Notes under the pieces: generated by a model
Seen by the model: the letters and a program-made list of their open reading frames with translations, nothing else
Database searches by the model: none
What the model was told of the DNA's origin: nothing
Position numbers and translations under genes: made by a program
Origin: Candidatus Nomurabacteria bacterium
Lineage (GTDB): Bacteria > Patescibacteriota > Minisyncoccia > Phycocordibacterales > UBA918
Length of the DNA: 64,000 bases
NCBI GenBank assembly: GCA_023898585.1
Contig: CP060229.1
Span: 526,763 to 590,762, forward strand
Direction of reading: 5' to 3'
In this document: piece by piece, positions 1 to 64,000 of the stretch
Numbering within the stretch: the stretch's first letter is position 1
How the letters are laid out: each line of letters begins with the position of its first letter

Positions 1-1000
1 ACAATTGACAGGCGAGAAGGTTTTACTCGGTGGAAATATTCGCGGAGTTTCAAATTTGTGCCTTCTTGATGAAGTAAAAGAAGATTCTTTATGTGTAATG
101 GAACTGGACTCTTGGCAACTGCAAGGTTGGGGCTGGTCTCAAGCATCTCCCCAAATTGCCGTTTTTACCAACTTCATGGAAGACCATCTGAATTATTATC
201 AAACAGGTGGCCGATCAAAAGAAGAAGCGATGGAATTGTACTTTGCGGATAAGGCTAATATTTTCAAATATCAGGAAGAAAGCGGGACTCTGGTCACCAC
301 ACCCGAGGTGTTCGAGAGGGCGAAAAAACTTTCCGGAATATCTTTAGGCCAAGAGATAAGGTTGGTTGATGGTTCTGTAATTCCGGAGGACATACTACTG
401 TCCATGCCGGGGGCGCATAACCGCATTAACGCAGCTATGGCTTTTGAGGCGCTGAAAGCGGTCGGCTTGAACGACGAAGAGATTTTTGAAGGATTGGCCA
501 GTTTTCCCGGCGTGCCCGGACGACTTGAATATTTGGGAGAAAAGCAAGGTGTAAAAATTTATAATGATAACAACGCAACTACACCCAATGCAACTATCGC
601 CGGCCTTAAGGCGGTTGGAAATAAAGACGATAAAAACATAATTTTAATTGCTGGTGGAGCTTACAAGAACATCGACCCGACACTGCTTATTGATGAAATT
701 GATAAATACTGCAAACAGTTGATTTTATTACCGGGAACCGGCACTGATCGACTAACAGAAAGTCTCCAAAACCTTTCGATTAATCGAAAGGTTTTGGAAG
801 GTGATATAGGAGGGGTGGTTATGCAAGAGGCGGTGAAGGCCGGGCTGGCCGCAGGCCAGCCCGGCGACGTCCTTCTTTTCAGTCCCGGCTTCGCTTCTTT
901 TGGAATGTTTAAAAACGAATATGAACGCAACGATGAATTTGTAAGGTGTGTGGATGAGACGTTGCATGAAGACCAACCATCTTTTACAGAAAAAGTTTGA
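1..1000 (+). CDS. murD: UDP-N-acetylmuramoylalanine--D-glutamate ligase MurD, C-terminal part. The ORF is open to the window edge, so the 5' end is truncated.
   Basis: ORF 5..1000 translation carries Mur-ligase C-terminal motifs (SMPGAHNRINAAMAFEALKAVGL, PGVPGRLEYLGEKQGVKIYNDNNATTPNAT, DVLLFSPGFASFGMF). These are typical of MurD. Confidence 0.85.
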   Translation, partial: QLTGEKVLLGGNIRGVSNLCLLDEVKEDSLCVMELDSWQLQGWGWSQASPQIAVFTNFMEDHLNYYQTGGRSKEEAMELYFADKANIFKYQEESGTLVTTPEVFERAKKLSGISLGQEIRLVDGSVIPEDILLSMPGAHNRINAAMAFEALKAVGLNDEEIFEGLASFPGVPGRLEYLGEKQGVKIYNDNNATTPNATIAGLKAVGNKDDKNIILIAGGAYKNIDPTLLIDEIDKYCKQLILLPGTGTDRLTESLQNLSINRKVLEGDIGGVVMQEAVKAGLAAGQPGDVLLFSPGFASFGMFKNEYERNDEFVRCVDETLHEDQPSFTEKV

Positions 1001-1079
1001 CGCTCACTTTTGCGCATAGTCACGGTTTTTTGTCAGTGTACAGACTGTGCAAGGCCTTGTATTATGCTACGCTTAATCC

Positions 1080-2384
1080 ATGTTTAATCTCAACATAGAT
1101 AAAATCAAAAGGATACATTTTATCGGTGTTGGCGGCATTGGTATGTCGGCACTAGCCAGGCATTTTCTGACCGAGAAAAAGAAAGTAAGTGGGTCGGATC
1201 GGGAGCTTTCAGATCTGACAAAAGATCTAAATAGTGAAGGTATTCAAATTTTTGCTGAGCATGCCAAGAGCAATATTACTAAAGAGATTGAGTTGGTAGT
1301 CTATACCGAAGCGGTCAATGAAAAGTCTGAAGGGTACATTGAACTCCAAGAAGCAAAGAAACTTAAAATTCCCACCCTTAACTACTTCGAAGCGCTTGGT
1401 TTGGCGATGAATCCGTACTACCTCATCGCAGTGGCAGGTACACACGGCAAGACTACCACCACCGCCATGTTAACTGATATTTTTGAATTTGCCGACAAGG
1501 ACCCCACCGCCGTTATCGGTTCGCTTCGAGCTAAAACAAAGAAGAATTATCGGGCTGGTAAGAGCAAGTATGCAATAGTTGAAGCATGCGAATACAAACG
1601 TGATTTTCTGCATTTAAAACCTGATGTTTTGGTGATAACCAACATCGAATATGACCACGTTGACTATTACAGCGACCTGAAAGACGTACAGTCAGCATTC
1701 AGGTCCTTAGCTGAGCAGGTCCACGAGACGGGAGTAGTGATAGCCAACTCAACCGAGCCCAACGTTGCACCGGTCGTGGAGGGTCTGAGTGTACCGGTGG
1801 TCAATTACGTGAGTCAGATCGATCTTAACCTAGACCTCAAACAACCCGGTCTTCACAATCGACTTAACGCGGCTGCTTCTACCGCAGTAGCCAAACATGA
1901 AAAACTTAATATGGAGAAGGTGAGCGAAGCTCTTTCTGGCTTTGCCGGTACTTGGCGTCGTTTCGAGTACAAAGGAGAAATGAACGGAGCTAAGGTTTTT
2001 AATGATTACGCTCATCACCCGACGGAGATCAGAGCGACGATTGATGCTGCGAGAGAGCTTTATCCTGATAAAAAATTAACGATTGTTTTTCAACCACATA
2101 TGTACACTCGTACCAAAGCTCTGTTTAACGAATTTGCCAAAGCTGTCGGTCTCGCTGATTCTGTTATCTTTCTACCGATCTACGCGGCGAGAGAGGATAA
2201 CGAAAGTGGGGTGACCAGTCGCGAGTTGTCGGTAAAATCACTTGAGTTCACTCCCAATTCACAGTATGCGGACTCTTTTGAAATGGCTGAAAACATATTG
2301 CGACAAAGCATGAACGAAGAAGATGTTATTTTGGTTATGGGAGCCGGTGATGTAACCAAACTGGCAGACGCACTAGTCGGGTAA
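1080..2384 (+). CDS. murC: UDP-N-acetylmuramate--L-alanine ligase MurC
   Basis: N-terminal IHFIGVGGIGMSALARHFL Rossmann motif of MurC. Mur-ligase central signature AVAGTHGKTTTTAMLT and a C-terminal domain are present. 434 aa. Confidence 0.9.
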   Translation: MFNLNIDKIKRIHFIGVGGIGMSALARHFLTEKKKVSGSDRELSDLTKDLNSEGIQIFAEHAKSNITKEIELVVYTEAVNEKSEGYIELQEAKKLKIPTLNYFEALGLAMNPYYLIAVAGTHGKTTTTAMLTDIFEFADKDPTAVIGSLRAKTKKNYRAGKSKYAIVEACEYKRDFLHLKPDVLVITNIEYDHVDYYSDLKDVQSAFRSLAEQVHETGVVIANSTEPNVAPVVEGLSVPVVNYVSQIDLNLDLKQPGLHNRLNAAASTAVAKHEKLNMEKVSEALSGFAGTWRRFEYKGEMNGAKVFNDYAHHPTEIRATIDAARELYPDKKLTIVFQPHMYTRTKALFNEFAKAVGLADSVIFLPIYAAREDNESGVTSRELSVKSLEFTPNSQYADSFEMAENILRQSMNEEDVILVMGAGDVTKLADALVG

Positions 2385-2476
2385 CTTTTTCGACGGAGGT
2401 TTGTTATACCAAAAGTACGCAATTATAGTTTAAGCTCTTGTGAGCGTTTTTAAATTTTAATCAGTAATACAAATTT

Positions 2477-3424
2477 ATGTTAAAAACAGCCGAATGTGTT
2501 TCTCCACGACACCCAGACAAATTATGTGACCGGATCTCAGACGCGATACTCGATGCATATCTCGAACAAGATCCAAAGAGCCGAGTAGCGGTAGAGACCG
2601 TCGGCTCGCACGGCAGAATTTTTGTTACGGGAGAAGTAACTACTTTAGCAAAGGATGTAGACGTCGTGAAAATAGTAGAAGAAATTGCCGGATCGGGCTA
2701 TTTGATAGATGTGCATATTGTTAAACAAAGTCCGGAAATAGCGCAGGGAGTGGATGTCGGAGGAGCGGGTGATCAGGGAATTATGACCGGTTATGCGACC
2801 AGGGAGACTGATACTTATATGCCAAAAGAATACGAGCTGGCTAGAAACTTGTGTCAAAAAGTTTATGAGAAATATCCTTACGACGGTAAAACCCAAGTCA
2901 CTATCAATAGTGAAGGAGAGGTCACTTCTGTAGTTTGTAGTTTTCAAAATGCACCCGGGGAAGAGCTGTCAAAGTTGGTTAAGTCGATTATTCCGGATGT
3001 TAAAGAGTATCATATTAACCCGGCAGGGGATTGGAACCAAGGCGGTTTTGATGCTGACGCAGGATTGACGGGCCGAAAAATTATCGTCGATAATTACGGC
3101 CCGGAAGTAGCAGTCGGAGGGGGAGCGTTTTCTGGCAAAGATCCTAGCAAAGTTGATCGTTCTGGAGCTTACATGGCGCGTCGGATCGCGGTTGATTATC
3201 TTGAAAAATATCCTGAAGCCGAGACGGTGCTTGTGAAGCTGGCGTATGCTATCGGTCATCCGGAAGCTTTGATGGCGGTGGCGATTGTAGATGGGGTTCC
3301 GGAAGAGGTAGAGGGGTATGACCTGACCCCCAACGGTATCAGGACACTGCTCGGACTCGATGCACCGATTTATACAGACACTGCAGCTTGGGGACATTTC
3401 GGTCGCGGTTTCAATTGGAAATAA
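2477..3424 (+). CDS. metK: S-adenosylmethionine synthetase (methionine adenosyltransferase), compact 315-aa form
   Basis: N-terminal GHPDKLCDRISDAILDAYLEQDP matches the MetK signature GHPDK(I/L)(C/A)DQISDA. The glycine-rich GGGAFSGKDPSKVDRSGAYMAR matches the MetK P-loop. It is shorter than the typical ~385 aa. Confidence 0.8.
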   Translation: MLKTAECVSPRHPDKLCDRISDAILDAYLEQDPKSRVAVETVGSHGRIFVTGEVTTLAKDVDVVKIVEEIAGSGYLIDVHIVKQSPEIAQGVDVGGAGDQGIMTGYATRETDTYMPKEYELARNLCQKVYEKYPYDGKTQVTINSEGEVTSVVCSFQNAPGEELSKLVKSIIPDVKEYHINPAGDWNQGGFDADAGLTGRKIIVDNYGPEVAVGGGAFSGKDPSKVDRSGAYMARRIAVDYLEKYPEAETVLVKLAYAIGHPEALMAVAIVDGVPEEVEGYDLTPNGIRTLLGLDAPIYTDTAAWGHFGRGFNWK

Positions 3425-3478
3425 AACAGATCTCGTCCAAAACTAAATTTTTGGTGAGATTGGTTCTTGGTTTTTAAA

Positions 3479-3506
3479 GGTGACGAGGCGAAGCCTCGTC
3501 ACCTTT
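3479..3506 (+). terminator. Rho-independent terminator after metK
   Basis: Perfect hairpin ggtgacgagg-cgaagc-cctcgtcacc followed by TTT. Confidence 0.6.
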
Positions 3507-3522
3507 ACTACAAGACTTATCG

Positions 3523-4233
3523 GTGGTAAAGTCTCAATACTTTGAGATATCAAAGTATGTTCCTAATTTGTTTTTTAAAAGGAGATCGAAAGTGGATATA
3601 TCCGACTTGGATGATCATACTGTTGCGAATTATATTGTGCGAGGATGTCCGGTATCTCATAAACACGTGTCACCTCAAGCGTGGCTACTCGTACTGGAAG
3701 AAATCTACACAGCTAGACCAATAGCTGAGAAAATGGGTTGCCTATTTACTAGGATAAGAGATTTGCATGGAAGACAATATGTCGGGTTTCCGGTACCAAA
3801 GGCAAGGACTAAATATGTCGGGGAGGTAAGAGCTAGTACAAAGGCAAGGATGGCCCAATTAGGCAATATCAGGGGTGATCTACCTTCTTCTCCCGGCGAG
3901 GTAAAGCAACGAAGTGGTGGATTTTTGTTGCTACTACAACCTGAAAAAATTGGTGGCAGACTTACGTTTGCTTACTGGAGTTTGGTATACGAACTGACAC
4001 TATTGTCTGACATTAAGGGATTTCGCCACGATACTATTATCAGTTCACAGGTAAATACTTTGGGTGAATCTGAAGTAATTGGTATCTTAAAGGATTATCC
4101 AAATGTGGTTTTTAGTTTTCTTGACCTAGCAGACTGGGTTGGTCAAGAAGCTAAACAAGCGATGGATAAAGCTGTCAGTTTGCTTGCTTTTGCGCAAAAG
4201 GTTCGCGATATGGAGCAGAGACTACGCTCCTGA
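3523..4233 (+). CDS. Hypothetical protein. The likely true start is GTG at 3592, which sits 6 nt after an AAAGGAGA ribosome-binding site and gives 214 aa.
   Basis: 236-codon ORF with no recognisable motifs. Flanked by strong terminators at 3479-3506 and 4254-4284. Confidence 0.45.
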   Translation: MVKSQYFEISKYVPNLFFKRRSKVDISDLDDHTVANYIVRGCPVSHKHVSPQAWLLVLEEIYTARPIAEKMGCLFTRIRDLHGRQYVGFPVPKARTKYVGEVRASTKARMAQLGNIRGDLPSSPGEVKQRSGGFLLLLQPEKIGGRLTFAYWSLVYELTLLSDIKGFRHDTIISSQVNTLGESEVIGILKDYPNVVFSFLDLADWVGQEAKQAMDKAVSLLAFAQKVRDMEQRLRS

Positions 4234-4253
4234 GTTTATAGCAAGGATAGTAA

Positions 4254-4284
4254 AAGCCAGGCGGTGGCACCGTCTGGCTTTTTG
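4254..4284 (+). terminator. Rho-independent terminator
   Basis: Hairpin agccaggcgg-tggca-ccgtctggct (one G:U pair) followed by TTTTT. Confidence 0.5.
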
Positions 4285-4313
4285 TACAGCTAATGTGATA
4301 GGGTATTTACATT

Positions 4314-4988
4314 ATGAAAGGCAAGTTATCATTGGTTGCAACACCAATAGGAAATCTTGAGGATATTACCTTGAGAGCAATTCGGGTGTTGAAGGAGGCG
4401 GATTATGTTTTGTGTGAAGACACCAGGGTCACTGGCGTTTTGTTGAAGAAATATGAAATTGAAGCCAAGCTAAAGCGTTATGATGCGCATGCTAGTGAAC
4501 AAACACATCTTAATGTCATTGATGATATAAAAAGCGGTAAGCAGATAGCGCTGGTTTCTGATGCAGGAACGCCTGGAGTGAGTGACCCTGGGGTGTTGTT
4601 GGTGAGGCAAGCCCGCGAAGCGGGTGTGTCGATTGAAGTGATTCCTGGTCCATCAGCGGTAACCTCTGCTTTTTCACTAGCTGGCATATCCGGTAACCAA
4701 TTTACTTTTCTTGGTTTCGTGCCTCAAAAAAAAGGTAGAGAAACTTTTTTTAAAGGTCTCTCGTCATACAAAGAACCGGTGATATTTTTTGAATCAACAC
4801 ATCGTATCCTTAAAACTCTGGTTTCACTCAATGATCATTTGTCGAACTCTAAGTTGTATATAGCCCGTGAACTGACAAAAATACATGAAGAAATGTTAAT
4901 CGGTACAGCAGGAGAGATATTGGCCGATCTGGAGGCGGAGCCAATTCGGCAAAAGGGAGAGTTCGTTGTTATAGTAGACAACCCATAG
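4314..4988 (+). CDS. rsmI: 16S rRNA (cytidine1402-2'-O)-methyltransferase RsmI
   Basis: N-terminal LSLVATPIGNLEDITLRAIRVLKEADYVLCEDTRVTGVLLKKY is diagnostic of the RsmI / tetrapyrrole-methylase fold. 224 aa. Confidence 0.85.
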   Translation: MKGKLSLVATPIGNLEDITLRAIRVLKEADYVLCEDTRVTGVLLKKYEIEAKLKRYDAHASEQTHLNVIDDIKSGKQIALVSDAGTPGVSDPGVLLVRQAREAGVSIEVIPGPSAVTSAFSLAGISGNQFTFLGFVPQKKGRETFFKGLSSYKEPVIFFESTHRILKTLVSLNDHLSNSKLYIARELTKIHEEMLIGTAGEILADLEAEPIRQKGEFVVIVDNP

Positions 4989-5142
4989 AGTTTATTGGTG
5001 AAAACAACCTTTATTTGTAGGTTTCGAGGGGTCTGATGTAGAATACGGACAATTAGCGCAGTCTTATCTTTGAATTCATCTTAAGAAGATGGACAGGTTC
5101 GTAGCTGAGCTTTTGTATCACGACTAATTTTCACTTCATTTA

Positions 5143-5370
5143 ATGTCAAAAGAAACACTAGTATTCATCTTCGGAATAATTCTGACCATCATACCGTTTC
5201 TTGGAATACCGGAATCGTGGCGCCAGTACAGCATCTTGGGCATAGGTGTTTTTCTGATTTTGATTGGCTATGCCCTGCGCCGGAAGGTTTACTTGGAGAG
5301 TATCGATAAGGGAAATGGTGAAAGAGGGGTGGATTCTTTCGTTGAAACCACCGAGAATCTTTTTGATTAA
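5143..5370 (+). CDS. Small two-helix membrane protein (75 aa), hypothetical
   Basis: ORF with two hydrophobic segments, lying in the intergenic gap before 5390. No ribosome-binding site is evident. Confidence 0.3.
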   Translation: MSKETLVFIFGIILTIIPFLGIPESWRQYSILGIGVFLILIGYALRRKVYLESIDKGNGERGVDSFVETTENLFD

Positions 5371-5389
5371 TGTGCGGTAGAATAGAATT

Positions 5390-6727
5390 ATGAATAAGAT
5401 CGGTACGCCACTTATTGTAGTCACTTCGGCTTTTGCTGTTTTAAGTTTTGTTCCTTTATCTCACTTTGATGTCGTGACGGAAAAGGCCACGTATGCAAGA
5501 GATCAAGAAGAATCAATTGAATCCAATGAAATCAGTTCTTTGGAAGAACCAACCCCAGATATGTCGGTTGATTTAAGGGAAGTTGTCAAACATGTGCCTT
5601 TACCGGAACAAGTCAAGGCCATTTATATGACCTCGTGTGTCGCCGGCACACCAACTTTCCGAACACGTTTGGTGGAGTTGATACGTGAAACTGAAATCAA
5701 TTCTGCCGTCATTGATATCAAAGATTATTCCGGGACAATATCATTTCCCGCCCAGAGTTCCGCTTGGCAATCAGCTTGGTATGAGGCACGGTGCGGAACC
5801 AAAGACATGCCTCAATTAGTAGAGATGCTTCACGATAACGGTATTTACGTGATCGGTCGCATTACCGTTTTTCAAGATCCTTTTTACGCACCGAAACACC
5901 CCGAACTGGCAGTGCTGAGGGGTGATAAGAAAACTGTTTGGACTGATCACAAAGGATTGTCTTTTATCGACGTCGCAGCCAAACCGTACTGGGATCATAT
6001 TATAGAATTGTCAGTCGATTCATATAATATCGGCTTTGATGAGTTGAATTATGATTATGTTCGATATCCTTCGGATGGAAATATGGCTGACACTTATTAT
6101 CCCCAAAGCGTAGCTGGTAAATACGGTATGGATCGACAGGCCAATCTGGAAGAATTCTTTCGGTACTTAAATCAAGAGTTGGATAAGGAAGATAAATTTT
6201 CCACAGTCCGTCACGAGAACACCGGGCGATCCTCAAGCACCCCATGGACATCAGTCGATTTATTCGGAATGACAACAACCAACTTCGACGATCTGTCTAT
6301 CGGTCAAGTGCAAGATCGGGCAGCTCCGTATTTTGATTTTGTCGCCCCGATGGTTTACCCTTCTCACTATCCAAACAGTTTCTTAGGTCTTGGAAATCCC
6401 AACAATCATCCATACAAGGTGGTTAATTATGCGATGCAGAGTGGAGTAGACCGAATGAGGTCGAGCACCACACCTATGCAAGGTTTCTTACATACCAGAA
6501 TAGGAACCAGTACCCCGGCCATTTATTCCAAACCCGTTTACGGACCGGATAAACTTCGCACGTGGATTCAAGACTTTGACTATGGGGGAGACTATGACGC
6601 AACGGATGTGCGAGCTCAAATTCAAGCTAGTTATGATGCCGGAGTTAAGAGCTGGATGGTCTGGGCACCGTCAAATATTTATACTAGAGAGGCTCTGGAA
6701 CTTTCTAGCACAACGACAAGTTACTAG
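5390..6727 (+). CDS. Secreted/membrane-anchored protein, putative TIM-barrel glycoside-hydrolase-like (DUF4015/GHL-type)
   Basis: N-terminal hydrophobic segment. The central region (IYVIGRITVFQD...FIDVAAKPYWDHIIELSVDSYNIGFDELNYDYVRYP) resembles bacterial glycoside-hydrolase-like TIM-barrel families. The family assignment is from memory only. Confidence 0.45.
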   Translation: MNKIGTPLIVVTSAFAVLSFVPLSHFDVVTEKATYARDQEESIESNEISSLEEPTPDMSVDLREVVKHVPLPEQVKAIYMTSCVAGTPTFRTRLVELIRETEINSAVIDIKDYSGTISFPAQSSAWQSAWYEARCGTKDMPQLVEMLHDNGIYVIGRITVFQDPFYAPKHPELAVLRGDKKTVWTDHKGLSFIDVAAKPYWDHIIELSVDSYNIGFDELNYDYVRYPSDGNMADTYYPQSVAGKYGMDRQANLEEFFRYLNQELDKEDKFSTVRHENTGRSSSTPWTSVDLFGMTTTNFDDLSIGQVQDRAAPYFDFVAPMVYPSHYPNSFLGLGNPNNHPYKVVNYAMQSGVDRMRSSTTPMQGFLHTRIGTSTPAIYSKPVYGPDKLRTWIQDFDYGGDYDATDVRAQIQASYDAGVKSWMVWAPSNIYTREALELSSTTTSY

Positions 6728-6731
6728 AATT

Positions 6732-7676
6732 ATGAAAATATTAGTCACAGGAGGAGCCGGTTTTATAGGCAGTGCGGTAGCGAGATCGTTGATTGATTCC
6801 GGTCATGATGTAACGGTGGTGGATAATTTCAATGATTATTATGAAGTTTCGCTCAAACATGACCGAGTTAAAGAATTTCTGAACGGGGCGAAAGTGATTG
6901 AGGCAGACATAAGAGACAGGGACAAAATCGGAGAACTTTTTGAACAGAATAGATTTGATGTTGTTTGTAACTTGGCAGCGATGGCCGGCGTGCGGTATTC
7001 GGTCGAACATCCGGACATTTACGTGGATGTGAATATTAATGGTCTTGTCAATATACTGGAAGCGATGCGGGAACACGGTTGTTTGAGGATGGTGTCCGCT
7101 TCTAGCTCTTCTGTCTACGGTAACAGTTCAGACTCACCCTATAAGGAAAACATGGTCGCCGATCGCCCGGAGTCCGTATATGGTGCTACCAAGAGGGCTG
7201 GTGAACTTCTTCTTTACAGCTACTTTACGCTTTACGGTATCCAGGCGACGAGCTTTCGGTTTTTTACAGTCTATGGACCGTGGAGCAGACCAGACATGGC
7301 AATGCTAAAATTTGCCAAGAGGATATCTAAAGGTGAGACCATTGATGTCTACAATAACGGCAAACTAAGAAGAGACTTCACATACATAGACGATATTGTG
7401 TCAGGCTTTGTTTTAGCGGTTGAAAAACCGGTTGGTTATGAAGTGGTTAACTTGGGAAGGGGCGAACCGGTTGAACTCATGGATTACATAAAAAAACTGG
7501 AAGAAAACCTTGGCTTAAAAGCCAAAATGAATCTATTGCCGATGCAACCGGGCGATGTTTACGAGACCTTTGCCGACACAACCAAAGCTAAAGAGTTGTT
7601 TGGGTACGAACCAACGGTAAGGGTTGATGAGGGGATAGAAAGATTTGTCGAGTGGTACCGGTATTACTACTCTTGA
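6732..7676 (+). CDS. NAD-dependent sugar-nucleotide epimerase/dehydratase (UDP-glucuronate/UDP-GlcNAc 4-epimerase-like, SDR family)
   Basis: ATG at 6732 gives MKILVTGGAGFIGSAVARSLIDSGHDVTVVDNFNDYY with the Rossmann motif GxxGxxG. The SDR catalytic motif YGATKRAGE (YxxxK) is present. The track ORF 6576.. overlaps the upstream gene, so the start was trimmed. Confidence 0.8.
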   Translation: MKILVTGGAGFIGSAVARSLIDSGHDVTVVDNFNDYYEVSLKHDRVKEFLNGAKVIEADIRDRDKIGELFEQNRFDVVCNLAAMAGVRYSVEHPDIYVDVNINGLVNILEAMREHGCLRMVSASSSSVYGNSSDSPYKENMVADRPESVYGATKRAGELLLYSYFTLYGIQATSFRFFTVYGPWSRPDMAMLKFAKRISKGETIDVYNNGKLRRDFTYIDDIVSGFVLAVEKPVGYEVVNLGRGEPVELMDYIKKLEENLGLKAKMNLLPMQPGDVYETFADTTKAKELFGYEPTVRVDEGIERFVEWYRYYYS

Positions 7677-7760
7677 ATTTTTGTGCGATTGAAACAAGTT
7701 GTTGTATAATCTGAATCAGAATAGAAACCAAGAATCAGCTTACAGTTCAGGAGGATAGAA

Positions 7761-7943
7761 ATGACCGTAAGTATATGTGGTGTTTTAGTTTACGAAGAAG
7801 CGAGTGATAGTGACCTTAGATCTTTACTTAAAGAAATAGGTCGCAATGGAGAAATGGAGAGGGGAGAAGATATACGAAAGATTATAGAGTCGATACTGGA
7901 CCGGAGAAGTGAGTCCAAAATAAGTAACGATATTGTCTCGTAA
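7761..7943 (+). CDS. Small acidic hypothetical protein (60 aa)
   Basis: AGGAGGA ribosome-binding site 6 nt upstream of the ATG. Lies in a 400-nt intergenic region. A hairpin accccga-ttattt-tcggggt at ~7978-7998 follows it. Confidence 0.3.
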   Translation: MTVSICGVLVYEEASDSDLRSLLKEIGRNGEMERGEDIRKIIESILDRRSESKISNDIVS

Positions 7944-8085
7944 TCGGATTATGATAGTATAATTTTTTCCTCCCAATACCCCGATTATTTCGGGGTATTT
8001 TCATCATCAGCTAGTCTATTCTTAACCCGTTACGTGAAACATCAACGAGAGGCTGTGAGCTAATCGGTTTTGAGCGGATTGTGTA

Positions 8086-8976
8086 TTGTATTATGTAGTT
8101 ATGTCTCAAAAAACAGACTCTTCTTTTAAGTTGTATTCATATTCTGACGACCAACCGCGTAATGGAAAAGGAACTCTGATACCGACAAAGGGTCAGAGGT
8201 GTGAGTTCACGCCCATTAGCGCCAGGTCCATCGAAAAAGAATCAAAGATCAAAGCCAAAGTGGTTGTCGCCGTACTTGGTTTGTTTGTGTTGTCTGTTTT
8301 AGGGGCTACTAGTTACGGTTTGGTAGCAAAGGCAAATTTGGCCTCAGCCCCGAGTGTAACCATTGTCGACTCACATACACAAAGCGCAACCGCTCTTGAT
8401 TACGGTCCGCAAGTTGCTCTCTCTGAAACCGGTTTGTTCACTAAGACAAGAGATTCTTTTATCGATGAAAGTATGACCTTTATCGAGATAGATATAACCG
8501 AGCGTCAATTGCGTTTTTTTAAGAAGGGTATTCTGTTGCAAAGTGCAGAGATATTTAGTGTCGGAGACAAAGGTTCTTGGTGGGAGACACCCTCCGGTCT
8601 TTATAAAATTGAGAAAAAAGAAGAGAAATCTTTCACCAATATCGGTCAAGTGTACCTGCCCTGGATTCTGACTTTCCAAAGTAATTACGTCATACATGGT
8701 TTGCCGGTTTATCCAGATGGTACCGAGGTCACGGATGATTTTTCCGGCGGAGGAATACGCCTGAGTGACGAATCGGCACAAATACTGTTTAAAAATGTGA
8801 AGATCGACACCCCCGTATTGGTGTATTCGGTAAAAAAAGAAGATAGGGATACTTTCGTCTATGAACCGAAGGTGCCCGAACTCGATATACCGCATTATTT
8901 CGTGGCCGATATAGACAATGACACAATTCTTGCCACAAGTGATTTGGATGAGCAGGCCCCATTGCTTCACTTGTAA
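8086..8976 (+). CDS. Membrane-anchored YkuD/L,D-transpeptidase-like domain protein. It is the N-terminal part of a frameshift-interrupted fusion with a D,D-carboxypeptidase.
   Basis: TM helix (VVVAVLGLFVLSVLGA). YkuD-like motif IHGLPVYPDGTEVTDDFSGGGIRLSDESAQILFKNV, in which the catalytic Cys of the canonical SHGCIRL is replaced by Gly. The C-terminus (ADIDNDTILATSDLDEQ) resembles the N-terminus of PBP5-type D,D-carboxypeptidases. Confidence 0.6.
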   Translation: MYYVVMSQKTDSSFKLYSYSDDQPRNGKGTLIPTKGQRCEFTPISARSIEKESKIKAKVVVAVLGLFVLSVLGATSYGLVAKANLASAPSVTIVDSHTQSATALDYGPQVALSETGLFTKTRDSFIDESMTFIEIDITERQLRFFKKGILLQSAEIFSVGDKGSWWETPSGLYKIEKKEEKSFTNIGQVYLPWILTFQSNYVIHGLPVYPDGTEVTDDFSGGGIRLSDESAQILFKNVKIDTPVLVYSVKKEDRDTFVYEPKVPELDIPHYFVADIDNDTILATSDLDEQAPLLHL

Positions 8977-8978
8977 AG

Positions 8979-9569
8979 TTGATGACAGCGGTGGTGGCGG
9001 CCGAAAACATTGATCTTGATGGTCGCGTGCGGGTAACATCGCCAACTTTTGTCACTTCTCTCATTCCGCGTTTGTCCGAAAGAAGTAGTGTCTCGATGTA
9101 CAGCTTGCTACAGTTGTTATTAGTGGAATCGTCGAACGAAGCAGCCGAAACAATAGCGGGTGAAGTGGGCCGAGATAAATTTATCGAGGCCATGAACGCG
9201 AAAGCGAGACAACTGGGAATGATGAATACGAAATTCACCGATCCTTCGGGCTTAAGCGCCGAAAACGTTTCAACCATTGGAGATTTACATCGTTTAATAA
9301 AATACATTTACAATGATAGAAATTTCATCATTGACATCACCGCCGACAAGAAATTACCAAATGCTCATATCGGTGGTGAATTCGACGGTTTAATCAATTT
9401 CAACGAAGTCAAAGACATGGACAACTTTGTGGGAGGAAAGGTGGGTGAGACGTTGGCCGCCGGACAGACATCCATTTCACTCCATACCTTGCAAATCCAG
9501 GGAGAAGAAAGGACTGTTGTGGTAATTTTACTTGGTTCCAAGAGTCGGGCTGAAGATACAAAAAAATAA
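8979..9569 (+). CDS. D-alanyl-D-alanine carboxypeptidase (peptidase S11/PBP5-like) domain. It continues the upstream ORF after a 1-nt frame change.
   Basis: SxN motif LVESSNEAA and a KTG-like GGKVGET motif. The SxxK active-site motif (PIASLVKLMTAVV) is encoded in this same frame immediately upstream (8958-8990), but that stretch is cut off by an in-frame TGA at 8949-8951. Confidence 0.6.
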   Translation: MMTAVVAAENIDLDGRVRVTSPTFVTSLIPRLSERSSVSMYSLLQLLLVESSNEAAETIAGEVGRDKFIEAMNAKARQLGMMNTKFTDPSGLSAENVSTIGDLHRLIKYIYNDRNFIIDITADKKLPNAHIGGEFDGLINFNEVKDMDNFVGGKVGETLAAGQTSISLHTLQIQGEERTVVVILLGSKSRAEDTKK

Positions 9570-9618
9570 TTTCCCACGTCCAAAATCAGTTTGTCCACTA
9601 GTGTTATACTAAAACAAT

Positions 9619-11844
9619 ATGACAGTCTTTGAGCCGGAGAAGATTACTTTTTTTGCCAAGACCGATGCGCGCGGTAAGGAGGTGGCTTTCGGTATTAAGG
9701 CAAAAGACCGACAACGACACATGTACGTGGTTGGTAAAACCGGTATGGGTAAATCTACGTTGCTCGAAAACATGGCGGCGCAAGATATTCAAAATGGCGA
9801 AGGGATGGCCTTTATTGATCCGCACGGTTCGGCGGCGGAGACACTGTTGGAGTACGTTCCGGAGCACCGGGTCGAGGATGTGATCTACTTTGCTCCATTT
9901 GATTTAGACAATCCTATTTCCTTCAATGTGATGGAAGATGTCGGCCCGGACAAGAGGCATTTGGTGGTGTCCGGTTTAATGTCCACTTTTAAAAAGATTT
10001 GGGTGGATCAGTGGAGTTCCAGAATGGAATATATTTTAACGAACGCGCTTTTAGTTTTGATTGAATATCCCGACACCACTTTATTGTCTGTTAATCGACT
10101 TTTTTCAGATAAAGCTTATCGTAAAAAAGTCGTGGATTATTGCAAAGATCCGGCGGTGAAATCGTTTTGGGTGGATGAGTTTGCAAACTACACGGATCGT
10201 TTCGCTGCCGAGGCTTTACCTGCGATTCAGAACAAGATCGGACAATTCACCGGCAATCCTTTGATCAGAAATATTGTCGGGCAACCACACTCCAGTTTCG
10301 ATATCAGAAAAATAATGGATGAAAAAAAGATTCTCATTATGAATCTCTCCAAGGGTTTGATTGGGGAGACAAACGCCAATTTGCTCGGCTCTATGTTGAC
10401 CACGCGTATTTATCTGGCGGCCATGAGTCGGGCGAATCTACATGTGTCGGAAATGAAAAAGATGCCGAATTTTTATTTTTACGTGGATGAATTTCAGTCT
10501 TTTGCCAACGCCACCTTCGCTGACATTCTTTCAGAAGCCAGAAAATATCATTTGAATCTAATTATTGCCCATCAATACATTGAACAAATGGAGGAGAGTG
10601 TGAGAAATGCAGTTTTTGGCAACGTTGGCACCACTATCGCTTTCCGAGTCGGTCCGTTTGACGCCGAGGTATTGGAGACTGTTTTCGCTCCTCGGTTTGA
10701 GGCGACGGATTTGGTCAATCTCGGTTTCGCTCAAATTTACCTTACGCTGATGATTGACGGTATCGGCTCGCAACCTTTTTCCGCTTCTACTTTACCTCCG
10801 GTTGCACTTCCGCGTGTATCGTGTCGGGAGATGGTGATCAACTCAAGCAGAAAAGTATATGCTAAAGACAGAGTCTCAGTAGAGAAGTTGGTTGATGAAC
10901 TGCATACTCCGGAACGACCGGAACCCGCCCCCAAAAAGAATTTTAATGAAAAACCAACCGGTAATTATCAAGGTAAGAACTCTTTACCTGCGAACAAGAA
11001 TAATACAAACGCACAATCCAGCCCGGTAATCAGACAAAACCGAAATGACATATCTCATGTCGCCAAAACAAACCCTGATTCAAGGATTGATAAAGAATCT
11101 CCCAGAAATTCACTCAAGGTGAATTCGGAAAGACGCCCGCCGGTTGTCGAGAAAACACCCGAAGACTTACGGAATATTCTTTTAAAAATGACTCAAAAGA
11201 CCACACCGGAAAAGAAAAATAATTCCGTGTCAGTCAGTGTTAACAGTAGTGAAGGATCAAAGGAGGAAGATGTCCCCGACAAAACATTCGCCGATAAGCC
11301 GGAAAAAAAGCTGGAGGTGAATCGAGATCAATCCACTTTTAAATCGAGAGCCGATCAACCAAAAGACAATGGTTCACCAAAACCCGACCTCAAGAGCGCG
11401 TTAGCAGATGTTTTAAAAAAAGCCGGAGCAACAGCAGATCTACAATCGAAAAGTCAGCAAACCACCACTTCTTCTCAGCCACAACAGTTGTCGGAAGCTA
11501 AAAAGCATCAATCAAGGCAACAGACTGTTGAACCGCTCGAACCCAGACCAGCCCCACCGTTGATTAGTCACAGAGAGCACAAACCGATATTGACGAACCC
11601 TGTTACGCTCAATAATCTGTCGGCTGAGAAATCGCAGATCAGAAAAGTCGTCGTCGAACATCGAAAACGAAGACAAATTGAAGACAATGAGACAGGGGGA
11701 TTTGGCTCCACCATAAGATTTTCTCCCAGATTTGACAGAAGTGCCGACCAAACTGAAGCGTCGTCTAACAAGTCAGTCCTTGATGTAGCTGAGATCAAAA
11801 GAATGCTACGTCACAACGATAATGAAAGGTCCCCGTTTAATTGA
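9619..11844 (+). CDS. P-loop ATPase of the TraG/TraD/VirD4 coupling-protein (AAA_10/DUF87-like) family with a ~300-aa low-complexity K/P/S/E-rich C-terminal tail
   Basis: Walker A VVGKTGMGKST. The motif AFIDPHGS matches the DPKG motif of type IV coupling proteins. Walker B FYFYVDEFQSF. No N-terminal TM helices. Residues ~430-741 are compositionally biased and probably disordered. Confidence 0.6.
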   Translation: MTVFEPEKITFFAKTDARGKEVAFGIKAKDRQRHMYVVGKTGMGKSTLLENMAAQDIQNGEGMAFIDPHGSAAETLLEYVPEHRVEDVIYFAPFDLDNPISFNVMEDVGPDKRHLVVSGLMSTFKKIWVDQWSSRMEYILTNALLVLIEYPDTTLLSVNRLFSDKAYRKKVVDYCKDPAVKSFWVDEFANYTDRFAAEALPAIQNKIGQFTGNPLIRNIVGQPHSSFDIRKIMDEKKILIMNLSKGLIGETNANLLGSMLTTRIYLAAMSRANLHVSEMKKMPNFYFYVDEFQSFANATFADILSEARKYHLNLIIAHQYIEQMEESVRNAVFGNVGTTIAFRVGPFDAEVLETVFAPRFEATDLVNLGFAQIYLTLMIDGIGSQPFSASTLPPVALPRVSCREMVINSSRKVYAKDRVSVEKLVDELHTPERPEPAPKKNFNEKPTGNYQGKNSLPANKNNTNAQSSPVIRQNRNDISHVAKTNPDSRIDKESPRNSLKVNSERRPPVVEKTPEDLRNILLKMTQKTTPEKKNNSVSVSVNSSEGSKEEDVPDKTFADKPEKKLEVNRDQSTFKSRADQPKDNGSPKPDLKSALADVLKKAGATADLQSKSQQTTTSSQPQQLSEAKKHQSRQQTVEPLEPRPAPPLISHREHKPILTNPVTLNNLSAEKSQIRKVVVEHRKRRQIEDNETGGFGSTIRFSPRFDRSADQTEASSNKSVLDVAEIKRMLRHNDNERSPFN

Positions 11845-11847
11845 TCT

Positions 11848-13263
11848 ATGAGAGTGGCCCGGTTTTGCCTTCTTTTCATAATGCTACCATTAGTCACTGA
11901 AGGTGCGGTTTCAATCAGTGAAGTGGCGTGGATGGGTTCCTCTGAATCTGCCAATCATGAATGGATTGAATTACATAATGATGGCGAAGCGATTGATGTG
12001 ACAGGATGGGTTATAAATGATGGGATGAATTTGAACATTGAATTGACTGGAGTCATACCGGCCGGTTCATACGTAGTTCTTGAAAGAACTAGTGACGCGT
12101 CGGCAAAGGGAGAAGCTTTTTTAATCTACACCGGGGCACTCGTTAACACCGGCGCCACGCTTAGAATGGAAAGAAGCGACGGCACTTTGGTCGATCAAGT
12201 CGCCGGTGGTGAGAATTGGATAAATATAGGAGGTGATAATCTGACAAAAGAGACTGCCCAATACACAACAAGTGGCTGGAAGACAGCCATCGCCACTCCA
12301 GGGAGTGGTTTGGTCTGGAACGGGGAAGAAGAAAGAGAAAGTAAAGAAGTAACAGAATCTCGTCAATCGGCTGTCAAGCAAGTCTCCAAGAGTAGCTCTG
12401 ACAGCAAAGAAACAGTGAAATTGGTGATACCTGATGTGACGTTACAATTGCATATTGATGCGCAAAAAGTGGGATATGTCCATCAGCCTATTTCTTTCAA
12501 CGTTAAACCGAGCGGTATAGGCAAACATCTGATTGATTCGTTGGAGTACAAGTGGAATTTTGGAGACGGACTAACCGGTTCACAAAAAGATACACAACAC
12601 GTATTTGATTATCCGGGCACATACGTTGTGACCGTACATGGTCTATACAAGAGACAAGAACAAGTTTCGAGACACGAGATAACCATCCTACCGGTCAAAG
12701 TTTCCTTAACGACTAATGTTGAAGGGGATATACAAATTAATAATGACTCACCTTACGAGTTGGATTTATCCGGGTATCGTCTTAAAGGAGAAGCCGAATT
12801 TATTTTTCCTTCGTACACAATTGTTTTACCGAATCAAACAGTCACTATACCAAAAAAGAAGCTGGGTAAAACCAAGTCAAGATTAGTCGCCTTATACGAC
12901 ACAGAAAATGCATTGTTGTCGTCTTCTGTTCCCGAGGTGTTGAATGATGTGATTTCTGACAATGACTTTCAAGCTTCGGAATTCTACACTCATATCAACA
13001 GCAATTTGCTTTATGAGGAAGAGTTTTCAGCCGAGAGGTTTTCTGATAATTTCAGCTTCAGCACTAAGGAAGAAGAGACCGAGACGAGAGATCCGGAAAT
13101 TTCTGAATCCACGCTAGAATTACCGTCACTGAGCCAGACTGCCAACGTTACAGAAGCGTTTGGTGATACGAAACCACATTGGAGCAATCTCGCTCTCGTT
13201 GGAGTATTGAGTCTCGGTATTCTAGGTATTTACGCCACGCCGAGGCGTAACGAAAAGAAATAA
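11848..13263 (+). CDS. Secreted surface protein with lamin-tail-domain (LTD), PKD domain, a second LTD-like domain and a C-terminal TM anchor
   Basis: Signal peptide MRVARFCLLFIMLPLVTEGA. LTD signature ISEVAWMGS...EWIELHNDGEAIDVTGWVINDG...RMERSDGTLVDQV. PKD motif YKWNFGDGLTGSQKDTQHVFDYPGTYVVTV. C-terminal hydrophobic anchor LALVGVLSLGILGIY. Confidence 0.7.
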   Translation: MRVARFCLLFIMLPLVTEGAVSISEVAWMGSSESANHEWIELHNDGEAIDVTGWVINDGMNLNIELTGVIPAGSYVVLERTSDASAKGEAFLIYTGALVNTGATLRMERSDGTLVDQVAGGENWINIGGDNLTKETAQYTTSGWKTAIATPGSGLVWNGEEERESKEVTESRQSAVKQVSKSSSDSKETVKLVIPDVTLQLHIDAQKVGYVHQPISFNVKPSGIGKHLIDSLEYKWNFGDGLTGSQKDTQHVFDYPGTYVVTVHGLYKRQEQVSRHEITILPVKVSLTTNVEGDIQINNDSPYELDLSGYRLKGEAEFIFPSYTIVLPNQTVTIPKKKLGKTKSRLVALYDTENALLSSSVPEVLNDVISDNDFQASEFYTHINSNLLYEEEFSAERFSDNFSFSTKEEETETRDPEISESTLELPSLSQTANVTEAFGDTKPHWSNLALVGVLSLGILGIYATPRRNEKK

Positions 13264-13299
13264 AATTTGGTAATATTCAATTTACAATTAACACGAAAC

Positions 13300-14253
13300 A
13301 TGAATTCTAATAAGGGAACATTTATCATCAGTATTGATTTTGAGTATGCTATTGGTTATGCGGATGAAAAACTCAGTCAAGAGAGACAAGAGCTGATAAA
13401 AAAAGAAGCGGAGATTTCACGAAAGCTCATAACTCTGTTTGAAAGATACAAAACACCGGCCACTTGGGCGATTGTTGGACACTTACTCGAAACCGATTGT
13501 CGGGTGGAAGAAGGCAGGGTGCACAGCAACTTCCCGAAGCAGGTGTATGTTGATGGAAATTCGGATTGGTTTGCACATCATCCTCCGGCTGGTGATTACG
13601 CTGACCCACTTTGGTTTGATAGCATCGGGATAATCAGACAAGTTAAAAATTCTCCCGTTGGTCACGAGATTGCTAGTCATTCATATTCTCATGTCCTCTA
13701 CGGCGAGCCGAGAATCAGGACCGAAGCGGTGTTGGTTGATATCGGTGAAGCTATGAGGATTCATAAAGAAAATGACTTACCCTTCAATTCTTTTATCTTC
13801 CCACGCAACAGCGAAGGTTACCACGAAGAGCTTAAGCAAGCCGGTATCAAGTGTTACCGAGGTAAAAGCAGATTTTGGTACCACAGGTTGCCTGGATCAA
13901 TAGGTCGCTTGGCTCGCCTGTTTGATTACTTGATTCCATATACGCGTACGGTGGTAGCTACCTACCATGAGTCTGGTCTCGTAAATATTCCGGATTGTCT
14001 ATTGCTTCTTGGTAGAAACGGTTTGAGAAAATTAGTTACTCCCTCTGTGATGAAAAGGAAAATTAAAGCCGGGCTTAGACAAGCTGTCAAACGAAAAGGG
14101 ATTTTCCACCTCTGGTTTCACCCGTCGAATTTCTCCTACGACACGGCAATACAGTTTGAGATCATGGAAGAAGTTTTGATTTTTGCCGACGAATTAAGGA
14201 GTAAAGGAAAACTGGAGATAGCCACCATGCAGGTTGTGGCAGACAAAATCTAA
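13300..14253 (+). CDS. Polysaccharide deacetylase (NodB/CE4-like) family protein
   Basis: The motif HEIASHSYSHV sits in a CE4-like context. The ATG at 13300 is preferred over the track start at 13267. Confidence 0.65.
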   Translation: MNSNKGTFIISIDFEYAIGYADEKLSQERQELIKKEAEISRKLITLFERYKTPATWAIVGHLLETDCRVEEGRVHSNFPKQVYVDGNSDWFAHHPPAGDYADPLWFDSIGIIRQVKNSPVGHEIASHSYSHVLYGEPRIRTEAVLVDIGEAMRIHKENDLPFNSFIFPRNSEGYHEELKQAGIKCYRGKSRFWYHRLPGSIGRLARLFDYLIPYTRTVVATYHESGLVNIPDCLLLLGRNGLRKLVTPSVMKRKIKAGLRQAVKRKGIFHLWFHPSNFSYDTAIQFEIMEEVLIFADELRSKGKLEIATMQVVADKI

Positions 14254-15083
14254 TGTATTATTGTGAAACTATGAATGACAACACCAATTCGAAAACTTTA
14301 AAATTTAGAGAAAAGGCCGTTAATTCCCACGACTTCAATTCACCCGTCTTTTTTGACCGTTATGTGATTATGGATAAGAATCCTTACGCCAGTGCTTTTG
14401 CTTACGGCCGTAAGAAGATGTTTGAGAAAATGAATCGTATAGTAAATGAGCGACTAAACGGCAAAGGCAAAATTCTCGAAGCTGCTTGCGGGACTGGTTA
14501 TTACATTTCCGTTCTTAAAAAAAATGGTTATGAAGTAACCGGGGTTGAGCCGGCAGAAGGAATGAGGAGAAAAGCGTTGGAAAAAAATCAAAGTGTCGAA
14601 ATAAAAGAGGGAATTATTACAGCCTTACCTTTCCCCGATAATCATTTCGATGCGGTCACTGCGATTGAATTATTTCGTTATTTGGAGAAGGACGATATTA
14701 AAAAAGGGTATGAAGAGATTTTGCGTGTTCTAAAGCCCGGTGGTTTTATGGTGGTGACACTAGTTAATAAGTACGCGCTCGATGGTTTTATATTTTCTTA
14801 CTACATAAAGCTGATGATGGAGAAAGTGTTTGGTAAAGAGATAATCAATTACTGCGATGCTGTTACGCCCTCCGGGATGAAAAAATATTTCGCAAAGAAT
14901 TTTGAGTGTGAAATCGAGACTGAGTCTGCTCTGTTTGCGCCACTACGAATAGTGTACAAAATATCGCCGAAGCTCGGAGAAAAATGTGCTCGCAAGTTTG
15001 AGTCTTTTGACGAAAAAATAAACACCAAAAAATGCCACGAAAAATTTGCCGGACATTTAATAATGGTGGTAGAAAAAAAGTAA
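14253..15083 (+). CDS. Class I SAM-dependent methyltransferase
   Basis: Motif I ILEAACGTGYYISVL. Post-motif acidic loop VTGVEPAEGM. Motif LKPGGFMVV. Confidence 0.75.
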   Translation: MYYCETMNDNTNSKTLKFREKAVNSHDFNSPVFFDRYVIMDKNPYASAFAYGRKKMFEKMNRIVNERLNGKGKILEAACGTGYYISVLKKNGYEVTGVEPAEGMRRKALEKNQSVEIKEGIITALPFPDNHFDAVTAIELFRYLEKDDIKKGYEEILRVLKPGGFMVVTLVNKYALDGFIFSYYIKLMMEKVFGKEIINYCDAVTPSGMKKYFAKNFECEIETESALFAPLRIVYKISPKLGEKCARKFESFDEKINTKKCHEKFAGHLIMVVEKK

Positions 15084-15089
15084 ATCATT

Positions 15090-15956
15090 ATGTCTGACAA
15101 AAAACGAGCGTTGGTTACGGGTGGTGCCGGTTTTGTTGGTTCGCACCTTTGTGAACGCTTGGTTAGCGAAGGTTTTGCAGTTATTTCACTTGATAATTAT
15201 TTCACCGGTTCAAAAGACAATCATGTCGCAGGCGTTGAATATAGAGAAGGACATACGAAAAACATATCCGACTTGGTGCCGGAAAATGTTGATGTGGCAT
15301 TTCACTTGGGAGAGTACTCACGAACTGCGGTTGCTATGGAAGAACCGGCCGTTGTTTTCGACTTGAATATCTTGGGCACAATAGCGGTCGTTGAATGGTG
15401 GAGGAAGCACAAGTGTAAATTGGTTTACGCCGGGTCTTCAACCAAGGGAGCGCCCGATCGTGAAGATGGGATATCTGGTCGAGACCTCTCACCATATACC
15501 TGGAGCAAGGCGGTAAATACTGAGCTGGTGGCAAATTACGCGCTTTGGTACGATCTGCCCTATGCCGTTTCTTATTTCTATAATGTTTACGGACCGAGAG
15601 AGTTGAGCGGGCGCTACGGAACCGTGGTGGAGATTTTCGCCGAGCGCAAGAATAGAGGGGAAAAATGTAAGGTTAATGCGCCGGGCACCCAAACTCGAGC
15701 ATATACCCATGTCCTTGATACTGTTGAAGCTCTAATGCTGATCGCACAAAAAGGCGAGGGAGATAATTTCGGTATTGCTTCCGGTGACGTATTCTCACCG
15801 ATTGAGTTGGCGACTATGTACGGACTGGAGGTCGATTTACAACCCGCCCGCAAGACCAGTCGACCTTCTTCAAATGTGGTAGTGGAAAAGACGGTTGCTC
15901 TTGGTTGGCAACCAACCCATTCACTGAAAGACTACATTAACGAAAGAATTCAATAA
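15090..15956 (+). CDS. NAD-dependent epimerase/dehydratase, UDP-glucuronate decarboxylase (UXS)-like
   Basis: RALVTGGAGFVGSHLCERLVSEGFAVISLDNYFTGSKDNH, where the DNYFTG(S/R)K motif is typical of UXS-type enzymes. YxxxK motif PYTWSK. Confidence 0.7.
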   Translation: MSDKKRALVTGGAGFVGSHLCERLVSEGFAVISLDNYFTGSKDNHVAGVEYREGHTKNISDLVPENVDVAFHLGEYSRTAVAMEEPAVVFDLNILGTIAVVEWWRKHKCKLVYAGSSTKGAPDREDGISGRDLSPYTWSKAVNTELVANYALWYDLPYAVSYFYNVYGPRELSGRYGTVVEIFAERKNRGEKCKVNAPGTQTRAYTHVLDTVEALMLIAQKGEGDNFGIASGDVFSPIELATMYGLEVDLQPARKTSRPSSNVVVEKTVALGWQPTHSLKDYINERIQ

Positions 15957-15968
15957 TTAAATGAATTT

Positions 15969-17180
15969 ATGAAAAAGAAAATTCTTATTTTTGATCTGAA
16001 TTATTATCCCGATCATGTCGGAGGAGCCGAGGTGGCGGTGAAAGAAATTACTGACAGAATTTCACCGGAAGATTATGAATTTCACATGGTGTGTCTTGGG
16101 TATGACAGTAAACTACCGAAGGAAAGTCGAGAGGGTAATGTCTATGTGCACCGAATCGGTTTTACCCGACCCAATGTCAAATTGGAAGATTTGAGTAGAT
16201 TTCCGCTCCACTACAATAAGTACCTCTATCTCTTTTTGTCGCCACTAAAAGGAATGATGCTTCATCGAAAGGAAAAGTTTGATGCGACTTGGTCAATGAT
16301 GGCGCATCCGAGCGGAATCCCCCAGGCGATTTTCGGTCTATTTTACCCTCGGGTGAAGCGCATTCTTACCCTACAAGAGGGTGACCCTCCCGAGCAAATG
16401 GAAAGACTTTATAAACCACTTTGGCCTTTGTTTAAAAGAGTTTTCACCAAAGCTGATGTGATTCAGGTAATTTCGCATTTTTTGGAGAAGTGGGCGCGTG
16501 ATATGGGTTATAAAGGAGAGATTGAATTCATCCCCAATGGTGCCAGTACGGAGTCGGCGGGGGCTAGAGCCGATGAAGAAACTCTGGAAAAACTCGGAAG
16601 ATTGGTGGGTAAAAAAGACGGGGAAGTAATGCTGATTTCGGTTTCCCGTCTGGTCCATAAAAACGCGGTCGATGATGTGATAAAAGCTTTGGCTTTATTA
16701 CCGCCCAATTTCAAATTGTTGATTGTTGGTGGCGGGGAAGACGAAGATAAACTCAAAGAGTTGGCGAAAGAAAAAGGAGTAGGAGAAAGAGTGATATTTA
16801 CCGGACACGTTGATCGCACCATGACAGCGCAGTATAGACAAATATCTGACATTTTCATAAGACCGAGTCGCTCTGAAGGATTCGGCAATTCATTCGCTTC
16901 TTCAATGGCGTTGCGTTTGCCGGTTATTGCCACTCAAGAAGGAGGTATTGCTGATTTTCTTTTTGATGAAAAAAGAAATCCTGACAAAGACACGACCGGC
17001 TGGGCGGTCGATAAAGACTCCCCCGAACAGATAGCCGAACAAGTAAAAAATATTCTCGCCAATCCGGAATTCGTGAAAAAGGTGACAGACAACGCTTACG
17101 AAATGGTGATGACTACCTACAACTGGAAATTCATATCTAAAAACATGAAAGAAAAAGTTTTTGACAAAATGTTGAAATAA
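15969..17180 (+). CDS. Glycosyltransferase family 4 (GT-B)
   Basis: C-terminal GT4 signature RPSRSEGFGNSFASSMALRLPVIATQEGGIADFL, matching the E-x7-E region. Confidence 0.85.
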   Translation: MKKKILIFDLNYYPDHVGGAEVAVKEITDRISPEDYEFHMVCLGYDSKLPKESREGNVYVHRIGFTRPNVKLEDLSRFPLHYNKYLYLFLSPLKGMMLHRKEKFDATWSMMAHPSGIPQAIFGLFYPRVKRILTLQEGDPPEQMERLYKPLWPLFKRVFTKADVIQVISHFLEKWARDMGYKGEIEFIPNGASTESAGARADEETLEKLGRLVGKKDGEVMLISVSRLVHKNAVDDVIKALALLPPNFKLLIVGGGEDEDKLKELAKEKGVGERVIFTGHVDRTMTAQYRQISDIFIRPSRSEGFGNSFASSMALRLPVIATQEGGIADFLFDEKRNPDKDTTGWAVDKDSPEQIAEQVKNILANPEFVKKVTDNAYEMVMTTYNWKFISKNMKEKVFDKMLK

Positions 17181-17252
17181 TAGCGTATTTATGCTCTAAT
17201 ACTAATTAGAAGTTAAACTAAACCAGGCTAAAATAGTCCTAAGGAGAACGAA

Positions 17253-17921
17253 GTGAAGAAAACAAATTTGGTTGATGTTTCGGTAGCAAATCTCATTACC
17301 GGGATGAAGTCTCCAGATGGAGAGATAATTTCGTTTGCGGTCAGACACCCTTCTGATCCAGTGAAACCCTGGCAGGCATTGAGCGCTGGGCCGAAATTCC
17401 CGGAGAAAGCGAGAGATTTCCTGATTACTGAGTTTGGTGCTGACCTTGAAGGGTTTATGAACGACGACGCCCGGTGTCGTATTCCAGAATCCATGGTCGC
17501 TGGTTTTCATCACTGGCTCAATGATCAATTTTACATTCTCGAACGACTGGCTGTAATGGAGTGGGAACCCCGGCCGGAATTGCGCGAAAGAATGACCGGA
17601 AAATACTGGGGTGATTTACCGTCGATCATTACCGACGCGGACTTTGAATCGGTAGTCCTTCATAATTCCGACTTGGTTCGTCAACCACCACCCGAAGAAG
17701 GAAGTTCGCCCGGAGGAAGAGGGGCCAAAGTTCGTCTTTTCAGGAGGTGGTACATGACCATCTTGGATGAGAAGGTAGCTTCCAAGATAATCAATCATCC
17801 TGCTGTACTTACTTTGACCGAAGCAGAACTCGCGACGACTAAAGGTGGTCGTTGTATCGGTTGGGCGAAGAACGGAGTACGGCTCGCCAACAATCTCGGT
17901 GTGGTTGGTTGGCTTGAATAA
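17253..17921 (+). CDS. Hypothetical protein (222 aa)
   Basis: AAGGAGA ribosome-binding site 5 nt before a GTG start. No recognisable motifs. Followed by a strong terminator. Confidence 0.5.
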   Translation: MKKTNLVDVSVANLITGMKSPDGEIISFAVRHPSDPVKPWQALSAGPKFPEKARDFLITEFGADLEGFMNDDARCRIPESMVAGFHHWLNDQFYILERLAVMEWEPRPELRERMTGKYWGDLPSIITDADFESVVLHNSDLVRQPPPEEGSSPGGRGAKVRLFRRWYMTILDEKVASKIINHPAVLTLTEAELATTKGGRCIGWAKNGVRLANNLGVVGWLE

Positions 17922-17939
17922 AAGCAGTTTGACCATGAT

Positions 17940-17975
17940 CCGGTGTCGTGTATGCGACACCGGGTTGTTTTTTTG
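17940..17975 (+). terminator. Rho-independent terminator
   Basis: Hairpin ccggtgtcg-tgtatg-cgacaccgg followed by gttgttttttt. Confidence 0.65.
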
Positions 17976-17995
17976 TCTCAATTGAGCCACTATTG

Positions 17996-18778
17996 ATGGA
18001 TATGGAAATGTATGATTTCACCATCGCTCTGATTCGGGAAGCCGGTCATTTATTAGAAAAGGAAAAGAAAGAAAACTTCTCGGTCGCGATCAAAAACGAT
18101 AATCCCAAAAATATTGTCACCAGTTTGGATATCAAGATTGGAGAATTTATCTCCAATCGAATTCACGAAACATATCCGGAGCACGGTATACACAACGAGG
18201 AAGCGAAAGATACGACCGGCAATGAATATCTGTGGACCATCGATCCAATAGACGGTACTTCCTCCTTTGCACGAGGAATTCCGCAATACTCCATAGCGAT
18301 TGGTTTGTTGAGAAATAATGTGCCGGTTTTGGGGGCAGTTTTGGATCCGGTTGCTGACGAACTTTTTTCTTTTCGAAAAGGAGAGGGGGTTTGGTTAAAT
18401 GGAGAAATAATCGCTCCTTCCAGAGAGACAGAGTTGGAGAAAAGTTTCATATTGCTGGCATCTGGTCGGAAAGGTGATCAATTCGAGTGGGCTGGGGAAT
18501 CCTTAAAGAAGCTTTTGGCGAATGCGAATAAGGTTAAGAATTTCGGCTCATCCGCTCTCTGGCTCTGCTACATCGCGTCCGGTCGGATTGAGGGTGTTGT
18601 GGCCGGCACCGCTTCAACGATGGATATCGCTTCGGCGGTTGGTATTCTTAACGAAGCGGGCGGAGTCATGGCTGACAAAGAGGGTAACTCGGCACCACTA
18701 TCTACAACCGGTACTCGATTGTACGCCAGCAACAATCAAGAAATTTCATCCAAGTTACGAAAACTTCTAGAGCATTAG
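17996..18778 (+). CDS. Inositol monophosphatase family protein (SuhB/IMPase-like)
   Basis: IMPase motifs WTIDPIDGTSSFARGIPQYSIAIGL and a C-terminal WDxAAG-like MDIASAVGILNEAGG. The start was moved to the ATG at 17996, downstream of the terminator. The track's GTG at 17948 lies inside the hairpin. Confidence 0.8.
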   Translation: MDMEMYDFTIALIREAGHLLEKEKKENFSVAIKNDNPKNIVTSLDIKIGEFISNRIHETYPEHGIHNEEAKDTTGNEYLWTIDPIDGTSSFARGIPQYSIAIGLLRNNVPVLGAVLDPVADELFSFRKGEGVWLNGEIIAPSRETELEKSFILLASGRKGDQFEWAGESLKKLLANANKVKNFGSSALWLCYIASGRIEGVVAGTASTMDIASAVGILNEAGGVMADKEGNSAPLSTTGTRLYASNNQEISSKLRKLLEH

Positions 18779-19854
18779 ACCAGTTGTTGTAGTTCGCGTT
18801 GTCGTGCCACCTCTTCTTCACTGCGTAGTCGATCACGGTCTTTTTGATAGCTTGTTATGGCGGACTCCTCTATTGCTTTTCCGGTAAGGAGTTGTATTAG
18901 TACGTAATGCCAAAAGACAATCCGGCGTTTACTTAAAGCCAGGACATCACCTCCGGATTGGTTGGTGGCTTTGCTGTAATAATTGAGTAGTTCCATTACC
19001 TTGTAGATACGCAACAGACGAAGAGAGGCGAGTTCTTCCTCCGCTACATTATCTTTTAAGTACTGAAGCAAGGCTTGCCCCAATTCTCTGTTGTAAAGTA
19101 GCATGTAGTTAAGAAAGCGCGCCCAACTTTCGTGTTTATTGCCGAAAATGAGTGAAGACTGGTCGATAAGATAAATCACCTTGTCTCGAAAACGAAAATT
19201 ATGAAGAGCGAAATCGTCGTGTGTTAAAAAACCGCAATACCGCTCAATATCTTCGTGCCGATTTGAAAGTTCAGCGAGACAATCTTGCAAGGTTTTTACC
19301 ACCTCGTCACTTTTTACTTCCTGTGCAAAAAGTATTGCCTGTTTTTGGTAACTTTCAGCACTCCAAATACTAAATATATTTTTGATTATTTTTTTATGAC
19401 CGGCTGTGGTAACATGCGCACTTTCTAGCATCCTAAAAGCTTGAATGGCCAGATCAAACTGTTCGATAAGCGGTAGGGAAAGATAGGGTTTAGGTTGATC
19501 AATGAATTCCGTAACGACGATAATTCGATTGTCATTTTTATCAAACCAACGCTCTTTTGGTGCAAGGAGGGGGCTGTAAGCAAAAGGTAATTTTTCCAGA
19601 GTTTGTCTCACCAATCTCTCTTTTTCGATTTCACCAATTCCACTTACATCCGCGCTCGACTTAATAATCAACCTCTCTCCGGAGTCAATGCTCTTTCCAA
19701 TTAGTACGACTTTTTTACCACTCATTAAGAAACGCTCACCGCTGATATGAGGCTGATTGTAATCCAGCTCAATACCTTGCTTAGCCAACAGTGGTCCGAG
19801 TATAGACAGCTCGGTCTTGGTATATATTTCCCATTGTTTTTTTGCATCAGTCAT
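18775..19854 (-). CDS. Kinase-like (aminoglycoside-phosphotransferase/choline-kinase fold) protein
   Basis: LTHDDFALHNFRFRD resembles the catalytic H-G-D-x-H-x-x-N loop. A downstream LIDQSS resembles the metal-binding D(F/W)E region. The match is weak. Confidence 0.45.
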   Translation of the reverse strand: MTDAKKQWEIYTKTELSILGPLLAKQGIELDYNQPHISGERFLMSGKKVVLIGKSIDSGERLIIKSSADVSGIGEIEKERLVRQTLEKLPFAYSPLLAPKERWFDKNDNRIIVVTEFIDQPKPYLSLPLIEQFDLAIQAFRMLESAHVTTAGHKKIIKNIFSIWSAESYQKQAILFAQEVKSDEVVKTLQDCLAELSNRHEDIERYCGFLTHDDFALHNFRFRDKVIYLIDQSSLIFGNKHESWARFLNYMLLYNRELGQALLQYLKDNVAEEELASLRLLRIYKVMELLNYYSKATNQSGGDVLALSKRRIVFWHYVLIQLLTGKAIEESAITSYQKDRDRLRSEEEVARQRELQQLV

Positions 19855-20398
19855 GTTTGTTTTTTGTAAGTAGTTCGTTAAGGTGTCTCTGCCATGACAT
19901 TTCCCAGATGCTCAAGGCAATCTGAGGAGACTCTTTGAGGGGGTGAATAACCGGCTTTTCCGTAGGCCAAGGGTCTTTTTCGGCGAATACGTAAACCGTT
20001 TTTTTTTCTAAAATACCATGTATAAATCTTTGAAATAAATTTGACCGTGTCCTTTTTAAAGCCGGTTTGTCACTTTTCATTAAGATAATAGGAATTTTTC
20101 TGAAAAAGAATTTGATCAGGGCGGGTAACTCTACGGACGGACCGTTTTGTATCAGGATTAATTCTTGTTTTGGTGGAATTTTTTGCAAAGCTCGTAAGAA
20201 ACCAATCGCTCTAGCAATGGGAGAGAGTCGCTTATCGACACACTCCATATGAACAGAGTTAATTTTCTCCGGTAAATGACCATATAAAACGATAGTAACA
20301 TCGTGCTTACTTGACAGTCGAGAAGCCAGTTCTTTGGTGTATTCGGCAGAATAAGTAGTGTCCGGCGGAAACAAAGGAGTCAAGATTGTGATTCTCAT
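19847..20398 (-). CDS. Hypothetical protein with GT4 N-terminal-domain-like start (MRITILTPLFPP). Possibly an accessory or split glycosyltransferase subunit.
   Basis: 183-aa ORF that overlaps the downstream minus-strand gene by 8 nt, giving an operon on the - strand. Confidence 0.4.
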   Translation of the reverse strand: MRITILTPLFPPDTTYSAEYTKELASRLSSKHDVTIVLYGHLPEKINSVHMECVDKRLSPIARAIGFLRALQKIPPKQELILIQNGPSVELPALIKFFFRKIPIILMKSDKPALKRTRSNLFQRFIHGILEKKTVYVFAEKDPWPTEKPVIHPLKESPQIALSIWEMSWQRHLNELLTKNKHD

Positions 20399-20466
20399 AG
20401 GGAGATTATATCGTAAAATACCGACATTGTGATAACCATTATTATTTACAATTCGTTATACTCTTT

Positions 20467-21474
20467 ATGAAAAAGAAAAATGTGGTGGTCATTGGTGGAG
20501 GAACCGGAACTCACACTGTTTTACAAGGCCTGAAACAGCACCACGATAGAATAAACATTTCGGCCGTCGTGACCATGGCCGATTCCGGCGGTTCTACCGG
20601 TCGCCTGCGTGATGAATTCGGGTATCTGCCGGTTGGCGACGTGCGGATGGCGCTCGTAGCCTTAGCCAGTGAAGTGGATGAGCACGAAGAATTGTTGCGA
20701 AAACTTTTCATGCATCGGTTTGAAAGAGGTGGCGATTTGTCGGGACACAATTTCGGCAACTTGTTTCTGGTAGCGTTAACCGACATTCTCGGTTCAGAGG
20801 AAGAAGCGATAAAAGTGGCGGGGAAGTTGTTGCGAGTCATGGGGACGGTCGTTCCTGTGACAACAGAAAAAATCAATCTCGTTGCTACTTACGACGATGG
20901 AGTGGTGGTGGTCGGTGAACATGACATAGATGAGCCGGTTAAAAACAGAGTAAATAATTCTATCGTCAACATCTCAGTCACTCCCCGGGCGACTATTAGC
21001 GACTCCGCCAAGAAAGTGATAACAGAAGCGGATTTGCTGGTTTTGGGTCCAGGTGATTTGTACACGAGCGTGTTGGCTAATTGTGTAGTAGCTGGAGTCA
21101 GAGAGGCGATTGGTAAATCGTCAGCCAAAGTAGTCTATGTCAGTAACTTGATGACTAAAAATGGCCAAACATCCGGCATGGGGGTTAAGGAGCATGTGTC
21201 TGAAATAGTTAAATATACCAGTAGAGAGATAGATTATTTAGTGGTGAACAACACCTTTCTACCAGAGAATCTTTTAAAGAATTATGCCAGAAGTCAGGAG
21301 TTTCCGGTTTTGATGAACGTTGACCCCCAACGAGTGTCTTTTAAAGTGATCGCGACCGATCTCTTGTCATCTGCTAAGGTTGAGAAAGTTAACGGGGACG
21401 TTTTGCGAAGAAGTTTGATTCGTCATGATCCGAAAAAATTAGCCAGTGTCTTGTTGGACATAGTTTGTCATTAA
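20467..21474 (+). CDS. YvcK/CofD-family (UPF0052, gluconeogenesis-factor/2-phospho-L-lactate-transferase-like) protein
   Basis: VVVIGGGTGTHTVLQGLK...AVVTMADSGGSTGRLRDEFGYLPVGDVRMALVAL is the family signature. Confidence 0.8.
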   Translation: MKKKNVVVIGGGTGTHTVLQGLKQHHDRINISAVVTMADSGGSTGRLRDEFGYLPVGDVRMALVALASEVDEHEELLRKLFMHRFERGGDLSGHNFGNLFLVALTDILGSEEEAIKVAGKLLRVMGTVVPVTTEKINLVATYDDGVVVVGEHDIDEPVKNRVNNSIVNISVTPRATISDSAKKVITEADLLVLGPGDLYTSVLANCVVAGVREAIGKSSAKVVYVSNLMTKNGQTSGMGVKEHVSEIVKYTSREIDYLVVNNTFLPENLLKNYARSQEFPVLMNVDPQRVSFKVIATDLLSSAKVEKVNGDVLRRSLIRHDPKKLASVLLDIVCH

Positions 21475-21524
21475 AAATCTTTAATGTACAGAATTTTTCA
21501 GGCCGATTATATTATAATGTGAAT

Positions 21525-22637
21525 ATGAAAATAACGATCGCCACCGGATTGTATCCGCCGGAGATAGGAGGGCCGGCCACCTACGCAACCATGCTGGAAA
21601 AAGAGTTACCCGCGCGCGGTTTTGTGGTAAAGGTCGTCCCTTTTGGTCTAGTCCGTCATTATCCGAAGGTCATCAGACATATCGTTTACACTTGGAGGTT
21701 GTGGCGGGAGAGTAAAAAAACTGATGTTATCTACGCCCTAGATCCGACCAGTGTCGGGTTGCCCGCGCTCGTTGTGTCGTGGCTCACGGGTAGAGTTTTT
21801 GTACTACGTGTTCCTGGGGATTATGCTTGGGAACAGGCCCAGTTTCGTTTTGGTGTAACAGATCGATTGCATGATTTTATAAAGAATAGATATGGATATG
21901 GTTTGCGAACCAGTCTACTTTGTTGGATGGAAGGATTTGTGGCGAAGAATGCAAAGCGTGTGATAGTGCCGAGTTATTATGTTAAGTATGTAGTAGAACA
22001 GTGGGGAGTAGACAAAAATAATATACAAGTGATATATAGCGCATTATCTCCTTTGGAGACTATCGGTTCATACAAACAAATTAGAGAACAACTCAATTAT
22101 AATGGTTTTACGATTGTAAGTGCTAGTCGGTTGGTTCCCAACAAGGGCTTCTCTGTTCTTCTGGAAGTTTTTTCAGAATTGCTCACTATGACTGATGTTA
22201 CCCTAATTATTATAGGTGATGGTCCAGAACAGGATAAACTCAAAAATCTTGTCATGAAATTTAACATGTCAGATAAAGTAAAGTTTACAGGTAAATTATC
22301 AAAATTAAATTTAGGCACTGCTATAAAAGGAGCTGATTTGTTTGTATTGAATACTGCACATGAGGGCTTGTCACACCAATTGATTGAAGTGATGGACATC
22401 GGCACTCCTATAGTTACAACTCGAGTTGGTGGCAATCCGGAACTCATAACAGACGGTGTGCACGGATATCTTGTTCCTTTTAATGATCATAATGCGTTGA
22501 AACTGGCAATTATACATGCAATCGAACATCCTGAGTTGCTGAGACGCATCGTACAATCCGCTCGTGGACGCTCCAAGCAGTTTTCTAAAGATATAGTCAT
22601 AAAACAAATCGATCAGATGTTGAGAGAAATTAGCTAG
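21525..22637 (+). CDS. Glycosyltransferase family 4
   Basis: Start taken at ATG 21525 (MKITIATGLYPPEIGGPATYA). C-terminal EGLSHQLIEVMDIGTPIVTTRVGGNPELI is the GT4 motif. Confidence 0.8.
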   Translation: MKITIATGLYPPEIGGPATYATMLEKELPARGFVVKVVPFGLVRHYPKVIRHIVYTWRLWRESKKTDVIYALDPTSVGLPALVVSWLTGRVFVLRVPGDYAWEQAQFRFGVTDRLHDFIKNRYGYGLRTSLLCWMEGFVAKNAKRVIVPSYYVKYVVEQWGVDKNNIQVIYSALSPLETIGSYKQIREQLNYNGFTIVSASRLVPNKGFSVLLEVFSELLTMTDVTLIIIGDGPEQDKLKNLVMKFNMSDKVKFTGKLSKLNLGTAIKGADLFVLNTAHEGLSHQLIEVMDIGTPIVTTRVGGNPELITDGVHGYLVPFNDHNALKLAIIHAIEHPELLRRIVQSARGRSKQFSKDIVIKQIDQMLREIS

Positions 22638-22727
22638 TCCAAGGGCAGCCCTCGGGAACCCCGGGCAGAAGAGAAGCGTCACAATTTCTTTATTGAATAA
22701 GAGAAAGACTGATATACTAATAAAACA

Positions 22728-24074
22728 ATGGCAAGACGAGATCTTTCTAAATTCGATGCTTCCACACACGCAGCTTCCGAACTGGAGTATATAATTCGCA
22801 GTGAAAAAAAGGCCTCGGAACCGCAGGTGCCAACCGTCACCCCAGAACAGGCAATGAAAGACGAGCGGATGTTCAAAGTGTCATCAAATCGTGATGTAAC
22901 CCGCGTACTTTTTATCTCCAGAAACACCGAACTTCTAAACCCCACACAACAATCCCTTGATGGCTACATAGACATCTCCGATCTTTTTGATGAAGTACAC
23001 ATCATGATTTTGCGACAGGGTATACCGTCGAAGAATCCGGCTTTGCGAGTGGCACACAATGTTTGGATATACACCGTATCTTCAAAATTTTGGTGGCTGA
23101 CCCCGAAAAATGGAGTTGAAATGGCTTCCGAACAACTTGAATTTGCGTCCGGTTTCCGACCAGATTTGATTGTCGCCAGAGATCCGTTTGAGTCGGCTAT
23201 TTTGGCTTATAAATTGGGTAAAAAATATGGACGACCAACTCAACTGCATGTTCTAGAAGACTACAGCACAAGCGATTTTACCCAAAAAAGTGAAAACAAT
23301 TTCTGGAGACTGTTTTTGCCGATTTTTACCATTCCGCTTTTCCAAAGTGTGCGGACAATGACCGCCACCGTTCAAAATATGTTGCAGAGAAAATTTGTTA
23401 TCTCGGATGTCAATGTTCTTCCCAAATACCAGAATTACGAATCTCTCATCGACTCGGAAAAACAAATTGCTCTAAAAGACAAATATAAACCACTCATTTT
23501 TTTTATTCTCTTTATCGGTAAACTCACACATCAAAGCAACCTGCACCACGCCATAGATGCGACCCGTTTTGTTTTGCGTAATCCTCGAGTGGGGATGTTG
23601 ATTTTGGGAGACGGCCCGGAAAGGGAAGGATTTAAGAGAAGAGCTAGGCTTTTGGGTATAGAAAAGCAAGTTATATTTGAAACCAAGGTGTCAGACATAG
23701 AACCGTTTTTGAAGTCTGCCAATTTACTGATTGTAACCGACACCGATGCGGATAGTGAAGAGTTGGTTTTGAAAGGAGCGGCGTCCGGAATTCCGATGGT
23801 GATGGCAAGGACCGAAAAAAGAGAAGACACTTTTACTCATGGTAATTCAGCTTTTCTCTGTAATGTGACCGACGTCCAAGCTTTAACAGACAGAATAAAT
23901 GATTTGTTAAACGACGTCAGCCTAAGGAGCAGATTTAAAATTAACAGCCAGTCGATTATCCGGCAACAATTTCACACTGATCCGGGTGAATACTTGGAAG
24001 CCTATCGAACCAGCATAGAACAGGCTTTTTTCGTCGGTTCTGAGGTGGAAGGTGAGGACGGTCAAATTGTTTAG
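22728..24074 (+). CDS. GT4-like glycosyltransferase with divergent N-terminal domain
   Basis: C-terminal half (LIFFILFIGKLTHQSN...MLILGDGPEREGFKRRARLLGIEKQVIFETK) has GT-B/GT4 organisation. Confidence 0.6.
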   Translation: MARRDLSKFDASTHAASELEYIIRSEKKASEPQVPTVTPEQAMKDERMFKVSSNRDVTRVLFISRNTELLNPTQQSLDGYIDISDLFDEVHIMILRQGIPSKNPALRVAHNVWIYTVSSKFWWLTPKNGVEMASEQLEFASGFRPDLIVARDPFESAILAYKLGKKYGRPTQLHVLEDYSTSDFTQKSENNFWRLFLPIFTIPLFQSVRTMTATVQNMLQRKFVISDVNVLPKYQNYESLIDSEKQIALKDKYKPLIFFILFIGKLTHQSNLHHAIDATRFVLRNPRVGMLILGDGPEREGFKRRARLLGIEKQVIFETKVSDIEPFLKSANLLIVTDTDADSEELVLKGAASGIPMVMARTEKREDTFTHGNSAFLCNVTDVQALTDRINDLLNDVSLRSRFKINSQSIIRQQFHTDPGEYLEAYRTSIEQAFFVGSEVEGEDGQIV

Positions 24075-24098
24075 AATGGTACGAGTGATGTGCTATGA

Positions 24099-24983
24099 TT
24101 GCCATCGAGTATGAATATGGAAAATCTTACCGCGTTAATTAAACCTCACTCAACCATCGACAAAGACGATATTCATGTGTCAAAAGAAATTGTCGATAGA
24201 ACGGTTTGGGACAAGCTCGCTATAGAGAATCCCACCCATGCCGTTATTTCAGCTAAAGACGAGGAATCCGAAGCTGAAAAATCGGTTGAGCAAATTGCCG
24301 ATATCATGGGTCATCTTAATGAGAATGATGTGCTGTTGGATTTGGGAGCTGGATACGGCCGGGTGGCCAAACATCTTTTGCCAAAAAAGAAGCTCGGTGG
24401 CTACGTTGGAGTGGATAGTTCTTACGAAATGCTGTCGCTTTTCAAAAGACGTTATGACCAAAGTTCCGATGAACAAAAAACCCCGGTGTTTTTTCTAAAT
24501 GCCGACATCCACACTTTACCACTCAAAGACAACTCAATAGACGTGGTGATTGTCTGCGCAGTCTTTTTACACAACCACAAAAGCGTCGTTGCGAACGCTA
24601 TGGCCGAAATAAGACGGGTGGTTAAACCGGGTGGTCGAGTATTGGTTTATTCTTCTTTTCCGCGTTTCGCCACATTCATGGGTTTGCAGGGGCAAGTCTA
24701 TCAGGCTTTACTCAACTTACTGGGTCGACCCTTTAAAAACGGACCGGTGAGATATTATAGTCGCCGTGAAGTCAATCGTCTGTTTCAAGACTTCGCGGAG
24801 GTGGAATTAAAACCGGTCGGTTTTACCATTTTACCGAAAACTCTCATTTTTCTACCTGGTTTTCTTGAGGTTATTTATCGAGTCGGTTTAGCTAATCCGC
24901 TTAACAAGATTCTGGAAATAATCACTCCCGCTTTCGTTAAACCTTACTTTGCGGTCCATTATGATGTAGTCGCTAAACTTTGA
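24099..24983 (+). CDS. Class I SAM-dependent methyltransferase
   Basis: Motif I VLLDLGAGYGRVAKHL. Motif VKPGGRVLVYS. Confidence 0.7.
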   Translation: MPSSMNMENLTALIKPHSTIDKDDIHVSKEIVDRTVWDKLAIENPTHAVISAKDEESEAEKSVEQIADIMGHLNENDVLLDLGAGYGRVAKHLLPKKKLGGYVGVDSSYEMLSLFKRRYDQSSDEQKTPVFFLNADIHTLPLKDNSIDVVIVCAVFLHNHKSVVANAMAEIRRVVKPGGRVLVYSSFPRFATFMGLQGQVYQALLNLLGRPFKNGPVRYYSRREVNRLFQDFAEVELKPVGFTILPKTLIFLPGFLEVIYRVGLANPLNKILEIITPAFVKPYFAVHYDVVAKL

Positions 24984-24994
24984 GTATATATACT

Positions 24995-26101
24995 ATGGCG
25001 GAAAGAAAAAACATTTTATCAATCGGTAGGGACAGTACGATATGTGAGATAGGCTCGCAACTTCATACTCGTGCAACGGAATACGATAAATACCATACTT
25101 TTACAACCCTGGTTATGAACCCCGGGAAAGAAAAAAGCGTTCAAGTTGGCAACAGTAGGGCGGTATTGGTGGGTGGAAGTAACATCATCACGGCATTCTT
25201 GAAGACCTTTTTTTCGGCCTTTCGGGAAGCCAAGAAAAATCAGTTTGACTTAGTTACGACTCAAGATGTTTTGTACGCCGGTTTGGTCGGTCTCTTTATT
25301 GCCAAAGTTTTTAAAATTCCGTTGTATGTTCAGGTACACGGAGATCATCTCGATAATGAGCGATGGTTTAAAAGCAAAGTAGGTAAGTTTAACCGGCTCA
25401 TGAATGTGGTCGGAAAATATATCTTGAAGCGGGGAGATCAGGTAAGGGCGGTAAGTGAACGTCTGAGAAAGCAACTCATTTCAAACTACAATCTGGATCC
25501 AGAAAAAATAATTTCTATTCCGATCGGGACTGATCTTGCAAAATTTGCTCCCAACGAGAACGTTAAAAGACAAAAAACGATAGCCTTTGCGCAACGCTTG
25601 ATTTTGGAGAAATGCCCTTTTTTGCTTGTTGCTGTAACTAGTAGGATTCTCAAAAAGTATCCGGACGTAAATATCTCGATTGCTGGAGATGGAGTACTGA
25701 GAGGAGAAATGGAAGAAATGTATAGGAAATCAGGACTTTTATCGCGGGTGAATTTCCTCGGGATGGTCGATCATCGATCTTTAGTCTCGCTGTATCAATC
25801 ATCATTTTGTTATCTGCACACTGCCGACTGGGAAGGTTGGGGTATGCCGATGATCGAGGCGATGGCGACCGGTTGTCCGGTTGTTACCACCGATACCGGT
25901 TGTGCCGGCGAAGCGATCAGACACAATGAAACAGGTCTTGTTACTTCTATCAATGATGAAGACGCTCTGGTTGCAGAAGTAGAGCGATTACTTGACGACG
26001 ACCGACTCTGGAAAAATCTGTCAAAGCAGGGTATTATCGAAGCACAGCAGTGGTCCTTTAGTGTGCTTGCTCGAAAAAACATGGAGTGGTATGGAAGGTG
26101 A
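24995..26101 (+). CDS. Glycosyltransferase family 4
   Basis: EGWGMPMIEAMATGCPVVTTDTGCAGEAIRHNETGLV. Start taken at ATG 24995, since the track start is TTG. Confidence 0.85.
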   Translation: MAERKNILSIGRDSTICEIGSQLHTRATEYDKYHTFTTLVMNPGKEKSVQVGNSRAVLVGGSNIITAFLKTFFSAFREAKKNQFDLVTTQDVLYAGLVGLFIAKVFKIPLYVQVHGDHLDNERWFKSKVGKFNRLMNVVGKYILKRGDQVRAVSERLRKQLISNYNLDPEKIISIPIGTDLAKFAPNENVKRQKTIAFAQRLILEKCPFLLVAVTSRILKKYPDVNISIAGDGVLRGEMEEMYRKSGLLSRVNFLGMVDHRSLVSLYQSSFCYLHTADWEGWGMPMIEAMATGCPVVTTDTGCAGEAIRHNETGLVTSINDEDALVAEVERLLDDDRLWKNLSKQGIIEAQQWSFSVLARKNMEWYGR

Positions 26102-27050
26102 AACCAAAAGAAAAAAAATTCTGATAACCGGCGTTGGAGGCCCGGCCGGTATTAATATTTCCAGATTATTCAAAGACAGAGAGGATGTCGAGGTGCTAGG
26201 GTGCGACTCCGACGATACCGCCTCCGGTCAGATTTTCACGGATCGTTTTCTTGTTTGTCCACTGGCAACCGATGGTTCCTACAAGAATTGGACTAAGGAC
26301 ATAGTGCGGAGCGAAAAAATCGATCTATTAATTCCGACGGTAGGGGAGGAACTTCTGATTCTCGCTCGTTTTATTGATGAGCTTCCAACCAGCGTCATGG
26401 TTTCCTCTGTAGAGACACTGCAAACTCTCGACGACAAACTGATGGCGTATAATTTCGTCGCCGACAACCTACCACAATATTGTCCCGAGTTCGTCTCTTT
26501 ATCTCAGTGGACTGAGAGTTGGACTGAGAGTGAGTCATTTTTTATAAAACCTCGCCGAGGTCGTGGTAGTCGTGGTTGTCGCATCGTTAGTTTCGGTGAG
26601 TTGGCTTGGATTAAAGAAAACATCAGTAATCCCGAAGATTATATTGTCATGGAGAACCTTATCGGTACCGAGTGGACAGTTGACGCTTACGTTGCGAATA
26701 ATGGGAGTATCGCCTATCTTGTTCCCCGTGAACGCCTTGCTTTATCGGGAGGAATTTCGGTTAAAGGCAGGACGATAAAAAATGAGGAGGTAATAGACGC
26801 AACCAAACTATTACTGAGCAAGTTACCATCTAAAGGACCGGTTTGCGTGCAGTGGAAAGCCGACTCGACCGGAAAACCTAAGTTTATTGAGATGAATCCG
26901 CGTCTCTCCGGAGGACTGATGATCAGTGTCGGGGCCGGTATCGACCCAGTGGGGGCCATCTTGTCGGATTTAAATAAAGAAGCAGTTGTCTATCAAGACT
27001 GGAAAGAGGTAACAGTGGTCGGCCACACGGATTATAATTTTTTAAGATAA
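26091..27050 (+). CDS. ATP-grasp domain enzyme (carbamoyl-phosphate-synthase-L-like ATP-grasp; probable carboxylate-amine ligase acting on a sugar/amino-acid substrate)
   Basis: N-terminal KKILITGVGGPAGINISRLF. C-terminal ATP-grasp motif KFIEMNPRLSGG. The ATG at 26091 overlaps the upstream stop by 11 nt. Confidence 0.7.
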   Translation: MEGETKRKKILITGVGGPAGINISRLFKDREDVEVLGCDSDDTASGQIFTDRFLVCPLATDGSYKNWTKDIVRSEKIDLLIPTVGEELLILARFIDELPTSVMVSSVETLQTLDDKLMAYNFVADNLPQYCPEFVSLSQWTESWTESESFFIKPRRGRGSRGCRIVSFGELAWIKENISNPEDYIVMENLIGTEWTVDAYVANNGSIAYLVPRERLALSGGISVKGRTIKNEEVIDATKLLLSKLPSKGPVCVQWKADSTGKPKFIEMNPRLSGGLMISVGAGIDPVGAILSDLNKEAVVYQDWKEVTVVGHTDYNFLR

Positions 27051-27060
27051 CGAAATTAAT

Positions 27061-27678
27061 ATGAAAATACTTGCCATTGGTTCACATCCAGATGACGTTG
27101 AAATCGGTTGCGGTGGTTCTTTGATTAAGCACAGAGCTCTTAAGCACAGTGTCAAGGTGTTGGTTTTGACCGGTGGCGGTCGAGGGGGAGACGGTGATGA
27201 TGAGGATGACCTAGTATTGACTCGTTTTCAGGAAGCCAAAAATGCCGCCGATCTCATGGACGTGGACATCGATTTTTTTGACTATGCCGATACGGAGATT
27301 CCTGGTACGCATGACGTTATCGCACGGATCGAAGAGCTGGTGGCCGAATTTAAACCAGACCGAGTTTACATACCGTTTGAACAAGATTCACACCAGGACC
27401 ATCGTAATACCTCGCGCGTTGCGAAGGCTGCTTGCAGAAAGGTAAAACAGATATTAGAGTACGAGGAGCCGTCAAGTTACAGTACATTTAATGCCAATTT
27501 TTGGATTGACATAACACCGCACATCGAGAAAAAACTGGAAGCTATCAAACTCCATGTCAGTCAAGGACATAAAGAGATTTTGAAAGCAAAATCAATAGAA
27601 GGCTTAAATCTCTACCGAGGCTATCAATCTCACGTGCAATACGCGGAAGGTTTTTCCACCTTTAGGTACTTGGAGTAG
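27061..27678 (+). CDS. PIG-L/LmbE-family N-acetylglucosaminyl deacetylase
   Basis: MKILAIGSHPDDVEIGCGGSLIKH (the HPDD-E-GxGG motif of PIG-L), with a His-rich zinc site HQDH downstream. Confidence 0.8.
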   Translation: MKILAIGSHPDDVEIGCGGSLIKHRALKHSVKVLVLTGGGRGGDGDDEDDLVLTRFQEAKNAADLMDVDIDFFDYADTEIPGTHDVIARIEELVAEFKPDRVYIPFEQDSHQDHRNTSRVAKAACRKVKQILEYEEPSSYSTFNANFWIDITPHIEKKLEAIKLHVSQGHKEILKAKSIEGLNLYRGYQSHVQYAEGFSTFRYLE

Positions 27679-27686
27679 TTATAATC

Positions 27687-28400
27687 ATGAAATGCGTAAT
27701 TTTTGATATTGACGGTACGCTGATAGACGAAGCGCACCGTCTTGAAATGCAAACTGATTCCGTTGCAAAATGGTTTGGTGACAGCTCAGAAGAGAAACAA
27801 TCGGTCATTGATGAATTTTTTGCCGTTAATGACCGGGCGCAAGTTCTTAAAAATCAAGGACAGCCACAGTTCAAGAACAACATCCCGTGGTACATGCAAG
27901 AAATCGGGCATAAACTGGGTGTGAACGTTAGTGAAGAAGAAGCGAAAATCATGGCCGAGAAATGGAGCTCGGCCTACGATGATTCACACGAAAATCCTCA
28001 ACTGTTTCCCGACGTGGTGGATGTTTTGCAGGCTCTCAGGGAGAAGGGTGTGGAGATGTTGGTGGCGAGTGGAAATACAGAGAAGACGAGAAAAATCATT
28101 CTCAGTCAAACGGGGATAGAAGATTACTTCGAAGCGATTTACACAGCCATTGATATCGGTTTCCAAAAGCAAGACGTGCGTTTTTGGCAGGTAGTTTTGA
28201 GAGAAATAAATTACGCGCCAGGGGAAATTGTGGTAGTAGGTAATCAGATAAACGACGATGTCGTCCATCCGCAATCTCTCGGTCTCACTACTGTCCTCGT
28301 GAACCGTCCCGGCGTGCTACGTAAAAATCTCGGCTCCAAGGATGTAGCACCGGACTACACCATAAATGACCTTCAACGGTTAGTTGAAATTGTCGGTTAA
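27687..28400 (+). CDS. HAD-superfamily hydrolase (phosphatase)
   Basis: Motif I VIFDIDGTLID. Motif III/IV VVGNQINDDV. Confidence 0.8.
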   Translation: MKCVIFDIDGTLIDEAHRLEMQTDSVAKWFGDSSEEKQSVIDEFFAVNDRAQVLKNQGQPQFKNNIPWYMQEIGHKLGVNVSEEEAKIMAEKWSSAYDDSHENPQLFPDVVDVLQALREKGVEMLVASGNTEKTRKIILSQTGIEDYFEAIYTAIDIGFQKQDVRFWQVVLREINYAPGEIVVVGNQINDDVVHPQSLGLTTVLVNRPGVLRKNLGSKDVAPDYTINDLQRLVEIVG

Positions 28401-28490
28401 GCAGAATCGCTGATCAAACCCGAACGGACGGTCAGCGATTGTTTTTTAAATATCTGGGGTTTATAAGGTAGGCGAACACAATGTATACTC

Positions 28491-29588
28491 ATGACTATGA
28501 AGAAAATATGTTTTGTGATGCAGTCAGCTACGCCGGGAACCCACATGGATTACGTGTATGAGATGGCGCGTGTCCTTCATGATGAGGAAAAATTGCCACT
28601 GACGTTGATTCTTGAAAAAGGCTCAATTTCAGTACAGCCGAAGTGGGTGATCCCACAAAAGTTTCACCTGACCCCACTCAGGATAATTGAGAATTTCCTT
28701 TTGATTTGTTCACTTAGGTTCACCGGACACAAAACTTTTTACATTCACTATTCTTTTCTCAGCGCCATTTCAGCCGGAATAATAACCAAATTATTTGGTG
28801 GCACGGTCTATTATTGGAACGCTGGTATGCCTTGGCAGTATAAAAGACCGTGGGTGGAGAATTTGTATCAAAAGTTGGCTTTCAAGATGATTGATTATCT
28901 GGTCACGGGAGCTGGAGCTTTGATTCCGGGCTACTGTGATTACTACAAGATATTACCGGACAGAGTAAAAGTGATACCGAACTGGATTGATCTTTCTAAA
29001 ATCAATATTGACTTATCTGTCAGAGGTGATTTTCGTGCAGAATTAGGCATTCCTGAGTCCGCCCCGGTATTACTTTTTGTGCAGAAGTTGGCCAAACGCA
29101 AAGGTGCTCATTTACTGCCGGAGATATTTGATAAAGTAAAAAAGGATTGTGTTCATTTGATTATCGCCGGGGACGGCCCGGAAGAAGGTTTTTTGAAAAA
29201 ATGGAAGGGGCAATCTGAGAATAAGGACCGAATTCATATGACGGGGAGGTTGCCAAGAAACCGCATGCAGGAGCTGTATCAAACAGCCGATGTCTTTCTT
29301 TTGCCGTCCGAAGAAGAGGGTTCACCACATTCATTGATAGAAGCCATGGCTTACGGACTGCCTTTTGTCGGTTTTTCTGTTGGTGGTGTGGCCGAAACAT
29401 CTCCACCCGAATTAAAACGTCATTTGCATGAGTTTGGTAATATTGAAGGGATGGTAGAGAGTATAAACTTGTTTCTTTCCGATCCAGCTGAGATAAAGTC
29501 TGTCAAAGAATGTATAAAAAAATGGGTACCGCGTTTTGACAAAGGCAAGGCAGTGGAAAGTTTTAAAGAGTTGTTGCTTGATAGTTAA
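28491..29588 (+). CDS. Glycosyltransferase family 4
   Basis: LPSEEEGSPHSLIEAMAYGLPFVGFSVGGVAE. Confidence 0.8.
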   Translation: MTMKKICFVMQSATPGTHMDYVYEMARVLHDEEKLPLTLILEKGSISVQPKWVIPQKFHLTPLRIIENFLLICSLRFTGHKTFYIHYSFLSAISAGIITKLFGGTVYYWNAGMPWQYKRPWVENLYQKLAFKMIDYLVTGAGALIPGYCDYYKILPDRVKVIPNWIDLSKINIDLSVRGDFRAELGIPESAPVLLFVQKLAKRKGAHLLPEIFDKVKKDCVHLIIAGDGPEEGFLKKWKGQSENKDRIHMTGRLPRNRMQELYQTADVFLLPSEEEGSPHSLIEAMAYGLPFVGFSVGGVAETSPPELKRHLHEFGNIEGMVESINLFLSDPAEIKSVKECIKKWVPRFDKGKAVESFKELLLDS

Positions 29589-29678
29589 AATGGTTATGTG
29601 GATGTTAATCTGGTATATTATCTAACATTATTCCTCTTGCGTCATTAAATTGAGATATCAGAATTAGTAATTGTAAAA

Positions 29679-30473
29679 ATGAAGATTTTTTTCATCATTA
29701 TCCCCCAATTGTCTCTCATTTTTTCTGGTAAATCACTTAGTAGTTTGTTTGCTCTACTAATAAAATTTTATAAATTTTATCTTTATAAAAGAATCCTAAA
29801 AATCGATGTCGAGGTTACTCTAGATATAGAATATCGGGGATGTAAAACTAATTTTACATTGGTTAATTATCTAGATTTCTCGGTCCTTACCGAGGTCTTT
29901 ATCAATGAAGAATACAACTATTTTATATCGGAAGAATTAGTTTCGATACTCGATTTAGGAGCTCATGTAGGAGATTCGGCAATTTTTTACGCCGGTGGTT
30001 GTCCCAATTCGACTGTGTATGCAGTCGAACCATTTCCTGACAGTTATGCCAGATTGGTTGATAATACAAAGACGATTCCAAATATAAAGACATTTAAGTG
30101 CGCGATAGGAGCTACTGGTGGAAAAACTATGTTGAATCTTCACAACGGGGGTACACTAGGCAACTCTACTCTTGATCGAGAAGGAGACACTGGTCATATC
30201 GAGGTCAAAAAAATGTCAATCAAGGAACTAATGAACCAGGAAGGAATTATTAAATTTAGCTTGATTAAGTTCGATATTGAAGGCTCCGAATTTGAATTAT
30301 TTGAAGATCCTGATTTTTTCAACTATGCTGACATCTATGTTGGTGAAGTGCATACTGATTTGAATCCGAATTTCAATTTTGAACGATTCAAATCAAAGCT
30401 TAAGAATTTTAATTTTGAGTATGTATCCATGAAGAGAAGAGGCAGGTTTTTGTTAAAGGCGGTTAGAATATGA
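29679..30473 (+). CDS. FkbM-family methyltransferase
   Basis: ILDLGAHVGDSAIFYAG, then a KCAIGATGG...G segment and a FDIEGSEFE motif, as in FkbM-domain methyltransferases. AT-rich gene. Confidence 0.6.
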   Translation: MKIFFIIIPQLSLIFSGKSLSSLFALLIKFYKFYLYKRILKIDVEVTLDIEYRGCKTNFTLVNYLDFSVLTEVFINEEYNYFISEELVSILDLGAHVGDSAIFYAGGCPNSTVYAVEPFPDSYARLVDNTKTIPNIKTFKCAIGATGGKTMLNLHNGGTLGNSTLDREGDTGHIEVKKMSIKELMNQEGIIKFSLIKFDIEGSEFELFEDPDFFNYADIYVGEVHTDLNPNFNFERFKSKLKNFNFEYVSMKRRGRFLLKAVRI

Positions 30474-30527
30474 GATTGGAGGAGAGCGTGACTTTTTACT
30501 TTGTCAGAAAGTTAAATATGTGTAATA

Positions 30528-31391
30528 TTGGTTGAACATATGAAAATAGGATGCATAGGCCAGGGTTTTGTAGGGAAAAACACCGCCGACAATTTTGAAC
30601 ACAGAGGTTTTGAGGTGGTGCGTTATGCTCTCGAGCCGGAATACAAAGGAAACGCAAAGAAGATCGTTGAGTGTGACGTGGTTTTTATCGGAGTACCGAC
30701 CCCTACCACGCCAAAGGGATTTGACTACAGTATTGTTGAATCGGTGCTAAAGCTGGTGCCGGATGGAGGAGTTGCTGTAATAAAGTCCACCCTTTTGCCG
30801 GGCACAACCGCGAAACTGCAGGATCTTTATCCAAACAAAATCGTGCTTTTTTCGCCGGAATTTTTATGTGAAAAAACTGCAGCCTATGATGTTGCTAATC
30901 CGATGATGAATGTGATAGGACTATCGTATGACAGTGCCGGACACAGAAAGGCAGCCGAAGCTATCATGAAGATATTGCCAAAGTCTGATCATAATTTCAT
31001 TGTCTCTGCTCAAGCCGCGGAACTGTTCAAATATGCGCATAATCTCAACGGTTATTTCAGAGTCATACTGGCCAATTTGCTTCTGGAGGTAGGAGAAAAA
31101 ACCGATGTTAATTGGGCTGATGTAAAGACAATGATGGACAGTGATATCATGATGTCTCCATACTACAATACCCCTGTCCATAAGGGCGGTCGCGGAGCGG
31201 GAGGAAGCTGTTTTATTAAAGACATGGCCGCCTTCAGACACCTGTACGAAGAAAAGATAAAAGATGACCCGCTTGGTCTTGAGGTTCTCAAGATGTTGGA
31301 AAAGAAGAATTTGGAACTGCTCAGCAAAACAAACAAAGATCAAGCGTTGGTTAGTGGTGTTTACGGTGAATTAAAGAATAAGGACAAGTAA
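30528..31391 (+). CDS. UDP-glucose/GDP-mannose dehydrogenase family protein, short (287 aa) form
   Basis: N-terminal MKIGCIGQGFVGKN and VFIGVPTPT, catalytic-region SPEFLCEKTA, and the GAGGSCFIKD motif all match the nucleotide-sugar dehydrogenase family. The C-terminal UDP-binding domain is short or absent. Confidence 0.65.
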   Translation: MVEHMKIGCIGQGFVGKNTADNFEHRGFEVVRYALEPEYKGNAKKIVECDVVFIGVPTPTTPKGFDYSIVESVLKLVPDGGVAVIKSTLLPGTTAKLQDLYPNKIVLFSPEFLCEKTAAYDVANPMMNVIGLSYDSAGHRKAAEAIMKILPKSDHNFIVSAQAAELFKYAHNLNGYFRVILANLLLEVGEKTDVNWADVKTMMDSDIMMSPYYNTPVHKGGRGAGGSCFIKDMAAFRHLYEEKIKDDPLGLEVLKMLEKKNLELLSKTNKDQALVSGVYGELKNKDK

Positions 31392-31398
31392 TTTTATT

Positions 31399-32337
31399 AT
31401 GCATTATTTGGTAACAGGTGGAGCCGGTTTCATTGGTACTAATTTGTGTGAAGAATTGGTGCGTAAAGAGAATAAGGTATCTGTTATCGATAATTTGTGT
31501 ATCAGCAATACCAATGTGCCTTTTTTGACAGACATAGGAGTTATTTTGTATAAAAAAGACATAATCAATTTTGAAGATATAAAAACCTGCTTCAAAGGAG
31601 TGGATGTAGTGGTGCATTTAGCAGCGATGAACCGTGCTCAAAGAAGTATCGAAATGCCACTTGAAGCAAATGAGGTGAACATTAAAGGAACCCTAAATTG
31701 TCTCGAATCAGCAAGACAACACGGGGTAAAGCGGTTTGTTAATATCTCCTCCTCCTCCGTGTACGCAAACCAGAGGGATGTTTTATTGCAGGAGGATATG
31801 CCTCTTGCTCCACCACATCCCTATGGAGTTGGTAAATTGGCCGGAGAGCACTACGCCAGGATATATAACGAACTGTATGGTCTTAAAACCGTTTCTTTGC
31901 GCTTTTTCAGTGTTTACGGCCCAAGGCAATTAGGGTCGATTGATAAAGCCGGAGTGGTGGCTAAGTTTATTCATCACGCGATGAAAGATCTGCCGTTGGA
32001 GATTTATGGTGATGGTACTCAGTTGAGGAATTTTAGTTATGTCTCGGATGTGGTTCGGTGTGTATTGAAAGCCTGTGAAAAAGACGAGGCGGTAGGAGAA
32101 ATTATAAATGTAGCCAATGAGAGGGAAGTAGATGTAAACTATTTGGCGTCGGTGGTAAAGAAAGTGGTCGGAAAAGAAGTGGAAATTAAACACACAACTG
32201 CATTGAAAGGCGACCCTTCCCGCAACCCGGCCGATACTAAAAAATGCGAAAAATTACTAAGCTTCACTCCCGGACTTTCGTTTGAAGAGGGTGTAGAAAA
32301 GACTTATGAATGGTACAAACAAACAACCCTCTCTTAA
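31399..32337 (+). CDS. NAD-dependent sugar-nucleotide 4-epimerase/dehydratase (SDR)
   Basis: MHYLVTGGAGFIGTNLCEELV. YxxxK motif YGVGKLAGE. Confidence 0.8.
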   Translation: MHYLVTGGAGFIGTNLCEELVRKENKVSVIDNLCISNTNVPFLTDIGVILYKKDIINFEDIKTCFKGVDVVVHLAAMNRAQRSIEMPLEANEVNIKGTLNCLESARQHGVKRFVNISSSSVYANQRDVLLQEDMPLAPPHPYGVGKLAGEHYARIYNELYGLKTVSLRFFSVYGPRQLGSIDKAGVVAKFIHHAMKDLPLEIYGDGTQLRNFSYVSDVVRCVLKACEKDEAVGEIINVANEREVDVNYLASVVKKVVGKEVEIKHTTALKGDPSRNPADTKKCEKLLSFTPGLSFEEGVEKTYEWYKQTTLS

Positions 32338-32338
32338 A

Positions 32339-33475
32339 ATGAATATTTTATATTTATCCAGTGTACGCATTCCTTCCGAACAAGCATCAGGATTGGCGAT
32401 CGTGAGACAATGTCAAGCATTTGTTGATAATGGAAACAGTTTGGATTTACTAATTCCCGTTCGTCTCTCGTCGATTCAGTCATCAATCGAAAAAGTCTAT
32501 GGCATAACACCTAATTTCTCGGTGGTGGAAATAAAATCTTTTTTCTTATATTCGCTTGGAAAGGTCGGTTTCTACTTTATGTTGCTGATAGAATCGCTAA
32601 AGATGCTTTGGTATTATTTCAAGAGGGGTGGTCAATTCGATATTGTCTATTCCAGAGATCAGCGTTTGTTGTTTCCGTTTGTACTTTTTGGCTTGTCCAA
32701 AAAGTGCTTTCTTGAACTACATACCAAGCAATCGGATTTTATTACTAAACTCGTCGCAAAACGTGCCAAGAAGTTAATCGTAATTTCGGAAGGACTTAAA
32801 GAGTATTACGCCCATTTAACGAAAAGAGATAGCATTTTAATGCTACCAAGTGGAGTTGATTTGGAGCAGTTCAAAGATTTACCCGAACAAAGTGTTTTGA
32901 AGCGCAAATTTGGACTGCCACATGATAAAATTGTTTACGCCTATATAGGTAAATACAAAACAATGGGAGAGAGTAAGGGGGTGGAAGAAATAATTCAGGC
33001 TTTTGCTCTCGCCCGCAAAGAACTAAAAAATATCCATTTACTGATAGTCGGACTCGAGGAATCGGAAAAAAAAGAAGTGTTGGGAATAATGGAAGAATGT
33101 TCTTTGTCTCGTGATTCTTACTCCTTAATGCCTCTTGACCAAAGAATCTTTGCCGAGTATCTAATGGCGAGCGACGTCTTATTGATGAATTATCCCAACA
33201 CCGAGCATTACGCGAAATATATGTCACCGACTAAATTATTCGCGTACCTTGCCTCAGGGAAGCCTATAATATCGAGTGACTTGCCGTCTTTGCGTTTAAT
33301 TGTCACAAACAAAGAAGTCGTCTTTGTTTCGACAGATGAAGTTTCAGTATTCGTGAAAGAAATAGTAGATATGGCAAAATATATTGATGTAGCTGAGTCG
33401 TTATCAAGCGAAAGAACCAGGTCAGTTTCTAGGTATAATTGGCAGGCCAGAGCAGAGAGAATACTCACCTTTTAA
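32339..33475 (+). CDS. GT4-like glycosyltransferase
   Basis: ATG at 32339 overlaps the upstream stop (TAAAATG). GT-B layout (MNILYLSSVRIPSEQASGLAIV ... LIVGLEESEKKEVLG...). Confidence 0.65.
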   Translation: MNILYLSSVRIPSEQASGLAIVRQCQAFVDNGNSLDLLIPVRLSSIQSSIEKVYGITPNFSVVEIKSFFLYSLGKVGFYFMLLIESLKMLWYYFKRGGQFDIVYSRDQRLLFPFVLFGLSKKCFLELHTKQSDFITKLVAKRAKKLIVISEGLKEYYAHLTKRDSILMLPSGVDLEQFKDLPEQSVLKRKFGLPHDKIVYAYIGKYKTMGESKGVEEIIQAFALARKELKNIHLLIVGLEESEKKEVLGIMEECSLSRDSYSLMPLDQRIFAEYLMASDVLLMNYPNTEHYAKYMSPTKLFAYLASGKPIISSDLPSLRLIVTNKEVVFVSTDEVSVFVKEIVDMAKYIDVAESLSSERTRSVSRYNWQARAERILTF

Positions 33476-33496
33476 TCAACTGAAAATTTTGTTTTT

Positions 33497-34306
33497 ATGA
33501 ATATGCAACAACACCCAAATACCATACCTGACTTAATTCCGTCTCGATTCTACAAGTTTGTTTTTTATTTGCTAAAAATTTATTTTGGACTAATGCGTCG
33601 CATCGGTCTTTCAAATGAGATACCATTTTTTATAAAGTTTCCACTCAGTTACCAGAATAAAAACTTTGAATTCCATATAAAATATCAACTCGATTTTGAC
33701 TTAATAAAAGACACTTTCATTAAACAAGAATACATAGTTCATGATAGTGATACTTGTGGCACTCGTACTATTTTTGATTTGGGTAGCAATATAGGTGCTA
33801 CTGTTGTTTTTTTTAAACTTCTGTGGCCGGAAGCAACTGTGTACGCTTTTGAGCCAGATCCACGTAATATTGAATCTTTAGAGAGGAATGTTGCACAATT
33901 TGGTGAGTCAGTTATTGTCGTGAGAAAAGCAGTCGTGCCAAATCGTACAAATAGAATTACTTTTTATCAGGCAAGAAGAAACCACTGGTCTTCTAGTACA
34001 ATTAAGCGTGATTGTGCCACTACAGAACTTACCGTACCAGCAATCACACTATGTGATGCAATGAAGACATATAACATCAGTACAATTGATGTATGTAAAT
34101 TCGACATCGAAGGTGGAGAGTTCGAGGTTTTTAGTAATTTTAACGACAAAGACAAGATAAGTGTGTTGATTGGTGAATTACATTATGAATTAATGAGACA
34201 TACAAAAAAAGAGTTCATTGATCTTTTTCCAAAGCATGAATTTGTAGAAACAAGACCCGGTGAAGTAGTGGTTCTGAATAAAAAAACAGTTACTAAAGAA
34301 ATATGA
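33497..34306 (+). CDS. FkbM-family methyltransferase (second copy)
   Basis: IFDLGSNIGATVVFF, then a KAVV segment and CKFDIEGGEFEVF. Confidence 0.6.
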   Translation: MNMQQHPNTIPDLIPSRFYKFVFYLLKIYFGLMRRIGLSNEIPFFIKFPLSYQNKNFEFHIKYQLDFDLIKDTFIKQEYIVHDSDTCGTRTIFDLGSNIGATVVFFKLLWPEATVYAFEPDPRNIESLERNVAQFGESVIVVRKAVVPNRTNRITFYQARRNHWSSSTIKRDCATTELTVPAITLCDAMKTYNISTIDVCKFDIEGGEFEVFSNFNDKDKISVLIGELHYELMRHTKKEFIDLFPKHEFVETRPGEVVVLNKKTVTKEI

Positions 34307-35010
34307 TACTCAACCTCTGTTATCATTCGGTTAGCTACACCGATTACATGTATTCAATATCACCTGAATTGTTCGAGAGACAGTTGAAAATGCTTTCCAA
34401 AAAATTTAAAATAATAAGTGTTCAAGAGCTAGTGGAGAGGATTCGTTCTAATAATCTTGGTAAAGAAGATTATGCCACTGTTACTTTCGATGATGGACTG
34501 GAAGACAACTATACAAATGCTTTCCCTATACTACAAAAATTAAGCATCCCAGCGACCATATTTATAATAACTGATCTGATAGGTAAGGTGCACACCAATC
34601 CTTCTGGTTTTGAGTCACGATTCATTTCTTGGGAACATGCGCGTTCATTATGTGACAGTGGTTTGGTATCAATTGAGTCCCACACACATACTCACCCCTA
34701 CTTGACAACAATACCGAATCAGGCCATTCAAAGAGAAGTATCAAACTCTAAGAGTTTGATCAAGAAAGAACTTGGTCATGTTTCTAAAATACTGGCCTAC
34801 CCAAAAGGCGATTTTGATGAAAGGGTAATCAAAAACATCTGCCCCACAATAGACGCAGCCTTTGGGCCGAGTGGTGTTTTATTGAAAGGTGAACAATGTG
34901 ATGTCTATGCAATTCCTAGGGTTATTCTTTCAAAGAAAATAGGATTGGTGAAATATTATGCTTTACTACATCCAATATCCTGGCGAATTAAGAGGTTATG
35001 TTGCAAATAA
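34303..35010 (+). CDS. Polysaccharide deacetylase (NodB/CE4) family
   Basis: VTFDDGLEDNYTNAFPILQKLSIPATIFII (TFDDG motif) and a His-rich ESHTHTHPYL. Confidence 0.7.
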   Translation: MILNLCYHSVSYTDYMYSISPELFERQLKMLSKKFKIISVQELVERIRSNNLGKEDYATVTFDDGLEDNYTNAFPILQKLSIPATIFIITDLIGKVHTNPSGFESRFISWEHARSLCDSGLVSIESHTHTHPYLTTIPNQAIQREVSNSKSLIKKELGHVSKILAYPKGDFDERVIKNICPTIDAAFGPSGVLLKGEQCDVYAIPRVILSKKIGLVKYYALLHPISWRIKRLCCK

Positions 35011-35957
35011 CAACCATGAAGATATCAATTATCATACCAACTTATAACAGGAAAAAAGAACTGACTCGATCTATAGACAGTGTCTTGTCACAAACATACA
35101 AAAATATTGAACTACTAGTTGTAGATGATGCTTCCTCAGATTTCACCAATGAATATTTTTTGGGTGATGGTAAGTATGCAAACAATCCCAAAATTATATA
35201 CATTCGCATGCTCAAAAATGGAGGTGTACACAACGCACGCAACCGGGGGATACAATCAGCGACTGGAGAATTCATTGCCTTTCTCGATAGTGACGACGAA
35301 TTATTGCCGAACACTCTCTCTATTGTTGCGGGGGTGACAGAAAGAGATAAAGAAATTGATTTCATATTGGGACCGTTCTGGACAGATAAGGGAGAGGTCA
35401 CGGGTATTGACCTTTCAAATAGTCAGTACTTAAACCCATCGCGATATGTGTGCAGTATTACACATCACCATCACAAGACATGTTTTGTGATGGTGAGGTC
35501 AACCATAGCCCGGGAAAATGAGTTCAAAGTGCAGAATCTGGACTTCATGTTTTACCGTTACGTCGCTCGGAAGTGTAGGAAGATCTACTATCTTTCTACT
35601 TGTTTAGGTATTTATCACACAGAACAAAGCGATATGACTAAAGCAAGGCGTGCTCCTAACATAAACCTCTCAATTTGCCGAGCCAAGGCGTTGGTACGGT
35701 TTGTAAGAGACTTTGAAAATGAGATGAACGAATATTGTCCAGCCAAACTAGCCCCATATGCGTACGGTGCTGCCGTGGGTCTCATGCTTGATAATCAACA
35801 TATGGAGGCTGTGAAAATGGCACGGAAGGCGGCTCTTAATGGTCGTCAGAGTCGATATGTTTGTTTTTTACTTTTAACGCTTTTACCGTTTTCTCCCTTA
35901 ATACTCCGACTCTTATTTAATATAAAAAAATATATCTACGAACGGAACATATATTAA
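34998..35957 (+). CDS. Glycosyltransferase family 2
   Basis: ISIIIPTYNRKKELTRSIDSVLSQTYKNIELLVVDDASSD and a DSDD (DxD) motif. Confidence 0.8.
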   Translation: MLQITTMKISIIIPTYNRKKELTRSIDSVLSQTYKNIELLVVDDASSDFTNEYFLGDGKYANNPKIIYIRMLKNGGVHNARNRGIQSATGEFIAFLDSDDELLPNTLSIVAGVTERDKEIDFILGPFWTDKGEVTGIDLSNSQYLNPSRYVCSITHHHHKTCFVMVRSTIARENEFKVQNLDFMFYRYVARKCRKIYYLSTCLGIYHTEQSDMTKARRAPNINLSICRAKALVRFVRDFENEMNEYCPAKLAPYAYGAAVGLMLDNQHMEAVKMARKAALNGRQSRYVCFLLLTLLPFSPLILRLLFNIKKYIYERNIY

Positions 35958-35997
35958 AAAAATGAGGCGGTACTCATCCGAATGTCAAATTATACTT

Positions 35998-37245
35998 TCA
36001 GTATGTGTTTGGAGGACTCATTCTGAAAAATATGTAGAAAGAAATCGAGACCGTAATAACCTTTTGTATTATTATCGCAAAAACAAGTCCATATATGCCG
36101 AAAAAATAAGTGGCAGGAATGAGCAGAATTAAGTCCATGGTTATGTTCAGTACATTTAAAACATACATGGCCTTAATTTTTTTCTTAGCTTTAAGAATTG
36201 TATGTGTGACCACGGTAATGGCTGTGAGAATAAGACTTACGGAAAGTATTTGGGTATAAATTATTGATTCTGTATAAGTTGGGAACAGAATTTTAAAAAC
36301 GTGAGGTATTGTTAAAATGTAAATTATCACTCCGAGTGAAATGGTTAAAATGAAAGGGAAGAGTTTTTTCAAGAAACCCTTTAGGTTTGGCATGTCCCAA
36401 GAATCCTTTGCTATTTTTGGCATAAATAGCGTTTCAATGAATTTAAGAAAAGGTCTTATTTGTTCGATCGGGGCCAGCGCAAATGAGTACACAGCCAATC
36501 CGACCGGGCCGAGAAAGTGCCAAAGCGCAATTCCTTGTAGCGACCCTGTTATCACGCCTAAACCACCCATTACACTCAAATGCATACCATCCGACAAATC
36601 GGTGTCTTTGTCGCTATCAACAGGTGGATACTTTTTGAGATTGACGTACATGTAAATACCGTTCAATAGCGTTGAAGTTGCGATAAAAGTGGCTACTAGC
36701 ATCCAAGTCTGGTCGGTATAAAATATTGCCAATAGTAACAACAATGAAGAAATTATTCTGATTTGGATGATATTATTTGCCACCACTTTAAATAGCTTCT
36801 TGCCGGACAAATACGCTTGGTAGGCGGTAAAACTGTCGTTGAAGGGAATGAATAAGGAGACAATAAGGAGAGTAACGGAAAATTCTGTATTGCCTTGTAG
36901 TAAGTAGTAGGCGCTTGTCATTAAACAAAAGACAGAGCCTATGAAACCCCATTTGATTTTCTTCTTTATTCCTGTATATACATTGCTTTCTGCCCCACGA
37001 CCGGCACTCCGACTGATTGCTGTATTCATTCCGGTTAGAGTGAACACGGAAAAAATGCTTATTAAAGTTAAAAAATACTTATAGGTACCGTAGCTCTCTT
37101 GGGAGACAAAATGAGCAAAGGCGGAGGCAAGTAAAATCGTGGTTACAAAACTGATAATCTGCGACACTACAAGCCAACCACCGTTTTTAGCTAAATAAGA
37201 CAGGTCAGTATTGAAAAATTTTTGTATTTTTTGTGGGAGAGACAT
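35998..37245 (-). CDS. Polysaccharide/oligosaccharide flippase (Wzx/MOP superfamily) multi-pass membrane protein
   Basis: About 12 predicted TM segments, on the - strand. Start taken at ATG 37245 (MSLPQKIQKFF...), with the upstream in-frame codons discarded. Confidence 0.65.
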   Translation of the reverse strand: MSLPQKIQKFFNTDLSYLAKNGGWLVVSQIISFVTTILLASAFAHFVSQESYGTYKYFLTLISIFSVFTLTGMNTAISRSAGRGAESNVYTGIKKKIKWGFIGSVFCLMTSAYYLLQGNTEFSVTLLIVSLFIPFNDSFTAYQAYLSGKKLFKVVANNIIQIRIISSLLLLLAIFYTDQTWMLVATFIATSTLLNGIYMYVNLKKYPPVDSDKDTDLSDGMHLSVMGGLGVITGSLQGIALWHFLGPVGLAVYSFALAPIEQIRPFLKFIETLFMPKIAKDSWDMPNLKGFLKKLFPFILTISLGVIIYILTIPHVFKILFPTYTESIIYTQILSVSLILTAITVVTHTILKAKKKIKAMYVLNVLNITMDLILLIPATYFFGIYGLVFAIIIQKVITVSISFYIFFRMSPPNTY

Positions 37246-37374
37246 CTTGTTTGTTTTGTTATAGTAACTTACTATAACAGGTGTTGAAAGGGTTAGGTTG
37301 TTTAGTCTTGGTTTTATCAGTAATTGTACGGAAAGAGTAACGCAAGATTCTGACAATAAAGTACAATAGTATTT

Positions 37375-37845
37375 ATGTATACGAGAATTTTTCTTTATTT
37401 AGATATAATGATGAGCAGGGTTAGAACTAAACATTACAGCAGAATGTTTGGTTCTCTCGGTAAGGATTCTAAAATCTTGGGAAAAATTGAGGTTATTGTG
37501 CCGGAAAATGTACATTTAGGTGATGGTAGTAGCTTAAATGTAGGTGTCTTTTTGAATGCTCGAACCAAAATATTAATAGGCAATAACGTCCATGTATCAC
37601 CATACGTTATAATAAATACAGGCTTTCTAGATTATCATAAAAAGGGTGAAAATAGACATCACTTGTCCAGTCCTGTTTCGATTTGTGACGGCGTTTGGAT
37701 TGGGTCGGGAGCAATTATTAATCCTGGTGTCACAGTGGGATTGAATTCAGTGGTTGGTGCTGGAGCAGTGGTCACGAAAGACATTCCTCCTAATTGTGTT
37801 GCTGTTGGCGTTCCTGCTAAGGTAATAAAGGAAATTAGTTTATGA
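37375..37845 (+). CDS. Hexapeptide-repeat (left-handed beta-helix) sugar O-acetyltransferase
   Basis: VWIGSGAIINPGVTVGLNSVVGAGAVVTKDIPPNCVAVGVPAKVIKE. Confidence 0.75.
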   Translation: MYTRIFLYLDIMMSRVRTKHYSRMFGSLGKDSKILGKIEVIVPENVHLGDGSSLNVGVFLNARTKILIGNNVHVSPYVIINTGFLDYHKKGENRHHLSSPVSICDGVWIGSGAIINPGVTVGLNSVVGAGAVVTKDIPPNCVAVGVPAKVIKEISL

Positions 37846-39761
37846 AAATAGATGATAAATCATGTTCTGATTTAGGTAAAAAATATAAAGAAAAATATTT
37901 TGAATCAATAAAAAACCCGGAAAAATTTTGGAAAGAAATCGCCTTATCAAGACTTGATTGGGAAAAAGTTCCCACCGAGTTTTATTCTGGTAATTTGGTT
38001 AATGGGGACGCCAAATGGTTTGCGGACGGTAGACTGAATGTTAGCTATAATTGCATAGACCGACATGTGCTAGCTGGCCTCGGAGGTAGAGTAGCATACT
38101 ATTACGAATCTGACAGTGGTTTAAGACAAGTCATCACTTATAATGATTTGCTGGAAAATGTTTCCAGACTTGCAAATGTGCTTAAATCCCAAAATATTAA
38201 AAAGGGTGACACAGTGTGTATTTATATGCCTTCTATTCCTGAAGCAATTTACTCTATGTTGGCATGTACTAGAATCGGGGCTATACACTCAGTAGTGTTT
38301 GCTGGGTTTTCATTGGAATCTTTAAAAAAAAGGATTGATGATGCTGAGTGCAATGCAATTATCACAGTCGATTCTTTTTTTCGTGGGGGGAAAGAAATCA
38401 TTCTGTTTGAACGAATAAAATCTGTACTTGATGAATGTCAGTCTCTGAAAAAAATTTTAATTTCGCCAAGATCAACAGATTTTATGTCTGTTGATGAAAG
38501 AGTAATTAATCTTGCCAAGGCGATGGTCGAAGTTTCTAATGTTTGCGCGCCAGAATGGATGTTTGGTGAGGATCCATTATTTATACTTTACACTTCAGGT
38601 TCCACTGGAAGTCCGAAAGGGGTACTACACACCACAGCAGGATACTTGTTGTATGTCACCTATACACATGAACAAAGTTTTGATTTGAGAAGTAACGATA
38701 TATATTGGTCTGCTTCAGATATAGGCTGGATAACGGGACACTCATATTTAGTGTATGGCCCTTTATCTAATGGCACCACGTCTATATTATTCGATGGAGT
38801 TCCTAGTCATCCGAGTCCTTCTCGAGTTTGGGATATGATTGATCGTTACAAAGTAAGTATATATTATAGTACACCTACTATAATTCGTTCCTTACAAAGA
38901 GCGGGTGATGAGTTTTTAAAATCATCAAAAAGGGAAAGTTTACGTATCTTAGGTTCAGTTGGTGAGCCAATTAATCCGGAAGCATGGCGGTGGCTGGACG
39001 ATAGAATTGGTAATAATAAATGTATTATTGTCGACACATGGTGGCAGACTGAGACTGGAGGACACGCCTTGTTACCACTGCCTGGTGTGGTGAAGACTAA
39101 ACCTGGTGCCGCTATGCTCCCATTTTATGGCGTTGAACCAGTAATTGTAAATTTAAAAGGGAAAGTTATATCATCTCCTTATGTACCAGGATCCCTTTTG
39201 TTGAAAGGTGCTTGGCCTGGTCACTTACGTGGTCTATACAAGGATCGTGATAGGTTTATAAATAATTATTTAATTCCATATCCAGGATATTTTTATACTG
39301 GAGATTCTGCTTATATAGATGAAGATGGACATATCTGGGTAAATGGCAGAATTGACGATGTCCTTAATATAGCAGGTCGCCTAATCGGCACCGCCGAATT
39401 GGAAAGCTCAATAGTTTCTCATCCATGTGCGACTGAGGCCGCTGCTGTAGCAGGTCCAGATGAGGTAAAAGGCTCTTGTATTCATGTCTTTGTTCTTTTG
39501 CGAAATGGAACTTTGTCTAGTTCAAGATTGACTGACGAATTAAAGTCATGTGTTGCAGGGTGTATTGGATCATTTGCTAAACCAGATTACATTCATATCG
39601 TTGAGTCACTACCAAAAACCCGTTCAGGTAAAATCATGCGTAGAATTTTACGTAAGATAGTCCATGATGAAGTTGATGATTTTGGAGATATTTCTACTTT
39701 ATCTAATTCGGAGTCTGTTTCGCAACTGACAGAATATTGGGATGTCTTTAGGAATGGATGA
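37842..39761 (+). CDS. acs: Acetyl-coenzyme A synthetase (AMP-forming)
   Basis: Acs-specific N-terminal domain (FWKEIA...WEKVPTEFYSGN...KWFADGRLNVSYNCIDRH). AMP-binding motif YTSGSTGSPKGV. Hinge/A10 region PKTRSGKIMRR. Confidence 0.85.
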   Translation: MKIDDKSCSDLGKKYKEKYFESIKNPEKFWKEIALSRLDWEKVPTEFYSGNLVNGDAKWFADGRLNVSYNCIDRHVLAGLGGRVAYYYESDSGLRQVITYNDLLENVSRLANVLKSQNIKKGDTVCIYMPSIPEAIYSMLACTRIGAIHSVVFAGFSLESLKKRIDDAECNAIITVDSFFRGGKEIILFERIKSVLDECQSLKKILISPRSTDFMSVDERVINLAKAMVEVSNVCAPEWMFGEDPLFILYTSGSTGSPKGVLHTTAGYLLYVTYTHEQSFDLRSNDIYWSASDIGWITGHSYLVYGPLSNGTTSILFDGVPSHPSPSRVWDMIDRYKVSIYYSTPTIIRSLQRAGDEFLKSSKRESLRILGSVGEPINPEAWRWLDDRIGNNKCIIVDTWWQTETGGHALLPLPGVVKTKPGAAMLPFYGVEPVIVNLKGKVISSPYVPGSLLLKGAWPGHLRGLYKDRDRFINNYLIPYPGYFYTGDSAYIDEDGHIWVNGRIDDVLNIAGRLIGTAELESSIVSHPCATEAAAVAGPDEVKGSCIHVFVLLRNGTLSSSRLTDELKSCVAGCIGSFAKPDYIHIVESLPKTRSGKIMRRILRKIVHDEVDDFGDISTLSNSESVSQLTEYWDVFRNG

Positions 39762-39849
39762 TAATCAAAACCTTATTAACATCCTTATATTACCGTAAAA
39801 AATTAAAGTGATAGACTAATTTTCATTAGACACTAATTTTAGTCAAATA

Positions 39850-41835
39850 ATGAATAAAAATTTTAAGTTTTTGATCGTAGCAGTTTTACTACTTCTTATC
39901 ACACCCAAGTTTAGTGAAGCTTCCACACAGACAATCATTGTTTATGCTGGATCAGGTGATGGACAAGTCGGGATAGGGGAAACTGAGAATCAGACTACTT
40001 GGTCGGATGCTCGTTCTTATGAAGGGATAGTGACTTATACCCTCCAAGATACGGAAAATACCAATTCTGCTCGTTCGGATGTTGTTTCAGGTTCCTATCG
40101 TTTGTATAGGGGAAGTATTCCTTTTGACACGAGTGTTATCCCTGATGATGCTGAAATTGAAAACGTCACCTTAAATCTTTATGGCCAGGGAAACAATGGT
40201 AGTCAGGGAGGTGCCAAAGCTTGTATAACCTCTCATGTGAGGCAGGATATCGCAGATATAGTAGGTAGTGATTATCACATTGATAATTTTGGCACGATAG
40301 AATTTTCTGTACCATCAATACTAACCTCCAATCAATACACTACTTTTCATTTGAATAATGCTGGAATAAGTAACATAAATCTATCAGGCAATTCAGTATT
40401 TGGTGTACGTACTAATTATGATTGTGATGATACAGATCCAGGATCTGGAGTGAAAGCGGTTAATTGGTACTCTTCCGAATATGAAGGCAATGACTTCGAC
40501 CCCTATCTGGAAATTGAATATACGATCCCAGACACTGAGGATGAATACCCTCTCTACACCCAAATCGAATCACCATATCCGTCTCTCGCCGAGACTGCCG
40601 GGTGGGCTGACGATACATACGCGAGCGGAGACGCGTACTGCGGTGGTACTATCGCCAAATGTGGTTGCGCTATTACTTCTTTGGTCATGATGGCTCGCGC
40701 CAATGGAATCACGAAGGGAGTGGACGATTCCGATGTTAATCCCGGTAATTTCAACAGTTGGTTGATTGATAATAAGGGGTACACTCATGGCGCGGTTAAC
40801 TGGACTACGGCGCTTCAATATTTTGGTACCGAGAATGAAGACGAAACCATAAATGTTCCCATTAAACTAAGTAAGCACAACCAGTCGAGCACGACACTAA
40901 TCAAAGCATCAGCCTCTTCCGAGGGTGAGTATGTGGTTGGATTTTCAACAAAAGTACCGGGTGGGCATTATTTTGTAATTTCCGATTACATAGAAGATGA
41001 TTACATAGTGCGCGATCCTTGGTACTACAACACCAAGACGTTAGATGATGTTGTAAGTAGTACGAGTGTTAAAGTTAAGGATTATGACAACGTTATCAAT
41101 AAAGCCAATATCTTTTCATTGAATGACCCTAAGGTTTTAACCGGAGTTATCGAAATCGCTTTGGCTTCTCCTGCTGAATTGAGACTCGAAGATAAGGATG
41201 AGAAAATTACCGGGTACGACTCGGGTGGTGTTGTGGCTAATATCCCCTCAAGTAGCTACGATCAAAATGAATCAATTGGAGACCCAGACGATCCAGAGGC
41301 TGGTTTGAACACTCATTACGTGAAGCGGTTGATGGTTCTTGAGGCTTCAGAAAAATACGGGTTGGAAGTTGTTGGGTTAGACACAGGACCTTACACACTG
41401 GGTATAACGGTATTTGATGTTGCGGGCCACCATCATTACTTTGAGTATAAAGGAGTTACTTATGAGGGTAAGGTCGATCGCTTTGTGATCGATGTTGAGA
41501 CCGGCGAGATAAGACCAAAAGGGGATGATGAAGATGATGAAAATGACGATGATGATGATGAAGAAGATGACGACGGTGATCGGGATCGTGGTGATAAAGA
41601 TAAAAGACACCACAAGTTGCTAAAGAAGTGGCTGGGTAAAATTGAAAGGGAACTGCAGAAAGGAAAGTATCGACAAGCAAAGGCTCATGTGAGAACTTTT
41701 CATAAGTTGTTGAAAGCAAAGAAAGTCGATGGTGATTATTGGCATTCTGCCTTGCATGAGATACTGTCTGATTATGAAATAGAAAAGAAAGGGGAGAGAT
41801 ATGACGAAAGGGGTAAGTCCAGGAGGGATGATTAG
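39850..41835 (+). CDS. Secreted protein with a C39-like (Peptidase_C39_2 / papain-fold) cysteine peptidase domain and a poly-acidic/basic C-terminal tail
   Basis: Signal peptide MNKNFKFLIVAVLLLLITPKFSEAS. Cys motif AKCGCAITSLVMMARANGI resembles the DCGxAxLxM motif of C39 peptidases. The downstream His-box GGHYFVISDY...VRDPWY fits the catalytic His-Asp. Tail is DDEDDENDDDDDEEDDDGDRDRGDKDKRHHK. Confidence 0.5.
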   Translation: MNKNFKFLIVAVLLLLITPKFSEASTQTIIVYAGSGDGQVGIGETENQTTWSDARSYEGIVTYTLQDTENTNSARSDVVSGSYRLYRGSIPFDTSVIPDDAEIENVTLNLYGQGNNGSQGGAKACITSHVRQDIADIVGSDYHIDNFGTIEFSVPSILTSNQYTTFHLNNAGISNINLSGNSVFGVRTNYDCDDTDPGSGVKAVNWYSSEYEGNDFDPYLEIEYTIPDTEDEYPLYTQIESPYPSLAETAGWADDTYASGDAYCGGTIAKCGCAITSLVMMARANGITKGVDDSDVNPGNFNSWLIDNKGYTHGAVNWTTALQYFGTENEDETINVPIKLSKHNQSSTTLIKASASSEGEYVVGFSTKVPGGHYFVISDYIEDDYIVRDPWYYNTKTLDDVVSSTSVKVKDYDNVINKANIFSLNDPKVLTGVIEIALASPAELRLEDKDEKITGYDSGGVVANIPSSSYDQNESIGDPDDPEAGLNTHYVKRLMVLEASEKYGLEVVGLDTGPYTLGITVFDVAGHHHYFEYKGVTYEGKVDRFVIDVETGEIRPKGDDEDDENDDDDDEEDDDGDRDRGDKDKRHHKLLKKWLGKIERELQKGKYRQAKAHVRTFHKLLKAKKVDGDYWHSALHEILSDYEIEKKGERYDERGKSRRDD

Positions 41836-41867
41836 AAGGTTGGGTTGAGAGGTGGGTTATTGAACAA

Positions 41868-41902
41868 AAGACACCGGCGCGCGAAGCGCGCCGGTGTCTT
41901 TT
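41868..41902 (+). terminator. Rho-independent terminator
   Basis: Perfect GC-rich hairpin aagacaccggcgcgc-gaa-gcgcgccggtgtctt followed by TT. Confidence 0.65.
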
Positions 41903-41981
41903 ATGTAGAATTAAGATTTTCAACATCAATCCCACACTTAATCGAGATTATCTTTGGCTCAGAAATTTAAAAATCTACCCT

Positions 41982-42734
41982 TTGAATGATACAATGCACA
42001 GCATGAAAACATTAAAAGAACATTTTATCGGGTACGTGGTTCGGGAGGCTGTAAAAAAAGCGTCCAAGGGTCATGTTCCTCGGATTATGGATTTGGGTTG
42101 TGGCACAGCTGTTTATGTGCCGTCTTTGAAGGCCAAGTTTCCTGATTTTGAGTACGTAGGTGTTGAACCGATAGCTGAATCTTTCAGGGAAGCGGAAAAA
42201 AATTTGGCCGACATCCCAAAGGCGAAAGTCCATTTTCAACTCGGATACGATGAAATCCCCGATGAAATTGAAGGCTCGTTCGACTTGGTTTTTTCGCTCA
42301 GTGTACTCGAGCATATAAAGCATCTCGATCGTTTCATAGCGCTCAGTGCCAAGTATGTGAAATCGGGCGGAATAGTCGTCCATCGTTACGACTTGGGTCA
42401 TGCACTTCACCCACACTCGCTGAAAGAAAAATTACACGTAATGCTAGGCAATAAGCTACCGAGCGTATTGCCTGAGAGGCAGTTCGTTCGTTATGTAGGG
42501 GAACCGGAGGTGCGAAGTCTGTATGAGAGATACGGCTTGAAGCCGGTAAATACCACTTACCACCAGATGCCGAACCATAAGCACTTGGAAAAATTCTTTA
42601 GAACCACCAACTCTGCGATAATTGACGATCTTTTTGATTGGGAAATCAAGCACCAGTCTGAATTCAAGAAAATCGAAACAAAGGAGAGAGAACGACTTTT
42701 TCCGGCTGTCGCGGTTTGGGGAGAAAAAAACTAG
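41982..42734 (+). CDS. Class I SAM-dependent methyltransferase
   Basis: Motif I IMDLGCGTAVYVPSL. Post-I VGVEP. Motif VKSGGIVV. Confidence 0.7.
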   Translation: MNDTMHSMKTLKEHFIGYVVREAVKKASKGHVPRIMDLGCGTAVYVPSLKAKFPDFEYVGVEPIAESFREAEKNLADIPKAKVHFQLGYDEIPDEIEGSFDLVFSLSVLEHIKHLDRFIALSAKYVKSGGIVVHRYDLGHALHPHSLKEKLHVMLGNKLPSVLPERQFVRYVGEPEVRSLYERYGLKPVNTTYHQMPNHKHLEKFFRTTNSAIIDDLFDWEIKHQSEFKKIETKERERLFPAVAVWGEKN

Positions 42735-42804
42735 AGCATGTCCAAAAACCCTCCGAGCTCCAAAGGTTTGCAAAATATTAGAGAAGAATTTACTCTTTTG
42801 TGTA

Positions 42805-42842
42805 GGGTTTTGGGACATGCTCTAGAGCATGTCCCAAAACCC
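42805..42842. repeat. 38-nt perfect palindrome (gggttttgggacatgctctagagcatgtcccaaaaccc) with an extra half-site copy at 42731-42752
   Basis: Read directly. The sequence equals its own reverse complement, centred on TCTAGA. The half-site ctagagcatgtccaaaaaccct recurs about 75 nt upstream. Confidence 0.8.
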
Positions 42843-43197
42843 CCAATTTCTGCGTTGTCTACATCTCGGCAGGCTCATCGTATGTCCATATACACCTCAC
42901 CTGCCTCGATTTGACGTCTTGAAATTGTGAGTTTTGAAGACATGCTCTTTATCTACTGCGATGTTAAACAATTATACCGCTGGGCTGTACAGGGTTTTCA
43001 GGCACCCTCTAGAAACAACTTTCTATACCTAAATTATTTCTGCCCGTCTAGAGATTGACGTGGCTTCCCGCGTGGTATAGTGACGCTTATGTGAATTGTA
43101 TCGCTCTCCGGCTGGATTCTCTCGGTAATTGGGAAGGGATATAATGAAGCGTACGTATGAAAGAATCACAGGGTTTAGCAGTTAATTTTTTAATAGA

Positions 43198-45426
43198 ATG
43201 AAAGATATTTCAAAAGCGATAGTGTACGCGGGTTTGTTTCTAGTGCCCATGCTCACTCTTTATGTGGAAAATAATTATTTTTTCCCCTTTATTACCGGTA
43301 AGAATTTTTGGTTTAGAATAATCGTAGATATAGTTTTTGCTTCTTGGGTAATCTTGGCTCTTTATGAAGTCAAATACCGTCCGAAAATATCTGGCATAGT
43401 CTGGAGTTTTGGGGCGCTTCTCGTGATCATGTTTTTTGCTAACTTGTTCGGCTTACACCCCAGTTCAAGTTTTTGGAGCAACTTCGAACGCATGGATGGT
43501 TACGTCTCACTCTTGCACACCTTCATGTACATGCTCGTTCTTGGGAGTATGCTTTCTGTCGAAAAACACTGGAAATATTTCCTCAACACCTCTCTCGTAA
43601 TCGCGTTCATGGTCGCTTTCTACGGTCTCGCTCAGTACGGCGGTTTTATAGACGGGAGCAGTCGTATCGACAGTCGTCTTGGTAACGCCGCTTACATGGC
43701 TATTTACATGCTCTTTCATATCTTCATCGCATTTTGGCTTTTTGTGGAATCGCGTAATGTCATGCACAAGGTAATTTATGGTCTCCTTTCCGCGATGTTC
43801 ACTTTTGTCTTGATTGAAACAGGTACCAGAGGTACGACAATCGGTCTTATCGTCGGCATTATGGTGATGTCAGCCTACATTGGATTTTTCGGAACGCAGT
43901 TCAAAGAATATCGCAAATACGCCATCGGCGGTTTTGTTGTCTTGTTTATCGCCATCGGTGCGTTTATCGTCGCTCGTGATTCTGCTTTTATTCAAAACAG
44001 CCCCAACCTGGCTCGTATCGCCAATATCTCAGTCGATGATCTCAAAATCAGAAGTATTATCTGGGGTATGGCTTGGGAAGGAGTAAAGGAAAGACCTCTG
44101 TTGGGATATGGTCAAAGTAACTTCAATTACGTCTTTAACGAAAAATACGACCCGCGTCTCTATGGTCAAGAACAGTGGTTCGACCGCTCACACAATATCT
44201 TTATGGACTGGCTAGTGACCGGCGGTTTCTTAGGTCTCATCGTCTACCTCAGCATTTTCGGCTGGTGTGTCTATTATCTCTTGATCCGTCCCATATTAGA
44301 TAAGGACGACAATTCATTTACAGTGATGGAAAGAGGTGTTTTGCTCGGTATTTTAGCCGGGTATTTCACTCACAACCTCGTGGTCTTCGATAACATAATC
44401 AGTTACATATTCTTTGCGATAATTCTTGGTCTCATCAACTCTCGGGTGGGTATCATTCCTTTGAAACTCACAAATTTAAAAGTCGATAAATTGATCATTA
44501 ACCAATTCGCCACGCCGGTTATGGTTGTCGCTTTAATTGCCAGTATTTACACTTTTCATGTCCCGGGCATGCAGGCGGCCGGTGACATAATAGACGCCTT
44601 TCGTGCGGAAGATCCAGGGGCGAGATTGGAAGCTTTCCAGCGTGCTATCGCCAGAGATTCATTCGCGCACCAAGAAATAACTGAGCAATTGTCTCAGCAA
44701 TCCATGAGCATGGTTCGCAATCCACAGGCTAGTGAAGAAGTGAAAAAAGCTTTCACCAATGAAGCCGAAACACAGCTAATGCGTTTAGTCGAAGAAAAAC
44801 CCGGTGACGCTCGCATTCATGTTTTCATTGGCAGTTACTATCGCTCCGTCGGACAGTTGGATAAGGCTGAAGAGCAAATGGCGTTGGCGAGAAGTTATTC
44901 TCCAAACAAACAAGCCATCATCTCCCAACAAGGTTTCGTTGCTTTATCGAAGGGTGAAAATGAAGTGGCGAGAGATTATTTCAAAACAGCATTTGAATTA
45001 GATAAAAGAAACCTCGAAGCTCGTGAATACTACGCAGCGTCGCTCTTTTATGTAAATGACTCCGCCGGAGCAAGAGCCTTGATGGAATCTGAGGAAGGAG
45101 TTGATATTAGCAGTGATGATATTAAAAAAAGATTTGCCAAGAGCGATTTTCTTATCAGCTCAGCCAACCAGTTTGAGCAATTCTCCTTCGCCTCGGAACT
45201 GTTTGAGTATAGGGTCGGCGCAAAACCGGACCAGAGTCAAGACTGGGTCCATCAGCCACAGAACTGGGCCACTCTCGCTTACTTATATTACAAACAAGGC
45301 GAGAACGACATGGCTGTCTCCACCTTAAAGAGAGCCATTGAAGCGATTCCTGAATTCTCAGAAACCGCAAACTGCTTTGCTGACAACATTGAAAACGGAA
45401 GAGAACCACAAGAAAATTGTGAGTAA
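43198..45426 (+). CDS. O-antigen-ligase/polymerase (Wzy_C) domain membrane protein with C-terminal TPR repeats
   Basis: About 10-12 TM helices. Wzy_C-like periplasmic loop (IWGMAWEGVKERPLLGYGQSNFNYVF...HNIFMDWLVTGG). The C-terminal ~300 aa carry TPR-like repeats (e.g. RDYFKTAFELDKRNLEAREYYAASLFY). Confidence 0.7.
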   Translation: MKDISKAIVYAGLFLVPMLTLYVENNYFFPFITGKNFWFRIIVDIVFASWVILALYEVKYRPKISGIVWSFGALLVIMFFANLFGLHPSSSFWSNFERMDGYVSLLHTFMYMLVLGSMLSVEKHWKYFLNTSLVIAFMVAFYGLAQYGGFIDGSSRIDSRLGNAAYMAIYMLFHIFIAFWLFVESRNVMHKVIYGLLSAMFTFVLIETGTRGTTIGLIVGIMVMSAYIGFFGTQFKEYRKYAIGGFVVLFIAIGAFIVARDSAFIQNSPNLARIANISVDDLKIRSIIWGMAWEGVKERPLLGYGQSNFNYVFNEKYDPRLYGQEQWFDRSHNIFMDWLVTGGFLGLIVYLSIFGWCVYYLLIRPILDKDDNSFTVMERGVLLGILAGYFTHNLVVFDNIISYIFFAIILGLINSRVGIIPLKLTNLKVDKLIINQFATPVMVVALIASIYTFHVPGMQAAGDIIDAFRAEDPGARLEAFQRAIARDSFAHQEITEQLSQQSMSMVRNPQASEEVKKAFTNEAETQLMRLVEEKPGDARIHVFIGSYYRSVGQLDKAEEQMALARSYSPNKQAIISQQGFVALSKGENEVARDYFKTAFELDKRNLEAREYYAASLFYVNDSAGARALMESEEGVDISSDDIKKRFAKSDFLISSANQFEQFSFASELFEYRVGAKPDQSQDWVHQPQNWATLAYLYYKQGENDMAVSTLKRAIEAIPEFSETANCFADNIENGREPQENCE

Positions 45427-45428
45427 TC

Positions 45429-46517
45429 ATGTCACTGGAAGTGCAGAAAAAAATTTCTCTAGCAGACTACACCACCTTGAAAGTAGGTGGTGTTGCTCGT
45501 TATTTTGCGGTCGTGAAAAATGTCGATGAACTGTTGGAGGCTGTCAAATTTTCCGATTCTCAAAAAATCCCCATTCGAGTCCTGGGTTCCGGCTCCAATG
45601 TGCTCATTGCCGACGGAGAATTACCCTACTTATTTCTGAAGAATGAACTCAAAGGTGTTACTTACAAGGTTGTGAGTGAAGACAAAATACTGGTAAAGGC
45701 TTCAGCCGGCGAACCGTGGGATTCGTTCGTTGCTGACACGGTGGAAAAAAATTTGTCCGGACTCGAAAATCTTTCCGGTGTACCCGGTACGGTGGGGGCT
45801 AGTCCGATTCAGAATATCAATTGTTACGGTGCATCGGTGTCTGAGACAATCAAGACAGTCGAGGTTTTGAACACGGAAAACAAAAAGTTTTTTGAGCTCA
45901 GTGGTGAAGAGTGTAAATTCGGCTACCGCGATAGTATTTTCAAACATGAGGCTGGTGCCAATTTGATAGTTACCGCTGTAACCTTTGGCCTATCTACCAA
46001 CCGCAATAAAAATCTTTCTTACCAAAGCTCCTCGCAAAGCATTGAAAAATATCTTGCCAATCAAGGTATAGTTGAGCCGGCCGTGGCAGACATCAGACAG
46101 GCGGTACTGCAGGTGCGCAAAAACATTGGAATGCTGGAAGGGCAATTTCGTTCGGCCGGTTCTTTTTTTAAGAACACCATTGTGGAAAAAGAAGTTTTTT
46201 CTCGGATTGAAAAGATCGTTAACGACAGATATGAAGACTTGGATAAAAAATTCACCCCCTGGCATTGGTCATTACCGGATGGAAGAGAAAAAATTTCCAC
46301 AGCTTTCTTGCTTGAATGTTCTCCTTTTAATAAAACGACCTATGGAGTAAAAAGATGGAGAGATGTGGCCGGACTGTCACCACTCCATTCTTTGTCTATC
46401 GTGACTGAAGTAGACGCTAAGGCTGAAGACGTGAGGGATTTTGCTAAATTAATAACCGATTCGATCATGGAAATATTCGGCATAAGTCTGGAATCCGAAG
46501 TTAATTACATCAACTGA
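45429..46517 (+). CDS. murB: UDP-N-acetylenolpyruvoylglucosamine reductase MurB
   Basis: FAD-binding N-terminus LADYTTLKVGGVARYFAVVKNVDELLEAVKF...IPIRVLGSGSNVLI. Catalytic region GVPGTVGASPIQNINCYGASVSE. Confidence 0.85.
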   Translation: MSLEVQKKISLADYTTLKVGGVARYFAVVKNVDELLEAVKFSDSQKIPIRVLGSGSNVLIADGELPYLFLKNELKGVTYKVVSEDKILVKASAGEPWDSFVADTVEKNLSGLENLSGVPGTVGASPIQNINCYGASVSETIKTVEVLNTENKKFFELSGEECKFGYRDSIFKHEAGANLIVTAVTFGLSTNRNKNLSYQSSSQSIEKYLANQGIVEPAVADIRQAVLQVRKNIGMLEGQFRSAGSFFKNTIVEKEVFSRIEKIVNDRYEDLDKKFTPWHWSLPDGREKISTAFLLECSPFNKTTYGVKRWRDVAGLSPLHSLSIVTEVDAKAEDVRDFAKLITDSIMEIFGISLESEVNYIN

Positions 46518-46767
46518 AATCAGTTCCTTAGACAAATAATAAAAAATTTTTCGCATCAATAATTATCATTGTTTACATAAAATTTTTTAAATCATCACAC
46601 TAAAATTTTTTTATTATTCTTATCCACAATTTTTTTTTCATAAATGAATTGTGCTTCTATCAATAACACGTCATAATATGAGTAAGCAAAAATCTTCTCC
46701 CTTACTGTTCTTTGAAAAATGAGAAGGTGTTGCGGTCGATATTTATTCATCTATCTCATATTGTAAT

Positions 46768-46941
46768 ATGCCAGCAGCAAAAAAATCTGTTAAGAAGAAG
46801 GTTGCAAAAAAGGTTGTGAAAAAAGTGGCAAAGAAGACCACTAAAAAGCCAGCCAAAAAAGTTGCAAAGAAAGTTGCAAAAAAGGTTGCAAAGAAAGTAG
46901 TAAAGAAGACTGCAAAAAAGACCACAAAGAAAAAAAAGTAG
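46768..46941 (+). CDS. Lysine-rich histone-H1-like/nucleoid-associated basic protein (57 aa). It is below the 60-aa ORF-track cutoff and so not in the supplied track.
   Basis: Translation MPAAKKSVKKKVAKKVVKKVAKKTTKKPAKKVAKKVAKKVAKKVVKKTAKKTTKKKK. The DNA is a 12-nt tandem repeat (gttgcaaaRaaR). The ORF is followed by the palindrome gtctccgcggagac and a second hairpin. The only ORFs on the opposite strand are low-complexity antisense artefacts. Confidence 0.5.
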   Translation: MPAAKKSVKKKVAKKVVKKVAKKTTKKPAKKVAKKVAKKVAKKVVKKTAKKTTKKKK

Positions 46942-47051
46942 TCTCCGCGGAGACGGTTCGCCATCTCCGAGTTAAATTTGTCGCATGATCGCCCAAGATA
47001 GGGCGATTTTGCTTTGTGTTTACACGCAAATCCGTATATACTACGGCCACT

Positions 47052-47210
47052 ATGTCATTTTTGGATAGATTTTTAAGTGAACAAAGGAGCGGTAGCGACT
47101 ATTGTGAACTTACACAGGAAAATCGAGGTGAATTAGAGAACCAAAGGAGAATTCACCCGATTTTGTCGGGGGAGCGAAGGATTAGCAATTACGAATATGC
47201 TTTGACTTAA
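47052..47210 (+). other. Upstream ORF (52 codons). Its first 23 nt and 8 aa (MSFLDRFL) are an exact duplicate of the secA start.
   Basis: atgtcatttttggatagattttt occurs at 47052-47074 and again at 47222-47244. The uORF ends at TAA 47208-47210, 11 nt before the secA ATG. It contains the hairpin ggtgaatt-agagaaccaaaggag-aattcacc. Confidence 0.35.
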
Positions 47211-47221
47211 CCAACATCAGT

Positions 47222-49744
47222 ATGTCATTTTTGGATAGATTTTTCGGCCCAACTTACGAAAAGGAAATTAAAGAAATAAGACCGTTGGTTGACGAAATCA
47301 ACGCGATGGAAGAAACGATCTGCGTATTATCTGACGATTCGCTCAAGGATAAGCTTGCTAGATGTAGAGAGCGAGTTGCAATCGGAGCTTCATTGGACGA
47401 CGTCTTGCCGGAAGTTTTCGCTTTGGTAAGAGAGGCTTCAAAGAGGGTACTCAAGCTTCGTCATTATGATGTGCAAATGATCGGTGGTGTAATTCTTCAT
47501 CGTGGCAAGATTACCGAGATGCGGACCGGAGAAGGTAAAACCTTGGTAGCGACTTTACCTGCGACCTTAAATGCTCTCACCGGTAAAGGAGTTCATATCG
47601 TAACTGTCAACGATTATCTTGCTCGACGTGACGCTGTTTGGATGGGACAGATCTACGCGCAGCTTGGTTTGACAGTTGGTGTTATCAATCACGAATCGTC
47701 ATATCTTTATGACCCAGGTCACACCGAAAAAGATCAGGAAAGGGACGAACATGGTTCGTTTAAAGTGGTTTACGATTTCCTTCGACCGTGTGAAAGACAA
47801 GAAGCTTATAAAGCTGATATAACGTACGGCACCAACAGTGAGTTTGGCTTTGATTATTTACGCGATAATATCGAGTATGAAATAAGTCGCTTGAGACAAC
47901 CCAATCATTCATATGCGATTGTCGATGAGATAGACTCAATTCTTATTGACGAGGCTCGTACACCGCTCATTATTTCTGCTCCGGCAACTGACGTTGAAAA
48001 TCTTTACCCGACTTTTGCTTCCATTGCTGAGAAATTGAATATCGAAGAACACTTTACAGTTGATGAAAAATTAAAAAGCGTGGCGTTGAATGATGCCGGT
48101 ATCGAAATGGCTGAGAAGTTGCTTGGGATTGATAACATCTACACCGACAAAGGCATAAAATACGTTCATCATCTTGAGACAGCCGTCAGAGCCAAGGCGT
48201 TGTTTGTTAAAAATAAAGAGTACGTGGTACGGGACGGGGAAGTGGTTATTGTCGATGAGTTTACCGGCAGGTTACAACCCGGACGACGTTGGTCGGAGGG
48301 TCTACATCAAGCGGTGGAAGCCAAAGAAGGTGTCCCGGTGCAAAAAGAATCAAAAACTTTCGCTTCCATAACTTACCAAAATTACTTCCGCATGTATGAT
48401 AAGTTATCCGGCATGACCGGTACGGCCTTGACCTCCCAAGAGGAATTTTTCACTGTCTACAACTTAGAGGTGATTCCCGTACCGACAAACAAAACAACAC
48501 AGAGAAATGACCCTAACGATCTTATTTACCAAAACGAATCGGGTAAATTTAAAGCCATTATCAATAAAGTAAAATCGGTACACGAAACCGGTCAACCGAT
48601 TTTAATCGGTACTGCTTCGATTGAGTCAAACGAAAGACTATCGGAAGCCTTGAAGAAAGCCGGGGTGGCTCACGAAATGTTGAATGCGAAAAATCACGAA
48701 CGGGAAGGAGAGATTATCGCTGCCGCCGGAATTAAAGGAGCGGTGACCCTCGCCACCAACATGGCCGGACGTGGAGTCGATATTAAACTCGGCGGGCCGG
48801 ATGCTACCAAGGAAGAGGCCGAGGAAATCAAGAAACTCGGTGGTCTGTTTGTGTTGGGTACAGAACGTCATGAAGCGAGACGTATCGACGATCAGTTGAG
48901 AGGTCGTTCAGGGCGCCAGGGCGACCCGGGAGAAACACAATTTTACGTTTCCATGGAAGATTCACTGATGCGTATTTTTGGTGGAGCTAAGGTTCAAGGA
49001 ATGATGGGTAAATTTAAAATCCCTGAAGACCAGCCTATCACCATGAGTCTCATTTCCAGCACTCTTGACGGAGCTCAGACGAAAATTGAAGGTTTTCACT
49101 TTGATTCACGTAAGCAAATTCTCGCTTACGACGATGTGCTTAACAAACAGCGTCAGTCGATATATGCCAGAAGAAGAAAATTATTAATGGCGGATGAAAG
49201 TGAGCTTGAGAAAGTGACTTCTGAACTGTTTGAAGCAGTACCGGAAACCGAAATAATTTTCCAGGAGAAAAAAGCTGAGTTTGGCGAAGAGTTGTTTATG
49301 GACATATTTCGTCGTCTGACATTACAGATGATTGACATGTTGTGGGTAGAACATCTTGAAGTGATGGGTTACACACGGTCTAGTGTGAGCCTAAGAGCGT
49401 ATGGTCAAAGAGACCCCTTGATTGAGTACCGCAAGGAAGGAAATCGTCTCTTTAAGGAAATGAACAAGTTCTTCTACTTGCGTATAGCGGAAGTGCTTCC
49501 GAAAATACAACCACAAGCTGTAGTTAAAGAGGAAGAGGAAAGAAAACATGAAGCCGAAGTTGCTCAAGCAAATGCCGGTAATGTAGAAGAAAATACTCCC
49601 AAGAAACAGTCTCCTTTAGTCAAGGAAAAAAAATACTCAAGAAATGAAATAGTTACCATAACAAACGGCACTGAGACAAAAGAGATGAAGTTTAAGAAAG
49701 CTGAGTCAATGCTGAACTCAGGGTGGAGTATTGTGTCTAAATAA
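47222..49744 (+). CDS. secA: Preprotein translocase ATPase SecA
   Basis: 840 aa. N-terminus MSFLDRFFG. Walker A MRTGEGKTLVATLPA. DEAD-like Walker B VDEIDSILIDEARTPLIIS. Full set of SecA helicase motifs. Confidence 0.95.
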   Translation: MSFLDRFFGPTYEKEIKEIRPLVDEINAMEETICVLSDDSLKDKLARCRERVAIGASLDDVLPEVFALVREASKRVLKLRHYDVQMIGGVILHRGKITEMRTGEGKTLVATLPATLNALTGKGVHIVTVNDYLARRDAVWMGQIYAQLGLTVGVINHESSYLYDPGHTEKDQERDEHGSFKVVYDFLRPCERQEAYKADITYGTNSEFGFDYLRDNIEYEISRLRQPNHSYAIVDEIDSILIDEARTPLIISAPATDVENLYPTFASIAEKLNIEEHFTVDEKLKSVALNDAGIEMAEKLLGIDNIYTDKGIKYVHHLETAVRAKALFVKNKEYVVRDGEVVIVDEFTGRLQPGRRWSEGLHQAVEAKEGVPVQKESKTFASITYQNYFRMYDKLSGMTGTALTSQEEFFTVYNLEVIPVPTNKTTQRNDPNDLIYQNESGKFKAIINKVKSVHETGQPILIGTASIESNERLSEALKKAGVAHEMLNAKNHEREGEIIAAAGIKGAVTLATNMAGRGVDIKLGGPDATKEEAEEIKKLGGLFVLGTERHEARRIDDQLRGRSGRQGDPGETQFYVSMEDSLMRIFGGAKVQGMMGKFKIPEDQPITMSLISSTLDGAQTKIEGFHFDSRKQILAYDDVLNKQRQSIYARRRKLLMADESELEKVTSELFEAVPETEIIFQEKKAEFGEELFMDIFRRLTLQMIDMLWVEHLEVMGYTRSSVSLRAYGQRDPLIEYRKEGNRLFKEMNKFFYLRIAEVLPKIQPQAVVKEEEERKHEAEVAQANAGNVEENTPKKQSPLVKEKKYSRNEIVTITNGTETKEMKFKKAESMLNSGWSIVSK

Positions 49745-49915
49745 GAGTTTTTTACTTGAGAGACGTAGCCCTTACGTATCGTCTCGTCAGAGTGGCTTTT
49801 CTCAGCCCCCTCGGCTCTTTGTTGTCAGCGAACGAAAACGTCCTTATCCCGTACTAACTGGAAGAAATGACTGCAAATTATTGTTTTTATACCTTATCGA
49901 GTTTACAATGCTAGC

Positions 49916-50260
49916 ATGACAATAATAACAAGAATTTTATTTAACTCACTGGGGTTGATTTTGATATCAAAACTCATCGATGGAATTACCGTCGATGGTC
50001 TTTATCCAGCCATTATTGCTTCAGTGGTTTTGGTTTTGTTTAATGTGATAATCAGGCCGATATTGCTAATACTGACTCTGCCGATCACTATTCTCACGCT
50101 CGGTCTGTTTGCTTTTGTGGTAAATGGTGCACTATTCCTTTTCGCCGCCTCTTTTATCGAAGGTTTTGAAGTGGCCAATTTTTGGTATGCTTTGCTAGGT
50201 TCGATTTTGATGAGTATTGTCAGTACGGTGGGAAACAGGTGGATCAGCAAAGAAAGTTGA
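49916..50260 (+). CDS. Four-TM membrane protein of the DUF360/YvlD ('phage holin 4') superfamily
   Basis: 114 aa. Hydrophobic segments SLGLILISKLI, IIASVVLVLFNVIIRPILLILTLPITILTLGLFAFVVNGALFLFAA, WYALLGSILMSIV. Confidence 0.5.
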   Translation: MTIITRILFNSLGLILISKLIDGITVDGLYPAIIASVVLVLFNVIIRPILLILTLPITILTLGLFAFVVNGALFLFAASFIEGFEVANFWYALLGSILMSIVSTVGNRWISKES

Positions 50261-50296
50261 TATTCTTCCGCCTAAGTACGGGAAAAGTTAAAAATA

Positions 50297-50331
50297 TGCA
50301 GTCGACAAGACCGGTCGATTGCATATTTTTT
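50297..50331 (+). terminator. Rho-independent terminator
   Basis: Hairpin tgcagtcgac-aagaccg-gtcgattgca (one mismatch) followed by TATTTTTT. Confidence 0.5.
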
Positions 50332-50359
50332 GTTATTGCGGTACTGTTCCAGTCAAAAT

Positions 50360-51334
50360 ATGTTTGTCGACGAGCTTACAATTCAAGCTAGTGCAGGTAA
50401 CGGCGGAAACGGTGTTGTTCGTTGGAGCCACGAAAAATACAAACCATTAAATGGACCGTCTGGAGGAAATGGAGGTAGGGGAGGCGATGTTTATGTTCGC
50501 GCTGTCAAAGATCTCAATCGCTTATCTAAGTATAAAGGCAACAATACTTTTGTCGCCGAGTCAGGCAATGCCGGAACCGACAAGAGTAAAGCCGGAAAAA
50601 ACGGGATCGACCTCTATATCGATGTACCTGTCGGATCAACCGTTACCGATGTTGAACGAAATAGAATATTCGAACTCACCGCAGTCGGACAAACAGAGCG
50701 AATTCTGAAAGGTGGAAACGGAGGTTTGGGTAATGAATATTTCAAATCTTCCACCAATCGATCTCCCGAACAATCAACTAAAGGCAAGACGGGAGAAAAG
50801 GGTAGTTTTCTAATCGAAGTTTCTCTGGTAGCGGACGTTGGCTTGGTGGGTCTTCCGAACGCCGGAAAATCAACTTTTATCAACAGTCTCACTAACGCGA
50901 ATTCACGAGTCGGAGCTTATCCTTTCACTACCCTGGAGCTCCACCTTGGAGACTTATACGGATTTGTAATTGTTGATATCCCGGGGTTGATTTCAGGTGC
51001 TGCTGAAGGAAAAGGACTCGGTCACAAGTTTTTACGTCATGTTTCGAAGACGAAAATGATTCTCCATTTGATTTCCTTGGAAGACGAAAATCCCATAAAT
51101 CAGTATTATACAATAAGGGAAGAGCTATCTAAGCACGGTCAAGGTTTGTCAGACAAGGAAGAATGGATTGTTCTTACTAAAAAAGACCTTGTAAATAAAG
51201 AGTATATTGACGACACTATCAAAAAGCTTGAAAAAATTGAGAAACGTGTGCTTGTTGTTGGTAAAAATGACCCTAAATCGTACAAGGAGGTTAGTGACGA
51301 GCTGATAAATCACCTAAGAAAGGGAATTGGCTAA
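50360..51334 (+). CDS. obg: GTPase Obg/CgtA
   Basis: Obg fold with Gly-rich N-terminus ASAGNGGNGVVRWSHEKYKPLNGPSGGNGGRGGDVYV. G1 motif GLPNAGKST, G3 DIPG, G4 TKKD. Start at ATG 50360, inside the track ORF 50330... Confidence 0.9.
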   Translation: MFVDELTIQASAGNGGNGVVRWSHEKYKPLNGPSGGNGGRGGDVYVRAVKDLNRLSKYKGNNTFVAESGNAGTDKSKAGKNGIDLYIDVPVGSTVTDVERNRIFELTAVGQTERILKGGNGGLGNEYFKSSTNRSPEQSTKGKTGEKGSFLIEVSLVADVGLVGLPNAGKSTFINSLTNANSRVGAYPFTTLELHLGDLYGFVIVDIPGLISGAAEGKGLGHKFLRHVSKTKMILHLISLEDENPINQYYTIREELSKHGQGLSDKEEWIVLTKKDLVNKEYIDDTIKKLEKIEKRVLVVGKNDPKSYKEVSDELINHLRKGIG

Positions 51335-51572
51335 AGTTTAATTGACCTAATTAGATCGACGTAATTAATAAATCTTTGAAAATATTAATTAGTTATAAAA
51401 AACAACCTCTACATTTTAAGGATTATTAAAGAATTAAAAAAGCACTTTACGCAAATTCAGTGGCCTACATTTGAGTTAACCTTAAAACATAATTTTGAAA
51501 TTCAAACTTGTATCTCGCTTAACGGGAAAGTACAATGTCAAACATAAAATATTAGTTTAATTCTTTTTAATC

Positions 51573-52988
51573 ATGTCTTATACCCCAACAATCGGTTTAG
51601 AGATTCACGCGGAGCTAAAAACAAAAAGTAAAATGTTTTGCGGTTGCAAAAATGATCCTCACGAAGGAGCGCCGAATTCACACATTTGCCCGGTGTGTAT
51701 GGCGCACCCTGGAACCCTACCCGTACCGAATGAGCAGGCGATTGAAATGGTGCTCATGTTCGGACAGGCGGTCGGCGCGACAATAGCTGAATACTCAGAG
51801 TTCGACAGAAAAAATTACTTTTATCCGGATATTCCGAAAGCCTATCAAATTAGCCAGTACGCTTTTCCGTTTCTGACCGGAGGTCAATTATGTGGAGTAG
51901 ATCTAACCAGAGTGCACCTGGAGGAAGACACCGCTCGCAGTCAACATGACAAAGGAGACGAGAGTCTCGTTGACTTTAATCGCGCCGGGGTTCCCTTAAT
52001 GGAATTGGTTACCGAACCTGTCATACACGACGCAAAAACTGCTGGACAATTTGCCAAAGAATTACAACTACTACTAAGAACGCTGGGGATCTCGGACGCC
52101 AATATGGAAAGGGGAGAGATGAGAGTTGAGGCAAACATCTCTGTCAGCAAAAGTGTCACTGAGTTTGGCACAAAAGTAGAGGTAAAGAACCTTAACTCTT
52201 TTAAGTCGGTGGAAGGTGCTATTGAATACGAAATCAACAGACAAATAGAGTTGTTAGAGAATGGTGACAAAATAGTACAAGAGACAAGAGGGTGGGACGA
52301 GAACAAATCGAAGACTTTCACGCAACGCCAGAAGGAGACAGCTAAAGACTACAGATATTTTCCCGATCCGGACATACCCAAGATTAGTGTAGGTGAGTAC
52401 ATGCCTTTCTCAAAAACTATTCTGGCCGAGAAAATGCCTGATTTACCAAATAATAAAAGGGTAAATTATAAAAATCTCGGATTGACGAGCGACACCATAG
52501 AGACGGTAATTGCAGATCGAGAGCTAGACACCTTTATGTCAAAAGTTGTATCTAGCGGGGACGTAAATCAATCTGTGGTTAGACTTGCCGGCAATTACCT
52601 AACAACCGATGTGTCGGCTCTGGTAAGTACAAAAGAAAGAGTCTTGTCAGAGCTCAAGCCGGATCATTTTGTAGAACTGATGCAAATGTTGTCGGAGAAT
52701 AAGATCAGTTCTCGTGTCGCTAAGGATTTACTGCCTGATATGTTTGGTAGTGGCAAAATGCCTTCAGAGTTGGCTAAAGAAAGGAATCTATTGCAGTTAT
52801 CCGACGCCGGTTCCTTAGAACCACTTATAAAAGAAATTATCGCCGAGAATCAGACGGTTGTCGAGGAGTACAAGTCAGGTAAGGACGTTGCGATAAAGTT
52901 CTTGATTGGGCAGGCGATGAAGAAAACCAAAGGAGCAGCCAATCCGATCTTGCTTGAAGAACTGCTTGTAAAATCAATAATAGAATAA
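51573..52988 (+). CDS. gatB: Asp-tRNA(Asn)/Glu-tRNA(Gln) amidotransferase subunit B
   Basis: MSYTPTIGLEIHAELKTKSKMFCGC...CPVCMAHPGTLP (GatB zinc/cradle motifs). 471 aa with a C-terminal YqeY-like domain. Confidence 0.9.
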   Translation: MSYTPTIGLEIHAELKTKSKMFCGCKNDPHEGAPNSHICPVCMAHPGTLPVPNEQAIEMVLMFGQAVGATIAEYSEFDRKNYFYPDIPKAYQISQYAFPFLTGGQLCGVDLTRVHLEEDTARSQHDKGDESLVDFNRAGVPLMELVTEPVIHDAKTAGQFAKELQLLLRTLGISDANMERGEMRVEANISVSKSVTEFGTKVEVKNLNSFKSVEGAIEYEINRQIELLENGDKIVQETRGWDENKSKTFTQRQKETAKDYRYFPDPDIPKISVGEYMPFSKTILAEKMPDLPNNKRVNYKNLGLTSDTIETVIADRELDTFMSKVVSSGDVNQSVVRLAGNYLTTDVSALVSTKERVLSELKPDHFVELMQMLSENKISSRVAKDLLPDMFGSGKMPSELAKERNLLQLSDAGSLEPLIKEIIAENQTVVEEYKSGKDVAIKFLIGQAMKKTKGAANPILLEELLVKSIIE

Positions 52989-53071
52989 GCATTTCTCGTC
53001 TAACCCAGAAGTAATACACTTCCCACAGAAGTGTATTTTTCTTTAGTCTGATACAATAGAGGATAAGTATT

Positions 53072-54058
53072 ATGGACAAAGTGACATTTGACAAAGTTGA
53101 GTATGTAAAAGCCACTGTCGCTGCGAAGAGCTTTCGTTATTCATCAGACTATATTGGTCAGCTTTGCAGAGCAAAAAAAGTTGACGCCAGGCTAGTAGGA
53201 AGGACATGGTTTGTTAACGTAGATTCCATAAAAAGTTATCGCCACACAAAGAAAAACAAAAAGTCCACGAAAGGTTCTGCAAAAGATAGCAAACTGGATA
53301 CGGCTAGAGAAACCAGACCATTACGCTTAGACGTACCATCAGTCTTAAGTAATAAAACGGTAAAGATCATCTCAGCCAACAACTACAGGCCAAGTACAAC
53401 TCGTCTGTTGCGTGTGGCGTACGATAGAGACGAAGAAGCTCTCATCCCATCGCTTACTAAGAAGCAAGCAATGGCACCTAAAACAATCGTTATAAATCAG
53501 GCCGACGCCAAAAAGGTGACGATTTCTGGTAAAGATACGAAATCTCTTTCTTTTGCACCGACAAGTCTCCCCGACATTGCTCTATCCGGCAAGTTGAAAA
53601 TCACGGATTTAGTTGACGATGAAATACCAACTAGTGATACAAATTCTAGCCATAAAAACAAAGTCAAGTCGGCTGGCAAGATTTTAACCAGTAACAAGGG
53701 CAGAGAATACATCGCTAAGAAAATGGGAGAATCAAAAGCCAATAACAAGCATCCCTCAGAGGTTTCGAAGGAAGAAGCGTTTTTCAATAAAATTCTTGAC
53801 GATAAAAACATTGTTTCTAAAAATAGTCAGATTGGCACAATTATGCCTTCACAGTTTACGCCATTATCTATTAAAGAAGGTCGTGCGCACAAAAAACTCT
53901 CGATTATCGTCCTTGCCTCGCCTTTATTGGCGGTTGTGGTCGCTACACTTTGTTCGGCCATCTTGTTCTCTGCTGATTCTAGAGTCGTCGCCTCGGAATC
54001 TTTTTTCGAATCTAATATAGTTTTTCAAGTTGCGAATTTGCTAGAAGTTTTTGAGTAA
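53072..54058 (+). CDS. Membrane protein with N-terminal excisionase/MerR-type HTH (HTH_17-like) domain. Paralogue A.
   Basis: N-terminus VEYVKATVAAKSFRYSSDYIGQLCRAKKVDARLVGRTWFVNVDSIKSY matches the excisionase-family HTH pattern (...EAA..L.VS...I.rl.r.g.l.a.kvGR.W.i..e.l..y). C-terminal TM helix LSIIVLASPLLAVVVATLCSAILF. Confidence 0.5.
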   Translation: MDKVTFDKVEYVKATVAAKSFRYSSDYIGQLCRAKKVDARLVGRTWFVNVDSIKSYRHTKKNKKSTKGSAKDSKLDTARETRPLRLDVPSVLSNKTVKIISANNYRPSTTRLLRVAYDRDEEALIPSLTKKQAMAPKTIVINQADAKKVTISGKDTKSLSFAPTSLPDIALSGKLKITDLVDDEIPTSDTNSSHKNKVKSAGKILTSNKGREYIAKKMGESKANNKHPSEVSKEEAFFNKILDDKNIVSKNSQIGTIMPSQFTPLSIKEGRAHKKLSIIVLASPLLAVVVATLCSAILFSADSRVVASESFFESNIVFQVANLLEVFE

Positions 54059-54136
54059 CATTTCTCGCTTTTTGATCTTATACACAGGTGGGGATTTTAT
54101 TTAGACGAATTGACTTTATAATCAAAGTTAATTCGT

Positions 54137-54862
54137 ATGTCGCGCACATTAGATATTAATGGGAGGTTGTTGCATCCGGTCAAGGAGGCGGCCGCTAGTG
54201 TTTCTTATTCAAGAGATTACGTAACTCGATTGGCTCGTGAAAATAAAATCATCGCAACCAATGTCGGTCGACAGTGGTTCGTAGATTTGGAGTCTCTCAA
54301 AGGATACATCGAGAATGTTTCCATTGAACAGGAGATACGCAAAAAGCAACTAAGCTTCGATCGAATAAAAGAGCGAGAAATCAGAGAAGCAACAATAAAG
54401 CAACATACTTTACATTTAGGTAAAGTAAAAATGTTGAATGTAAAAGCTGTCTTAGTTGCTAGCTTTGTTTTGTCGCTCGGTCTTTTTTCCGGTTTTGTCG
54501 CCCACCTGCTTATCTCATCTTCCGATTCCCTCCAAGCGCAAGTGGTCGACACGAAAGGCAGGATAGCAGATTTGTCACAACCGAATAACAACTCAAACGT
54601 AGTCGCCGAGAAAGTTTCAGATGGGAGGAGTCAAGTCTATTCTCCGGAGAACGGACTAAGAATAATGGAGGATGTGCAAAATGGAGTATTACTGCTCCCG
54701 AATTATGGTTCAACTACCGTTGAAGATTTGTTTTCCGATGCAGTGGTGGTTCGTGATTTGTCCGACGGTTCCCAAGTCATACATATGATTAATGGAGAAG
54801 GTCGGGAAGTTGGTACGGAAATACCTTTCGTGGTTGTTCCGGTAAAACATTTAAATGAATGA
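54137..54862 (+). CDS. Membrane protein with N-terminal excisionase/MerR-type HTH (HTH_17-like) domain. Paralogue B.
   Basis: N-terminus LLHPVKEAAASVSYSRDYVTRLARENKIIATNVGRQWFVDLESLKGY aligns residue-for-residue with paralogue A. TM helix VKAVLVASFVLSLGLFSGFVAHLLI follows. Its stop overlaps the start of the giant gene. Confidence 0.5.
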   Translation: MSRTLDINGRLLHPVKEAAASVSYSRDYVTRLARENKIIATNVGRQWFVDLESLKGYIENVSIEQEIRKKQLSFDRIKEREIREATIKQHTLHLGKVKMLNVKAVLVASFVLSLGLFSGFVAHLLISSSDSLQAQVVDTKGRIADLSQPNNNSNVVAEKVSDGRSQVYSPENGLRIMEDVQNGVLLLPNYGSTTVEDLFSDAVVVRDLSDGSQVIHMINGEGREVGTEIPFVVVPVKHLNE

Positions 54863-57800
54863 GTATGATTTTTAGCAAGCAAAAAATTGGAGTTGTATTC
54901 GCACTGATACTTTCTTCAAGTTTCAGTTTGTTGGTTTTTCAATCTTCTACCGCCCACGCCGAACCCACCCCCACCATCAACTACCAAGGTAAGCTAACCG
55001 ACACCAATGGCCTCGCAGTCCCTGACGGCACATACAACATGCGCTTTTGGCTACTACAAAGCGAAGCGCAAGCGACCACGAGTGCTCTTTGGACAGAATC
55101 TCTCACCGGTAGCAATAAGGTGCAAGTTACCGATGGTCTATTCTCCATCATGCTTGGTTCCACGAGCGCTCTCACTTCCGTTGACTTCAATCAAACCCTC
55201 TACCTGGGAGTGGAGATAGGTGGTTCCACCACACCCGCTTGGGACGGTGAAATGTCACCTCGTAAACCACTCGGTACCGTCCCGGCTTCTTTCGAATCAT
55301 ACAAACTAGGAGGAGTAGCTTCTTCTTCTTTCCTACGCTCTGATCAAGCCGATACCATCTCCGCCAGCACTGCTTCCACGCTACTCACTATCATTCAAAA
55401 TGGAGTGGGAGATATCCTCAATATCTTCGACGGAGCTACTGAAGTCTTCACTATCCTCGATGGTGGCAATGTCGGTATCGGCTCATCATCTCCAAACAGC
55501 AAACTCACCATCGCCGGTAATACCAACATAGACAGCTACACCAACCTCCCCGGTTACTTCATCAACTCCATGCCGGCGGTTACTGGTTCGACTACTTTAA
55601 ACAACTTCTTCTTTGCTGGGGCGTCGAGTACGAGTTACTATTTCGGAGGTTATAACTATGCTATCGGAGATGGAGCGCTCACTAACTTAAACTGGGGAAG
55701 CAACAATATTGCAATTGGTCAAAACGCTATGAAGGCATCCGGTACCGCAGCAACCAATTTCTCCAATAACAACGCTCTGGGGAAGGATGCACTTTTCTCT
55801 ATAACTAGTGGTTCAAACAATAATGCTTTGGGAGAAGGTACATTGTCTACTAATACAACCGGTGGGGGCAATAATGCTTTTGGTTACCAAGCTCTCACCA
55901 GTAACGTCTCCGGCGGAGGTAACAATGCTCTTGGCGGGTGGGCTTTGCGTTTCAACACCACTGGTATGAATAACAACGCTATCGGCCCCAATGCAATGCA
56001 AGCCAATACCAGTGGTTCATACAATAATGTTTTGGGTACAGACGCTCTTTATACCAACACCACCGGTTCATACAATAATGCTTTTGGCTATAATGCTATG
56101 TACAGCAATACCGTGGGTTCTCATAATAACGCCATCGGTGAAGCTGCACTTGGCTACAACACTACCGGCTTACGCAATAATGCTTTCGGTTACAGTGCTC
56201 TCCTTAACAACAACGGCACCGGCACCATAGCGATCGGCTACCAAACCGCCGACAACGCCACCGGCGTCGACCGCGGTATCTTCATCGGCTACGACATCGA
56301 TGCTTTCTCTACTACTCAGGACGATGTGCTCAACATTGGTAACCTTATCTTCGGTAACAGTGTCAACGGTACCGGTCAAAATATCAGTACCGGTAACATC
56401 GGTATCGCGACCACTTCTTCGACTGCTCGCTTAACAGTCCAGTCTACCGGCACCTCCGATATCCTCAATCTCTTTGAAACGGGAGGCAGTGAAGTGTTCA
56501 CTGTACTGGAGAGTGGTAACGTTGGCATCGGCACCTCTTCACCCTACGCCAAACTCGGCGTAGCCGGTAACCTGGTAGCAACCGGTGTCATCAACACGCA
56601 GACTAACTCAGCCAACACTTTCGCCGGTCACCTTGACATCAACGGCACCGCCACCTCCACCTTCGCAAACGGCATCGAACTCGAAGGTGGTTGCTTCCGC
56701 GACCAAAGTGGTACCTGCATCAGCGCTCAAGGTGACACGCAGATAGTAGTCGCAGCAAACGACACCGACGTCAATCTCAAAGCCTACGCCGACTATGTTG
56801 CGGATGGTACGAACGACCAAGATGAAATCCAGTCTGCTATCGACTACGTCTACGCTAACGGTGGGGGAACCGTTCATCTTCTAGCCGGTACTTTCACCGT
56901 TGGTACCACTACCTACACCGACTCCGCTATCAGACTCGCTACTTCTACTCAACTCATTGGACAAGGAGATGCGACCGTCATCAAACTCCGTAACAGCTTC
57001 AACGCCAACATCTCCATCGTGCACGCGAAAAACGTCCAAGATGTTTACGTTGGACATTTGGCGGTGGATGGAAACAAGGCGAATCAGAGTGGGGGGACTG
57101 ATTATGGTGTTAATTTGCAAAACACTGGATCTAGTACTGTAGAAAATACATATGTACATAGTCTCTTTTATTACGGAATAAACGTGCAGGGTAATAATAA
57201 TAATGTTGTCTCTAACACGGTTCATAATAATCAATTGAGAGGTATCCAACTGACAGGTAGTTACAATACTGCTTCCCATAATATGATTAGTGATAATGGT
57301 AGTTGGGGTATATTTGTTGATGGTTCAATGAGTAACGTAACTAATAACATTATCAAGAACAATCCTACTGGTATACGTGTTAATGCGAGTTCAAACACAA
57401 TTTCTGGTAATCAGATTAGTCAAAGTACTACTTACGGAATAGATCTATCATCGAGTGCCTCCTACAACATAATAAATAGCAACGACATTATCGTGAATGC
57501 TGGGATAGGTATATATTTGAATTTGGTGACAGGTTATAACACAATTTCAGGTAACAATGTATATTTTAATGGGTATGGTATATACCTGAACACAAGTGCT
57601 AATAATACAGTCACTGCTAACAATTTTAGTGAAAACAGTTACGGTATTTACGGGACATGCTTTGCCTGTGTCTTGAATGCCAATACACTTACCGGTAATG
57701 ACACTGCCATTTATTTGGTTAACGGGGGATTGATATCTAGCAATTCTATCACTAACAATCAATTGATAGACAACGGTGGCACTGGCGCTACCAGTAGCAT

Positions 57801-60800
57801 AACATTGGTAAACGAAGACAATGCCCTCCTTTCCGGCAACCGCATCTACGACACCGCCGGTACCGGCTATGCCATCGATATCGACGCTGCTTCAGCTGGC
57901 GTGGTGCTCACCGACAACGTCTACTCCGGCACCGGGGCTACCGCCATCCGCGACTTAAGCTCCAACACTGAGTACACCCAGCACAACCGTATCACAGTCA
58001 ATGCCACCGACTCTGACTTTGCTTCTGGCGCATACACCGCGCTTAAAATAACCCAATCCGGTACTGGAGACATTGCCAACTTCTTTGATGGCTCCAATGA
58101 GGTGCTTACCATCCTTGATGGGGGTAACGTCGGTATCGGCACCACCACTCCAACCGCTCTCCTCACTGTCGGTAGTAGTACCGCGAGCTACCTCACCGCC
58201 GGTAACCTATACAACAGCGCTCTCGTCTCCGGTGCTCTTGAAGTCGGTGGACTCTCACACTTAGGTGGTGGTCTTATGAGCTATGCTTCGAGTACCTTCC
58301 TCTCTGGTCTTTCCATTGTCGGTAACGCCACTACCACCGGTACTCTCATTGTCCAAGGCACCGGCACCTCTACCTTCGGAGGAGGACTCCAAACCACCGG
58401 CAACCTCGACATCAACGGCACCGCCACCTCCACCTTCGCCAACGGCATCGAACTCGAAGGTGGTTGCTTCCGCGACCAAAGTGGCACTTGTATCACGAGC
58501 GGTACCTACGGTGACACACAGGTGGTAGTAGCAGCGAGCGACTCTGCATCTAACGAAAAAGCCCTAGCTGACTACACCGCTGACGGTACGAACGACCAAG
58601 ATGAAATCCAGTCTGCTATCGACTACGTCTACGCTAACGGTGGGGGAACCGTTCATCTTCTAGCCGGTACTTTCACCGTTGGTACCACTACGTACACTGA
58701 CAGTGCGATTAGACTCGCTACCTCCACCCAACTGATTGGACAGGGAAAGGCGACTGTCATCAAACTAAGAGATAACTTCAACAACAACATTAACATTGTC
58801 CACGCGTACAACGTCCAAGACGTCTACGTTGGACACTTGGCGGTGGATGGAAACAGGGACAATCAAGGATCAGGGTACAATGCTGGTGTATATCTAGAAG
58901 CAGGATCTTCCACTGTTCAGTATACGTATGAGCATGATTTACGAGGTGCCGGTATTGTTGTGCAAGGTTTTGGTGTTGCCGGAGGAGGTAATAACAACAG
59001 AATAATTTCGAACGTGGCTAATTCAAATGATACCGGCATCAGTATTAGTAATAGTGATAATAACATTATTTCTGGCAACACTGCCAGCAATAACGATACG
59101 TATACTACCAGTAGCGGTATTTATTTATCGGTTAGCAAGTACAACACCATATCCAACAATATTACCAATTACAACGGACAGCACGGTATCTATTTGAATG
59201 GAACTGTTTGGTATAACACCATTTCTAATAATGTGGCAGACGGAAATACTTATGATGGTATTAGGTTGAGTTCTATAAAAAATAGTACCATTATCTCAAA
59301 CTCACTCAGTAACAATGGATTAGCTGGAATTGGTTTGTCAGTCGGTGTTAGAAACACGATAACTGGTAATTCTATCTATAACAATGTATATGGCTTATGG
59401 CATAGTAATGGTAGTAATAATTCAATCAGTGCCAATTTTATAGAAGAAAACGATTATGGTATTTACATGAATCCAGGTAACTCTAATACTGTTACTGGTA
59501 ACTATTTATACAGCAACGGTGGCTCGTCAGCCACTAGTAGCATTACCCTCATTTCATCAGACAATAATATATTTGACGGTAACTACATATACGACACCGC
59601 CGGTACAGGTTATGCTATAGATATTGATGCTTCCTCAGATAACAACGTCCTCGCTAACAACGTCTACTCCGGCACCGGGGCAACCGCCATCCGCGACCTA
59701 AGCTCCAACACCAAGTACACGGAGCACAACCGTATCACCGTCAACGCCACCGACTCTGACTTTGCTTCGGGAGCATACACCGCGCTTACCATCACCCAGT
59801 CGGGAACAGGGAATATAGCTCAGTTCTTTGACGGCGGTACCGAAGCTTTTACTATAATGGACGGTGGAAATGTGGGAATCGGAGCTACCTCAACCAGCGA
59901 CAAACTAACCATCGCCGGCAACACCAACGTCTCCAGCTACACCAACCTCCCCGGTTACTTCATCAACTCCATGCCGGCTGTTACCGGTTCGACTACTTTA
60001 AACAACTTCTTCTTTGCGGGGGCGACTTCCAGTAGTTTCTACCTCGGAAGCCATAACTACGCGATGGGAAATGGCGCTCTTACCAACCTCGGTCAAGGAA
60101 GCTACAACTTCGCAGTTGGTGGAAACGCTCTTGCTGGTTCGAGTACGGCTGGTATGCACGGTTCCAGTAACATCGCCCTTGGCTATAGCACTCTTTTTAG
60201 TAACGTCTGGGGCGAACACAACAACGCTCTTGGTAACGAAGCATTGTATAGCAACACAAACGGTGGAGGTAATAATGCTCTCGGTTACCAAGCTCTTCGC
60301 TACAGTACAACCGGTGGAGCTAACAATGCTCTCGGTTATCAAGCACTCTTCAGTAACGTAACTGGTCACCGTAACAACGCTCTTGGTTACCAAACTCTCT
60401 TCTATAACACCACCGGAGCAGACAATAACGCCATTGGTGACAGCGCACTGTTTGTCAATAGTATAGGATCACGTAACAACGCCATTGGGTACAACACCAT
60501 CTTTAACAATACCGTTGGTTCAGACAATAACGCAATCGGACATAATGCTTTGTATAGCAATACTACCGGATCACGTAACAACGCCCTCGGTTACCACACT
60601 CTATACAGCAACAACGGCACCGGCACTATCGCCATCGGCTACCAAACCGCCGACAACGCCCTCTCCGTCGATCGCAGTATCTTCATCGGCTACAACATCG
60701 ACGCCTTCAGTACCACCGCCGACGATCAGCTCAACATCGGTAACTTAATCTTCGGTAACAACGTCAACGGTACTGGTCAAACCATCAGCTCCGGTAACAT

Positions 60801-62673
60801 CGGTATCGCCACTACTTCATCTACTGCTCGCTTAACAGTCCAGTCTACCGGCACCTCCGATATCCTCAATCTCTTTGAAACGGGAGGCAGTGAAGTGTTC
60901 ACGGTGTTGGAGAGTGGTAATGTTGGGATTGGTACTTCTTCGCCCTACGCCAAACTTTCCGTATTGGAGACAGGGGGTGGATCAAAATCGTTATTCGTAA
61001 TTGCTAGCTCAACCGGTGGTACGCCAAGTGGAGTCTTTGCGGTCGATGCTTACGGAAGGGTTGGTATTGGCAGTACCTCCCCCAAAGCCTCGCTTTTTAT
61101 CGCTGACACTGTCGGTAACAATGGCGTTTCAATTGCTGAAACTGAATACCCTGATTGGATGGGAGACGGAGGTATATTTATGAAAGGGGCAGTTTTTGCC
61201 AAAGGTGGTTATATTGCGGAGAACAGCGACACTTTCCGCTGGGGAGACTCTTCAACCAGGATAGGCGGTGTTGGAAGTTCCGGTACAGGATACTTTACGT
61301 TTGACACGGAGTCTACGGAGCGCATGCGCCTTACCGGCAGTGGCTACCTCGGCATCGGCACCACCACCCCCAACTCAAAACTCACCGTCAACGGTACCAC
61401 CACCATCGGAATGTATGGTGCAACCAGTACTCAAGCCGGGCTTCAAATTGGCTTCGGCGGAATCTGTGTCGACAATGACGGCTCCTGCGTTGCTTCCACT
61501 ACCGGCCGAATCTCAGCCGTTAACTTCCATACCGGCAACTCCGACCTAGCGGAAATGTACTTCAGTGATGTCGAATTACTGCCTGGAGAGCTGGTTTCTT
61601 TAATCAGCGGGTTCTCGGTAGATAGAGCAAGTAAGAAAGACTCTGCCCCTGTGCTTGGTGTAGTTTCCACCAAACCAGGATTGCTTCTTGGTCACGATGA
61701 TACTTCGCTAAACGAAGGGGAAACCGGTTACCCAATAGCACTATCCGGACGTGTGCCAGTTAAGATTTCTACCGAAAACGGAGTAATCAAACGAGGCGAC
61801 CAGCTCATGCTCTCGTCTCTCCCTGGAATTGCTATGAAAGCAACCGGCACCGGTATGGTAGTCGGTATAGCACTCGAAGACTTCAATGAAGGTAGAAAGT
61901 ATTCAGACGGCTACATCAATCAAGTTAATGATGATCTTGGCACTACCACTCCGGAAGAAGTGGAAGAGATTGCAAGAAAGATGATCAAAGAACGAACTGA
62001 TACTGAATACCTTGATAACGGCACTACAGTTAGAGTGGGACAAGTGGTAATGTTTGTTAACAGTTCTTATCGGTGGTTGGATGATCGGGAATTGGCCGGA
62101 CTGCAGACACTAATGAGCACGTCAAATATTACCGTCTTTGGTAAAAACGAAAACGAAACTCTATTTGATCGCTTAGTTATGCTGGCCAATCGGTTTGTCG
62201 ATGGGATACTTTCAGTCTTTGAACTCAGGGCCAACCGAGTAGAAGTAGCCGATGAACTTTGTGTTGATGATGTGTGTGTGACTGCCGATGATCTGCGAGC
62301 GTTACTACAAGACGACGAACGTCTGTCTGGTGGTAACAATAATACTGCTGTGCCAGATACTGACGATAACGGTGGTGCGACTCCGGATGTCGATACGGAT
62401 GGTGACTACACGTCTACAGTTAAGGACGAACAACAACCAGAAGAAGATAATATAGATGTGCCGATTGAATCAGTTTCTGATGATGCGGTAGCGGGGAATA
62501 GTACCGATGGAGATTTAGGTTCCGAATCAACCCTTTCAACTGAACAGACGACAGAGACAGAAGAGGAAAGTACCGTCTCTGAATCGGAGTCAGAATCTGA
62601 AACTGTGGCAAATGAAGAGACTTCTATCGAAGAAGCAGCGCCGGGAGTAACAACAGAAGAACCAACGACATGA
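54859..62673 (+). CDS. Giant (2,604 aa) secreted mosaic surface protein related to tail-fibre/tailspike proteins. It has a signal peptide, five or more GNVGIGTxxP tail-fibre motifs, two 17-residue NNAxG repeat tracts, two pectate-lyase-3-type right-handed beta-helix domains, a C-terminal tail-fibre-like domain and an acidic tail.
   Basis: Signal peptide MSMIFSKQKIGVVFALILSSSFSLLVFQSSTAHA. Two copies of DGTNDQDEIQSAIDYVYANGGGTVHLLAGTFTV, resembling the Pectate_lyase_3/tailspike N-cap. Each is followed by PbH1-type repeats (e.g. NNIISGNTASNNDTY...YNTISNNITNYNGQHGIYLNG). Repeat tracts (NNALGYQALxSNTTGxx)n of YadA-head/Hep_Hag style. Repeated motif FTVLESGNVGIGTSSPYAKL. The single ORF is uninterrupted over 7.8 kb. 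Confidence 0.8.
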   Translation: MSMIFSKQKIGVVFALILSSSFSLLVFQSSTAHAEPTPTINYQGKLTDTNGLAVPDGTYNMRFWLLQSEAQATTSALWTESLTGSNKVQVTDGLFSIMLGSTSALTSVDFNQTLYLGVEIGGSTTPAWDGEMSPRKPLGTVPASFESYKLGGVASSSFLRSDQADTISASTASTLLTIIQNGVGDILNIFDGATEVFTILDGGNVGIGSSSPNSKLTIAGNTNIDSYTNLPGYFINSMPAVTGSTTLNNFFFAGASSTSYYFGGYNYAIGDGALTNLNWGSNNIAIGQNAMKASGTAATNFSNNNALGKDALFSITSGSNNNALGEGTLSTNTTGGGNNAFGYQALTSNVSGGGNNALGGWALRFNTTGMNNNAIGPNAMQANTSGSYNNVLGTDALYTNTTGSYNNAFGYNAMYSNTVGSHNNAIGEAALGYNTTGLRNNAFGYSALLNNNGTGTIAIGYQTADNATGVDRGIFIGYDIDAFSTTQDDVLNIGNLIFGNSVNGTGQNISTGNIGIATTSSTARLTVQSTGTSDILNLFETGGSEVFTVLESGNVGIGTSSPYAKLGVAGNLVATGVINTQTNSANTFAGHLDINGTATSTFANGIELEGGCFRDQSGTCISAQGDTQIVVAANDTDVNLKAYADYVADGTNDQDEIQSAIDYVYANGGGTVHLLAGTFTVGTTTYTDSAIRLATSTQLIGQGDATVIKLRNSFNANISIVHAKNVQDVYVGHLAVDGNKANQSGGTDYGVNLQNTGSSTVENTYVHSLFYYGINVQGNNNNVVSNTVHNNQLRGIQLTGSYNTASHNMISDNGSWGIFVDGSMSNVTNNIIKNNPTGIRVNASSNTISGNQISQSTTYGIDLSSSASYNIINSNDIIVNAGIGIYLNLVTGYNTISGNNVYFNGYGIYLNTSANNTVTANNFSENSYGIYGTCFACVLNANTLTGNDTAIYLVNGGLISSNSITNNQLIDNGGTGATSSITLVNEDNALLSGNRIYDTAGTGYAIDIDAASAGVVLTDNVYSGTGATAIRDLSSNTEYTQHNRITVNATDSDFASGAYTALKITQSGTGDIANFFDGSNEVLTILDGGNVGIGTTTPTALLTVGSSTASYLTAGNLYNSALVSGALEVGGLSHLGGGLMSYASSTFLSGLSIVGNATTTGTLIVQGTGTSTFGGGLQTTGNLDINGTATSTFANGIELEGGCFRDQSGTCITSGTYGDTQVVVAASDSASNEKALADYTADGTNDQDEIQSAIDYVYANGGGTVHLLAGTFTVGTTTYTDSAIRLATSTQLIGQGKATVIKLRDNFNNNINIVHAYNVQDVYVGHLAVDGNRDNQGSGYNAGVYLEAGSSTVQYTYEHDLRGAGIVVQGFGVAGGGNNNRIISNVANSNDTGISISNSDNNIISGNTASNNDTYTTSSGIYLSVSKYNTISNNITNYNGQHGIYLNGTVWYNTISNNVADGNTYDGIRLSSIKNSTIISNSLSNNGLAGIGLSVGVRNTITGNSIYNNVYGLWHSNGSNNSISANFIEENDYGIYMNPGNSNTVTGNYLYSNGGSSATSSITLISSDNNIFDGNYIYDTAGTGYAIDIDASSDNNVLANNVYSGTGATAIRDLSSNTKYTEHNRITVNATDSDFASGAYTALTITQSGTGNIAQFFDGGTEAFTIMDGGNVGIGATSTSDKLTIAGNTNVSSYTNLPGYFINSMPAVTGSTTLNNFFFAGATSSSFYLGSHNYAMGNGALTNLGQGSYNFAVGGNALAGSSTAGMHGSSNIALGYSTLFSNVWGEHNNALGNEALYSNTNGGGNNALGYQALRYSTTGGANNALGYQALFSNVTGHRNNALGYQTLFYNTTGADNNAIGDSALFVNSIGSRNNAIGYNTIFNNTVGSDNNAIGHNALYSNTTGSRNNALGYHTLYSNNGTGTIAIGYQTADNALSVDRSIFIGYNIDAFSTTADDQLNIGNLIFGNNVNGTGQTISSGNIGIATTSSTARLTVQSTGTSDILNLFETGGSEVFTVLESGNVGIGTSSPYAKLSVLETGGGSKSLFVIASSTGGTPSGVFAVDAYGRVGIGSTSPKASLFIADTVGNNGVSIAETEYPDWMGDGGIFMKGAVFAKGGYIAENSDTFRWGDSSTRIGGVGSSGTGYFTFDTESTERMRLTGSGYLGIGTTTPNSKLTVNGTTTIGMYGATSTQAGLQIGFGGICVDNDGSCVASTTGRISAVNFHTGNSDLAEMYFSDVELLPGELVSLISGFSVDRASKKDSAPVLGVVSTKPGLLLGHDDTSLNEGETGYPIALSGRVPVKISTENGVIKRGDQLMLSSLPGIAMKATGTGMVVGIALEDFNEGRKYSDGYINQVNDDLGTTTPEEVEEIARKMIKERTDTEYLDNGTTVRVGQVVMFVNSSYRWLDDRELAGLQTLMSTSNITVFGKNENETLFDRLVMLANRFVDGILSVFELRANRVEVADELCVDDVCVTADDLRALLQDDERLSGGNNNTAVPDTDDNGGATPDVDTDGDYTSTVKDEQQPEEDNIDVPIESVSDDAVAGNSTDGDLGSESTLSTEQTTETEEESTVSESESESETVANEETSIEEAAPGVTTEEPTT
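56423..56555 (+). repeat. Intragenic near-identical DNA repeat, copy 1 of the ARLTVQSTGTSDILNLFETGGSEVFTVLESGNVGIGTSSPYAKL module. Copy 2 is at ~60824-60958.
   Basis: About 77 consecutive identical nucleotides (ctgctcgcttaacagtccagtctaccggcacctccgatatcctcaatctctttgaaacgggaggcagtgaagtgttcac) and about 130 nt at >90% identity, read directly. Confidence 0.8.
58585..58690 (+). repeat. Intragenic near-identical DNA repeat (beta-helix N-cap DGTNDQDEIQSAIDYVYANGGGTVHLLAGTFTVGTT), copy 2. Copy 1 is at ~56806-56912. The adjacent DINGTATSTFANGIELEGGCFRDQSGTC repeat is at ~56634-56712 and ~58409-58484.
   Basis: About 106 consecutive identical nucleotides between the two copies. Identity then decays to mostly synonymous differences. 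Confidence 0.8.
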
Positions 62674-63012
62674 CATAAAATATTATGAAACCGTCTCTAA
62701 CAAAACTTAATATTACAAACATGGTTTACCTTGGGTTGAGCCTGTTTGTTTTTGTTGCGTTTTTCTGTCCCTTTACCGTTCCGTCCAGGTTGCACCTTCC
62801 AACACGGTACAGGTAGATGCTCTTCAAGTGCGTGTCTATCATCAAGCTACCGGTGGTGGGCAGGGTGGAGGAGGAGCGATTTAAAATAATGACTGTATGG
62901 TATAAATGGTAATTCTCACTATCCACACCTGTTGGTAACGTATCGAATAAAATGTAGGCAAGTTGCTATACTTAGAGTGTTGTATTAACAAGACACAAAA
63001 ATTCAAATTATC

Positions 63013-63720
63013 ATGATCACAAATTTTGTACACGTAAGTCGCGCCTTTATCTACGCATTCGTAGCCAGCATCACCACTGTCTCGCTATTGCTTGCGGGTT
63101 TCTTCTTGACTGAGCCAGCAATTGGACACAGTCAGGATGACACTGCTGTCTTTACAGTAAGACAACAAATCACCGGAGAGACTTCATTCTTAGTTGATCC
63201 TTCTCCTGTTACAATGTCAGGTACCATCAGTGGTATCACTGGTGGACAAGCTACCGGCACGACAGATTTTGTCGTTATATCCAACAATGGTGCCGGATAT
63301 AGAGTGGATATCAGTTTCACCGATGAGAACGCGGACGGTGAGATGATGGAAGGAGAAACAACTGACGGTGGTGAGATCCGCGACTATGGGGCTGGTCTCA
63401 CTCAACCTTCATATGGCTACACCAGTAGCTCATCCGCCCAGTTTGCCTATACTGTGACCTCCTTAACTTCAACTGACACCGATCCTTCTTTCTTGAACAA
63501 TGGCTCCAACGCTTGTAATTCCGGTTCCACACAGACTGCTAACACCTGTTGGAAAGCACCGGACACAGCGGCCTTCACCATAGTTAATCGGTCGGGACCT
63601 GCTACTACTGGAGCTACCTCAACTCTTACTTTTAATGTGACTGTACCAAACGGTGCGATACCGGTACCAAAGGCGGAATATTATACCGCTACCGCCACCT
63701 TGTCACTTTACGTAAACTAA
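63013..63720 (+). CDS. Secreted/membrane-anchored Thr/Gly-rich hypothetical protein
   Basis: N-terminal hydrophobic segment AFIYAFVASITTVSLLLAGFFL. T/S/G-rich body with two Cys pairs. Lies immediately downstream of the giant gene. Confidence 0.5.
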   Translation: MITNFVHVSRAFIYAFVASITTVSLLLAGFFLTEPAIGHSQDDTAVFTVRQQITGETSFLVDPSPVTMSGTISGITGGQATGTTDFVVISNNGAGYRVDISFTDENADGEMMEGETTDGGEIRDYGAGLTQPSYGYTSSSSAQFAYTVTSLTSTDTDPSFLNNGSNACNSGSTQTANTCWKAPDTAAFTIVNRSGPATTGATSTLTFNVTVPNGAIPVPKAEYYTATATLSLYVN

Positions 63721-63742
63721 GGTAACCTATAGTCATTAAGTT

Positions 63743-64000
63743 ATGACTATCTTGGTTACAGTAAAGAAAGTTGTTGGTGCGTGTCTTGTTTTAATTCTTT
63801 TTACACCTCTCTTCGGAGAGGTGTTTGCGCAACAGCCAGAAGAAGAAGGAGATTTAAGTGATATTAACGCAACTTCATCGGAGGTTGACGCGGAATCGGG
63901 AGCTCCTCTTGCTCCAGCTCTCGATGATGAGTCTTGGTTTAAGACGGAGACAATTTTTGGAGATAAAATAGACGTCGGTGATTTTGTGGTTGGTCCGGGA
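63743..64000 (+). CDS. Secreted hypothetical protein, 5' part. The ORF runs off the window end.
   Basis: ATG at 63743. Signal-like VVGACLVLILFTPLFGEVFA followed by an acidic region. Open to position 64000. Confidence 0.4.
   Translation, partial: MTILVTVKKVVGACLVLILFTPLFGEVFAQQPEEEGDLSDINATSSEVDAESGAPLAPALDDESWFKTETIFGDKIDVGDFVVGPG

Follow-up and report, generated by a model that had tools for sequence, protein, structure and literature searches.

Two adjacent open reading frames on the forward strand of the window (the whole 64-kb stretch of DNA analysed here, taken from a single-contig 994,774-bp MAG assembly at NCBI) are annotated in the source record as two proteins. The first, ORF1 (8086-8976, frame 1; USN91805.1, 291 aa), begins with a TTG codon at 8086, has an ATG at 8101, and encodes a cytoplasmic N-terminal tail, a transmembrane (TM) anchor, a YkuD-like domain, and the first ~35 residues of an S11 peptidase domain. 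The single N-terminal TM helix, a signal anchor (8248-8343; residues ~50-81, KVVVAVLGLFVLSVLGATSYGLV), is seen both as a hydrophobic stretch and as a helix at residues 50-81 of the AlphaFold model. The YkuD-like domain, with the L,D-transpeptidase fold, occupies 8479-8823 (residues 127-241) and is recognized by Pfam PF03734 (E 3e-13) and by a profile match to Ldtfm (E 1e-4). Within it, S215-G-G-G-I-R220 (8743-8760) is a degenerate form of the active-site motif S-H-G-C-I-R, and the G218 codon (8752-8754) stands at the position of the catalytic cysteine. The second frame, ORF2 (8979-9569, frame 0; USN91806.1, 195 aa), begins with a TTG codon at 8979 and carries the SxN motif S344-S-N346 (9129-9137), identified from sequence and alignment, as well as the KTG-equivalent motif K447-V-G449 (9438-9446), in which valine replaces threonine. 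The TM anchor, the YkuD fold, and the two ORF2 motifs had all been called correctly in the initial annotation of this DNA.

The SxxK motif of the S11 domain, S290-L-V-K293 (8967-8978), is missing from both annotated products, being out of frame with ORF1 and located upstream of every ORF2 start. It belongs to the segment PIASLVK (8958-8978), which is coded in the second frame. That frame is closed by a TGA (8949-8951) directly upstream of a run of four C residues (C4, 8957-8960) and is open after it, so that the core of the S11 DD-peptidase is encoded at 8952-9569. At the C4 run, the first of two lesions, the reading shifts from frame 1 to frame 0, and the 3′ end of ORF1 is an out-of-frame translation that terminates as ...APLLHL. 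The coordinates of both ORFs, the C4 run, the TGA, and PIASLVK, as first described, hold in the sequence. The second lesion is a run of seven A residues (A7, 9560-9566), where the reading shifts from frame 0 to frame 2 and a TAA (9567-9569) is generated. The third-frame tail (9566-9601) encodes the end of a conserved C-terminal helix, IISHVQNQFVH (9566-9598), followed by a TAG stop (9599-9601), and tblastn recovers it in frame 2 as residues 488-500. The protein was traced by tblastn across frames 1, 3, and 2 of the window. ORF1 and ORF2 are the halves of a single cell-wall enzyme gene that is conserved in Patescibacteria.

Two homopolymer contractions in one gene

Searched by itself, ORF2 matches Peptidase_S11 (PF00768; cutoff 27.6 bits) with 74.6 bits, but only from profile position 44 and hence without SxxK. 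With one C added to the C4 run, the match covers residues 257-460 and profile positions 6-221 at 100.3 bits, extending into ORF1, as expected from the earlier suggestion that the C terminus of ORF1 begins this domain. As the record stands, no translated product contains SxxK; the product of the repaired reading does, as do all orthologues. The initial annotation had further proposed that one added C would restore an uninterrupted protein. While the S11 match does gain SxxK in this way, the loss at 9560-9566 had been overlooked, and the C terminus is still off: adding the C alone is insufficient for the full protein because a second 1-nt loss sits in the A7 run, where it removes the last 12 residues. 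Repair of both runs (C4 to C5 and A7 to A8) yields a 505-aa product without a single amino-acid difference from P0125, which derives from an independent ENA metagenome contig.

Comparison with relatives confirmed that one gene has been split at the C run. The gene is intact in five of five independent assemblies (L001, L002, L008, L017, and L018; 98.7-99.7% DNA identity; at least four samples). In the DNA alignment, the first lesion site reads C5 in L001 and L018, CTCCC in L002, L008, and L017, and C4 in the window; the second reads A8 in L017 and L018, which are the closest alleles, AAGAAAAA in L001, L002, and L008, and A7 in the window. The A8 run is confined to the window's own allele group. 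The two indels aside, six synonymous SNPs are all that separate the gene from its closest intact allele, and no amino acid is changed. The best 120 homologues listed, 60 of which were aligned, are all unsplit ~500-aa YkuD+S11 proteins with 54-99% identity, and the named ones among them come from Paceibacteria, Nomurabacteria, Kaiserbacteria, or Parcubacteria. The exact products of ORF1, ORF2, and the downstream gene are on record solely in the source genome, and when JGI metagenome contigs were scanned for C4, C5, and CTCCC patterns at the first lesion site, none matched. Because both contractions are missing from every relative examined, we conclude that the split is an accidental lesion, neither designed nor regulated.

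The record itself, in listing two proteins, favors a reading in which two separate functional genes encode an anchored YkuD-like protein and an S11 protein, each standing alone. However, ORF2, which starts at S11 profile position 44, lacks not only the SxxK nucleophile but also a signal peptide, a TM segment, and the conserved end of the C-terminal helix; the first ~35 S11 residues belong to ORF1, and no orthologue is organized in this manner. We consider two functional genes scarcely credible. For annotation purposes, a single gene underlies both USN91805.1 and USN91806.1, and these fragments should be treated neither as a stand-alone L,D-transpeptidase nor as a stand-alone carboxypeptidase.

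We likewise evaluated whether programmed frameshifting or phase variation at a homopolymer could control production of the full-length enzyme. Slippage of a single tRNA and low-level transcriptional slippage are conceivable frame-restoring mechanisms; the former could supply the -1 shift that frame repair requires at ...GCC CCA..., and the latter could act at the A7 run as a second site. However, one mRNA would need two independent events, and the frameshift is kept in none of the five near-identical relatives and in none of more than 100 orthologues. An X XXY YYZ slippery heptamer is lacking, and the predicted folding of the RNA downstream does not exceed that of shuffled sequence (z 0.58). 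Nor does the site resemble a phase-variable contingency locus: C4/C5 is short, C4 being far shorter than tracts known to phase-vary; the C tract is broken (CTCCC) in three of the five relatives and the A tract is broken by G in three of five; and tract length differs only in the window. We therefore rejected programmed frameshifting and phase variation on the basis of non-conservation, interrupted tracts, and lack of RNA structure, and regard them as very improbable. The initial annotation had offered a choice of sequencing error, recent pseudogene, and slippery or phase-variable site. The right answer is in that list, but the interrupted tracts, the unsplit orthologues, and the z value leave its last entry unsupported. 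Programmed and two-gene explanations of any kind are, even when taken together, highly improbable.

Domains of the intact protein

When intact, the gene encodes a bitopic membrane protein of ~500 aa that is conserved among Paceibacteria-type Patescibacteria. An AlphaFold model built from the 60-sequence alignment (mean pLDDT 77, with both domains at ~85-95) shows a disordered cytoplasmic tail, the TM helix (residues 50-81), a YkuD-fold domain rich in beta structure, and a penicillin-binding-protein fold that terminates in a single long C-terminal helix.

Within the S11 domain, S290 and K293 of SxxK and S344 and N346 of SxN are invariant in the 60 homologues. In the third motif, K-V-G, which aligns to the KTG of Rv2911, the lysine and glycine are also invariant, and the middle residue is valine in 56 of 60 and isoleucine in 4 of 60. 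The domain had initially been labeled PBP5-type, an assignment that our analyses do not support. No further Pfam domain corresponding to the PBP5-type C-terminal beta-sandwich was detected, and the protein ends one helix past the catalytic domain. The NCBIfam DacA model scores 34.8 against a cutoff of 694, and although PbpG (PRK11669, NF008668) is the best NCBIfam model, its 92 bits fall below the equivalog cutoff of 294, so the protein is not a member of that family either. The best matches by sequence include the PbpG/PBP7-type DD-endopeptidases of Enterobacter cloacae (6azi) and Yersinia enterocolitica (6muq) together with related single-domain S11 PBPs, namely Listeria PBPD2/Lmo2812 (5zqa), M. 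tuberculosis Rv2911 (4rye/4p0m), and B. subtilis DacB; phmmer E values run from 1e-20 to 2e-16, and to 2e-15 when DacB is counted in. The best fold matches have Foldseek E values of ~5e-15 and TM scores to target of 0.69-0.79. In sequence and fold alike, PbpG/PBP7-like DD-endopeptidases and related low-molecular-weight PBPs are the best matches, and the S11 domain is of the single-domain PbpG/PBP7 type, not the PBP5 type. It shares with the PbpG/PBP7 group SxxK and SxN, a similar catalytic-domain length, and the absence of a PBP5-type C-terminal domain. Sequence identity to that group, however, is only 26-28%, K-V-G stands in place of K-T-G, and in the window the S11 domain, whose DD-peptidase activity is predicted, follows a TM anchor and a YkuD-fold domain in the same polypeptide. 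E. coli PBP5/DacA (PDB 1nzo) has the same S11 fold and SxxK/SxN/KxG geometry, but is a weaker match (E 2e-7, 22-24% identity) and possesses a C-terminal beta-sandwich and an amphipathic anchor, whereas the window protein is anchored N-terminally.

The YkuD-like domain is well supported as a fold: ORF1 matches Pfam YkuD (PF03734) with 51.0 bits (cutoff 23.4) over profile positions 3-146 of 146. A PDB search with the single YkuD-region sequence returned only noise, and a family profile was required for alignment with E. faecium Ldtfm (1zat/6fj1; E 1e-4). In this alignment, SHGC of Ldtfm pairs with SGGG, placing G218 on Cys442 and G216 on His440. The proposed replacement of the catalytic cysteine by glycine is therefore correct, and it is not peculiar to the window: among 60 close homologues, the cysteine position is occupied by glycine in 59 and by aspartate in one, and the window and 59 of the 60 have glycine in place of both the cysteine and the preceding histidine. 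By contrast with these two positions, H199, the catalytic histidine ~18 residues upstream of the cysteine position, is invariant in 60 of 60 and aligned with the histidine in the 'IHD' of Ldtfm. Ldtfm (PDB 1zat/6fj1/3zg4) and the window protein thus have in common a Pfam YkuD match above cutoff, a fold-level profile match, the 'IHG' histidine, and the G-x-I-R context, but Ldtfm has the catalytic cysteine and the preceding histidine where the window protein has glycine at both. Because its catalytic cysteine is replaced by glycine, the YkuD-like domain cannot form a thioester acyl-enzyme. Judged by these residues, it is a pseudo-enzyme domain in the window's clade, in agreement with the earlier suspicion that it is inactive, and the name 'L,D-transpeptidase' misleads for a clade that lacks the nucleophile.

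Taken together, these features suggest how the intact protein most likely functions. The S11 domain would be the sole covalent catalyst and would trim or cleave D-Ala-containing peptidoglycan stems, acting as a DD-carboxypeptidase or a DD-endopeptidase, and the Cys-less extracytoplasmic YkuD domain would serve as a non-catalytic module that binds or positions the stem peptide. Both the role of the YkuD-like domain and the S11 substrate we infer from homology only.

The wider YkuD-S11 family

Having a profile of the YkuD-like domain, we searched it against 1.84 billion cluster representatives and obtained 921 hits, of which 402 reached E<=1e-10; the domain and motif counts that follow rest on the best 150 of the 921 representatives. 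An S11 domain is also present in 131 of these 150. The initial annotation had called the fusion itself unusual, but it is the norm in a large Patescibacteria family, and the family members with a named source are from Patescibacteria. At the catalytic position, 134 of the 150 have cysteine (SGGCIRL). Given that cysteine is common in the wider family, the change from cysteine to glycine is a derived trait of the window's clade and a few neighbors.

Among the 131 fused representatives, 56 have the cysteine and all three S11 motifs intact, 18 have the cysteine and an intact SxxK with another motif altered, and 46 have the cysteine but have lost SxxK. The cysteine is lost and SxxK intact in 11 (10 of them with all motifs intact), and none has lost both. 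The SxxK losses are true substitutions in a well-anchored alignment, for example PLGGFGQF and PMGAATHL, and a crude NJ tree has about 5 changes in the cysteine state and about 15 in the SxxK state. This pattern, drawn from the best 150 representatives and a crude tree, suggests that the two domains act as a pair of which at least one must stay catalytic. A more far-reaching interpretation, which we offer tentatively and consider rather doubtful, is that these proteins form a large uncharacterized family of membrane-anchored YkuD-S11 fusions whose domains are an obligate pair, that members with both nucleophiles could couple D-Ala removal to 3-3 cross-linking, and that one domain has been inactivated repeatedly, but never both, with the dead domain kept as a substrate-binding partner. 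If the domains are such an obligate pair, the window's clade would represent a 'dead LDT, live DD-peptidase' state.

Coupling of a DD-carboxypeptidase to an L,D-transpeptidase (LDT) is established for pathways of two separate proteins, where the tetrapeptide that the LDT uses as donor is made by the carboxypeptidase (E. faecium DdcY and Ldtfm; Sacco et al., 2010, as cited in PMC12729407). The YkuD-S11 family resembles this pathway in pairing a D-Ala-removing enzyme with a YkuD domain, and 56 of the 131 fused representatives keep both motif sets. PDB 4xxt, described as a domain of the Zn DD-carboxypeptidase family fused to a YkuD-like region, is a weak match only (E 0.13). In DdcY-Ldtfm and 4xxt the carboxypeptidase partner is a metallo-enzyme, whereas the window protein has a serine S11 PBP in that role. 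Moreover, the coupled pathway cannot run as such in the window's clade because the LDT half is catalytically dead. In the searchable literature, including a 2025 LDT review, we found no description of serine-PBP/YkuD fusions or LDT-like proteins in Patescibacteria. The protein is built from two known domain families, and the reciprocal-loss pattern is the sole moderately novel lead. Experimental knowledge of cell-wall construction and remodeling in Patescibacteria is close to nil. A conserved, anchored LDT-fold/DD-peptidase fusion with reciprocal active-site loss offers a testable handle on cross-link types, pseudo-enzyme partners, and beta-lactam binding.

Origin of the two contractions

For the origin of the lesions, our single best guess is a homopolymer consensus error in the MAG assembly, an explanation that we hold to be evenly poised against all others combined. 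Several points favor an artefact. At both sites 1 nt is missing from a homopolymer, which is the classic consensus error of long-read data; the gene shows no other decay (its six SNPs all being synonymous); and it is highly conserved in a lineage with streamlined genomes. The position of the gene points in the same direction. Three short-read contigs of the same strain all stop at window position 8216, at the gene start and 5′ of both lesions, and divergence, which amounts to one SNP in the first 7 kb, is 1.5-3% thereafter. Strain heterogeneity thus has a boundary at position 8216, and because consensus calling is at its most difficult at such a boundary, we count it in favor of an artefact. 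A control is provided by L013, another assembly of the same strain, which has no SNPs relative to the window over 4.3 kb but contains two homopolymer contractions 526 bp apart; these split two other genes, both intact in the window and in five other assemblies. Clustered homopolymer discrepancies therefore do occur between assemblies of this organism.

The main competitor of a consensus error is a real, very recent, strain-specific pseudogenisation, in which one slippage inactivated the gene and a second, at the A8 hotspot or in the C5 run, was neutral; to this we assign a likelihood somewhat short of even. Against an artefact, no further window-specific indel was found in 28.4 kb of comparable DNA with ~200 homopolymers of at least 5 nt, so that the only two such indels both fall in one gene, and no other split genes were found in the 64-kb window. 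A generally error-prone assembly was accordingly rejected as an explanation. The chance of two random errors within one 1.5-kb gene is about 2-8% a priori, which favors a real lesion followed by neutral decay. Homopolymers are also genuine mutational hotspots, and the A8 run is unique to the window's allele group. Both lesions lie at SNP-in-homopolymer sites, as those of a consensus artefact would, but 17 other sites at which a SNP creates or interrupts a run of at least 5 nt are unaffected.

Other observations weigh against pseudogenisation. With no amino-acid substitutions and six synonymous differences from the nearest intact allele, any inactivation must be extremely recent; conservation of the gene is strong, and its catalytic residues do not vary, across a lineage whose streamlined genomes measure ~1 Mb; the split allele is absent from other public assemblies, the exact ORF1 and ORF2 occurring only in the source record; and the L013 control reveals similar clustered discrepancies between assemblies.

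Elsewhere in the window, the adjacent frames at 43198-45426 and 45429-46517 were considered as a second broken gene and rejected; they are two distinct genes, encoding a Wzy_C+TPR protein and MurB. The alignment of L011 to the window is gap-free across 26.1-27.1 kb.

Homopolymer length differences in the enzyme gene and elsewhere

The gene encoding the YkuD-like/S11 DD-peptidase fusion shows a second 1-nt homopolymer loss at window 9560-9601, where the window carries A7 and its closest alleles carry A8. As a consequence of this contraction, the last 12 codons of the enzyme gene are cut off and moved to the third frame. The A7 loss is an addition to the initial annotation, whose finding did not include it.

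Other small indel differences were detected between assemblies. Compared with the window, L013, a SNP-identical Logan contig (SRR14493005), shows two contractions, G5 to G4 and T5 to T4 (window 19569 and 20095), which split 359-aa and 183-aa genes that are both whole in the window. Homopolymer indel discrepancies therefore occur between assemblies of the window's strain. Within the 183-aa gene, L010, a contig from a related strain, differs from the window by two compensating 1-nt indels located 4 bp apart (window 19912-19916). Upstream of the enzyme gene, an intergenic T6 run (window 7963-7968) is T7 in two short-read contigs (L021 and L023) and T6 in six others, representing either a length polymorphism of the homopolymer or an error among close strains.

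Active-site and N-terminal motifs

At window 9438-9446, the KTG box in the PBP domain reads K-V-G or K-I-G throughout the window's clade, and this replacement of Thr/Ser is unusual. Across the wider family (representatives P0171-P0318), the YkuD-like domain lacks the His that comes just before the catalytic Cys: even the Cys-containing members have S-G-G-C rather than the canonical S-H-G-C.

N-terminal to the TM helix, protein residues 1-30 (window 8101-8190) contain a strongly conserved cytoplasmic motif, L-x-S-Y-x-D-D-Q-P-x-x-G-x-G-x-L-I-P, with G24, I27, and P28 invariant. Most of the wider family lacks the motif, which occurs chiefly in the Cys-less clade and the Cys-containing members closest to it. 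A protein partner in the cytoplasm may dock at this site.

Genomic surroundings

A small 60-aa ORF without a family match (window 7761-7943) is conserved across all relatives, where it is predicted as a gene, and is followed by a perfect hairpin, ACCCCGA-TTAT-TCGGGGT (window 7976-8000). The hairpin, which a consensus terminator scan did not flag, is probably a terminator between this ORF and the enzyme gene.

SNP density against relatives is uneven across window 1-19601: the initial ~7 kb contain a single SNP, and the density is 1.5-3% from ~8.2 kb onward. The short-read contigs L021, L023, and L024 are independent of one another, and all three stop exactly at position 8216, which appears to border an island that varies between strains. 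The cargo of this putative island includes a VirD4/TrwB-like coupling protein, an LTD/PKD surface protein, methyltransferases, and glycosyltransferases.

Elsewhere, the window encodes two peptidoglycan-precursor genes, a Mur ligase (1080-2384) and MurB (45429-46517), together with an O-antigen-ligase-like Wzy_C/TPR membrane protein (43198-45426) and a giant ORF of 2604 aa (54859-62673).

Follow-up and report, generated by a model that had tools for sequence, protein, structure and literature searches.

A duplicated secA start bracketing a lineage-restricted structured leader: a candidate control element in Patescibacteria

SecA is an essential protein, and to our knowledge next to nothing has been learned about the control of its level outside the Enterobacteria-type secM system, and nothing in the uncultured Patescibacteria (CPR). 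Among the described systems that come closest to the arrangement reported here, AUG codons at the very 5′ end of leadered Escherichia coli mRNAs are bound by 70S ribosomes, which can have an effect on the cistron downstream (Beck et al. 2016, PMC4965119), and in mycobacteria short leaderless ORFs serve as cis-regulators (PMC4633059; bioRxiv 10.1101/834739). A ribosome that translates through the pyrBI attenuator suppresses it (PMC5021804). Distances from the stop of a leader ORF to the following start peak at 10–11 nt, which has been read as re-initiation (PMC4833913). The anti-Shine–Dalgarno (anti-SD) motif is absent in about half of Parcubacteria (PMC9297842).

The locus considered here belongs to a Parcubacteria-type bacterium with a tiny genome and lies in a 64-kb stretch of DNA that was analysed as a whole (hereafter the window), and all its features described below are on the + strand. 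Its secA gene (47222..49744) is intact and full length, encoding 840 aa with SecA_DEAD, PP_bind, P-loop and SW domains. An earlier, sequence-only reading had claimed that the start of this gene is duplicated upstream, and the duplication is real: ATGTCATTTTTGGATAGATTTTT occurs in two exact copies in the 64 kb, at 47052-47074 and 47222-47244, with no match in 100 shuffles. The length of 26 nt that had been given for it, counting the preceding tATG, needs correction, as the exact repeat is 24 nt including the preceding T (47051-47074 and 47221-47244). If one mismatch is allowed (CACTATG... versus CAGTATG...), it grows to 27 nt; the copies are spaced 170 nt apart. An assembly artefact is ruled out by two independent assemblies, Logan contig SRR15882951 and ENA contig ERZ28658300, which match the window at 100% identity along 8.5 kb and 5.9 kb, respectively, and include the whole structure.

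The position of the two copies relative to the upstream signals indicates which of them is the older start. Upstream of secA lies a 57-aa lysine-rich (histone-H1-like) ORF with 12-nt periodic repeats (46768..46941), which is also the syntenic neighbour of secA in relatives. An intrinsic terminator found by a terminator scan (46987..47018; GATCGCCC-N6-GGGCGATT plus T-tract; dG -12.8) closes this upstream transcription unit, and its position is kept in relatives. It is followed by a predicted secA promoter (47014..47042), consisting of a -35-like TTGTGT at 47014-47019, a 17-nt spacer and a -10 box TATACT at 47037-47042; judging from this geometry, secA transcription would start at ~47049 (A), 3 nt ahead of the upstream ATG. 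The block TTGTNT..TATATACT..8-9 nt..ATG is kept in 14 aligned relatives, and in most of ~95 relatives the -10 box lies 6-10 nt from the secA ATG, with a mode of 9 (the distance distribution peaks at 9 nt; 73 loci). A secA start located 6-10 nt after a conserved -10 box implies that the secA mRNA of most relatives is leaderless, with its 5′ end at or within ~3 nt of the AUG. The window itself has TATACT, 9 nt and ATG (47037-47054), a distance within the same 6-10 nt, which leaves no room for a 5′ UTR or an SD. Against the 14 aligned relatives it shows a clean 170-nt gap, with the terminator, the -35, the -10 and the 9-nt spacer all kept. Since it is the upstream copy (47048..47074; start codon at 47052, codons 1-8) that stands at the clade-typical distance from the -10 box, this copy is by position the ancestral, promoter-adjacent secA start and would mark where the mRNA originally began, and the downstream copy (47218..47244), the present start, heads the intact gene. 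The window thus holds a 170-nt insertion made up of 146 new nt and the duplicated 24 nt. The proposal that the upstream copy is a working start is, on these positional grounds, very probably right.

The term leaderless is used here for secA alone, where it is backed by cross-species conservation. That leaderless mRNAs are common genome-wide is not claimed; in a crude test, a loose TAnnnT at 5-10 nt before the start was found for 13 of the 45 window genes and for 11-12 at control offsets, i.e. with no enrichment. The annotated longer SecA proteins (857-869 aa), which were considered as similar insertions, are due to gene-caller read-through of the promoter ('-VYTT-'). The 23 nt that have been duplicated match the stretch of secA in which synonymous sites do not vary: in a comparison of 36 species, codons 2-8 are frozen, and codon 9 onward is free. 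The two copies may therefore stay alike because these 23 nt constitute a nucleotide-constrained secA initiation module.

As to what lies between the copies, a simple tandem duplication can be rejected, given that similarity breaks off after nt 23 and that the insert has no significant match to its own secA (alignment score 23, shuffle mean 25). A 94-nt leader core is found in two other species (L089/L083/L084/L090, the genome of P0016, and L086), where it is 84-88% identical even though the four-fold sites of secA are saturated (28-36% identical); over the last ~50 nt of the leader, identity among carriers falls to 51-56%, the level of shuffled sequence. A conserved core set against a saturated tail and saturated four-fold sites argues that the insert is not neutral, and the core appears to be under purifying selection as RNA, whereas the peptide read from it does not. 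The earlier suggestion that the repeat is the scar of a small duplication thus holds for the duplicated target but not for the inserted sequence, which looks like a conserved structured RNA kept by purifying selection. A functionless, one-off illegitimate insertion or duplication that has yet to be removed would agree with the observation that most relatives do well without the insert, that 24-nt repeats at a spacing of 170 nt would favour a precise deletion, and that small tandem duplications do occur at the site (L018). However, the identity of the core across such distances, the compensatory changes in its first hairpin described below, and the fact that the sequence adjacent to the repeat is unlike the sequence after the secA start largely refute a neutral scar, and we hold it to be very improbable. 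A partial duplication of secA, of which a decayed upstream pseudogene would have left the start and a few surviving fragments, has also been weighed. The upstream piece does open with the secA start, the leader of L095 contains a 51-nt stretch of which 38/51 positions are identical to codons 495-512 of its own secA (score 43, shuffle maximum 34), and the E2 profile weakly matches the same region of secA in many loci. The window insert itself, by contrast, matches its secA no better than shuffled sequence does, and a decaying pseudogene would not keep a core of such identity with covarying hairpins, so that only a very slim chance is left to this explanation.

Two hairpins are predicted in the leader. 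The first, H1 (47074..47112), has UAAGU/ACUUA and ACAA/UUGU stems, a tandem G.A internal loop and a conserved apical loop. In an alignment of six sequences, 10 pairs are 100% paired and 4/10 are compensatory, a covariation score reached by 0/500 shuffles, and G-U pairs place the hairpin on the sense strand. An invariant, single-stranded linker, CACAGG (47113..47118), follows within the invariant 21-mer TTGTGAACTTACACAGGAAAA (47102-47122). The second hairpin, H2 (47119..47168), pairs AAAAUCG-a-GGUGAAUU with AAUUCACC-CGAUUUU around a 15-nt loop and is followed by the conserved UUUUGUCG. The hairpin that had been noticed inside the upstream ORF, GGTGAATT-N15-AATTCACC at 47127-47157, is its core; the complete stem (47119-47164) has 15 bp and a single bulged A. 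H2 shows two compensatory pairs (UA>CG, CG>AU), in an alignment of only three sequences in which 68/500 shuffles are as good. With a stem dG of -10.3 (the genuine terminator upstream has -12.8) and a U-tract of only 4 U, H2 hints at a terminator-like element that might serve as a candidate attenuator. A scan with the intrinsic-terminator consensus did not flag it, because its loop (15 nt) exceeds 8 nt, and in L089 it is degraded (dG -5.4).

H1 is common to all leader subtypes and defines the leader family by its tandem G.A loop, to which the window subtype adds H2 and the U-tract. It is found again in related leaders ahead of secA in three further species (L095, L008 and L004) and in the outer leader of L089; in the secA neighbourhoods searched, seven copies in six genomes lie in the secA 5′ leader and in sense orientation, with one more at another locus in L017, and the covariance model R1 (H1) recovers every copy. 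Combining conservation above the neutral level with compensatory pairs, the H1 leader can be regarded as a conserved structured RNA. Rfam (4227 covariance models, E up to 10) returned chance-level matches only, both for the window region and for the leaders of the carriers, and the window contains no tRNA or tmRNA. A long conserved hairpin leader, unrelated to H1, was also observed ahead of secA in L043/L049/L057, which suggests that structured secA leaders recur in this group.

The upstream copy opens a 52-codon ORF (uORF; 47052..47210; MSFLDRFLSEQ...NYEYALT; stop TAA at 47208-47210), which was correctly described as ending 11 nt before the secA ATG. It starts on the 5′-proximal AUG, runs through H1 and H2, and is out of the secA frame, the two frames being offset by 2. 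An uORF spanning H2 is likewise present in L089 and L086, with its stop 25 nt and 12 nt before the secA ATG, respectively, and it is open in all three carriers despite the differing frame of L086 (chance per sequence 0.03-0.06). The first eight residues of SecA are shared by the uORF in the window, and 7/8 in L089. It had been proposed that the leader mimics the SecA N-terminus, as another solution to the problem that SecM solves. A regulatory nascent peptide of the SecM/MifM/VemP kind, or a decoy of the SecA N-terminus, would fit both the shared residues and the place of the uORF directly upstream of secA. In L086, however, a 1-nt indel shifts the frame so that only MSFL is shared; the related leaders of L089 (outer), L095, L004 and L008 have ORFs of 4-16 codons or no 5′ ATG; and the differences between the uORF peptides of the window and L089 are mostly non-synonymous, with divergent C-termini among the carriers. 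The peptides are hydrophilic (GRAVY -1.0, -0.5 and -0.3), and neither a signal peptide nor a TM segment was found in them (best 11-residue hydropathy window of the window peptide, -0.11). Among 1.84 billion representative proteins searched, the sole homologue is P0121, from a carrier genome, and the peptide in the L086 frame gave none in a protein search. Nor is there an SD or a start-occluding stem for a stalled ribosome to open. Most relatives lack the leader and the frame is not conserved where it occurs, both of which had been named beforehand as grounds for refuting the idea, so that the leader-peptide model fails and, in either form, can hardly be believed.

Two further ideas about the uORF region were discarded. 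The AAAGGAG in the H2 loop, which might have been the SD of a second, internal start, is not kept in L086 or L089. Programmed bypassing or frameshifting from one copy to the other is not needed as an explanation, and the first copy is followed by neither a stop nor take-off features.

The tail of the leader (47169..47221), which holds the uORF stop and the 11-nt spacer, is poorly conserved and G-poor and has neither an SD nor a -10 box; in particular, no -10-like hexamer lies at the clade-typical distance, as would be expected of an internal promoter restoring a leaderless secA mRNA. The G fraction before the secA start is 0.12, in line with other SD-less starts of the genome. Of the 45 genes of the window only 4 have an SD-like motif, and start regions of window genes are depleted in G (0.14 vs 0.23); SD-less initiation is the norm in this genome. 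The mean unpaired probability around the secA AUG is 0.5-0.7 in the three carriers, not below the transcript average, which disposes of a sequestration of the start codon by the leader fold. Because the start is not occluded in the predicted folds, SecA may be translated independently of the uORF. Translational coupling, which had been put forward together with SecM-type arrest, can be retained as a reasonable component, as the 11 nt from the uORF stop to the secA start are a distance of the kind seen in re-initiation, whereas the arrest is unsupported.

The best reading of the locus is, in our opinion, a lineage-restricted, structured secA leader with a ribosome-loading 5′-terminal AUG. The repeat would then represent the two ends of a 146-nt structured leader in an otherwise leaderless gene, with translation of the uORF conditioning SecA output, a reading to which we assign a probability of roughly one half. 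The leader would have been inserted after the first 23-24 nt of secA, duplicating these nucleotides. Transcription would begin at ~47049, and ribosomes would load at the 5′-terminal AUG, as they presumably do on secA itself in relatives, translate the 52-codon ORF across both hairpins, and reach its stop 11 nt short of the secA AUG, which has no SD. SecA synthesis could then follow from re-initiation, from ordinary SD-independent initiation on the G-poor tail, or from both. Translation of the uORF would prevent any terminator or roadblock activity of H2, and SecA output would thus be conditional on translation of the leader and on whatever binds H1. Coupling or attenuation is not, however, the common function of the family, since the leaders of L095, L004, L008 and L089 (outer) lack both H2 and a long 5′ uORF.

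Another possibility is that the insert is a small selfish or mobile element, or a recombination-borne cassette, that inserts at the secA 5′ end, now and then also at other sites, and duplicates its target. Insertion would be tolerated as the duplicated start keeps secA intact, and conservation would reflect the needs of the element or its recent spread. Close relatives indeed differ in whether they carry it, so that the distribution is patchy, and sister lineages show perfect 'empty sites'; in L076 and L091, which are closest to the carriers, secA is arranged in the plain leaderless way. The direct repeats consist of local target sequence, codon 6 being R-type in both copies of the window and K-type in both copies of L089. 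Moreover, L089 holds two related leaders in tandem, an H1 copy lies at another locus in L017, between a holin-like gene and obg, and other, unrelated insertions or duplications are found at the same site in L018, L049 and L092. In every carrier, the predicted transcription start is also where the duplicated segment begins, which would suit an RNA-mediated insertion. On the other hand, terminal inverted repeats are missing (the best end-to-end inverted match is 7 nt), and the flanking direct repeats measure 27, 23, 11, 7-8 and 3-4 nt across carriers, unlike the footprint of a transposase. All copies at secA are in the same sense orientation and at the same nucleotide, and no transposase or reverse transcriptase is seen nearby. 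Searches of the 64-kb window by blastn-short, nhmmer and a covariance model with filters off retrieved no further copy of the insert, nor did a search of viral contigs with three patterns. The pattern of the H2 3′ arm had no match in metagenomes, where the invariant 20-mer matched L084 and L086 and, by chance, three other sequences. Overall, one copy of H1 outside secA was seen in 708 kb of DNA from relatives, and one copy of the insert in 64 kb of a ~1-Mb genome. The saturated tail next to a conserved core would further mean that the three copies are old and not recent arrivals from one source; a SecA more than 82% but less than 100% identical to that of the window, sought in order to date the insertion, was not present in a collection of 5.8 billion proteins. 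The patchy distribution and the extra copy in L017 are equally compatible with a regulator and with an element that is mobile or often lost, and we regard the mobile element as an unlikely but not negligible alternative to the structured leader.

A more far-reaching version of the structured-leader reading, and a rather improbable one, is that the H1/H2 leader is an undescribed sensor RNA that turns a leaderless essential gene into a two-step system. If so, the duplicated 23-nt module would drive both a sacrificial 5′ ORF and SecA itself, translation of the sacrificial ORF across the terminator-like hairpin would license read-through, and SecA dosage would be tied to the capacity for 70S/leaderless initiation or to an H1-binding factor, possibly SecA. 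Linked to this version is the possibility that the leader entered via an RNA-templated event, given where the duplicated segment begins in every carrier. Apart from this, the comparison of relatives strongly supports a leaderless secA throughout a large clade of Paceibacteria, with a nucleotide-frozen 23-nt 5′ module. The H1 family of conserved structured secA leaders is new to Rfam, as is the unrelated long hairpin of L043/L049/L057. The loci form a natural before-and-after series, from leaderless to 5′-uORF plus leader to plain leader, which shows how a leaderless gene can gain a 5′ regulatory region without losing its start. The locus also provides testable material on leaderless initiation and re-initiation in organisms largely without Shine–Dalgarno pairing. 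The secA leader described here is thus a new candidate control element, and not a SecM-like peptide.

In comparison with known systems, the insertion resembles attB/attP elements of tRNA genes and MITE-like insertions in that direct repeats of the target flank the insert, the gene remains intact and the distribution is patchy. Unlike these, it comprises only 146 nt, without an integrase or inverted repeats and with a variable repeat length, and it targets the 5′ end of a protein gene and is present as a single copy in the window. As in secM-secA, MifM-YidC2 and VemP-SecDF2, an upstream ORF immediately precedes a protein-export gene, but here there is no signal or TM segment, arrest motif or conserved peptide, no start-occluding stem that stalling would open, and it is the RNA that is conserved. 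In termination-reinitiation, too, the uORF stops shortly before the gene, and the distances of 11 nt (window), 12 nt (L086) and 25 nt (L089) agree with the ~10-11-nt peak for two of the three carriers; the difference is that coupling may be unneeded where SD-less, G-poor starts are the rule. As in pyrBI (pyrL) of E. coli, a leader ORF of ~44-52 codons extends across a terminator-like hairpin and U-tract, and a ribosome close behind the polymerase would suppress the hairpin (PMC5021804), which in our case would be the candidate H2. In contrast to pyrBI, there is no sign of a UTP-sensitive pause logic, the uORF has a leaderless start, and H2 has a 15-nt loop and a 4-U tract and draws its support from three sequences only. 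Finally, the locus is like the 5′-terminal uAUGs and the mycobacterial leaderless ORFs in that an AUG at or near the 5′ end of the mRNA opens a short ORF ahead of the gene, so that, as in 5′-terminal uAUG systems, ribosomes could load without an SD and may influence the downstream cistron. The uORF differs from the mycobacterial and E. coli 5′ ORFs in having no diagnostic codon run, such as poly-Cys, and from 5′-uORF systems in running through two conserved hairpins towards a downstream start that has no SD, and in that its 5′ AUG is the gene's own ancestral start, kept by the 24-nt duplication.

The start of secA is duplicated in the window: the 23-mer ATGTCATTTTTGGATAGATTTTT occurs exactly twice, at 47052-47074 and 47222-47244, and no match to it was obtained in dinucleotide shuffles of the window, bearing out the exact duplication proposed in the sequence-only reading. 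The copies lie 170 nt apart, and the exact repeat measures 24 nt counting the preceding T, or 27 nt with one mismatch, the length of 26 nt initially reported being a small miscount. As first described, the upstream ATG opens a 52-codon ORF (uORF; 47052-47210) whose TAA stop is separated by 11 nt from the start codon of an intact 840-aa secA, and the hairpin noticed inside the uORF is present, within a longer helix that spans 47119-47164. An assembly artefact can be ruled out because the window matches a Logan contig (SRR15882951) over 8.5 kb and an ENA contig (ERZ28658300) over 5.9 kb, both at 100% identity. The initial observation as a whole is confirmed apart from the repeat-length count, and the reading of the locus as a lineage-restricted, conserved and structured 5′ leader of secA is well supported, as is its origin by insertion into an ancestrally leaderless secA with duplication of the 5′ initiation module, leaving a 5′ uORF that is not conserved. 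Elsewhere in the window, a very large ORF of 2604 aa occupies 54859-62673 on the plus strand.

Upstream of secA, the relatives retrieved share a constant order of elements: the terminator of a small lysine-rich gene, a TTGTNT box and, after a 17-nt spacer, a TATATACT-type -10 box followed by the ATG. The distance from the -10 box to the ATG is 6-10 nt (mode 9), too short to accommodate a 5′ UTR, and we infer that secA is leaderless or nearly so in the clade of the window; gene callers translate through the promoter box as '-VYTT-'. In the window, it is the upstream copy that fits this geometry (TATACT at 47037-47042, 9 nt, ATG at 47052), and a MAFFT alignment with 14 relatives contains a single clean 170-nt gap and no other. 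Given its conserved promoter-adjacent position and this lone gap, the upstream copy is the ancestral secA start, and the insertion in the window comprises 146 nt of new sequence together with a second copy of the first 24 nt. In 36 species, synonymous sites of secA codons 2-8 (47222-47245 in the window) are nearly invariant (TCA in 31/32, TTT in 33/35, GAT in 31/35), whereas synonymous variation is free from codon 9 onward. This pattern indicates nucleotide-level constraint on the first ~23 nt of the secA mRNA, and the duplicated 23 nt correspond precisely to this constrained 5′ module.

The lysine-rich small gene corresponds in the window to a 57-aa Lys/Ala/Val-rich ORF (46768-46941) with KKVAKK repeats of 12-nt periodicity; its syntenic counterparts, of 57 to 122 aa among relatives, are always located between murB and secA, and are left uncalled in some assemblies. 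Other changes were seen near this promoter. Locus L018 (2915-3010) carries a perfect 47-nt tandem duplication spanning the secA promoter (-10 TATAAT) and the ~20-nt 5′ UTR up to nt 7 of secA, which we regard as an independent small event at the same site, and L092 (~1245-1375) has a ~125-nt insertion that lies after the upstream terminator and before the secA promoter, leaving the promoter-ATG unit unaffected.

A phmmer search of 1.84 billion representative proteins with the uORF peptide gave a single match, P0121, encoded on contigs of another species (L083, L084, L089 and L090, including a 311-kb NCBI contig) whose SecA, P0016, is 80% identical to that of the window; the protein collection contained no SecA with between 82% and 100% identity to the latter. 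A third carrier, L086, was found by searching with an invariant 20-mer. Among the three, the 94-nt core of the insert (AAGTGAAC...TTTTGTCG) shows pairwise identities of 84-88%, on par with second codon positions of secA, versus 28-36% at secA four-fold degenerate sites, and the ~50-nt tail before the secA ATG shows 51-56%, equal to shuffled sequence. Judged by this comparison the core is evidently under purifying selection, and the alternative that the duplication is a neutral scar fails for that reason. The conserved entity is the RNA and not the peptide. In L086, a 12-nt deletion leaves just ATGTCATTTTT of the upstream copy, and a 1-nt indel in the core shifts the reading frame, so that the uORF peptide is unrelated past MSFLSEQ; differences between the window and L089 uORFs are mostly non-synonymous. 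The peptides of all three carriers are hydrophilic, with no targeting segment, and neither a SecM-like leader peptide nor mimicry of the SecA N-terminus, as had been proposed, is supported.

Two hairpins were derived with RNAalifold: H1 (47074-47112), made of two short stems with a tandem G.A loop between them, and H2 (47119-47164), followed by the conserved UUUUGUCG. For H1, 59/59 cells pair in six sequences and 4 of the 10 pairs show compensatory changes, a covariation score reached by 0/500 shuffles, while slid controls pair at just 20-42%; G-U pairs assign the fold to the sense strand. For H2, two compensatory pairs among only three sequences, one of them (L089) degraded, hint weakly at a conserved structure; its stem energy of -10.3 is near the -12.8 of the genuine upstream terminator. 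No Rfam family matched the leader or its hairpins, and none was found at threshold in the 64-kb window, nor was any tRNA or tmRNA. Sub-threshold Rfam matches cluster on both strands downstream of secA in L008 (5900-6160), which points to strong structure or palindromes in this intergenic region. Members of a more distant subclade (L043, L049, L057) have a different conserved leader ~130 nt upstream of secA (e.g. L049:2852-2990). It forms a long hairpin (consensus -36.6 kcal/mol), near-identical in the three species, that bears no relation to H1/H2 and has no Rfam match; in L049, a 14-nt direct repeat (TAGTATTATACAAT) containing the -10 box flanks this leader.

Related leaders with H1 and without H2 were found at secA in L095 (150 nt, 5′ ATG lost), L004 (234 nt) and L008 (193 nt), and as an outer leader in L089 (139 nt). 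In these, 2-5 nt separate H1 from the predicted 5′ terminus, which would be an apt place for a protein-binding site or for a 5′ stem-loop that stabilises the mRNA. L089 carries two leaders in tandem, arranged as promoter-ATGT-E2, a -10-like remnant, and ATGTCATTTCTAGACAAATTTTT-E1-tail-secA, where E1 adjoins secA and E2 is the outer leader; that of L095 looks like such a tandem after internal deletion. The carriers are scattered across the SecA tree, and the plain leaderless arrangement is found in the nearest neighbours of the window (L076) and of P0016 (P0029/L091, 88% identical), as well as in L034, L002, L093, L094, L096 and L097. This distribution fits one old insertion with target duplication, later tandem duplication, and repeated precise loss via recombination between the repeats. 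A serious rival is that the insert is a mobile or selfish element with a preference for the secA start site, which would account for lineage-specific variants common to both repeat copies within each genome, for a duplicated segment that starts at the predicted transcription start in all carriers, and for one H1 copy in L017 between a holin-like gene and obg. However, there are no inverted repeats, the flanking repeats differ in length (3 to 27 nt), only one copy occurs in the 64-kb window, no copies were present in the viral sequences scanned, and the copies must be old because their tails are saturated; to call the leader a MITE would go beyond this evidence. The H1-like hairpin of L017 (5918-5974; 40 bits, E ~9e-6) is not at a secA start but directly after the holin-like gene and ~150 nt before obg, with a partial second copy of the H1 3′ half (CCGACTATTGCG) ~85 nt downstream. 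In L095, 51 nt of leader (1124-1174) are identical at 38/51 positions to nt 1485-1534 of its own secA (EGEIIAAAG..GAVT; score 43 vs a shuffle maximum of 34), and in many genomes the leader profile weakly matches this region of secA.

Shine-Dalgarno-like 4-mers at 4-12 nt before the start occur in 4 of the 45 window genes inspected, whose start regions are G-depleted (0.14 vs 0.23 overall), and the 25 nt 5′ of the secA ATG have a G fraction of 0.12, like other starts in the genome. This Patescibacteria/Paceibacteria ('Parcubacteria') genome almost never uses Shine-Dalgarno pairing, consistent with a report that about half of Parcubacteria lack the anti-SD motif (PMC9297842). In all three H1+H2 carriers, the ORF from the 5′ AUG is open through the leader, in another frame in L086, and its stop lies 11 nt (window), 25 nt (L089) or 12 nt (L086) ahead of the secA ATG; by dinucleotide shuffles, the chance of such an open uORF is 0.03-0.06 per sequence.

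A mechanism can be proposed, to which we give about even odds. The mRNA would start at ~47049 and ribosomes would load on the 5′-terminal AUG, as presumed for secA in relatives and paralleled by the 5′-uAUGs of E. coli (PMC4965119). They would translate across H1 and H2, and a fraction might re-initiate at the nearby secA AUG after the uORF stop, a stop-start spacing of 10-11 nt being the reported optimum (PMC4833913); SD-less initiation on the G-poor tail, independent of the uORF, is also likely. H2 could be suppressed by a ribosome crossing close behind the polymerase, as in the pyrBI attenuator (PMC5021804), which would make the output of SecA dependent on translation of the leader. Since related leaders without H2 exist, coupling or attenuation is not the whole story for the leader family.

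Monitors of the SecM/MifM/VemP type are defined by a targeting segment, a conserved arrest peptide and a start-occluding stem. None of these was found here, the predicted folds not occluding the secA AUG, and this type of system was rejected. H1/H2 match no described RNA family, while a cis-acting leader with a 5′ uORF is already known in kind; closest in operation are 5′-terminal uORFs on leadered mRNAs (PMC4965119), leaderless regulatory short ORFs (PMC4633059, bioRxiv 10.1101/834739), the pyrBI-type attenuator and termination-reinitiation.

What the first reader, a model, noticed from the sequence alone, without database searches (positions are those of the whole stretch)
53072..54862. Two tandem paralogous excisionase-type HTH proteins with transmembrane helices immediately upstream of (and overlapping) the giant surface-protein gene
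The N-terminal ~50 aa of both proteins align closely (YVKATVAAKSFRYSSDYIGQLCRAKKVDARLVGRTWFVNVDSIKSY vs LLHPVKEAAASVSYSRDYVTRLARENKIIATNVGRQWFVDLESLKGY). Both fit the excisionase/MerR-like HTH_17 pattern, whose hallmark is 'vGRrWri...l..yl'. Each is followed by a linker and a single TM helix. This gives the topology of membrane-tethered one-component regulators or anti-sigma-like factors. The stop of the second gene overlaps the giant gene's start codon (54859-54862), so the three are probably co-transcribed. Membrane-anchored DNA-binding proteins coupled to a tail-fibre-like megaprotein are unusual. They could regulate or localise expression of the surface structure, or they could be the remnant of a phage-derived excisionase module.
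Basis: partly seen in the sequence, partly recalled or inferred. Interest (0 to 1): 0.6.

Follow-up and report, generated by a model that had tools for sequence, protein, structure and literature searches.

The report
Membrane-tethered HTH pair beside giant protein
Two neighbouring genes of an uncultured Parcubacteria (CPR) bacterium encode single-pass membrane proteins with an excisionase-type DNA-binding fold facing the cytoplasm, and the second one is start/stop-coupled to a giant surface-protein gene here and fused to that gene's product in some relatives, so it looks like the giant protein's detachable membrane-and-cytoplasm module rather than a phage leftover.

Summary
ORF A (53072-54058, 328 aa) and ORF B (54137-54862, 241 aa) share a paralogous N-terminal winged-HTH of the HTH_17/excisionase fold. 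Each has one transmembrane helix with N-in topology. B's stop overlaps the start of the 2604-aa giant gene (ATGA).

New evidence changes the picture.
- Both proteins are full-length conserved families restricted to Paceibacteria/Parcubacteria. They always lie in the order gatB-A-B, in about 50 loci. There are no phage relatives, no integrase and no tRNA, so a prophage remnant is rejected.
- Wherever a giant gene follows B, its start lies within -20 to +11 nt of B's stop.
- In at least three divergent lineages (L042/L048, L049, L047/L057) the B-type HTH, charged helix and TM form the N-terminus of the giant protein itself.
- Unfused giants have only a cleavable signal peptide and no membrane anchor.

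B is therefore best read as the split-off membrane and cytoplasmic module of the giant surface protein. Whether its HTH regulates transcription (ToxR/CadC-like) or tethers structure (RodZ/RacA-like) is unresolved.

A conserved, covarying inverted repeat around a TATAAT box and a DnaA-box-like 9-mer lie just upstream of B.

The proteins are uncharacterised. I rate this a new variant of membrane-tethered HTH proteins, of moderately high interest.

The parts
53013..53037 (+). Terminator-like hairpin with T-tract after gatB (AATACACTTC-CCACA-GAAGTGTATT, then TTTCTTT). It separates gatB from gene A.
   Evidence: The equivalent hairpin (AATACAC...GTGTATTTTT) recurs in the gatB-A spacer of most related loci.
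53049..53057 (+). Extended -10-like element TGaTACAAT, 14 nt before A's ATG. It is the probable promoter of A and would give a nearly leaderless mRNA.
   Evidence: Read from the sequence. CTG(A/T/G)TAnAAT lies 7-14 nt before A's start in most related loci. This is an inference; no transcript data are available.
53072..54058 (+). Gene A (328 aa). Domains: cytoplasmic winged HTH (aa 1-57); a long, basic, mostly disordered linker with two conserved short motifs (Y117-x2-D120-x3-L124-x-P126 and P167-x3-L171-S-G173); TM helix about aa 276-298 (nt 53897-53965); a 30-aa outside tail.
54078..54086 (+). TTATACACA, a DnaA-box-like 9-mer (TTATNCACA) just after A's stop and about 30 nt upstream of the TATAAT.
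   Evidence: Conserved, with variants TTATCAACA, TTATTAACA and TTGTCCACA, in nearly all related A-B spacers. A related 9-mer on either strand occurs in some divergent lineages. There are only 2 matches in the whole window, so this is not an origin-type cluster.
54106..54135 (+). Inverted repeat of 13 bp per arm, CGAATTGACTTTA-TAAT-CAAAGTTAATTCG. It encloses TATAAT (54117-54122) and ends 1 nt before B's ATG.
   Evidence: In alignment A6 of 34 loci, 85% of cells are paired versus 76% in shuffles (0/500). 11 of 16 pairs have changes on both sides. Slid controls give 27-47%. Frequent G-U pairs occur only in the sense orientation. The core CTTTATAATTAAAG occurs once per locus, always at this place, in 805 kb. 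There is no Rfam match.
54137..54862 (+). Gene B (241 aa). Domains: cytoplasmic winged HTH_17 (aa 1-58, nt 54137-54310); one continuous helix aa 51-129 whose charged part (59-100) is 52% E/K/R/Q and whose end is the TM segment (aa 104-126, nt 54446-54514); a disordered acidic outside linker; a small conserved beta domain (aa 180-236, nt 54674-54844).
54859..62673 (+). Giant secreted protein (2604 aa). Its start overlaps B's stop (ATGA). Features: signal peptide aa 1-34 (AHA/EP); N-terminal domain (aa 35 to about 220, nt 54961-55518), the part best conserved across relatives; beta-helix and NosD-like repeats; nested internal duplications; a conserved C-terminal region of about 350 aa; no membrane anchor of its own.
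63013..63720 (+). 235-aa secreted protein, the first gene of a conserved downstream surface-protein cluster. In relatives the cluster continues with a weak WxLIP_PGBD protein, a paralogue of the 235-aa protein and an fn3 protein. In some relatives this cluster, not the giant gene, directly follows B.

Best explanation
A and B are clade-specific bitopic inner-membrane proteins. B is the detachable membrane and cytoplasmic module of the giant surface protein.

In some lineages one polypeptide runs from a cytoplasmic excisionase-type winged HTH, through a long charged helix and a single TM helix, into a multi-thousand-residue extracellular fibre. In the window's lineage this has been split. B keeps the HTH, helix and TM and carries a small outside beta domain. 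The giant protein is translated from the overlapping next ORF, exported by a cleavable signal peptide, and (inferred) held at the cell surface by B.

The cytoplasmic HTH domains of B and of its paralogue A most likely bind DNA. This would make the complex a membrane-tethered one-component device, working like ToxR/CadC or TcpP, that links the state of the surface fibre to transcription. The obvious candidate target is its own B-giant promoter region.

Shown: the folds, the topology, the conservation, the start/stop coupling and the fusions.
Inferred: the docking of the giant protein on B, DNA binding, and any regulatory output.
For: Conservation of the pair:
- A and B each have more than 100 full-length homologues, all in Paceibacteria/Kaiserbacteria/Nomurabacteria-type MAGs. 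Many share contigs or consecutive locus tags.
- The B family has 234 representatives (50%-identity clusters) at E<=1e-30.
- The order gatB-A-B is seen in about 50 loci.

Coupling to the giant gene:
- In the 25 loci of the genome scan where a giant gene follows B, the gap is -20 to +11 nt. Besides the window, four of them (L018, L019, L024, L033) have the same ATGA overlap. When another gene follows B, the gap is typically about 80-320 nt.
- ORFs at L042/L048 (>=2399 aa), L049 (>=1317 aa), L047 (>=1442 aa) and L057 (>=3252 aa) sit at the same gatB-A-[...] position. Each begins with a B-type HTH (HMM E 1e-16 to 1e-18, better than the A-type HMM), a charged helix and one TM, and then runs into a long serine/threonine/glycine-rich extracellular region, which in L042/L048, L047 and L057 has detectable similarity to the window giant's repeats.
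- These fused forms lack both B's outside domain and the giant protein's N-terminal 165-200 residues.
- Unfused giants have an N-terminal signal peptide with an AXA site and, with one possible exception (L044), no other hydrophobic segment.

HTH domains:
- The AF2 model of B has pLDDT 82.5, with an HTH and a single helix 51-129 leading into the membrane.
- The HTH folds match DNA-bound relatives: Xis, RdfS, BldC, TraN and RacA.
- The HTH is the most conserved part of both proteins (64-70% versus 11-46% elsewhere) and is net basic.

Upstream elements:
- Conserved non-coding elements lie only upstream of B.
Against: - There are no experimental data of any kind. Every genome is a MAG.
- The whole secA-gatB-A-B region is syntenic in this clade (SecA 58-82% identical), so gene order alone is weak evidence.
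- In 5-6 loci (L012, L015, L022, L023, L029, L054) no giant gene lies within the sequence available downstream (up to 10 kb; L023 and L054 are short), yet B keeps its outside domain. That domain may therefore have another partner, such as the WxL-like cluster or the cell wall.
- The arms of the inverted repeat differ between lineages while the HTH recognition helix hardly changes, and G-U pairing points to an RNA hairpin. This argues against the repeat being the HTH's operator.
- Foldseek E-values are weak (0.04-0.4).
- A barely reaches Pfam HTH_17.
- The oligomeric state of the proteins is unknown.
Confidence: 0.45

Rival explanations
1. Structural tether rather than regulator. A and B anchor the surface fibre, or the envelope, to something inside the cell. 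The HTH would act as a protein-protein interface, as in RodZ, whose cytoplasmic HTH binds MreB. Alternatively it would act as a chromosome-to-membrane tether with little sequence specificity, as in RacA. There would be no transcriptional output.
For: - RacA-DNA (5i44) is among the best fold matches of A's HTH.
- B's HTH sits on a roughly 45-residue charged, SAH-like helix that would act as a rigid spacer.
- A carries conserved short linear motifs in a disordered linker, typical of partner-binding peptides.
- The near-invariance of whole HTH surfaces fits a conserved protein partner as well as it fits a DNA site.
- The RodZ architecture (HTH-TM-outside domain) is the same; this comparison rests on my own knowledge.
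Against: - The fold class is one whose characterised members bind DNA.
- The HTH domains are net basic.
- No MreB, FtsZ or similar gene is linked to the pair.
- Nothing distinguishes this reading from the regulator model computationally.
Confidence: 0.27
2. A and B are membrane-bound transcription factors (ToxR/TcpP-type pairs) that merely regulate the adjacent surface-protein genes (the giant gene and the WxL-like cluster). They would not be physically part of the giant-protein assembly.
For: - The pair persists where the WxL-like cluster, not the giant gene, follows B.
- Conserved promoter-proximal elements lie upstream of B.
- Transmembrane transcription regulators controlling pili or fimbriae are known, for example TcpP/TcpH (PMC11323476) and PsaE/PsaF (PMC6657601).
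Against: - The covalent HTH-TM-giant fusions in at least three lineages are hard to explain for a pure regulator.
- The start/stop overlap with the giant gene points the same way.
- The giant protein has no anchor of its own.
Confidence: 0.15
3. Anti-sigma-factor-like membrane proteins (RsgI/RskA-type) that release a sigma factor when the outside domain senses a signal.
For: Only the bitopic topology, with a cytoplasmic N-terminal domain and an outside C-terminal part.
Against: - The N-terminal domain is an HTH_17 fold, not an anti-sigma domain.
- There are no Pfam or NCBIfam anti-sigma hits, even at E<=10.
- No sigma-factor gene lies next to the pair in the window or in the roughly 50 loci. 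The neighbours are gatB and surface-protein genes.
Confidence: 0.03
4. Decayed excisionase genes of a prophage or integrative element that delivered the tail-fibre-like giant gene.
For: - There is HTH_17/TIGR01764 'excisionase' similarity, and a weak PHROG excisionase hit for A (E 0.0056).
- The giant protein's repeats resemble phage virion and tail-spike families.
Against: - The chromosomal position between housekeeping genes is fixed across a whole clade.
- Both families are under strong full-length conservation, including the TM helices and outside parts.
- There is no integrase, tRNA or att-like repeat.
- No homologues were found in IMG/VR or INPHARED.
Confidence: 0.01

Closest known systems
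ToxR-like transmembrane transcription regulators (CadC, ToxR/ToxS, TcpP/TcpH, PsaE/PsaF, VtrA/VtrC)
   Same: They share the architecture of a cytoplasmic N-terminal DNA-binding domain, a linker, one TM helix and an outside domain. They often act as a pair of adjacent single-pass proteins and often control surface structures such as pili or fimbriae (PMC5430869, PMC11323476, PMC6657601).
   Different: - Their DNA-binding domain is an OmpR-type winged helix (Trans_reg_C), not HTH_17. No such Pfam hit is found here.
- Here both partners carry an HTH.
- The outside part is a giant fibre, either fused or start/stop-coupled, rather than a small sensor domain.
- DNA binding is not shown here.
RodZ (bitopic cytoskeleton-associated HTH protein)
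   Same: The architecture HTH, basic linker, single TM and outside domain is the same. RodZ is a precedent for a membrane-tethered HTH used for protein binding rather than transcription (my own knowledge of the RodZ literature).
   Different: - RodZ has an XRE-type HTH (HTH_25) and a DUF4115 outside domain. Neither is detected here.
- No link to mreB is seen here.
Excisionase / MerR-like HTH_17 DNA-binding proteins (phage Xis such as Pukovnik Xis, RdfS, BldC, TraN of pIP501, RacA N-domain)
   Same: The winged-HTH fold is the same. Local rmsd is 1.6-2.6 A over 46-55 residues, with TM-score to the target of 0.5-0.73. B reaches the HTH_17 and TIGR01764 thresholds.
   Different: - Those proteins are small and soluble (50-120 aa), or carry a soluble coiled coil in the case of RacA.
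- They act in recombination directionality, development, conjugation or chromosome anchoring.
- None has a TM helix or a link to a surface protein.
- No recombinase partner is present here.
RsgI-type anti-sigma factors of cellulolytic clostridia
   Same: These are bitopic proteins whose large outside modules contact extracellular material and pass the information to the transcription machinery. They are a functional analogue for 'surface contact controls transcription' (my own knowledge).
   Different: - They act by sequestering a sigma factor through an anti-sigma domain.
- No such domain or sigma gene is present here.
WxL / Csc cell-surface complex gene clusters of Firmicutes
   Same: The genes downstream of the giant gene form a conserved set of secreted proteins. 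One has a weak WxLIP_PGBD (DUF916) match, flanked by two paralogous proteins of about 235-255 aa.
   Different: - The match is below Pfam's threshold (21 bits versus 27.3).
- No WxL domain hit was obtained for the 235-aa protein.
- No HTH-TM proteins are described in Csc clusters, to my knowledge.

Membership tests
HTH_17 / excisionase-family DNA-binding domain (PF12728, TIGR01764) | Sequence score at or above the curated threshold | tested here: met
   For B: PF12728 gives 27.9 bits for residues 1-68 (gathering score 27) and 24.9 bits full-length. TIGR01764 gives 28.9 bits against a cutoff of 28.8. 106 of 112 family members hit at E<=0.01. For A taken alone the feature is not met: 12.5 bits, and 3 of 115 members hit. 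A is linked only through profile-profile similarity to B (98.5%).
HTH_17 / excisionase-family DNA-binding domain (PF12728, TIGR01764) | Winged helix-turn-helix fold of the Xis/MerR-N type | tested here: met
   AF2 pLDDT is 95-98 for both N-termini. The best Foldseek matches are Pukovnik Xis, RdfS, BldC, RacA and TraN, at rmsd 1.6-2.6 A, although E-values are only 0.04-0.5.
Functional excisionase (recombination directionality factor) | Small soluble protein encoded next to an integrase in a mobile element | tested here: not met
   The proteins are 241-328 aa membrane proteins. The neighbours are gatB and surface-protein genes. There is no tRNA and there are no phage relatives. The chromosomal position is fixed in about 50 loci.
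DNA-binding activity of the HTH | Binds DNA, specifically or not | not testable with these tools
   The only support is indirect: the fold class, net basic charge (+1.5 for B, +3.3 for A) and strong conservation of the recognition helix and wing.
ToxR-like transmembrane transcription regulators | OmpR-type winged-helix DNA-binding domain (Trans_reg_C) | tested here: not met
   No Trans_reg_C hit appears even at E<=10. The fold found is HTH_17.
ToxR-like transmembrane transcription regulators | Bitopic N-in topology: cytoplasmic DNA-binding domain, one TM, outside domain | tested here: met
   Hydropathy, AF2 helices and the family-wide positive-inside charge pattern agree. These are predictions, not experiments.
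RodZ | XRE-type HTH (HTH_25) plus DUF4115 outside domain | tested here: not met
   No such Pfam hits were found.
Anti-sigma factors (RsgI, RskA, zf-HC2 types) | Anti-sigma N-terminal domain and an adjacent cognate sigma-factor gene | tested here: not met
   There are no domain hits, and no sigma gene is adjacent in the window or in related loci.
MerR-family regulators | MerR HTH followed by an antiparallel coiled-coil dimerisation helix and an effector-binding C-terminus, in a soluble protein | tested here: not met
   There is no MerR or MerR_1 Pfam hit at E<=10. The long helix of B continues into a TM segment, which is incompatible with an antiparallel MerR dimer.
Split/fused 'HTH-TM-giant surface protein' module (proposed here) | The B-type module occurs either start/stop-coupled to a giant secreted protein or fused to its N-terminus, at the same genomic position | tested here: met
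   Coupling of -20 to +11 nt is seen in 25 loci. Fusions occur in L042/L048, L049, L047 and L057.

The most novel reading that the evidence does not exclude
In these ultra-small, probably host-attached bacteria, a multi-thousand-residue surface fibre is wired through a single membrane-spanning helix to a DNA-binding domain inside the cell. The link is covalent in some lineages and runs via B in others. Contact or tension at the fibre would then be read out directly at the chromosome. This would be a one-molecule adhesin-to-DNA signalling or tethering device with no described counterpart. A would be its paralogous partner, and the conserved palindrome/TATAAT and TTATNCACA elements upstream of B would be its control region.
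Probability: 0.25. Interest if true: 0.85.

Novelty: new variant of a known kind. Interest (0 to 1): 0.62.

Why it matters
CPR/Patescibacteria are thought to live attached to host cells, and their giant surface proteins are prime candidates for host recognition (for example in Vampirococcus, PMC8080830). How these proteins are anchored and how attachment is sensed is unknown.

This locus gives a concrete, conserved and testable candidate. A clade-wide pair of membrane proteins has cytoplasmic domains with a DNA-binding fold. One of them is alternately fused to, or translationally coupled with, the giant protein. If the HTH binds DNA, this would be a very direct route from the cell surface to gene expression in organisms with few classical signalling systems. 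If it does not, it is a new use of the excisionase fold as a structural anchor.

Either way it corrects database labels such as 'excisionase family DNA binding protein' for these genes.

Tried and rejected
- **Phage origin.** The PHROG scan gave only a weak excisionase hit for A. The IMG/VR pattern scan and tblastn against INPHARED found nothing. No tRNA was found. Rejected.
- **Sequence search of PDB.** The B profile and the B HTH alone gave no meaningful hits.
- **Rfam scan of 52900-55000.** No match.
- **Origin of replication.** The TTATNCACA motif occurs only twice in 64 kb, which is the chance level. The GC-skew dip at 54-62 kb coincides with the giant gene.
- **Inverted-repeat core as a regulon motif.** It occurs only upstream of B.
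- **More fused examples.** A third homology search with the fused N-termini returned only fragments and ordinary B proteins. The metagenome scan was more useful.
- **B's outside domain in the fused proteins.** An HMM of the domain against the L042 and L047 fused proteins gave no hit. A faint resemblance of its LFSDxVxV...DG motif to the giant protein's recurring 'IFDGATEVFTILDGGN' motif had a negative score, and I do not rely on it.
- **Literature.** Searches for a description of such proteins found none.
- **Other copies.** No further copy of the HTH exists in the window.
Full report
**1. What is in the sequence**

ORF A (53072-54058, 328 aa) and ORF B (54137-54862, 241 aa) lie on the + strand, between gatB (51573-52988) and a 2604-aa ORF (54859-62673).

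- B's TGA (54860-54862) overlaps the giant ORF's ATG (54859-54861) as ATGA.
- The two N-termini align at 20/40 identities, E 8e-11.
- Each protein has exactly one strongly hydrophobic 19-23-residue segment: A 276-298 and B 104-126. The giant ORF has only an N-terminal one.
- The window belongs to an uncultured Parcubacteria genome. The identical B protein is NCBI 'hypothetical protein KC865_00825 [Candidatus Kaiserbacteria bacterium]', seen on contigs up to 995 kb. The same gene order recurs on several independent metagenome contigs.

**2. The shared domain is an excisionase-type winged HTH**

- B reaches Pfam HTH_17 at 24.9 bits full-length and 27.9 bits for residues 1-68 (gathering score 27). 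It reaches TIGR01764 at 28.9 bits against a cutoff of 28.8.
- 106 of 112 B-family members hit HTH_17, but only 3 of 115 A-family members do.
- A is tied to the fold through profile-profile similarity to B: 98.5% probability, E 3.2e-15, over 71 columns restricted to the N-terminus.
- AF2 models built on alignments of 112 and 115 sequences give the same beta-beta-alpha-alpha-beta-beta-alpha domain at pLDDT 95-98.
- The best local Foldseek hits are Pukovnik Xis (rmsd 1.6-1.8 A over 46-47 residues), RdfS, BldC-DNA, RacA-DNA and TraN. The E-values are only 0.04-0.5, as expected for a 50-residue domain. The fold assignment therefore rests on the sum of these lines of evidence.
- No MerR, Trans_reg_C, XRE or anti-sigma domain is detected.

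**3. Architecture**

B, from the AF2 model:
- HTH at residues 1-50.
- One uninterrupted helix at 51-129. Its cytoplasmic part (59-100) is 52% E/K/R/Q, resembling a single-alpha-helix spacer. Its end is the TM segment.
- A disordered acidic stretch at 133-175.
- A small, conserved beta domain at 180-236, with the motif GILLLP...LFSDxVxV...DG...VD..G...PFVVVPV.

A, from the AF2 model:
- HTH at residues 1-57.
- A roughly 210-residue, basic, mostly disordered linker. It holds two conserved short motifs, Y117-x2-D120-x3-L124-x-P126 and P167-x3-L171-S-G173.
- A TM helix at about 276-298, then a 30-residue tail.

In both families the N-terminal side is net positive and the C-terminal side net negative. 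This places the HTH domains in the cytoplasm. The topology is a prediction; no DeepTMHMM run or experiment was available.

**4. Conservation and context**

- Each protein has more than 100 full-length homologues, all from Paceibacteria/Kaiserbacteria/Nomurabacteria-type MAGs. Many A/B pairs share a contig or have consecutive locus tags.
- An exhaustive profile search gives 234 cluster representatives at E<=1e-30 for the B family.
- A scan of one genome per species returned 41 loci. A metagenome scan added 10 more. Wherever the sequence reaches that far, the order is (secA-holin_4_2-obg-)gatB-A-B.
- SecA identity among these loci is 58-82%, so the whole region is syntenic. Gene order by itself therefore proves little.
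- There are no relatives in IMG/VR or in GenBank phages, and the window has no tRNA. The prophage-remnant idea is rejected.

**5. The link to the giant protein**

Three observations go beyond synteny.

- (a) Where a giant gene follows B (25 loci of the genome scan), its start lies -20 to +11 nt from B's stop. Besides the window, four of them (L018, L019, L024, L033) have the same 4-nt ATGA overlap. Where a 235-aa secreted-protein gene follows instead, the gap is typically about 80-320 nt. Many contigs break a few hundred bases into the giant gene. This fits its nested internal repeats.
- (b) In L042/L048, L049, L047 and L057 the ORF after A is one continuous reading frame. It starts with a B-type HTH, a charged helix and a single TM helix, then runs on for at least 1317 to at least 3252 residues of serine/threonine/glycine-rich extracellular sequence, which in L042/L048, L047 and L057 has detectable similarity to the window giant's repeats. 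These loci are the most divergent ones (SecA 58-69%). The HTH scores E 1e-16 to 1e-18 with the B-type HMM and 1e-12 to 1e-13 with the A-type HMM.
- These are not read-through artefacts of the split arrangement. The fused proteins lack B's outside domain (no HMM hit). They also lack the giant protein's signal peptide and its N-terminal 165-200 residues.
- (c) Unfused giants, in the window and in seven relatives, have a signal peptide ending in an AXA site followed by (E/Q)PTPTINYQGKLTD. With one possible exception (L044, which has a hydrophobic stretch near its C-terminus), they have no other hydrophobic segment. The N-terminal domain of about 190 residues is the part best conserved across relatives, at about 45-80% identity, against 30-45% for A and B.

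The simplest reading is that HTH-TM-fibre is one functional unit. In the window's lineage it is split into B and a secreted giant protein. B's outside domain and the giant protein's N-domain are the candidate docking pair. That last step is inference.

It is weakened by 5-6 loci (L012, L015, L022, L023, L029, L054) where B keeps its outside domain although no giant gene lies within the sequence available downstream (up to 10 kb; L023 and L054 are short). In those loci a conserved cluster follows B instead: 235-aa proteins, a weak WxLIP_PGBD protein and an fn3 protein.

**6. Non-coding elements**

- After gatB there is a terminator-like hairpin (53013-53037). It is followed by an extended -10-like TGaTACAAT (53049-53057), 14 nt before A's ATG. 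The equivalent TGnTAnAAT lies 7-14 nt before A in relatives. A probably starts its own, nearly leaderless transcript.
- The A-B spacer holds a DnaA-box-like 9-mer (54078-54086, TTATACACA), conserved in nearly all loci. It occurs only at chance frequency in the window as a whole.
- The spacer also holds an inverted repeat with 13-bp arms (54106-54135) around an invariant GCTTTATAATTAAAGC-type core. Its TATAAT is always 14-16 nt (20 nt in two loci) before B's ATG.
- On 34 loci the repeat is 85% paired, versus 76% in shuffles (0/500) and 27-47% in slid controls. 11 of 16 pairs have changes on both sides, and there are many G-U pairs in the sense orientation.
- The spacer RNA folds at -21.1 kcal/mol, z -3.9. 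There is no Rfam match.
- The core occurs once per locus, only at this place, in 805 kb.
- Several divergent lineages, including the L047/L057 fused lineage, also have an inverted repeat embracing a -10-like TAnAAT, for example AATAACTAgTAAAATaTAGTTATT.

B and the giant gene therefore have their own conserved control region. I cannot tell whether it works as an RNA hairpin in read-through transcripts, as an operator over a -10 box, or as both. The arms vary while the HTH recognition helices hardly do. That argues against the arms being the HTH's specific site.

**7. Mechanism and rivals**

Best-supported model (confidence 0.45):
- B is the membrane and cytoplasmic module of the giant surface protein.
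- A is its paralogous partner.
- The HTH domains bind DNA and couple the surface structure to transcription, working like ToxR/CadC/TcpP-type transmembrane regulators, which often come in pairs and control pili or fimbriae (PMC5430869, PMC11323476, PMC6657601).
- It is not a member of that family, because the DNA-binding domain is different.

Rivals:
- Main rival (0.27): the HTH is a structural interface or a nucleoid tether, as in RodZ or RacA.
- Pure regulators with no physical link to the giant protein (0.15). The fusions argue against this.
- Anti-sigma-like (0.03) and prophage remnant (0.01). Both are essentially excluded.

**8. Novelty**

- Sources label these proteins 'hypothetical' or 'excisionase family DNA binding protein'.
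- I found no paper describing them.
- Giant membrane proteins are noted in CPR genomes as probable host-attachment factors (PMC8080830), but no anchoring or signalling partner is described there.
- I rate this a new variant of a known kind (membrane-tethered HTH proteins), with a real chance that it is something more unusual.

**Limits**

- Everything is inferred from MAG sequence.
- TM and signal-peptide calls are from hydropathy, AXA motifs and AF2.
- No complex prediction could be run.
- Two structure libraries were unavailable.

Noticed in passing
window 54106-54135 (and the same place in L007-L036, L039, L050-L053): A covarying inverted repeat with 13-16 bp arms surrounds an invariant GCTTTATAATTAAAGC-type core. 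It ends 1-3 nt before B's start codon, and its TATAAT is fixed 14-16 nt from the ATG. G-U pairs occur only in the sense strand, which suggests an RNA hairpin. There is no Rfam family. It occurs once per locus, only here. Several divergent lineages, including the L047/L057 fused lineage, have a different palindrome that also embraces a -10-like TAnAAT.
   Followed up: yes
window 54078-54086; also 46620-46628: A DnaA-box-like 9-mer, TTATNCACA, is conserved right after A's stop codon in nearly all related loci. A related 9-mer on either strand occurs upstream of the fused genes of the L047/L057 lineage. L049 has three or four such boxes clustered. The only other match in the window is in the murB-secA spacer. 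It may be a transcription-factor site; it is not an origin-type cluster.
   Followed up: partly
window 63013-63720 and beyond the window end; L012 10849-15090; L016 16913-19454: A conserved downstream cluster of secreted proteins is present. It consists of two paralogous 235-255-aa proteins flanking a roughly 355-aa protein with a sub-threshold WxLIP_PGBD (DUF916) match (E 3.7e-4), followed by a 568-aa fn3 protein. It resembles the WxL/Csc cell-surface clusters of Firmicutes. Its order relative to the giant gene varies between genomes.
   Followed up: partly
window 54859-62673: The giant gene contains nested internal duplications. Copies are 78-93% identical, spaced about 1.77 kb apart (56.6-58.1 kb versus 58.4-59.9 kb) and 4.4 kb apart (55.4-56.5 kb versus 59.8-60.9 kb). 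There are also 51-nt tandem units. Many related contigs end a few hundred bases into this gene, presumably because of these repeats. GC skew turns negative across the gene.
   Followed up: partly
L042 8678-9673: In the lineage with the fused HTH-TM-giant gene, the A-type protein carries two tandem HTH domains (aa 3-60 and 83-139) before its C-terminal TM helix.
   Followed up: partly
window 49916-50260: A 114-aa Phage_holin_4_2 family membrane protein (E 4e-30) sits between secA and obg. It is conserved at that position in almost all related loci, so it is a chromosomal housekeeping-context gene rather than a prophage gene.
   Followed up: partly
window 53072-54058, aa 112-130 and 161-178: Two short conserved motifs, Y-x2-D-x3-L-x-P and P-x3-L-S-G, lie inside an otherwise disordered and poorly conserved cytoplasmic linker of A. 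They look like partner-binding peptides. No partner was identified.
   Followed up: no
L008, L011, L023, L025, L026, L032, L041, L044, L045 (record titles): Several third-party MAG records are titled 'uncultured Candidatus Saccharibacteria bacterium'. They carry this Paceibacteria-type locus, with SecA 68-82% identical to the window. The organism label in those records is probably generic or wrong.
   Followed up: no
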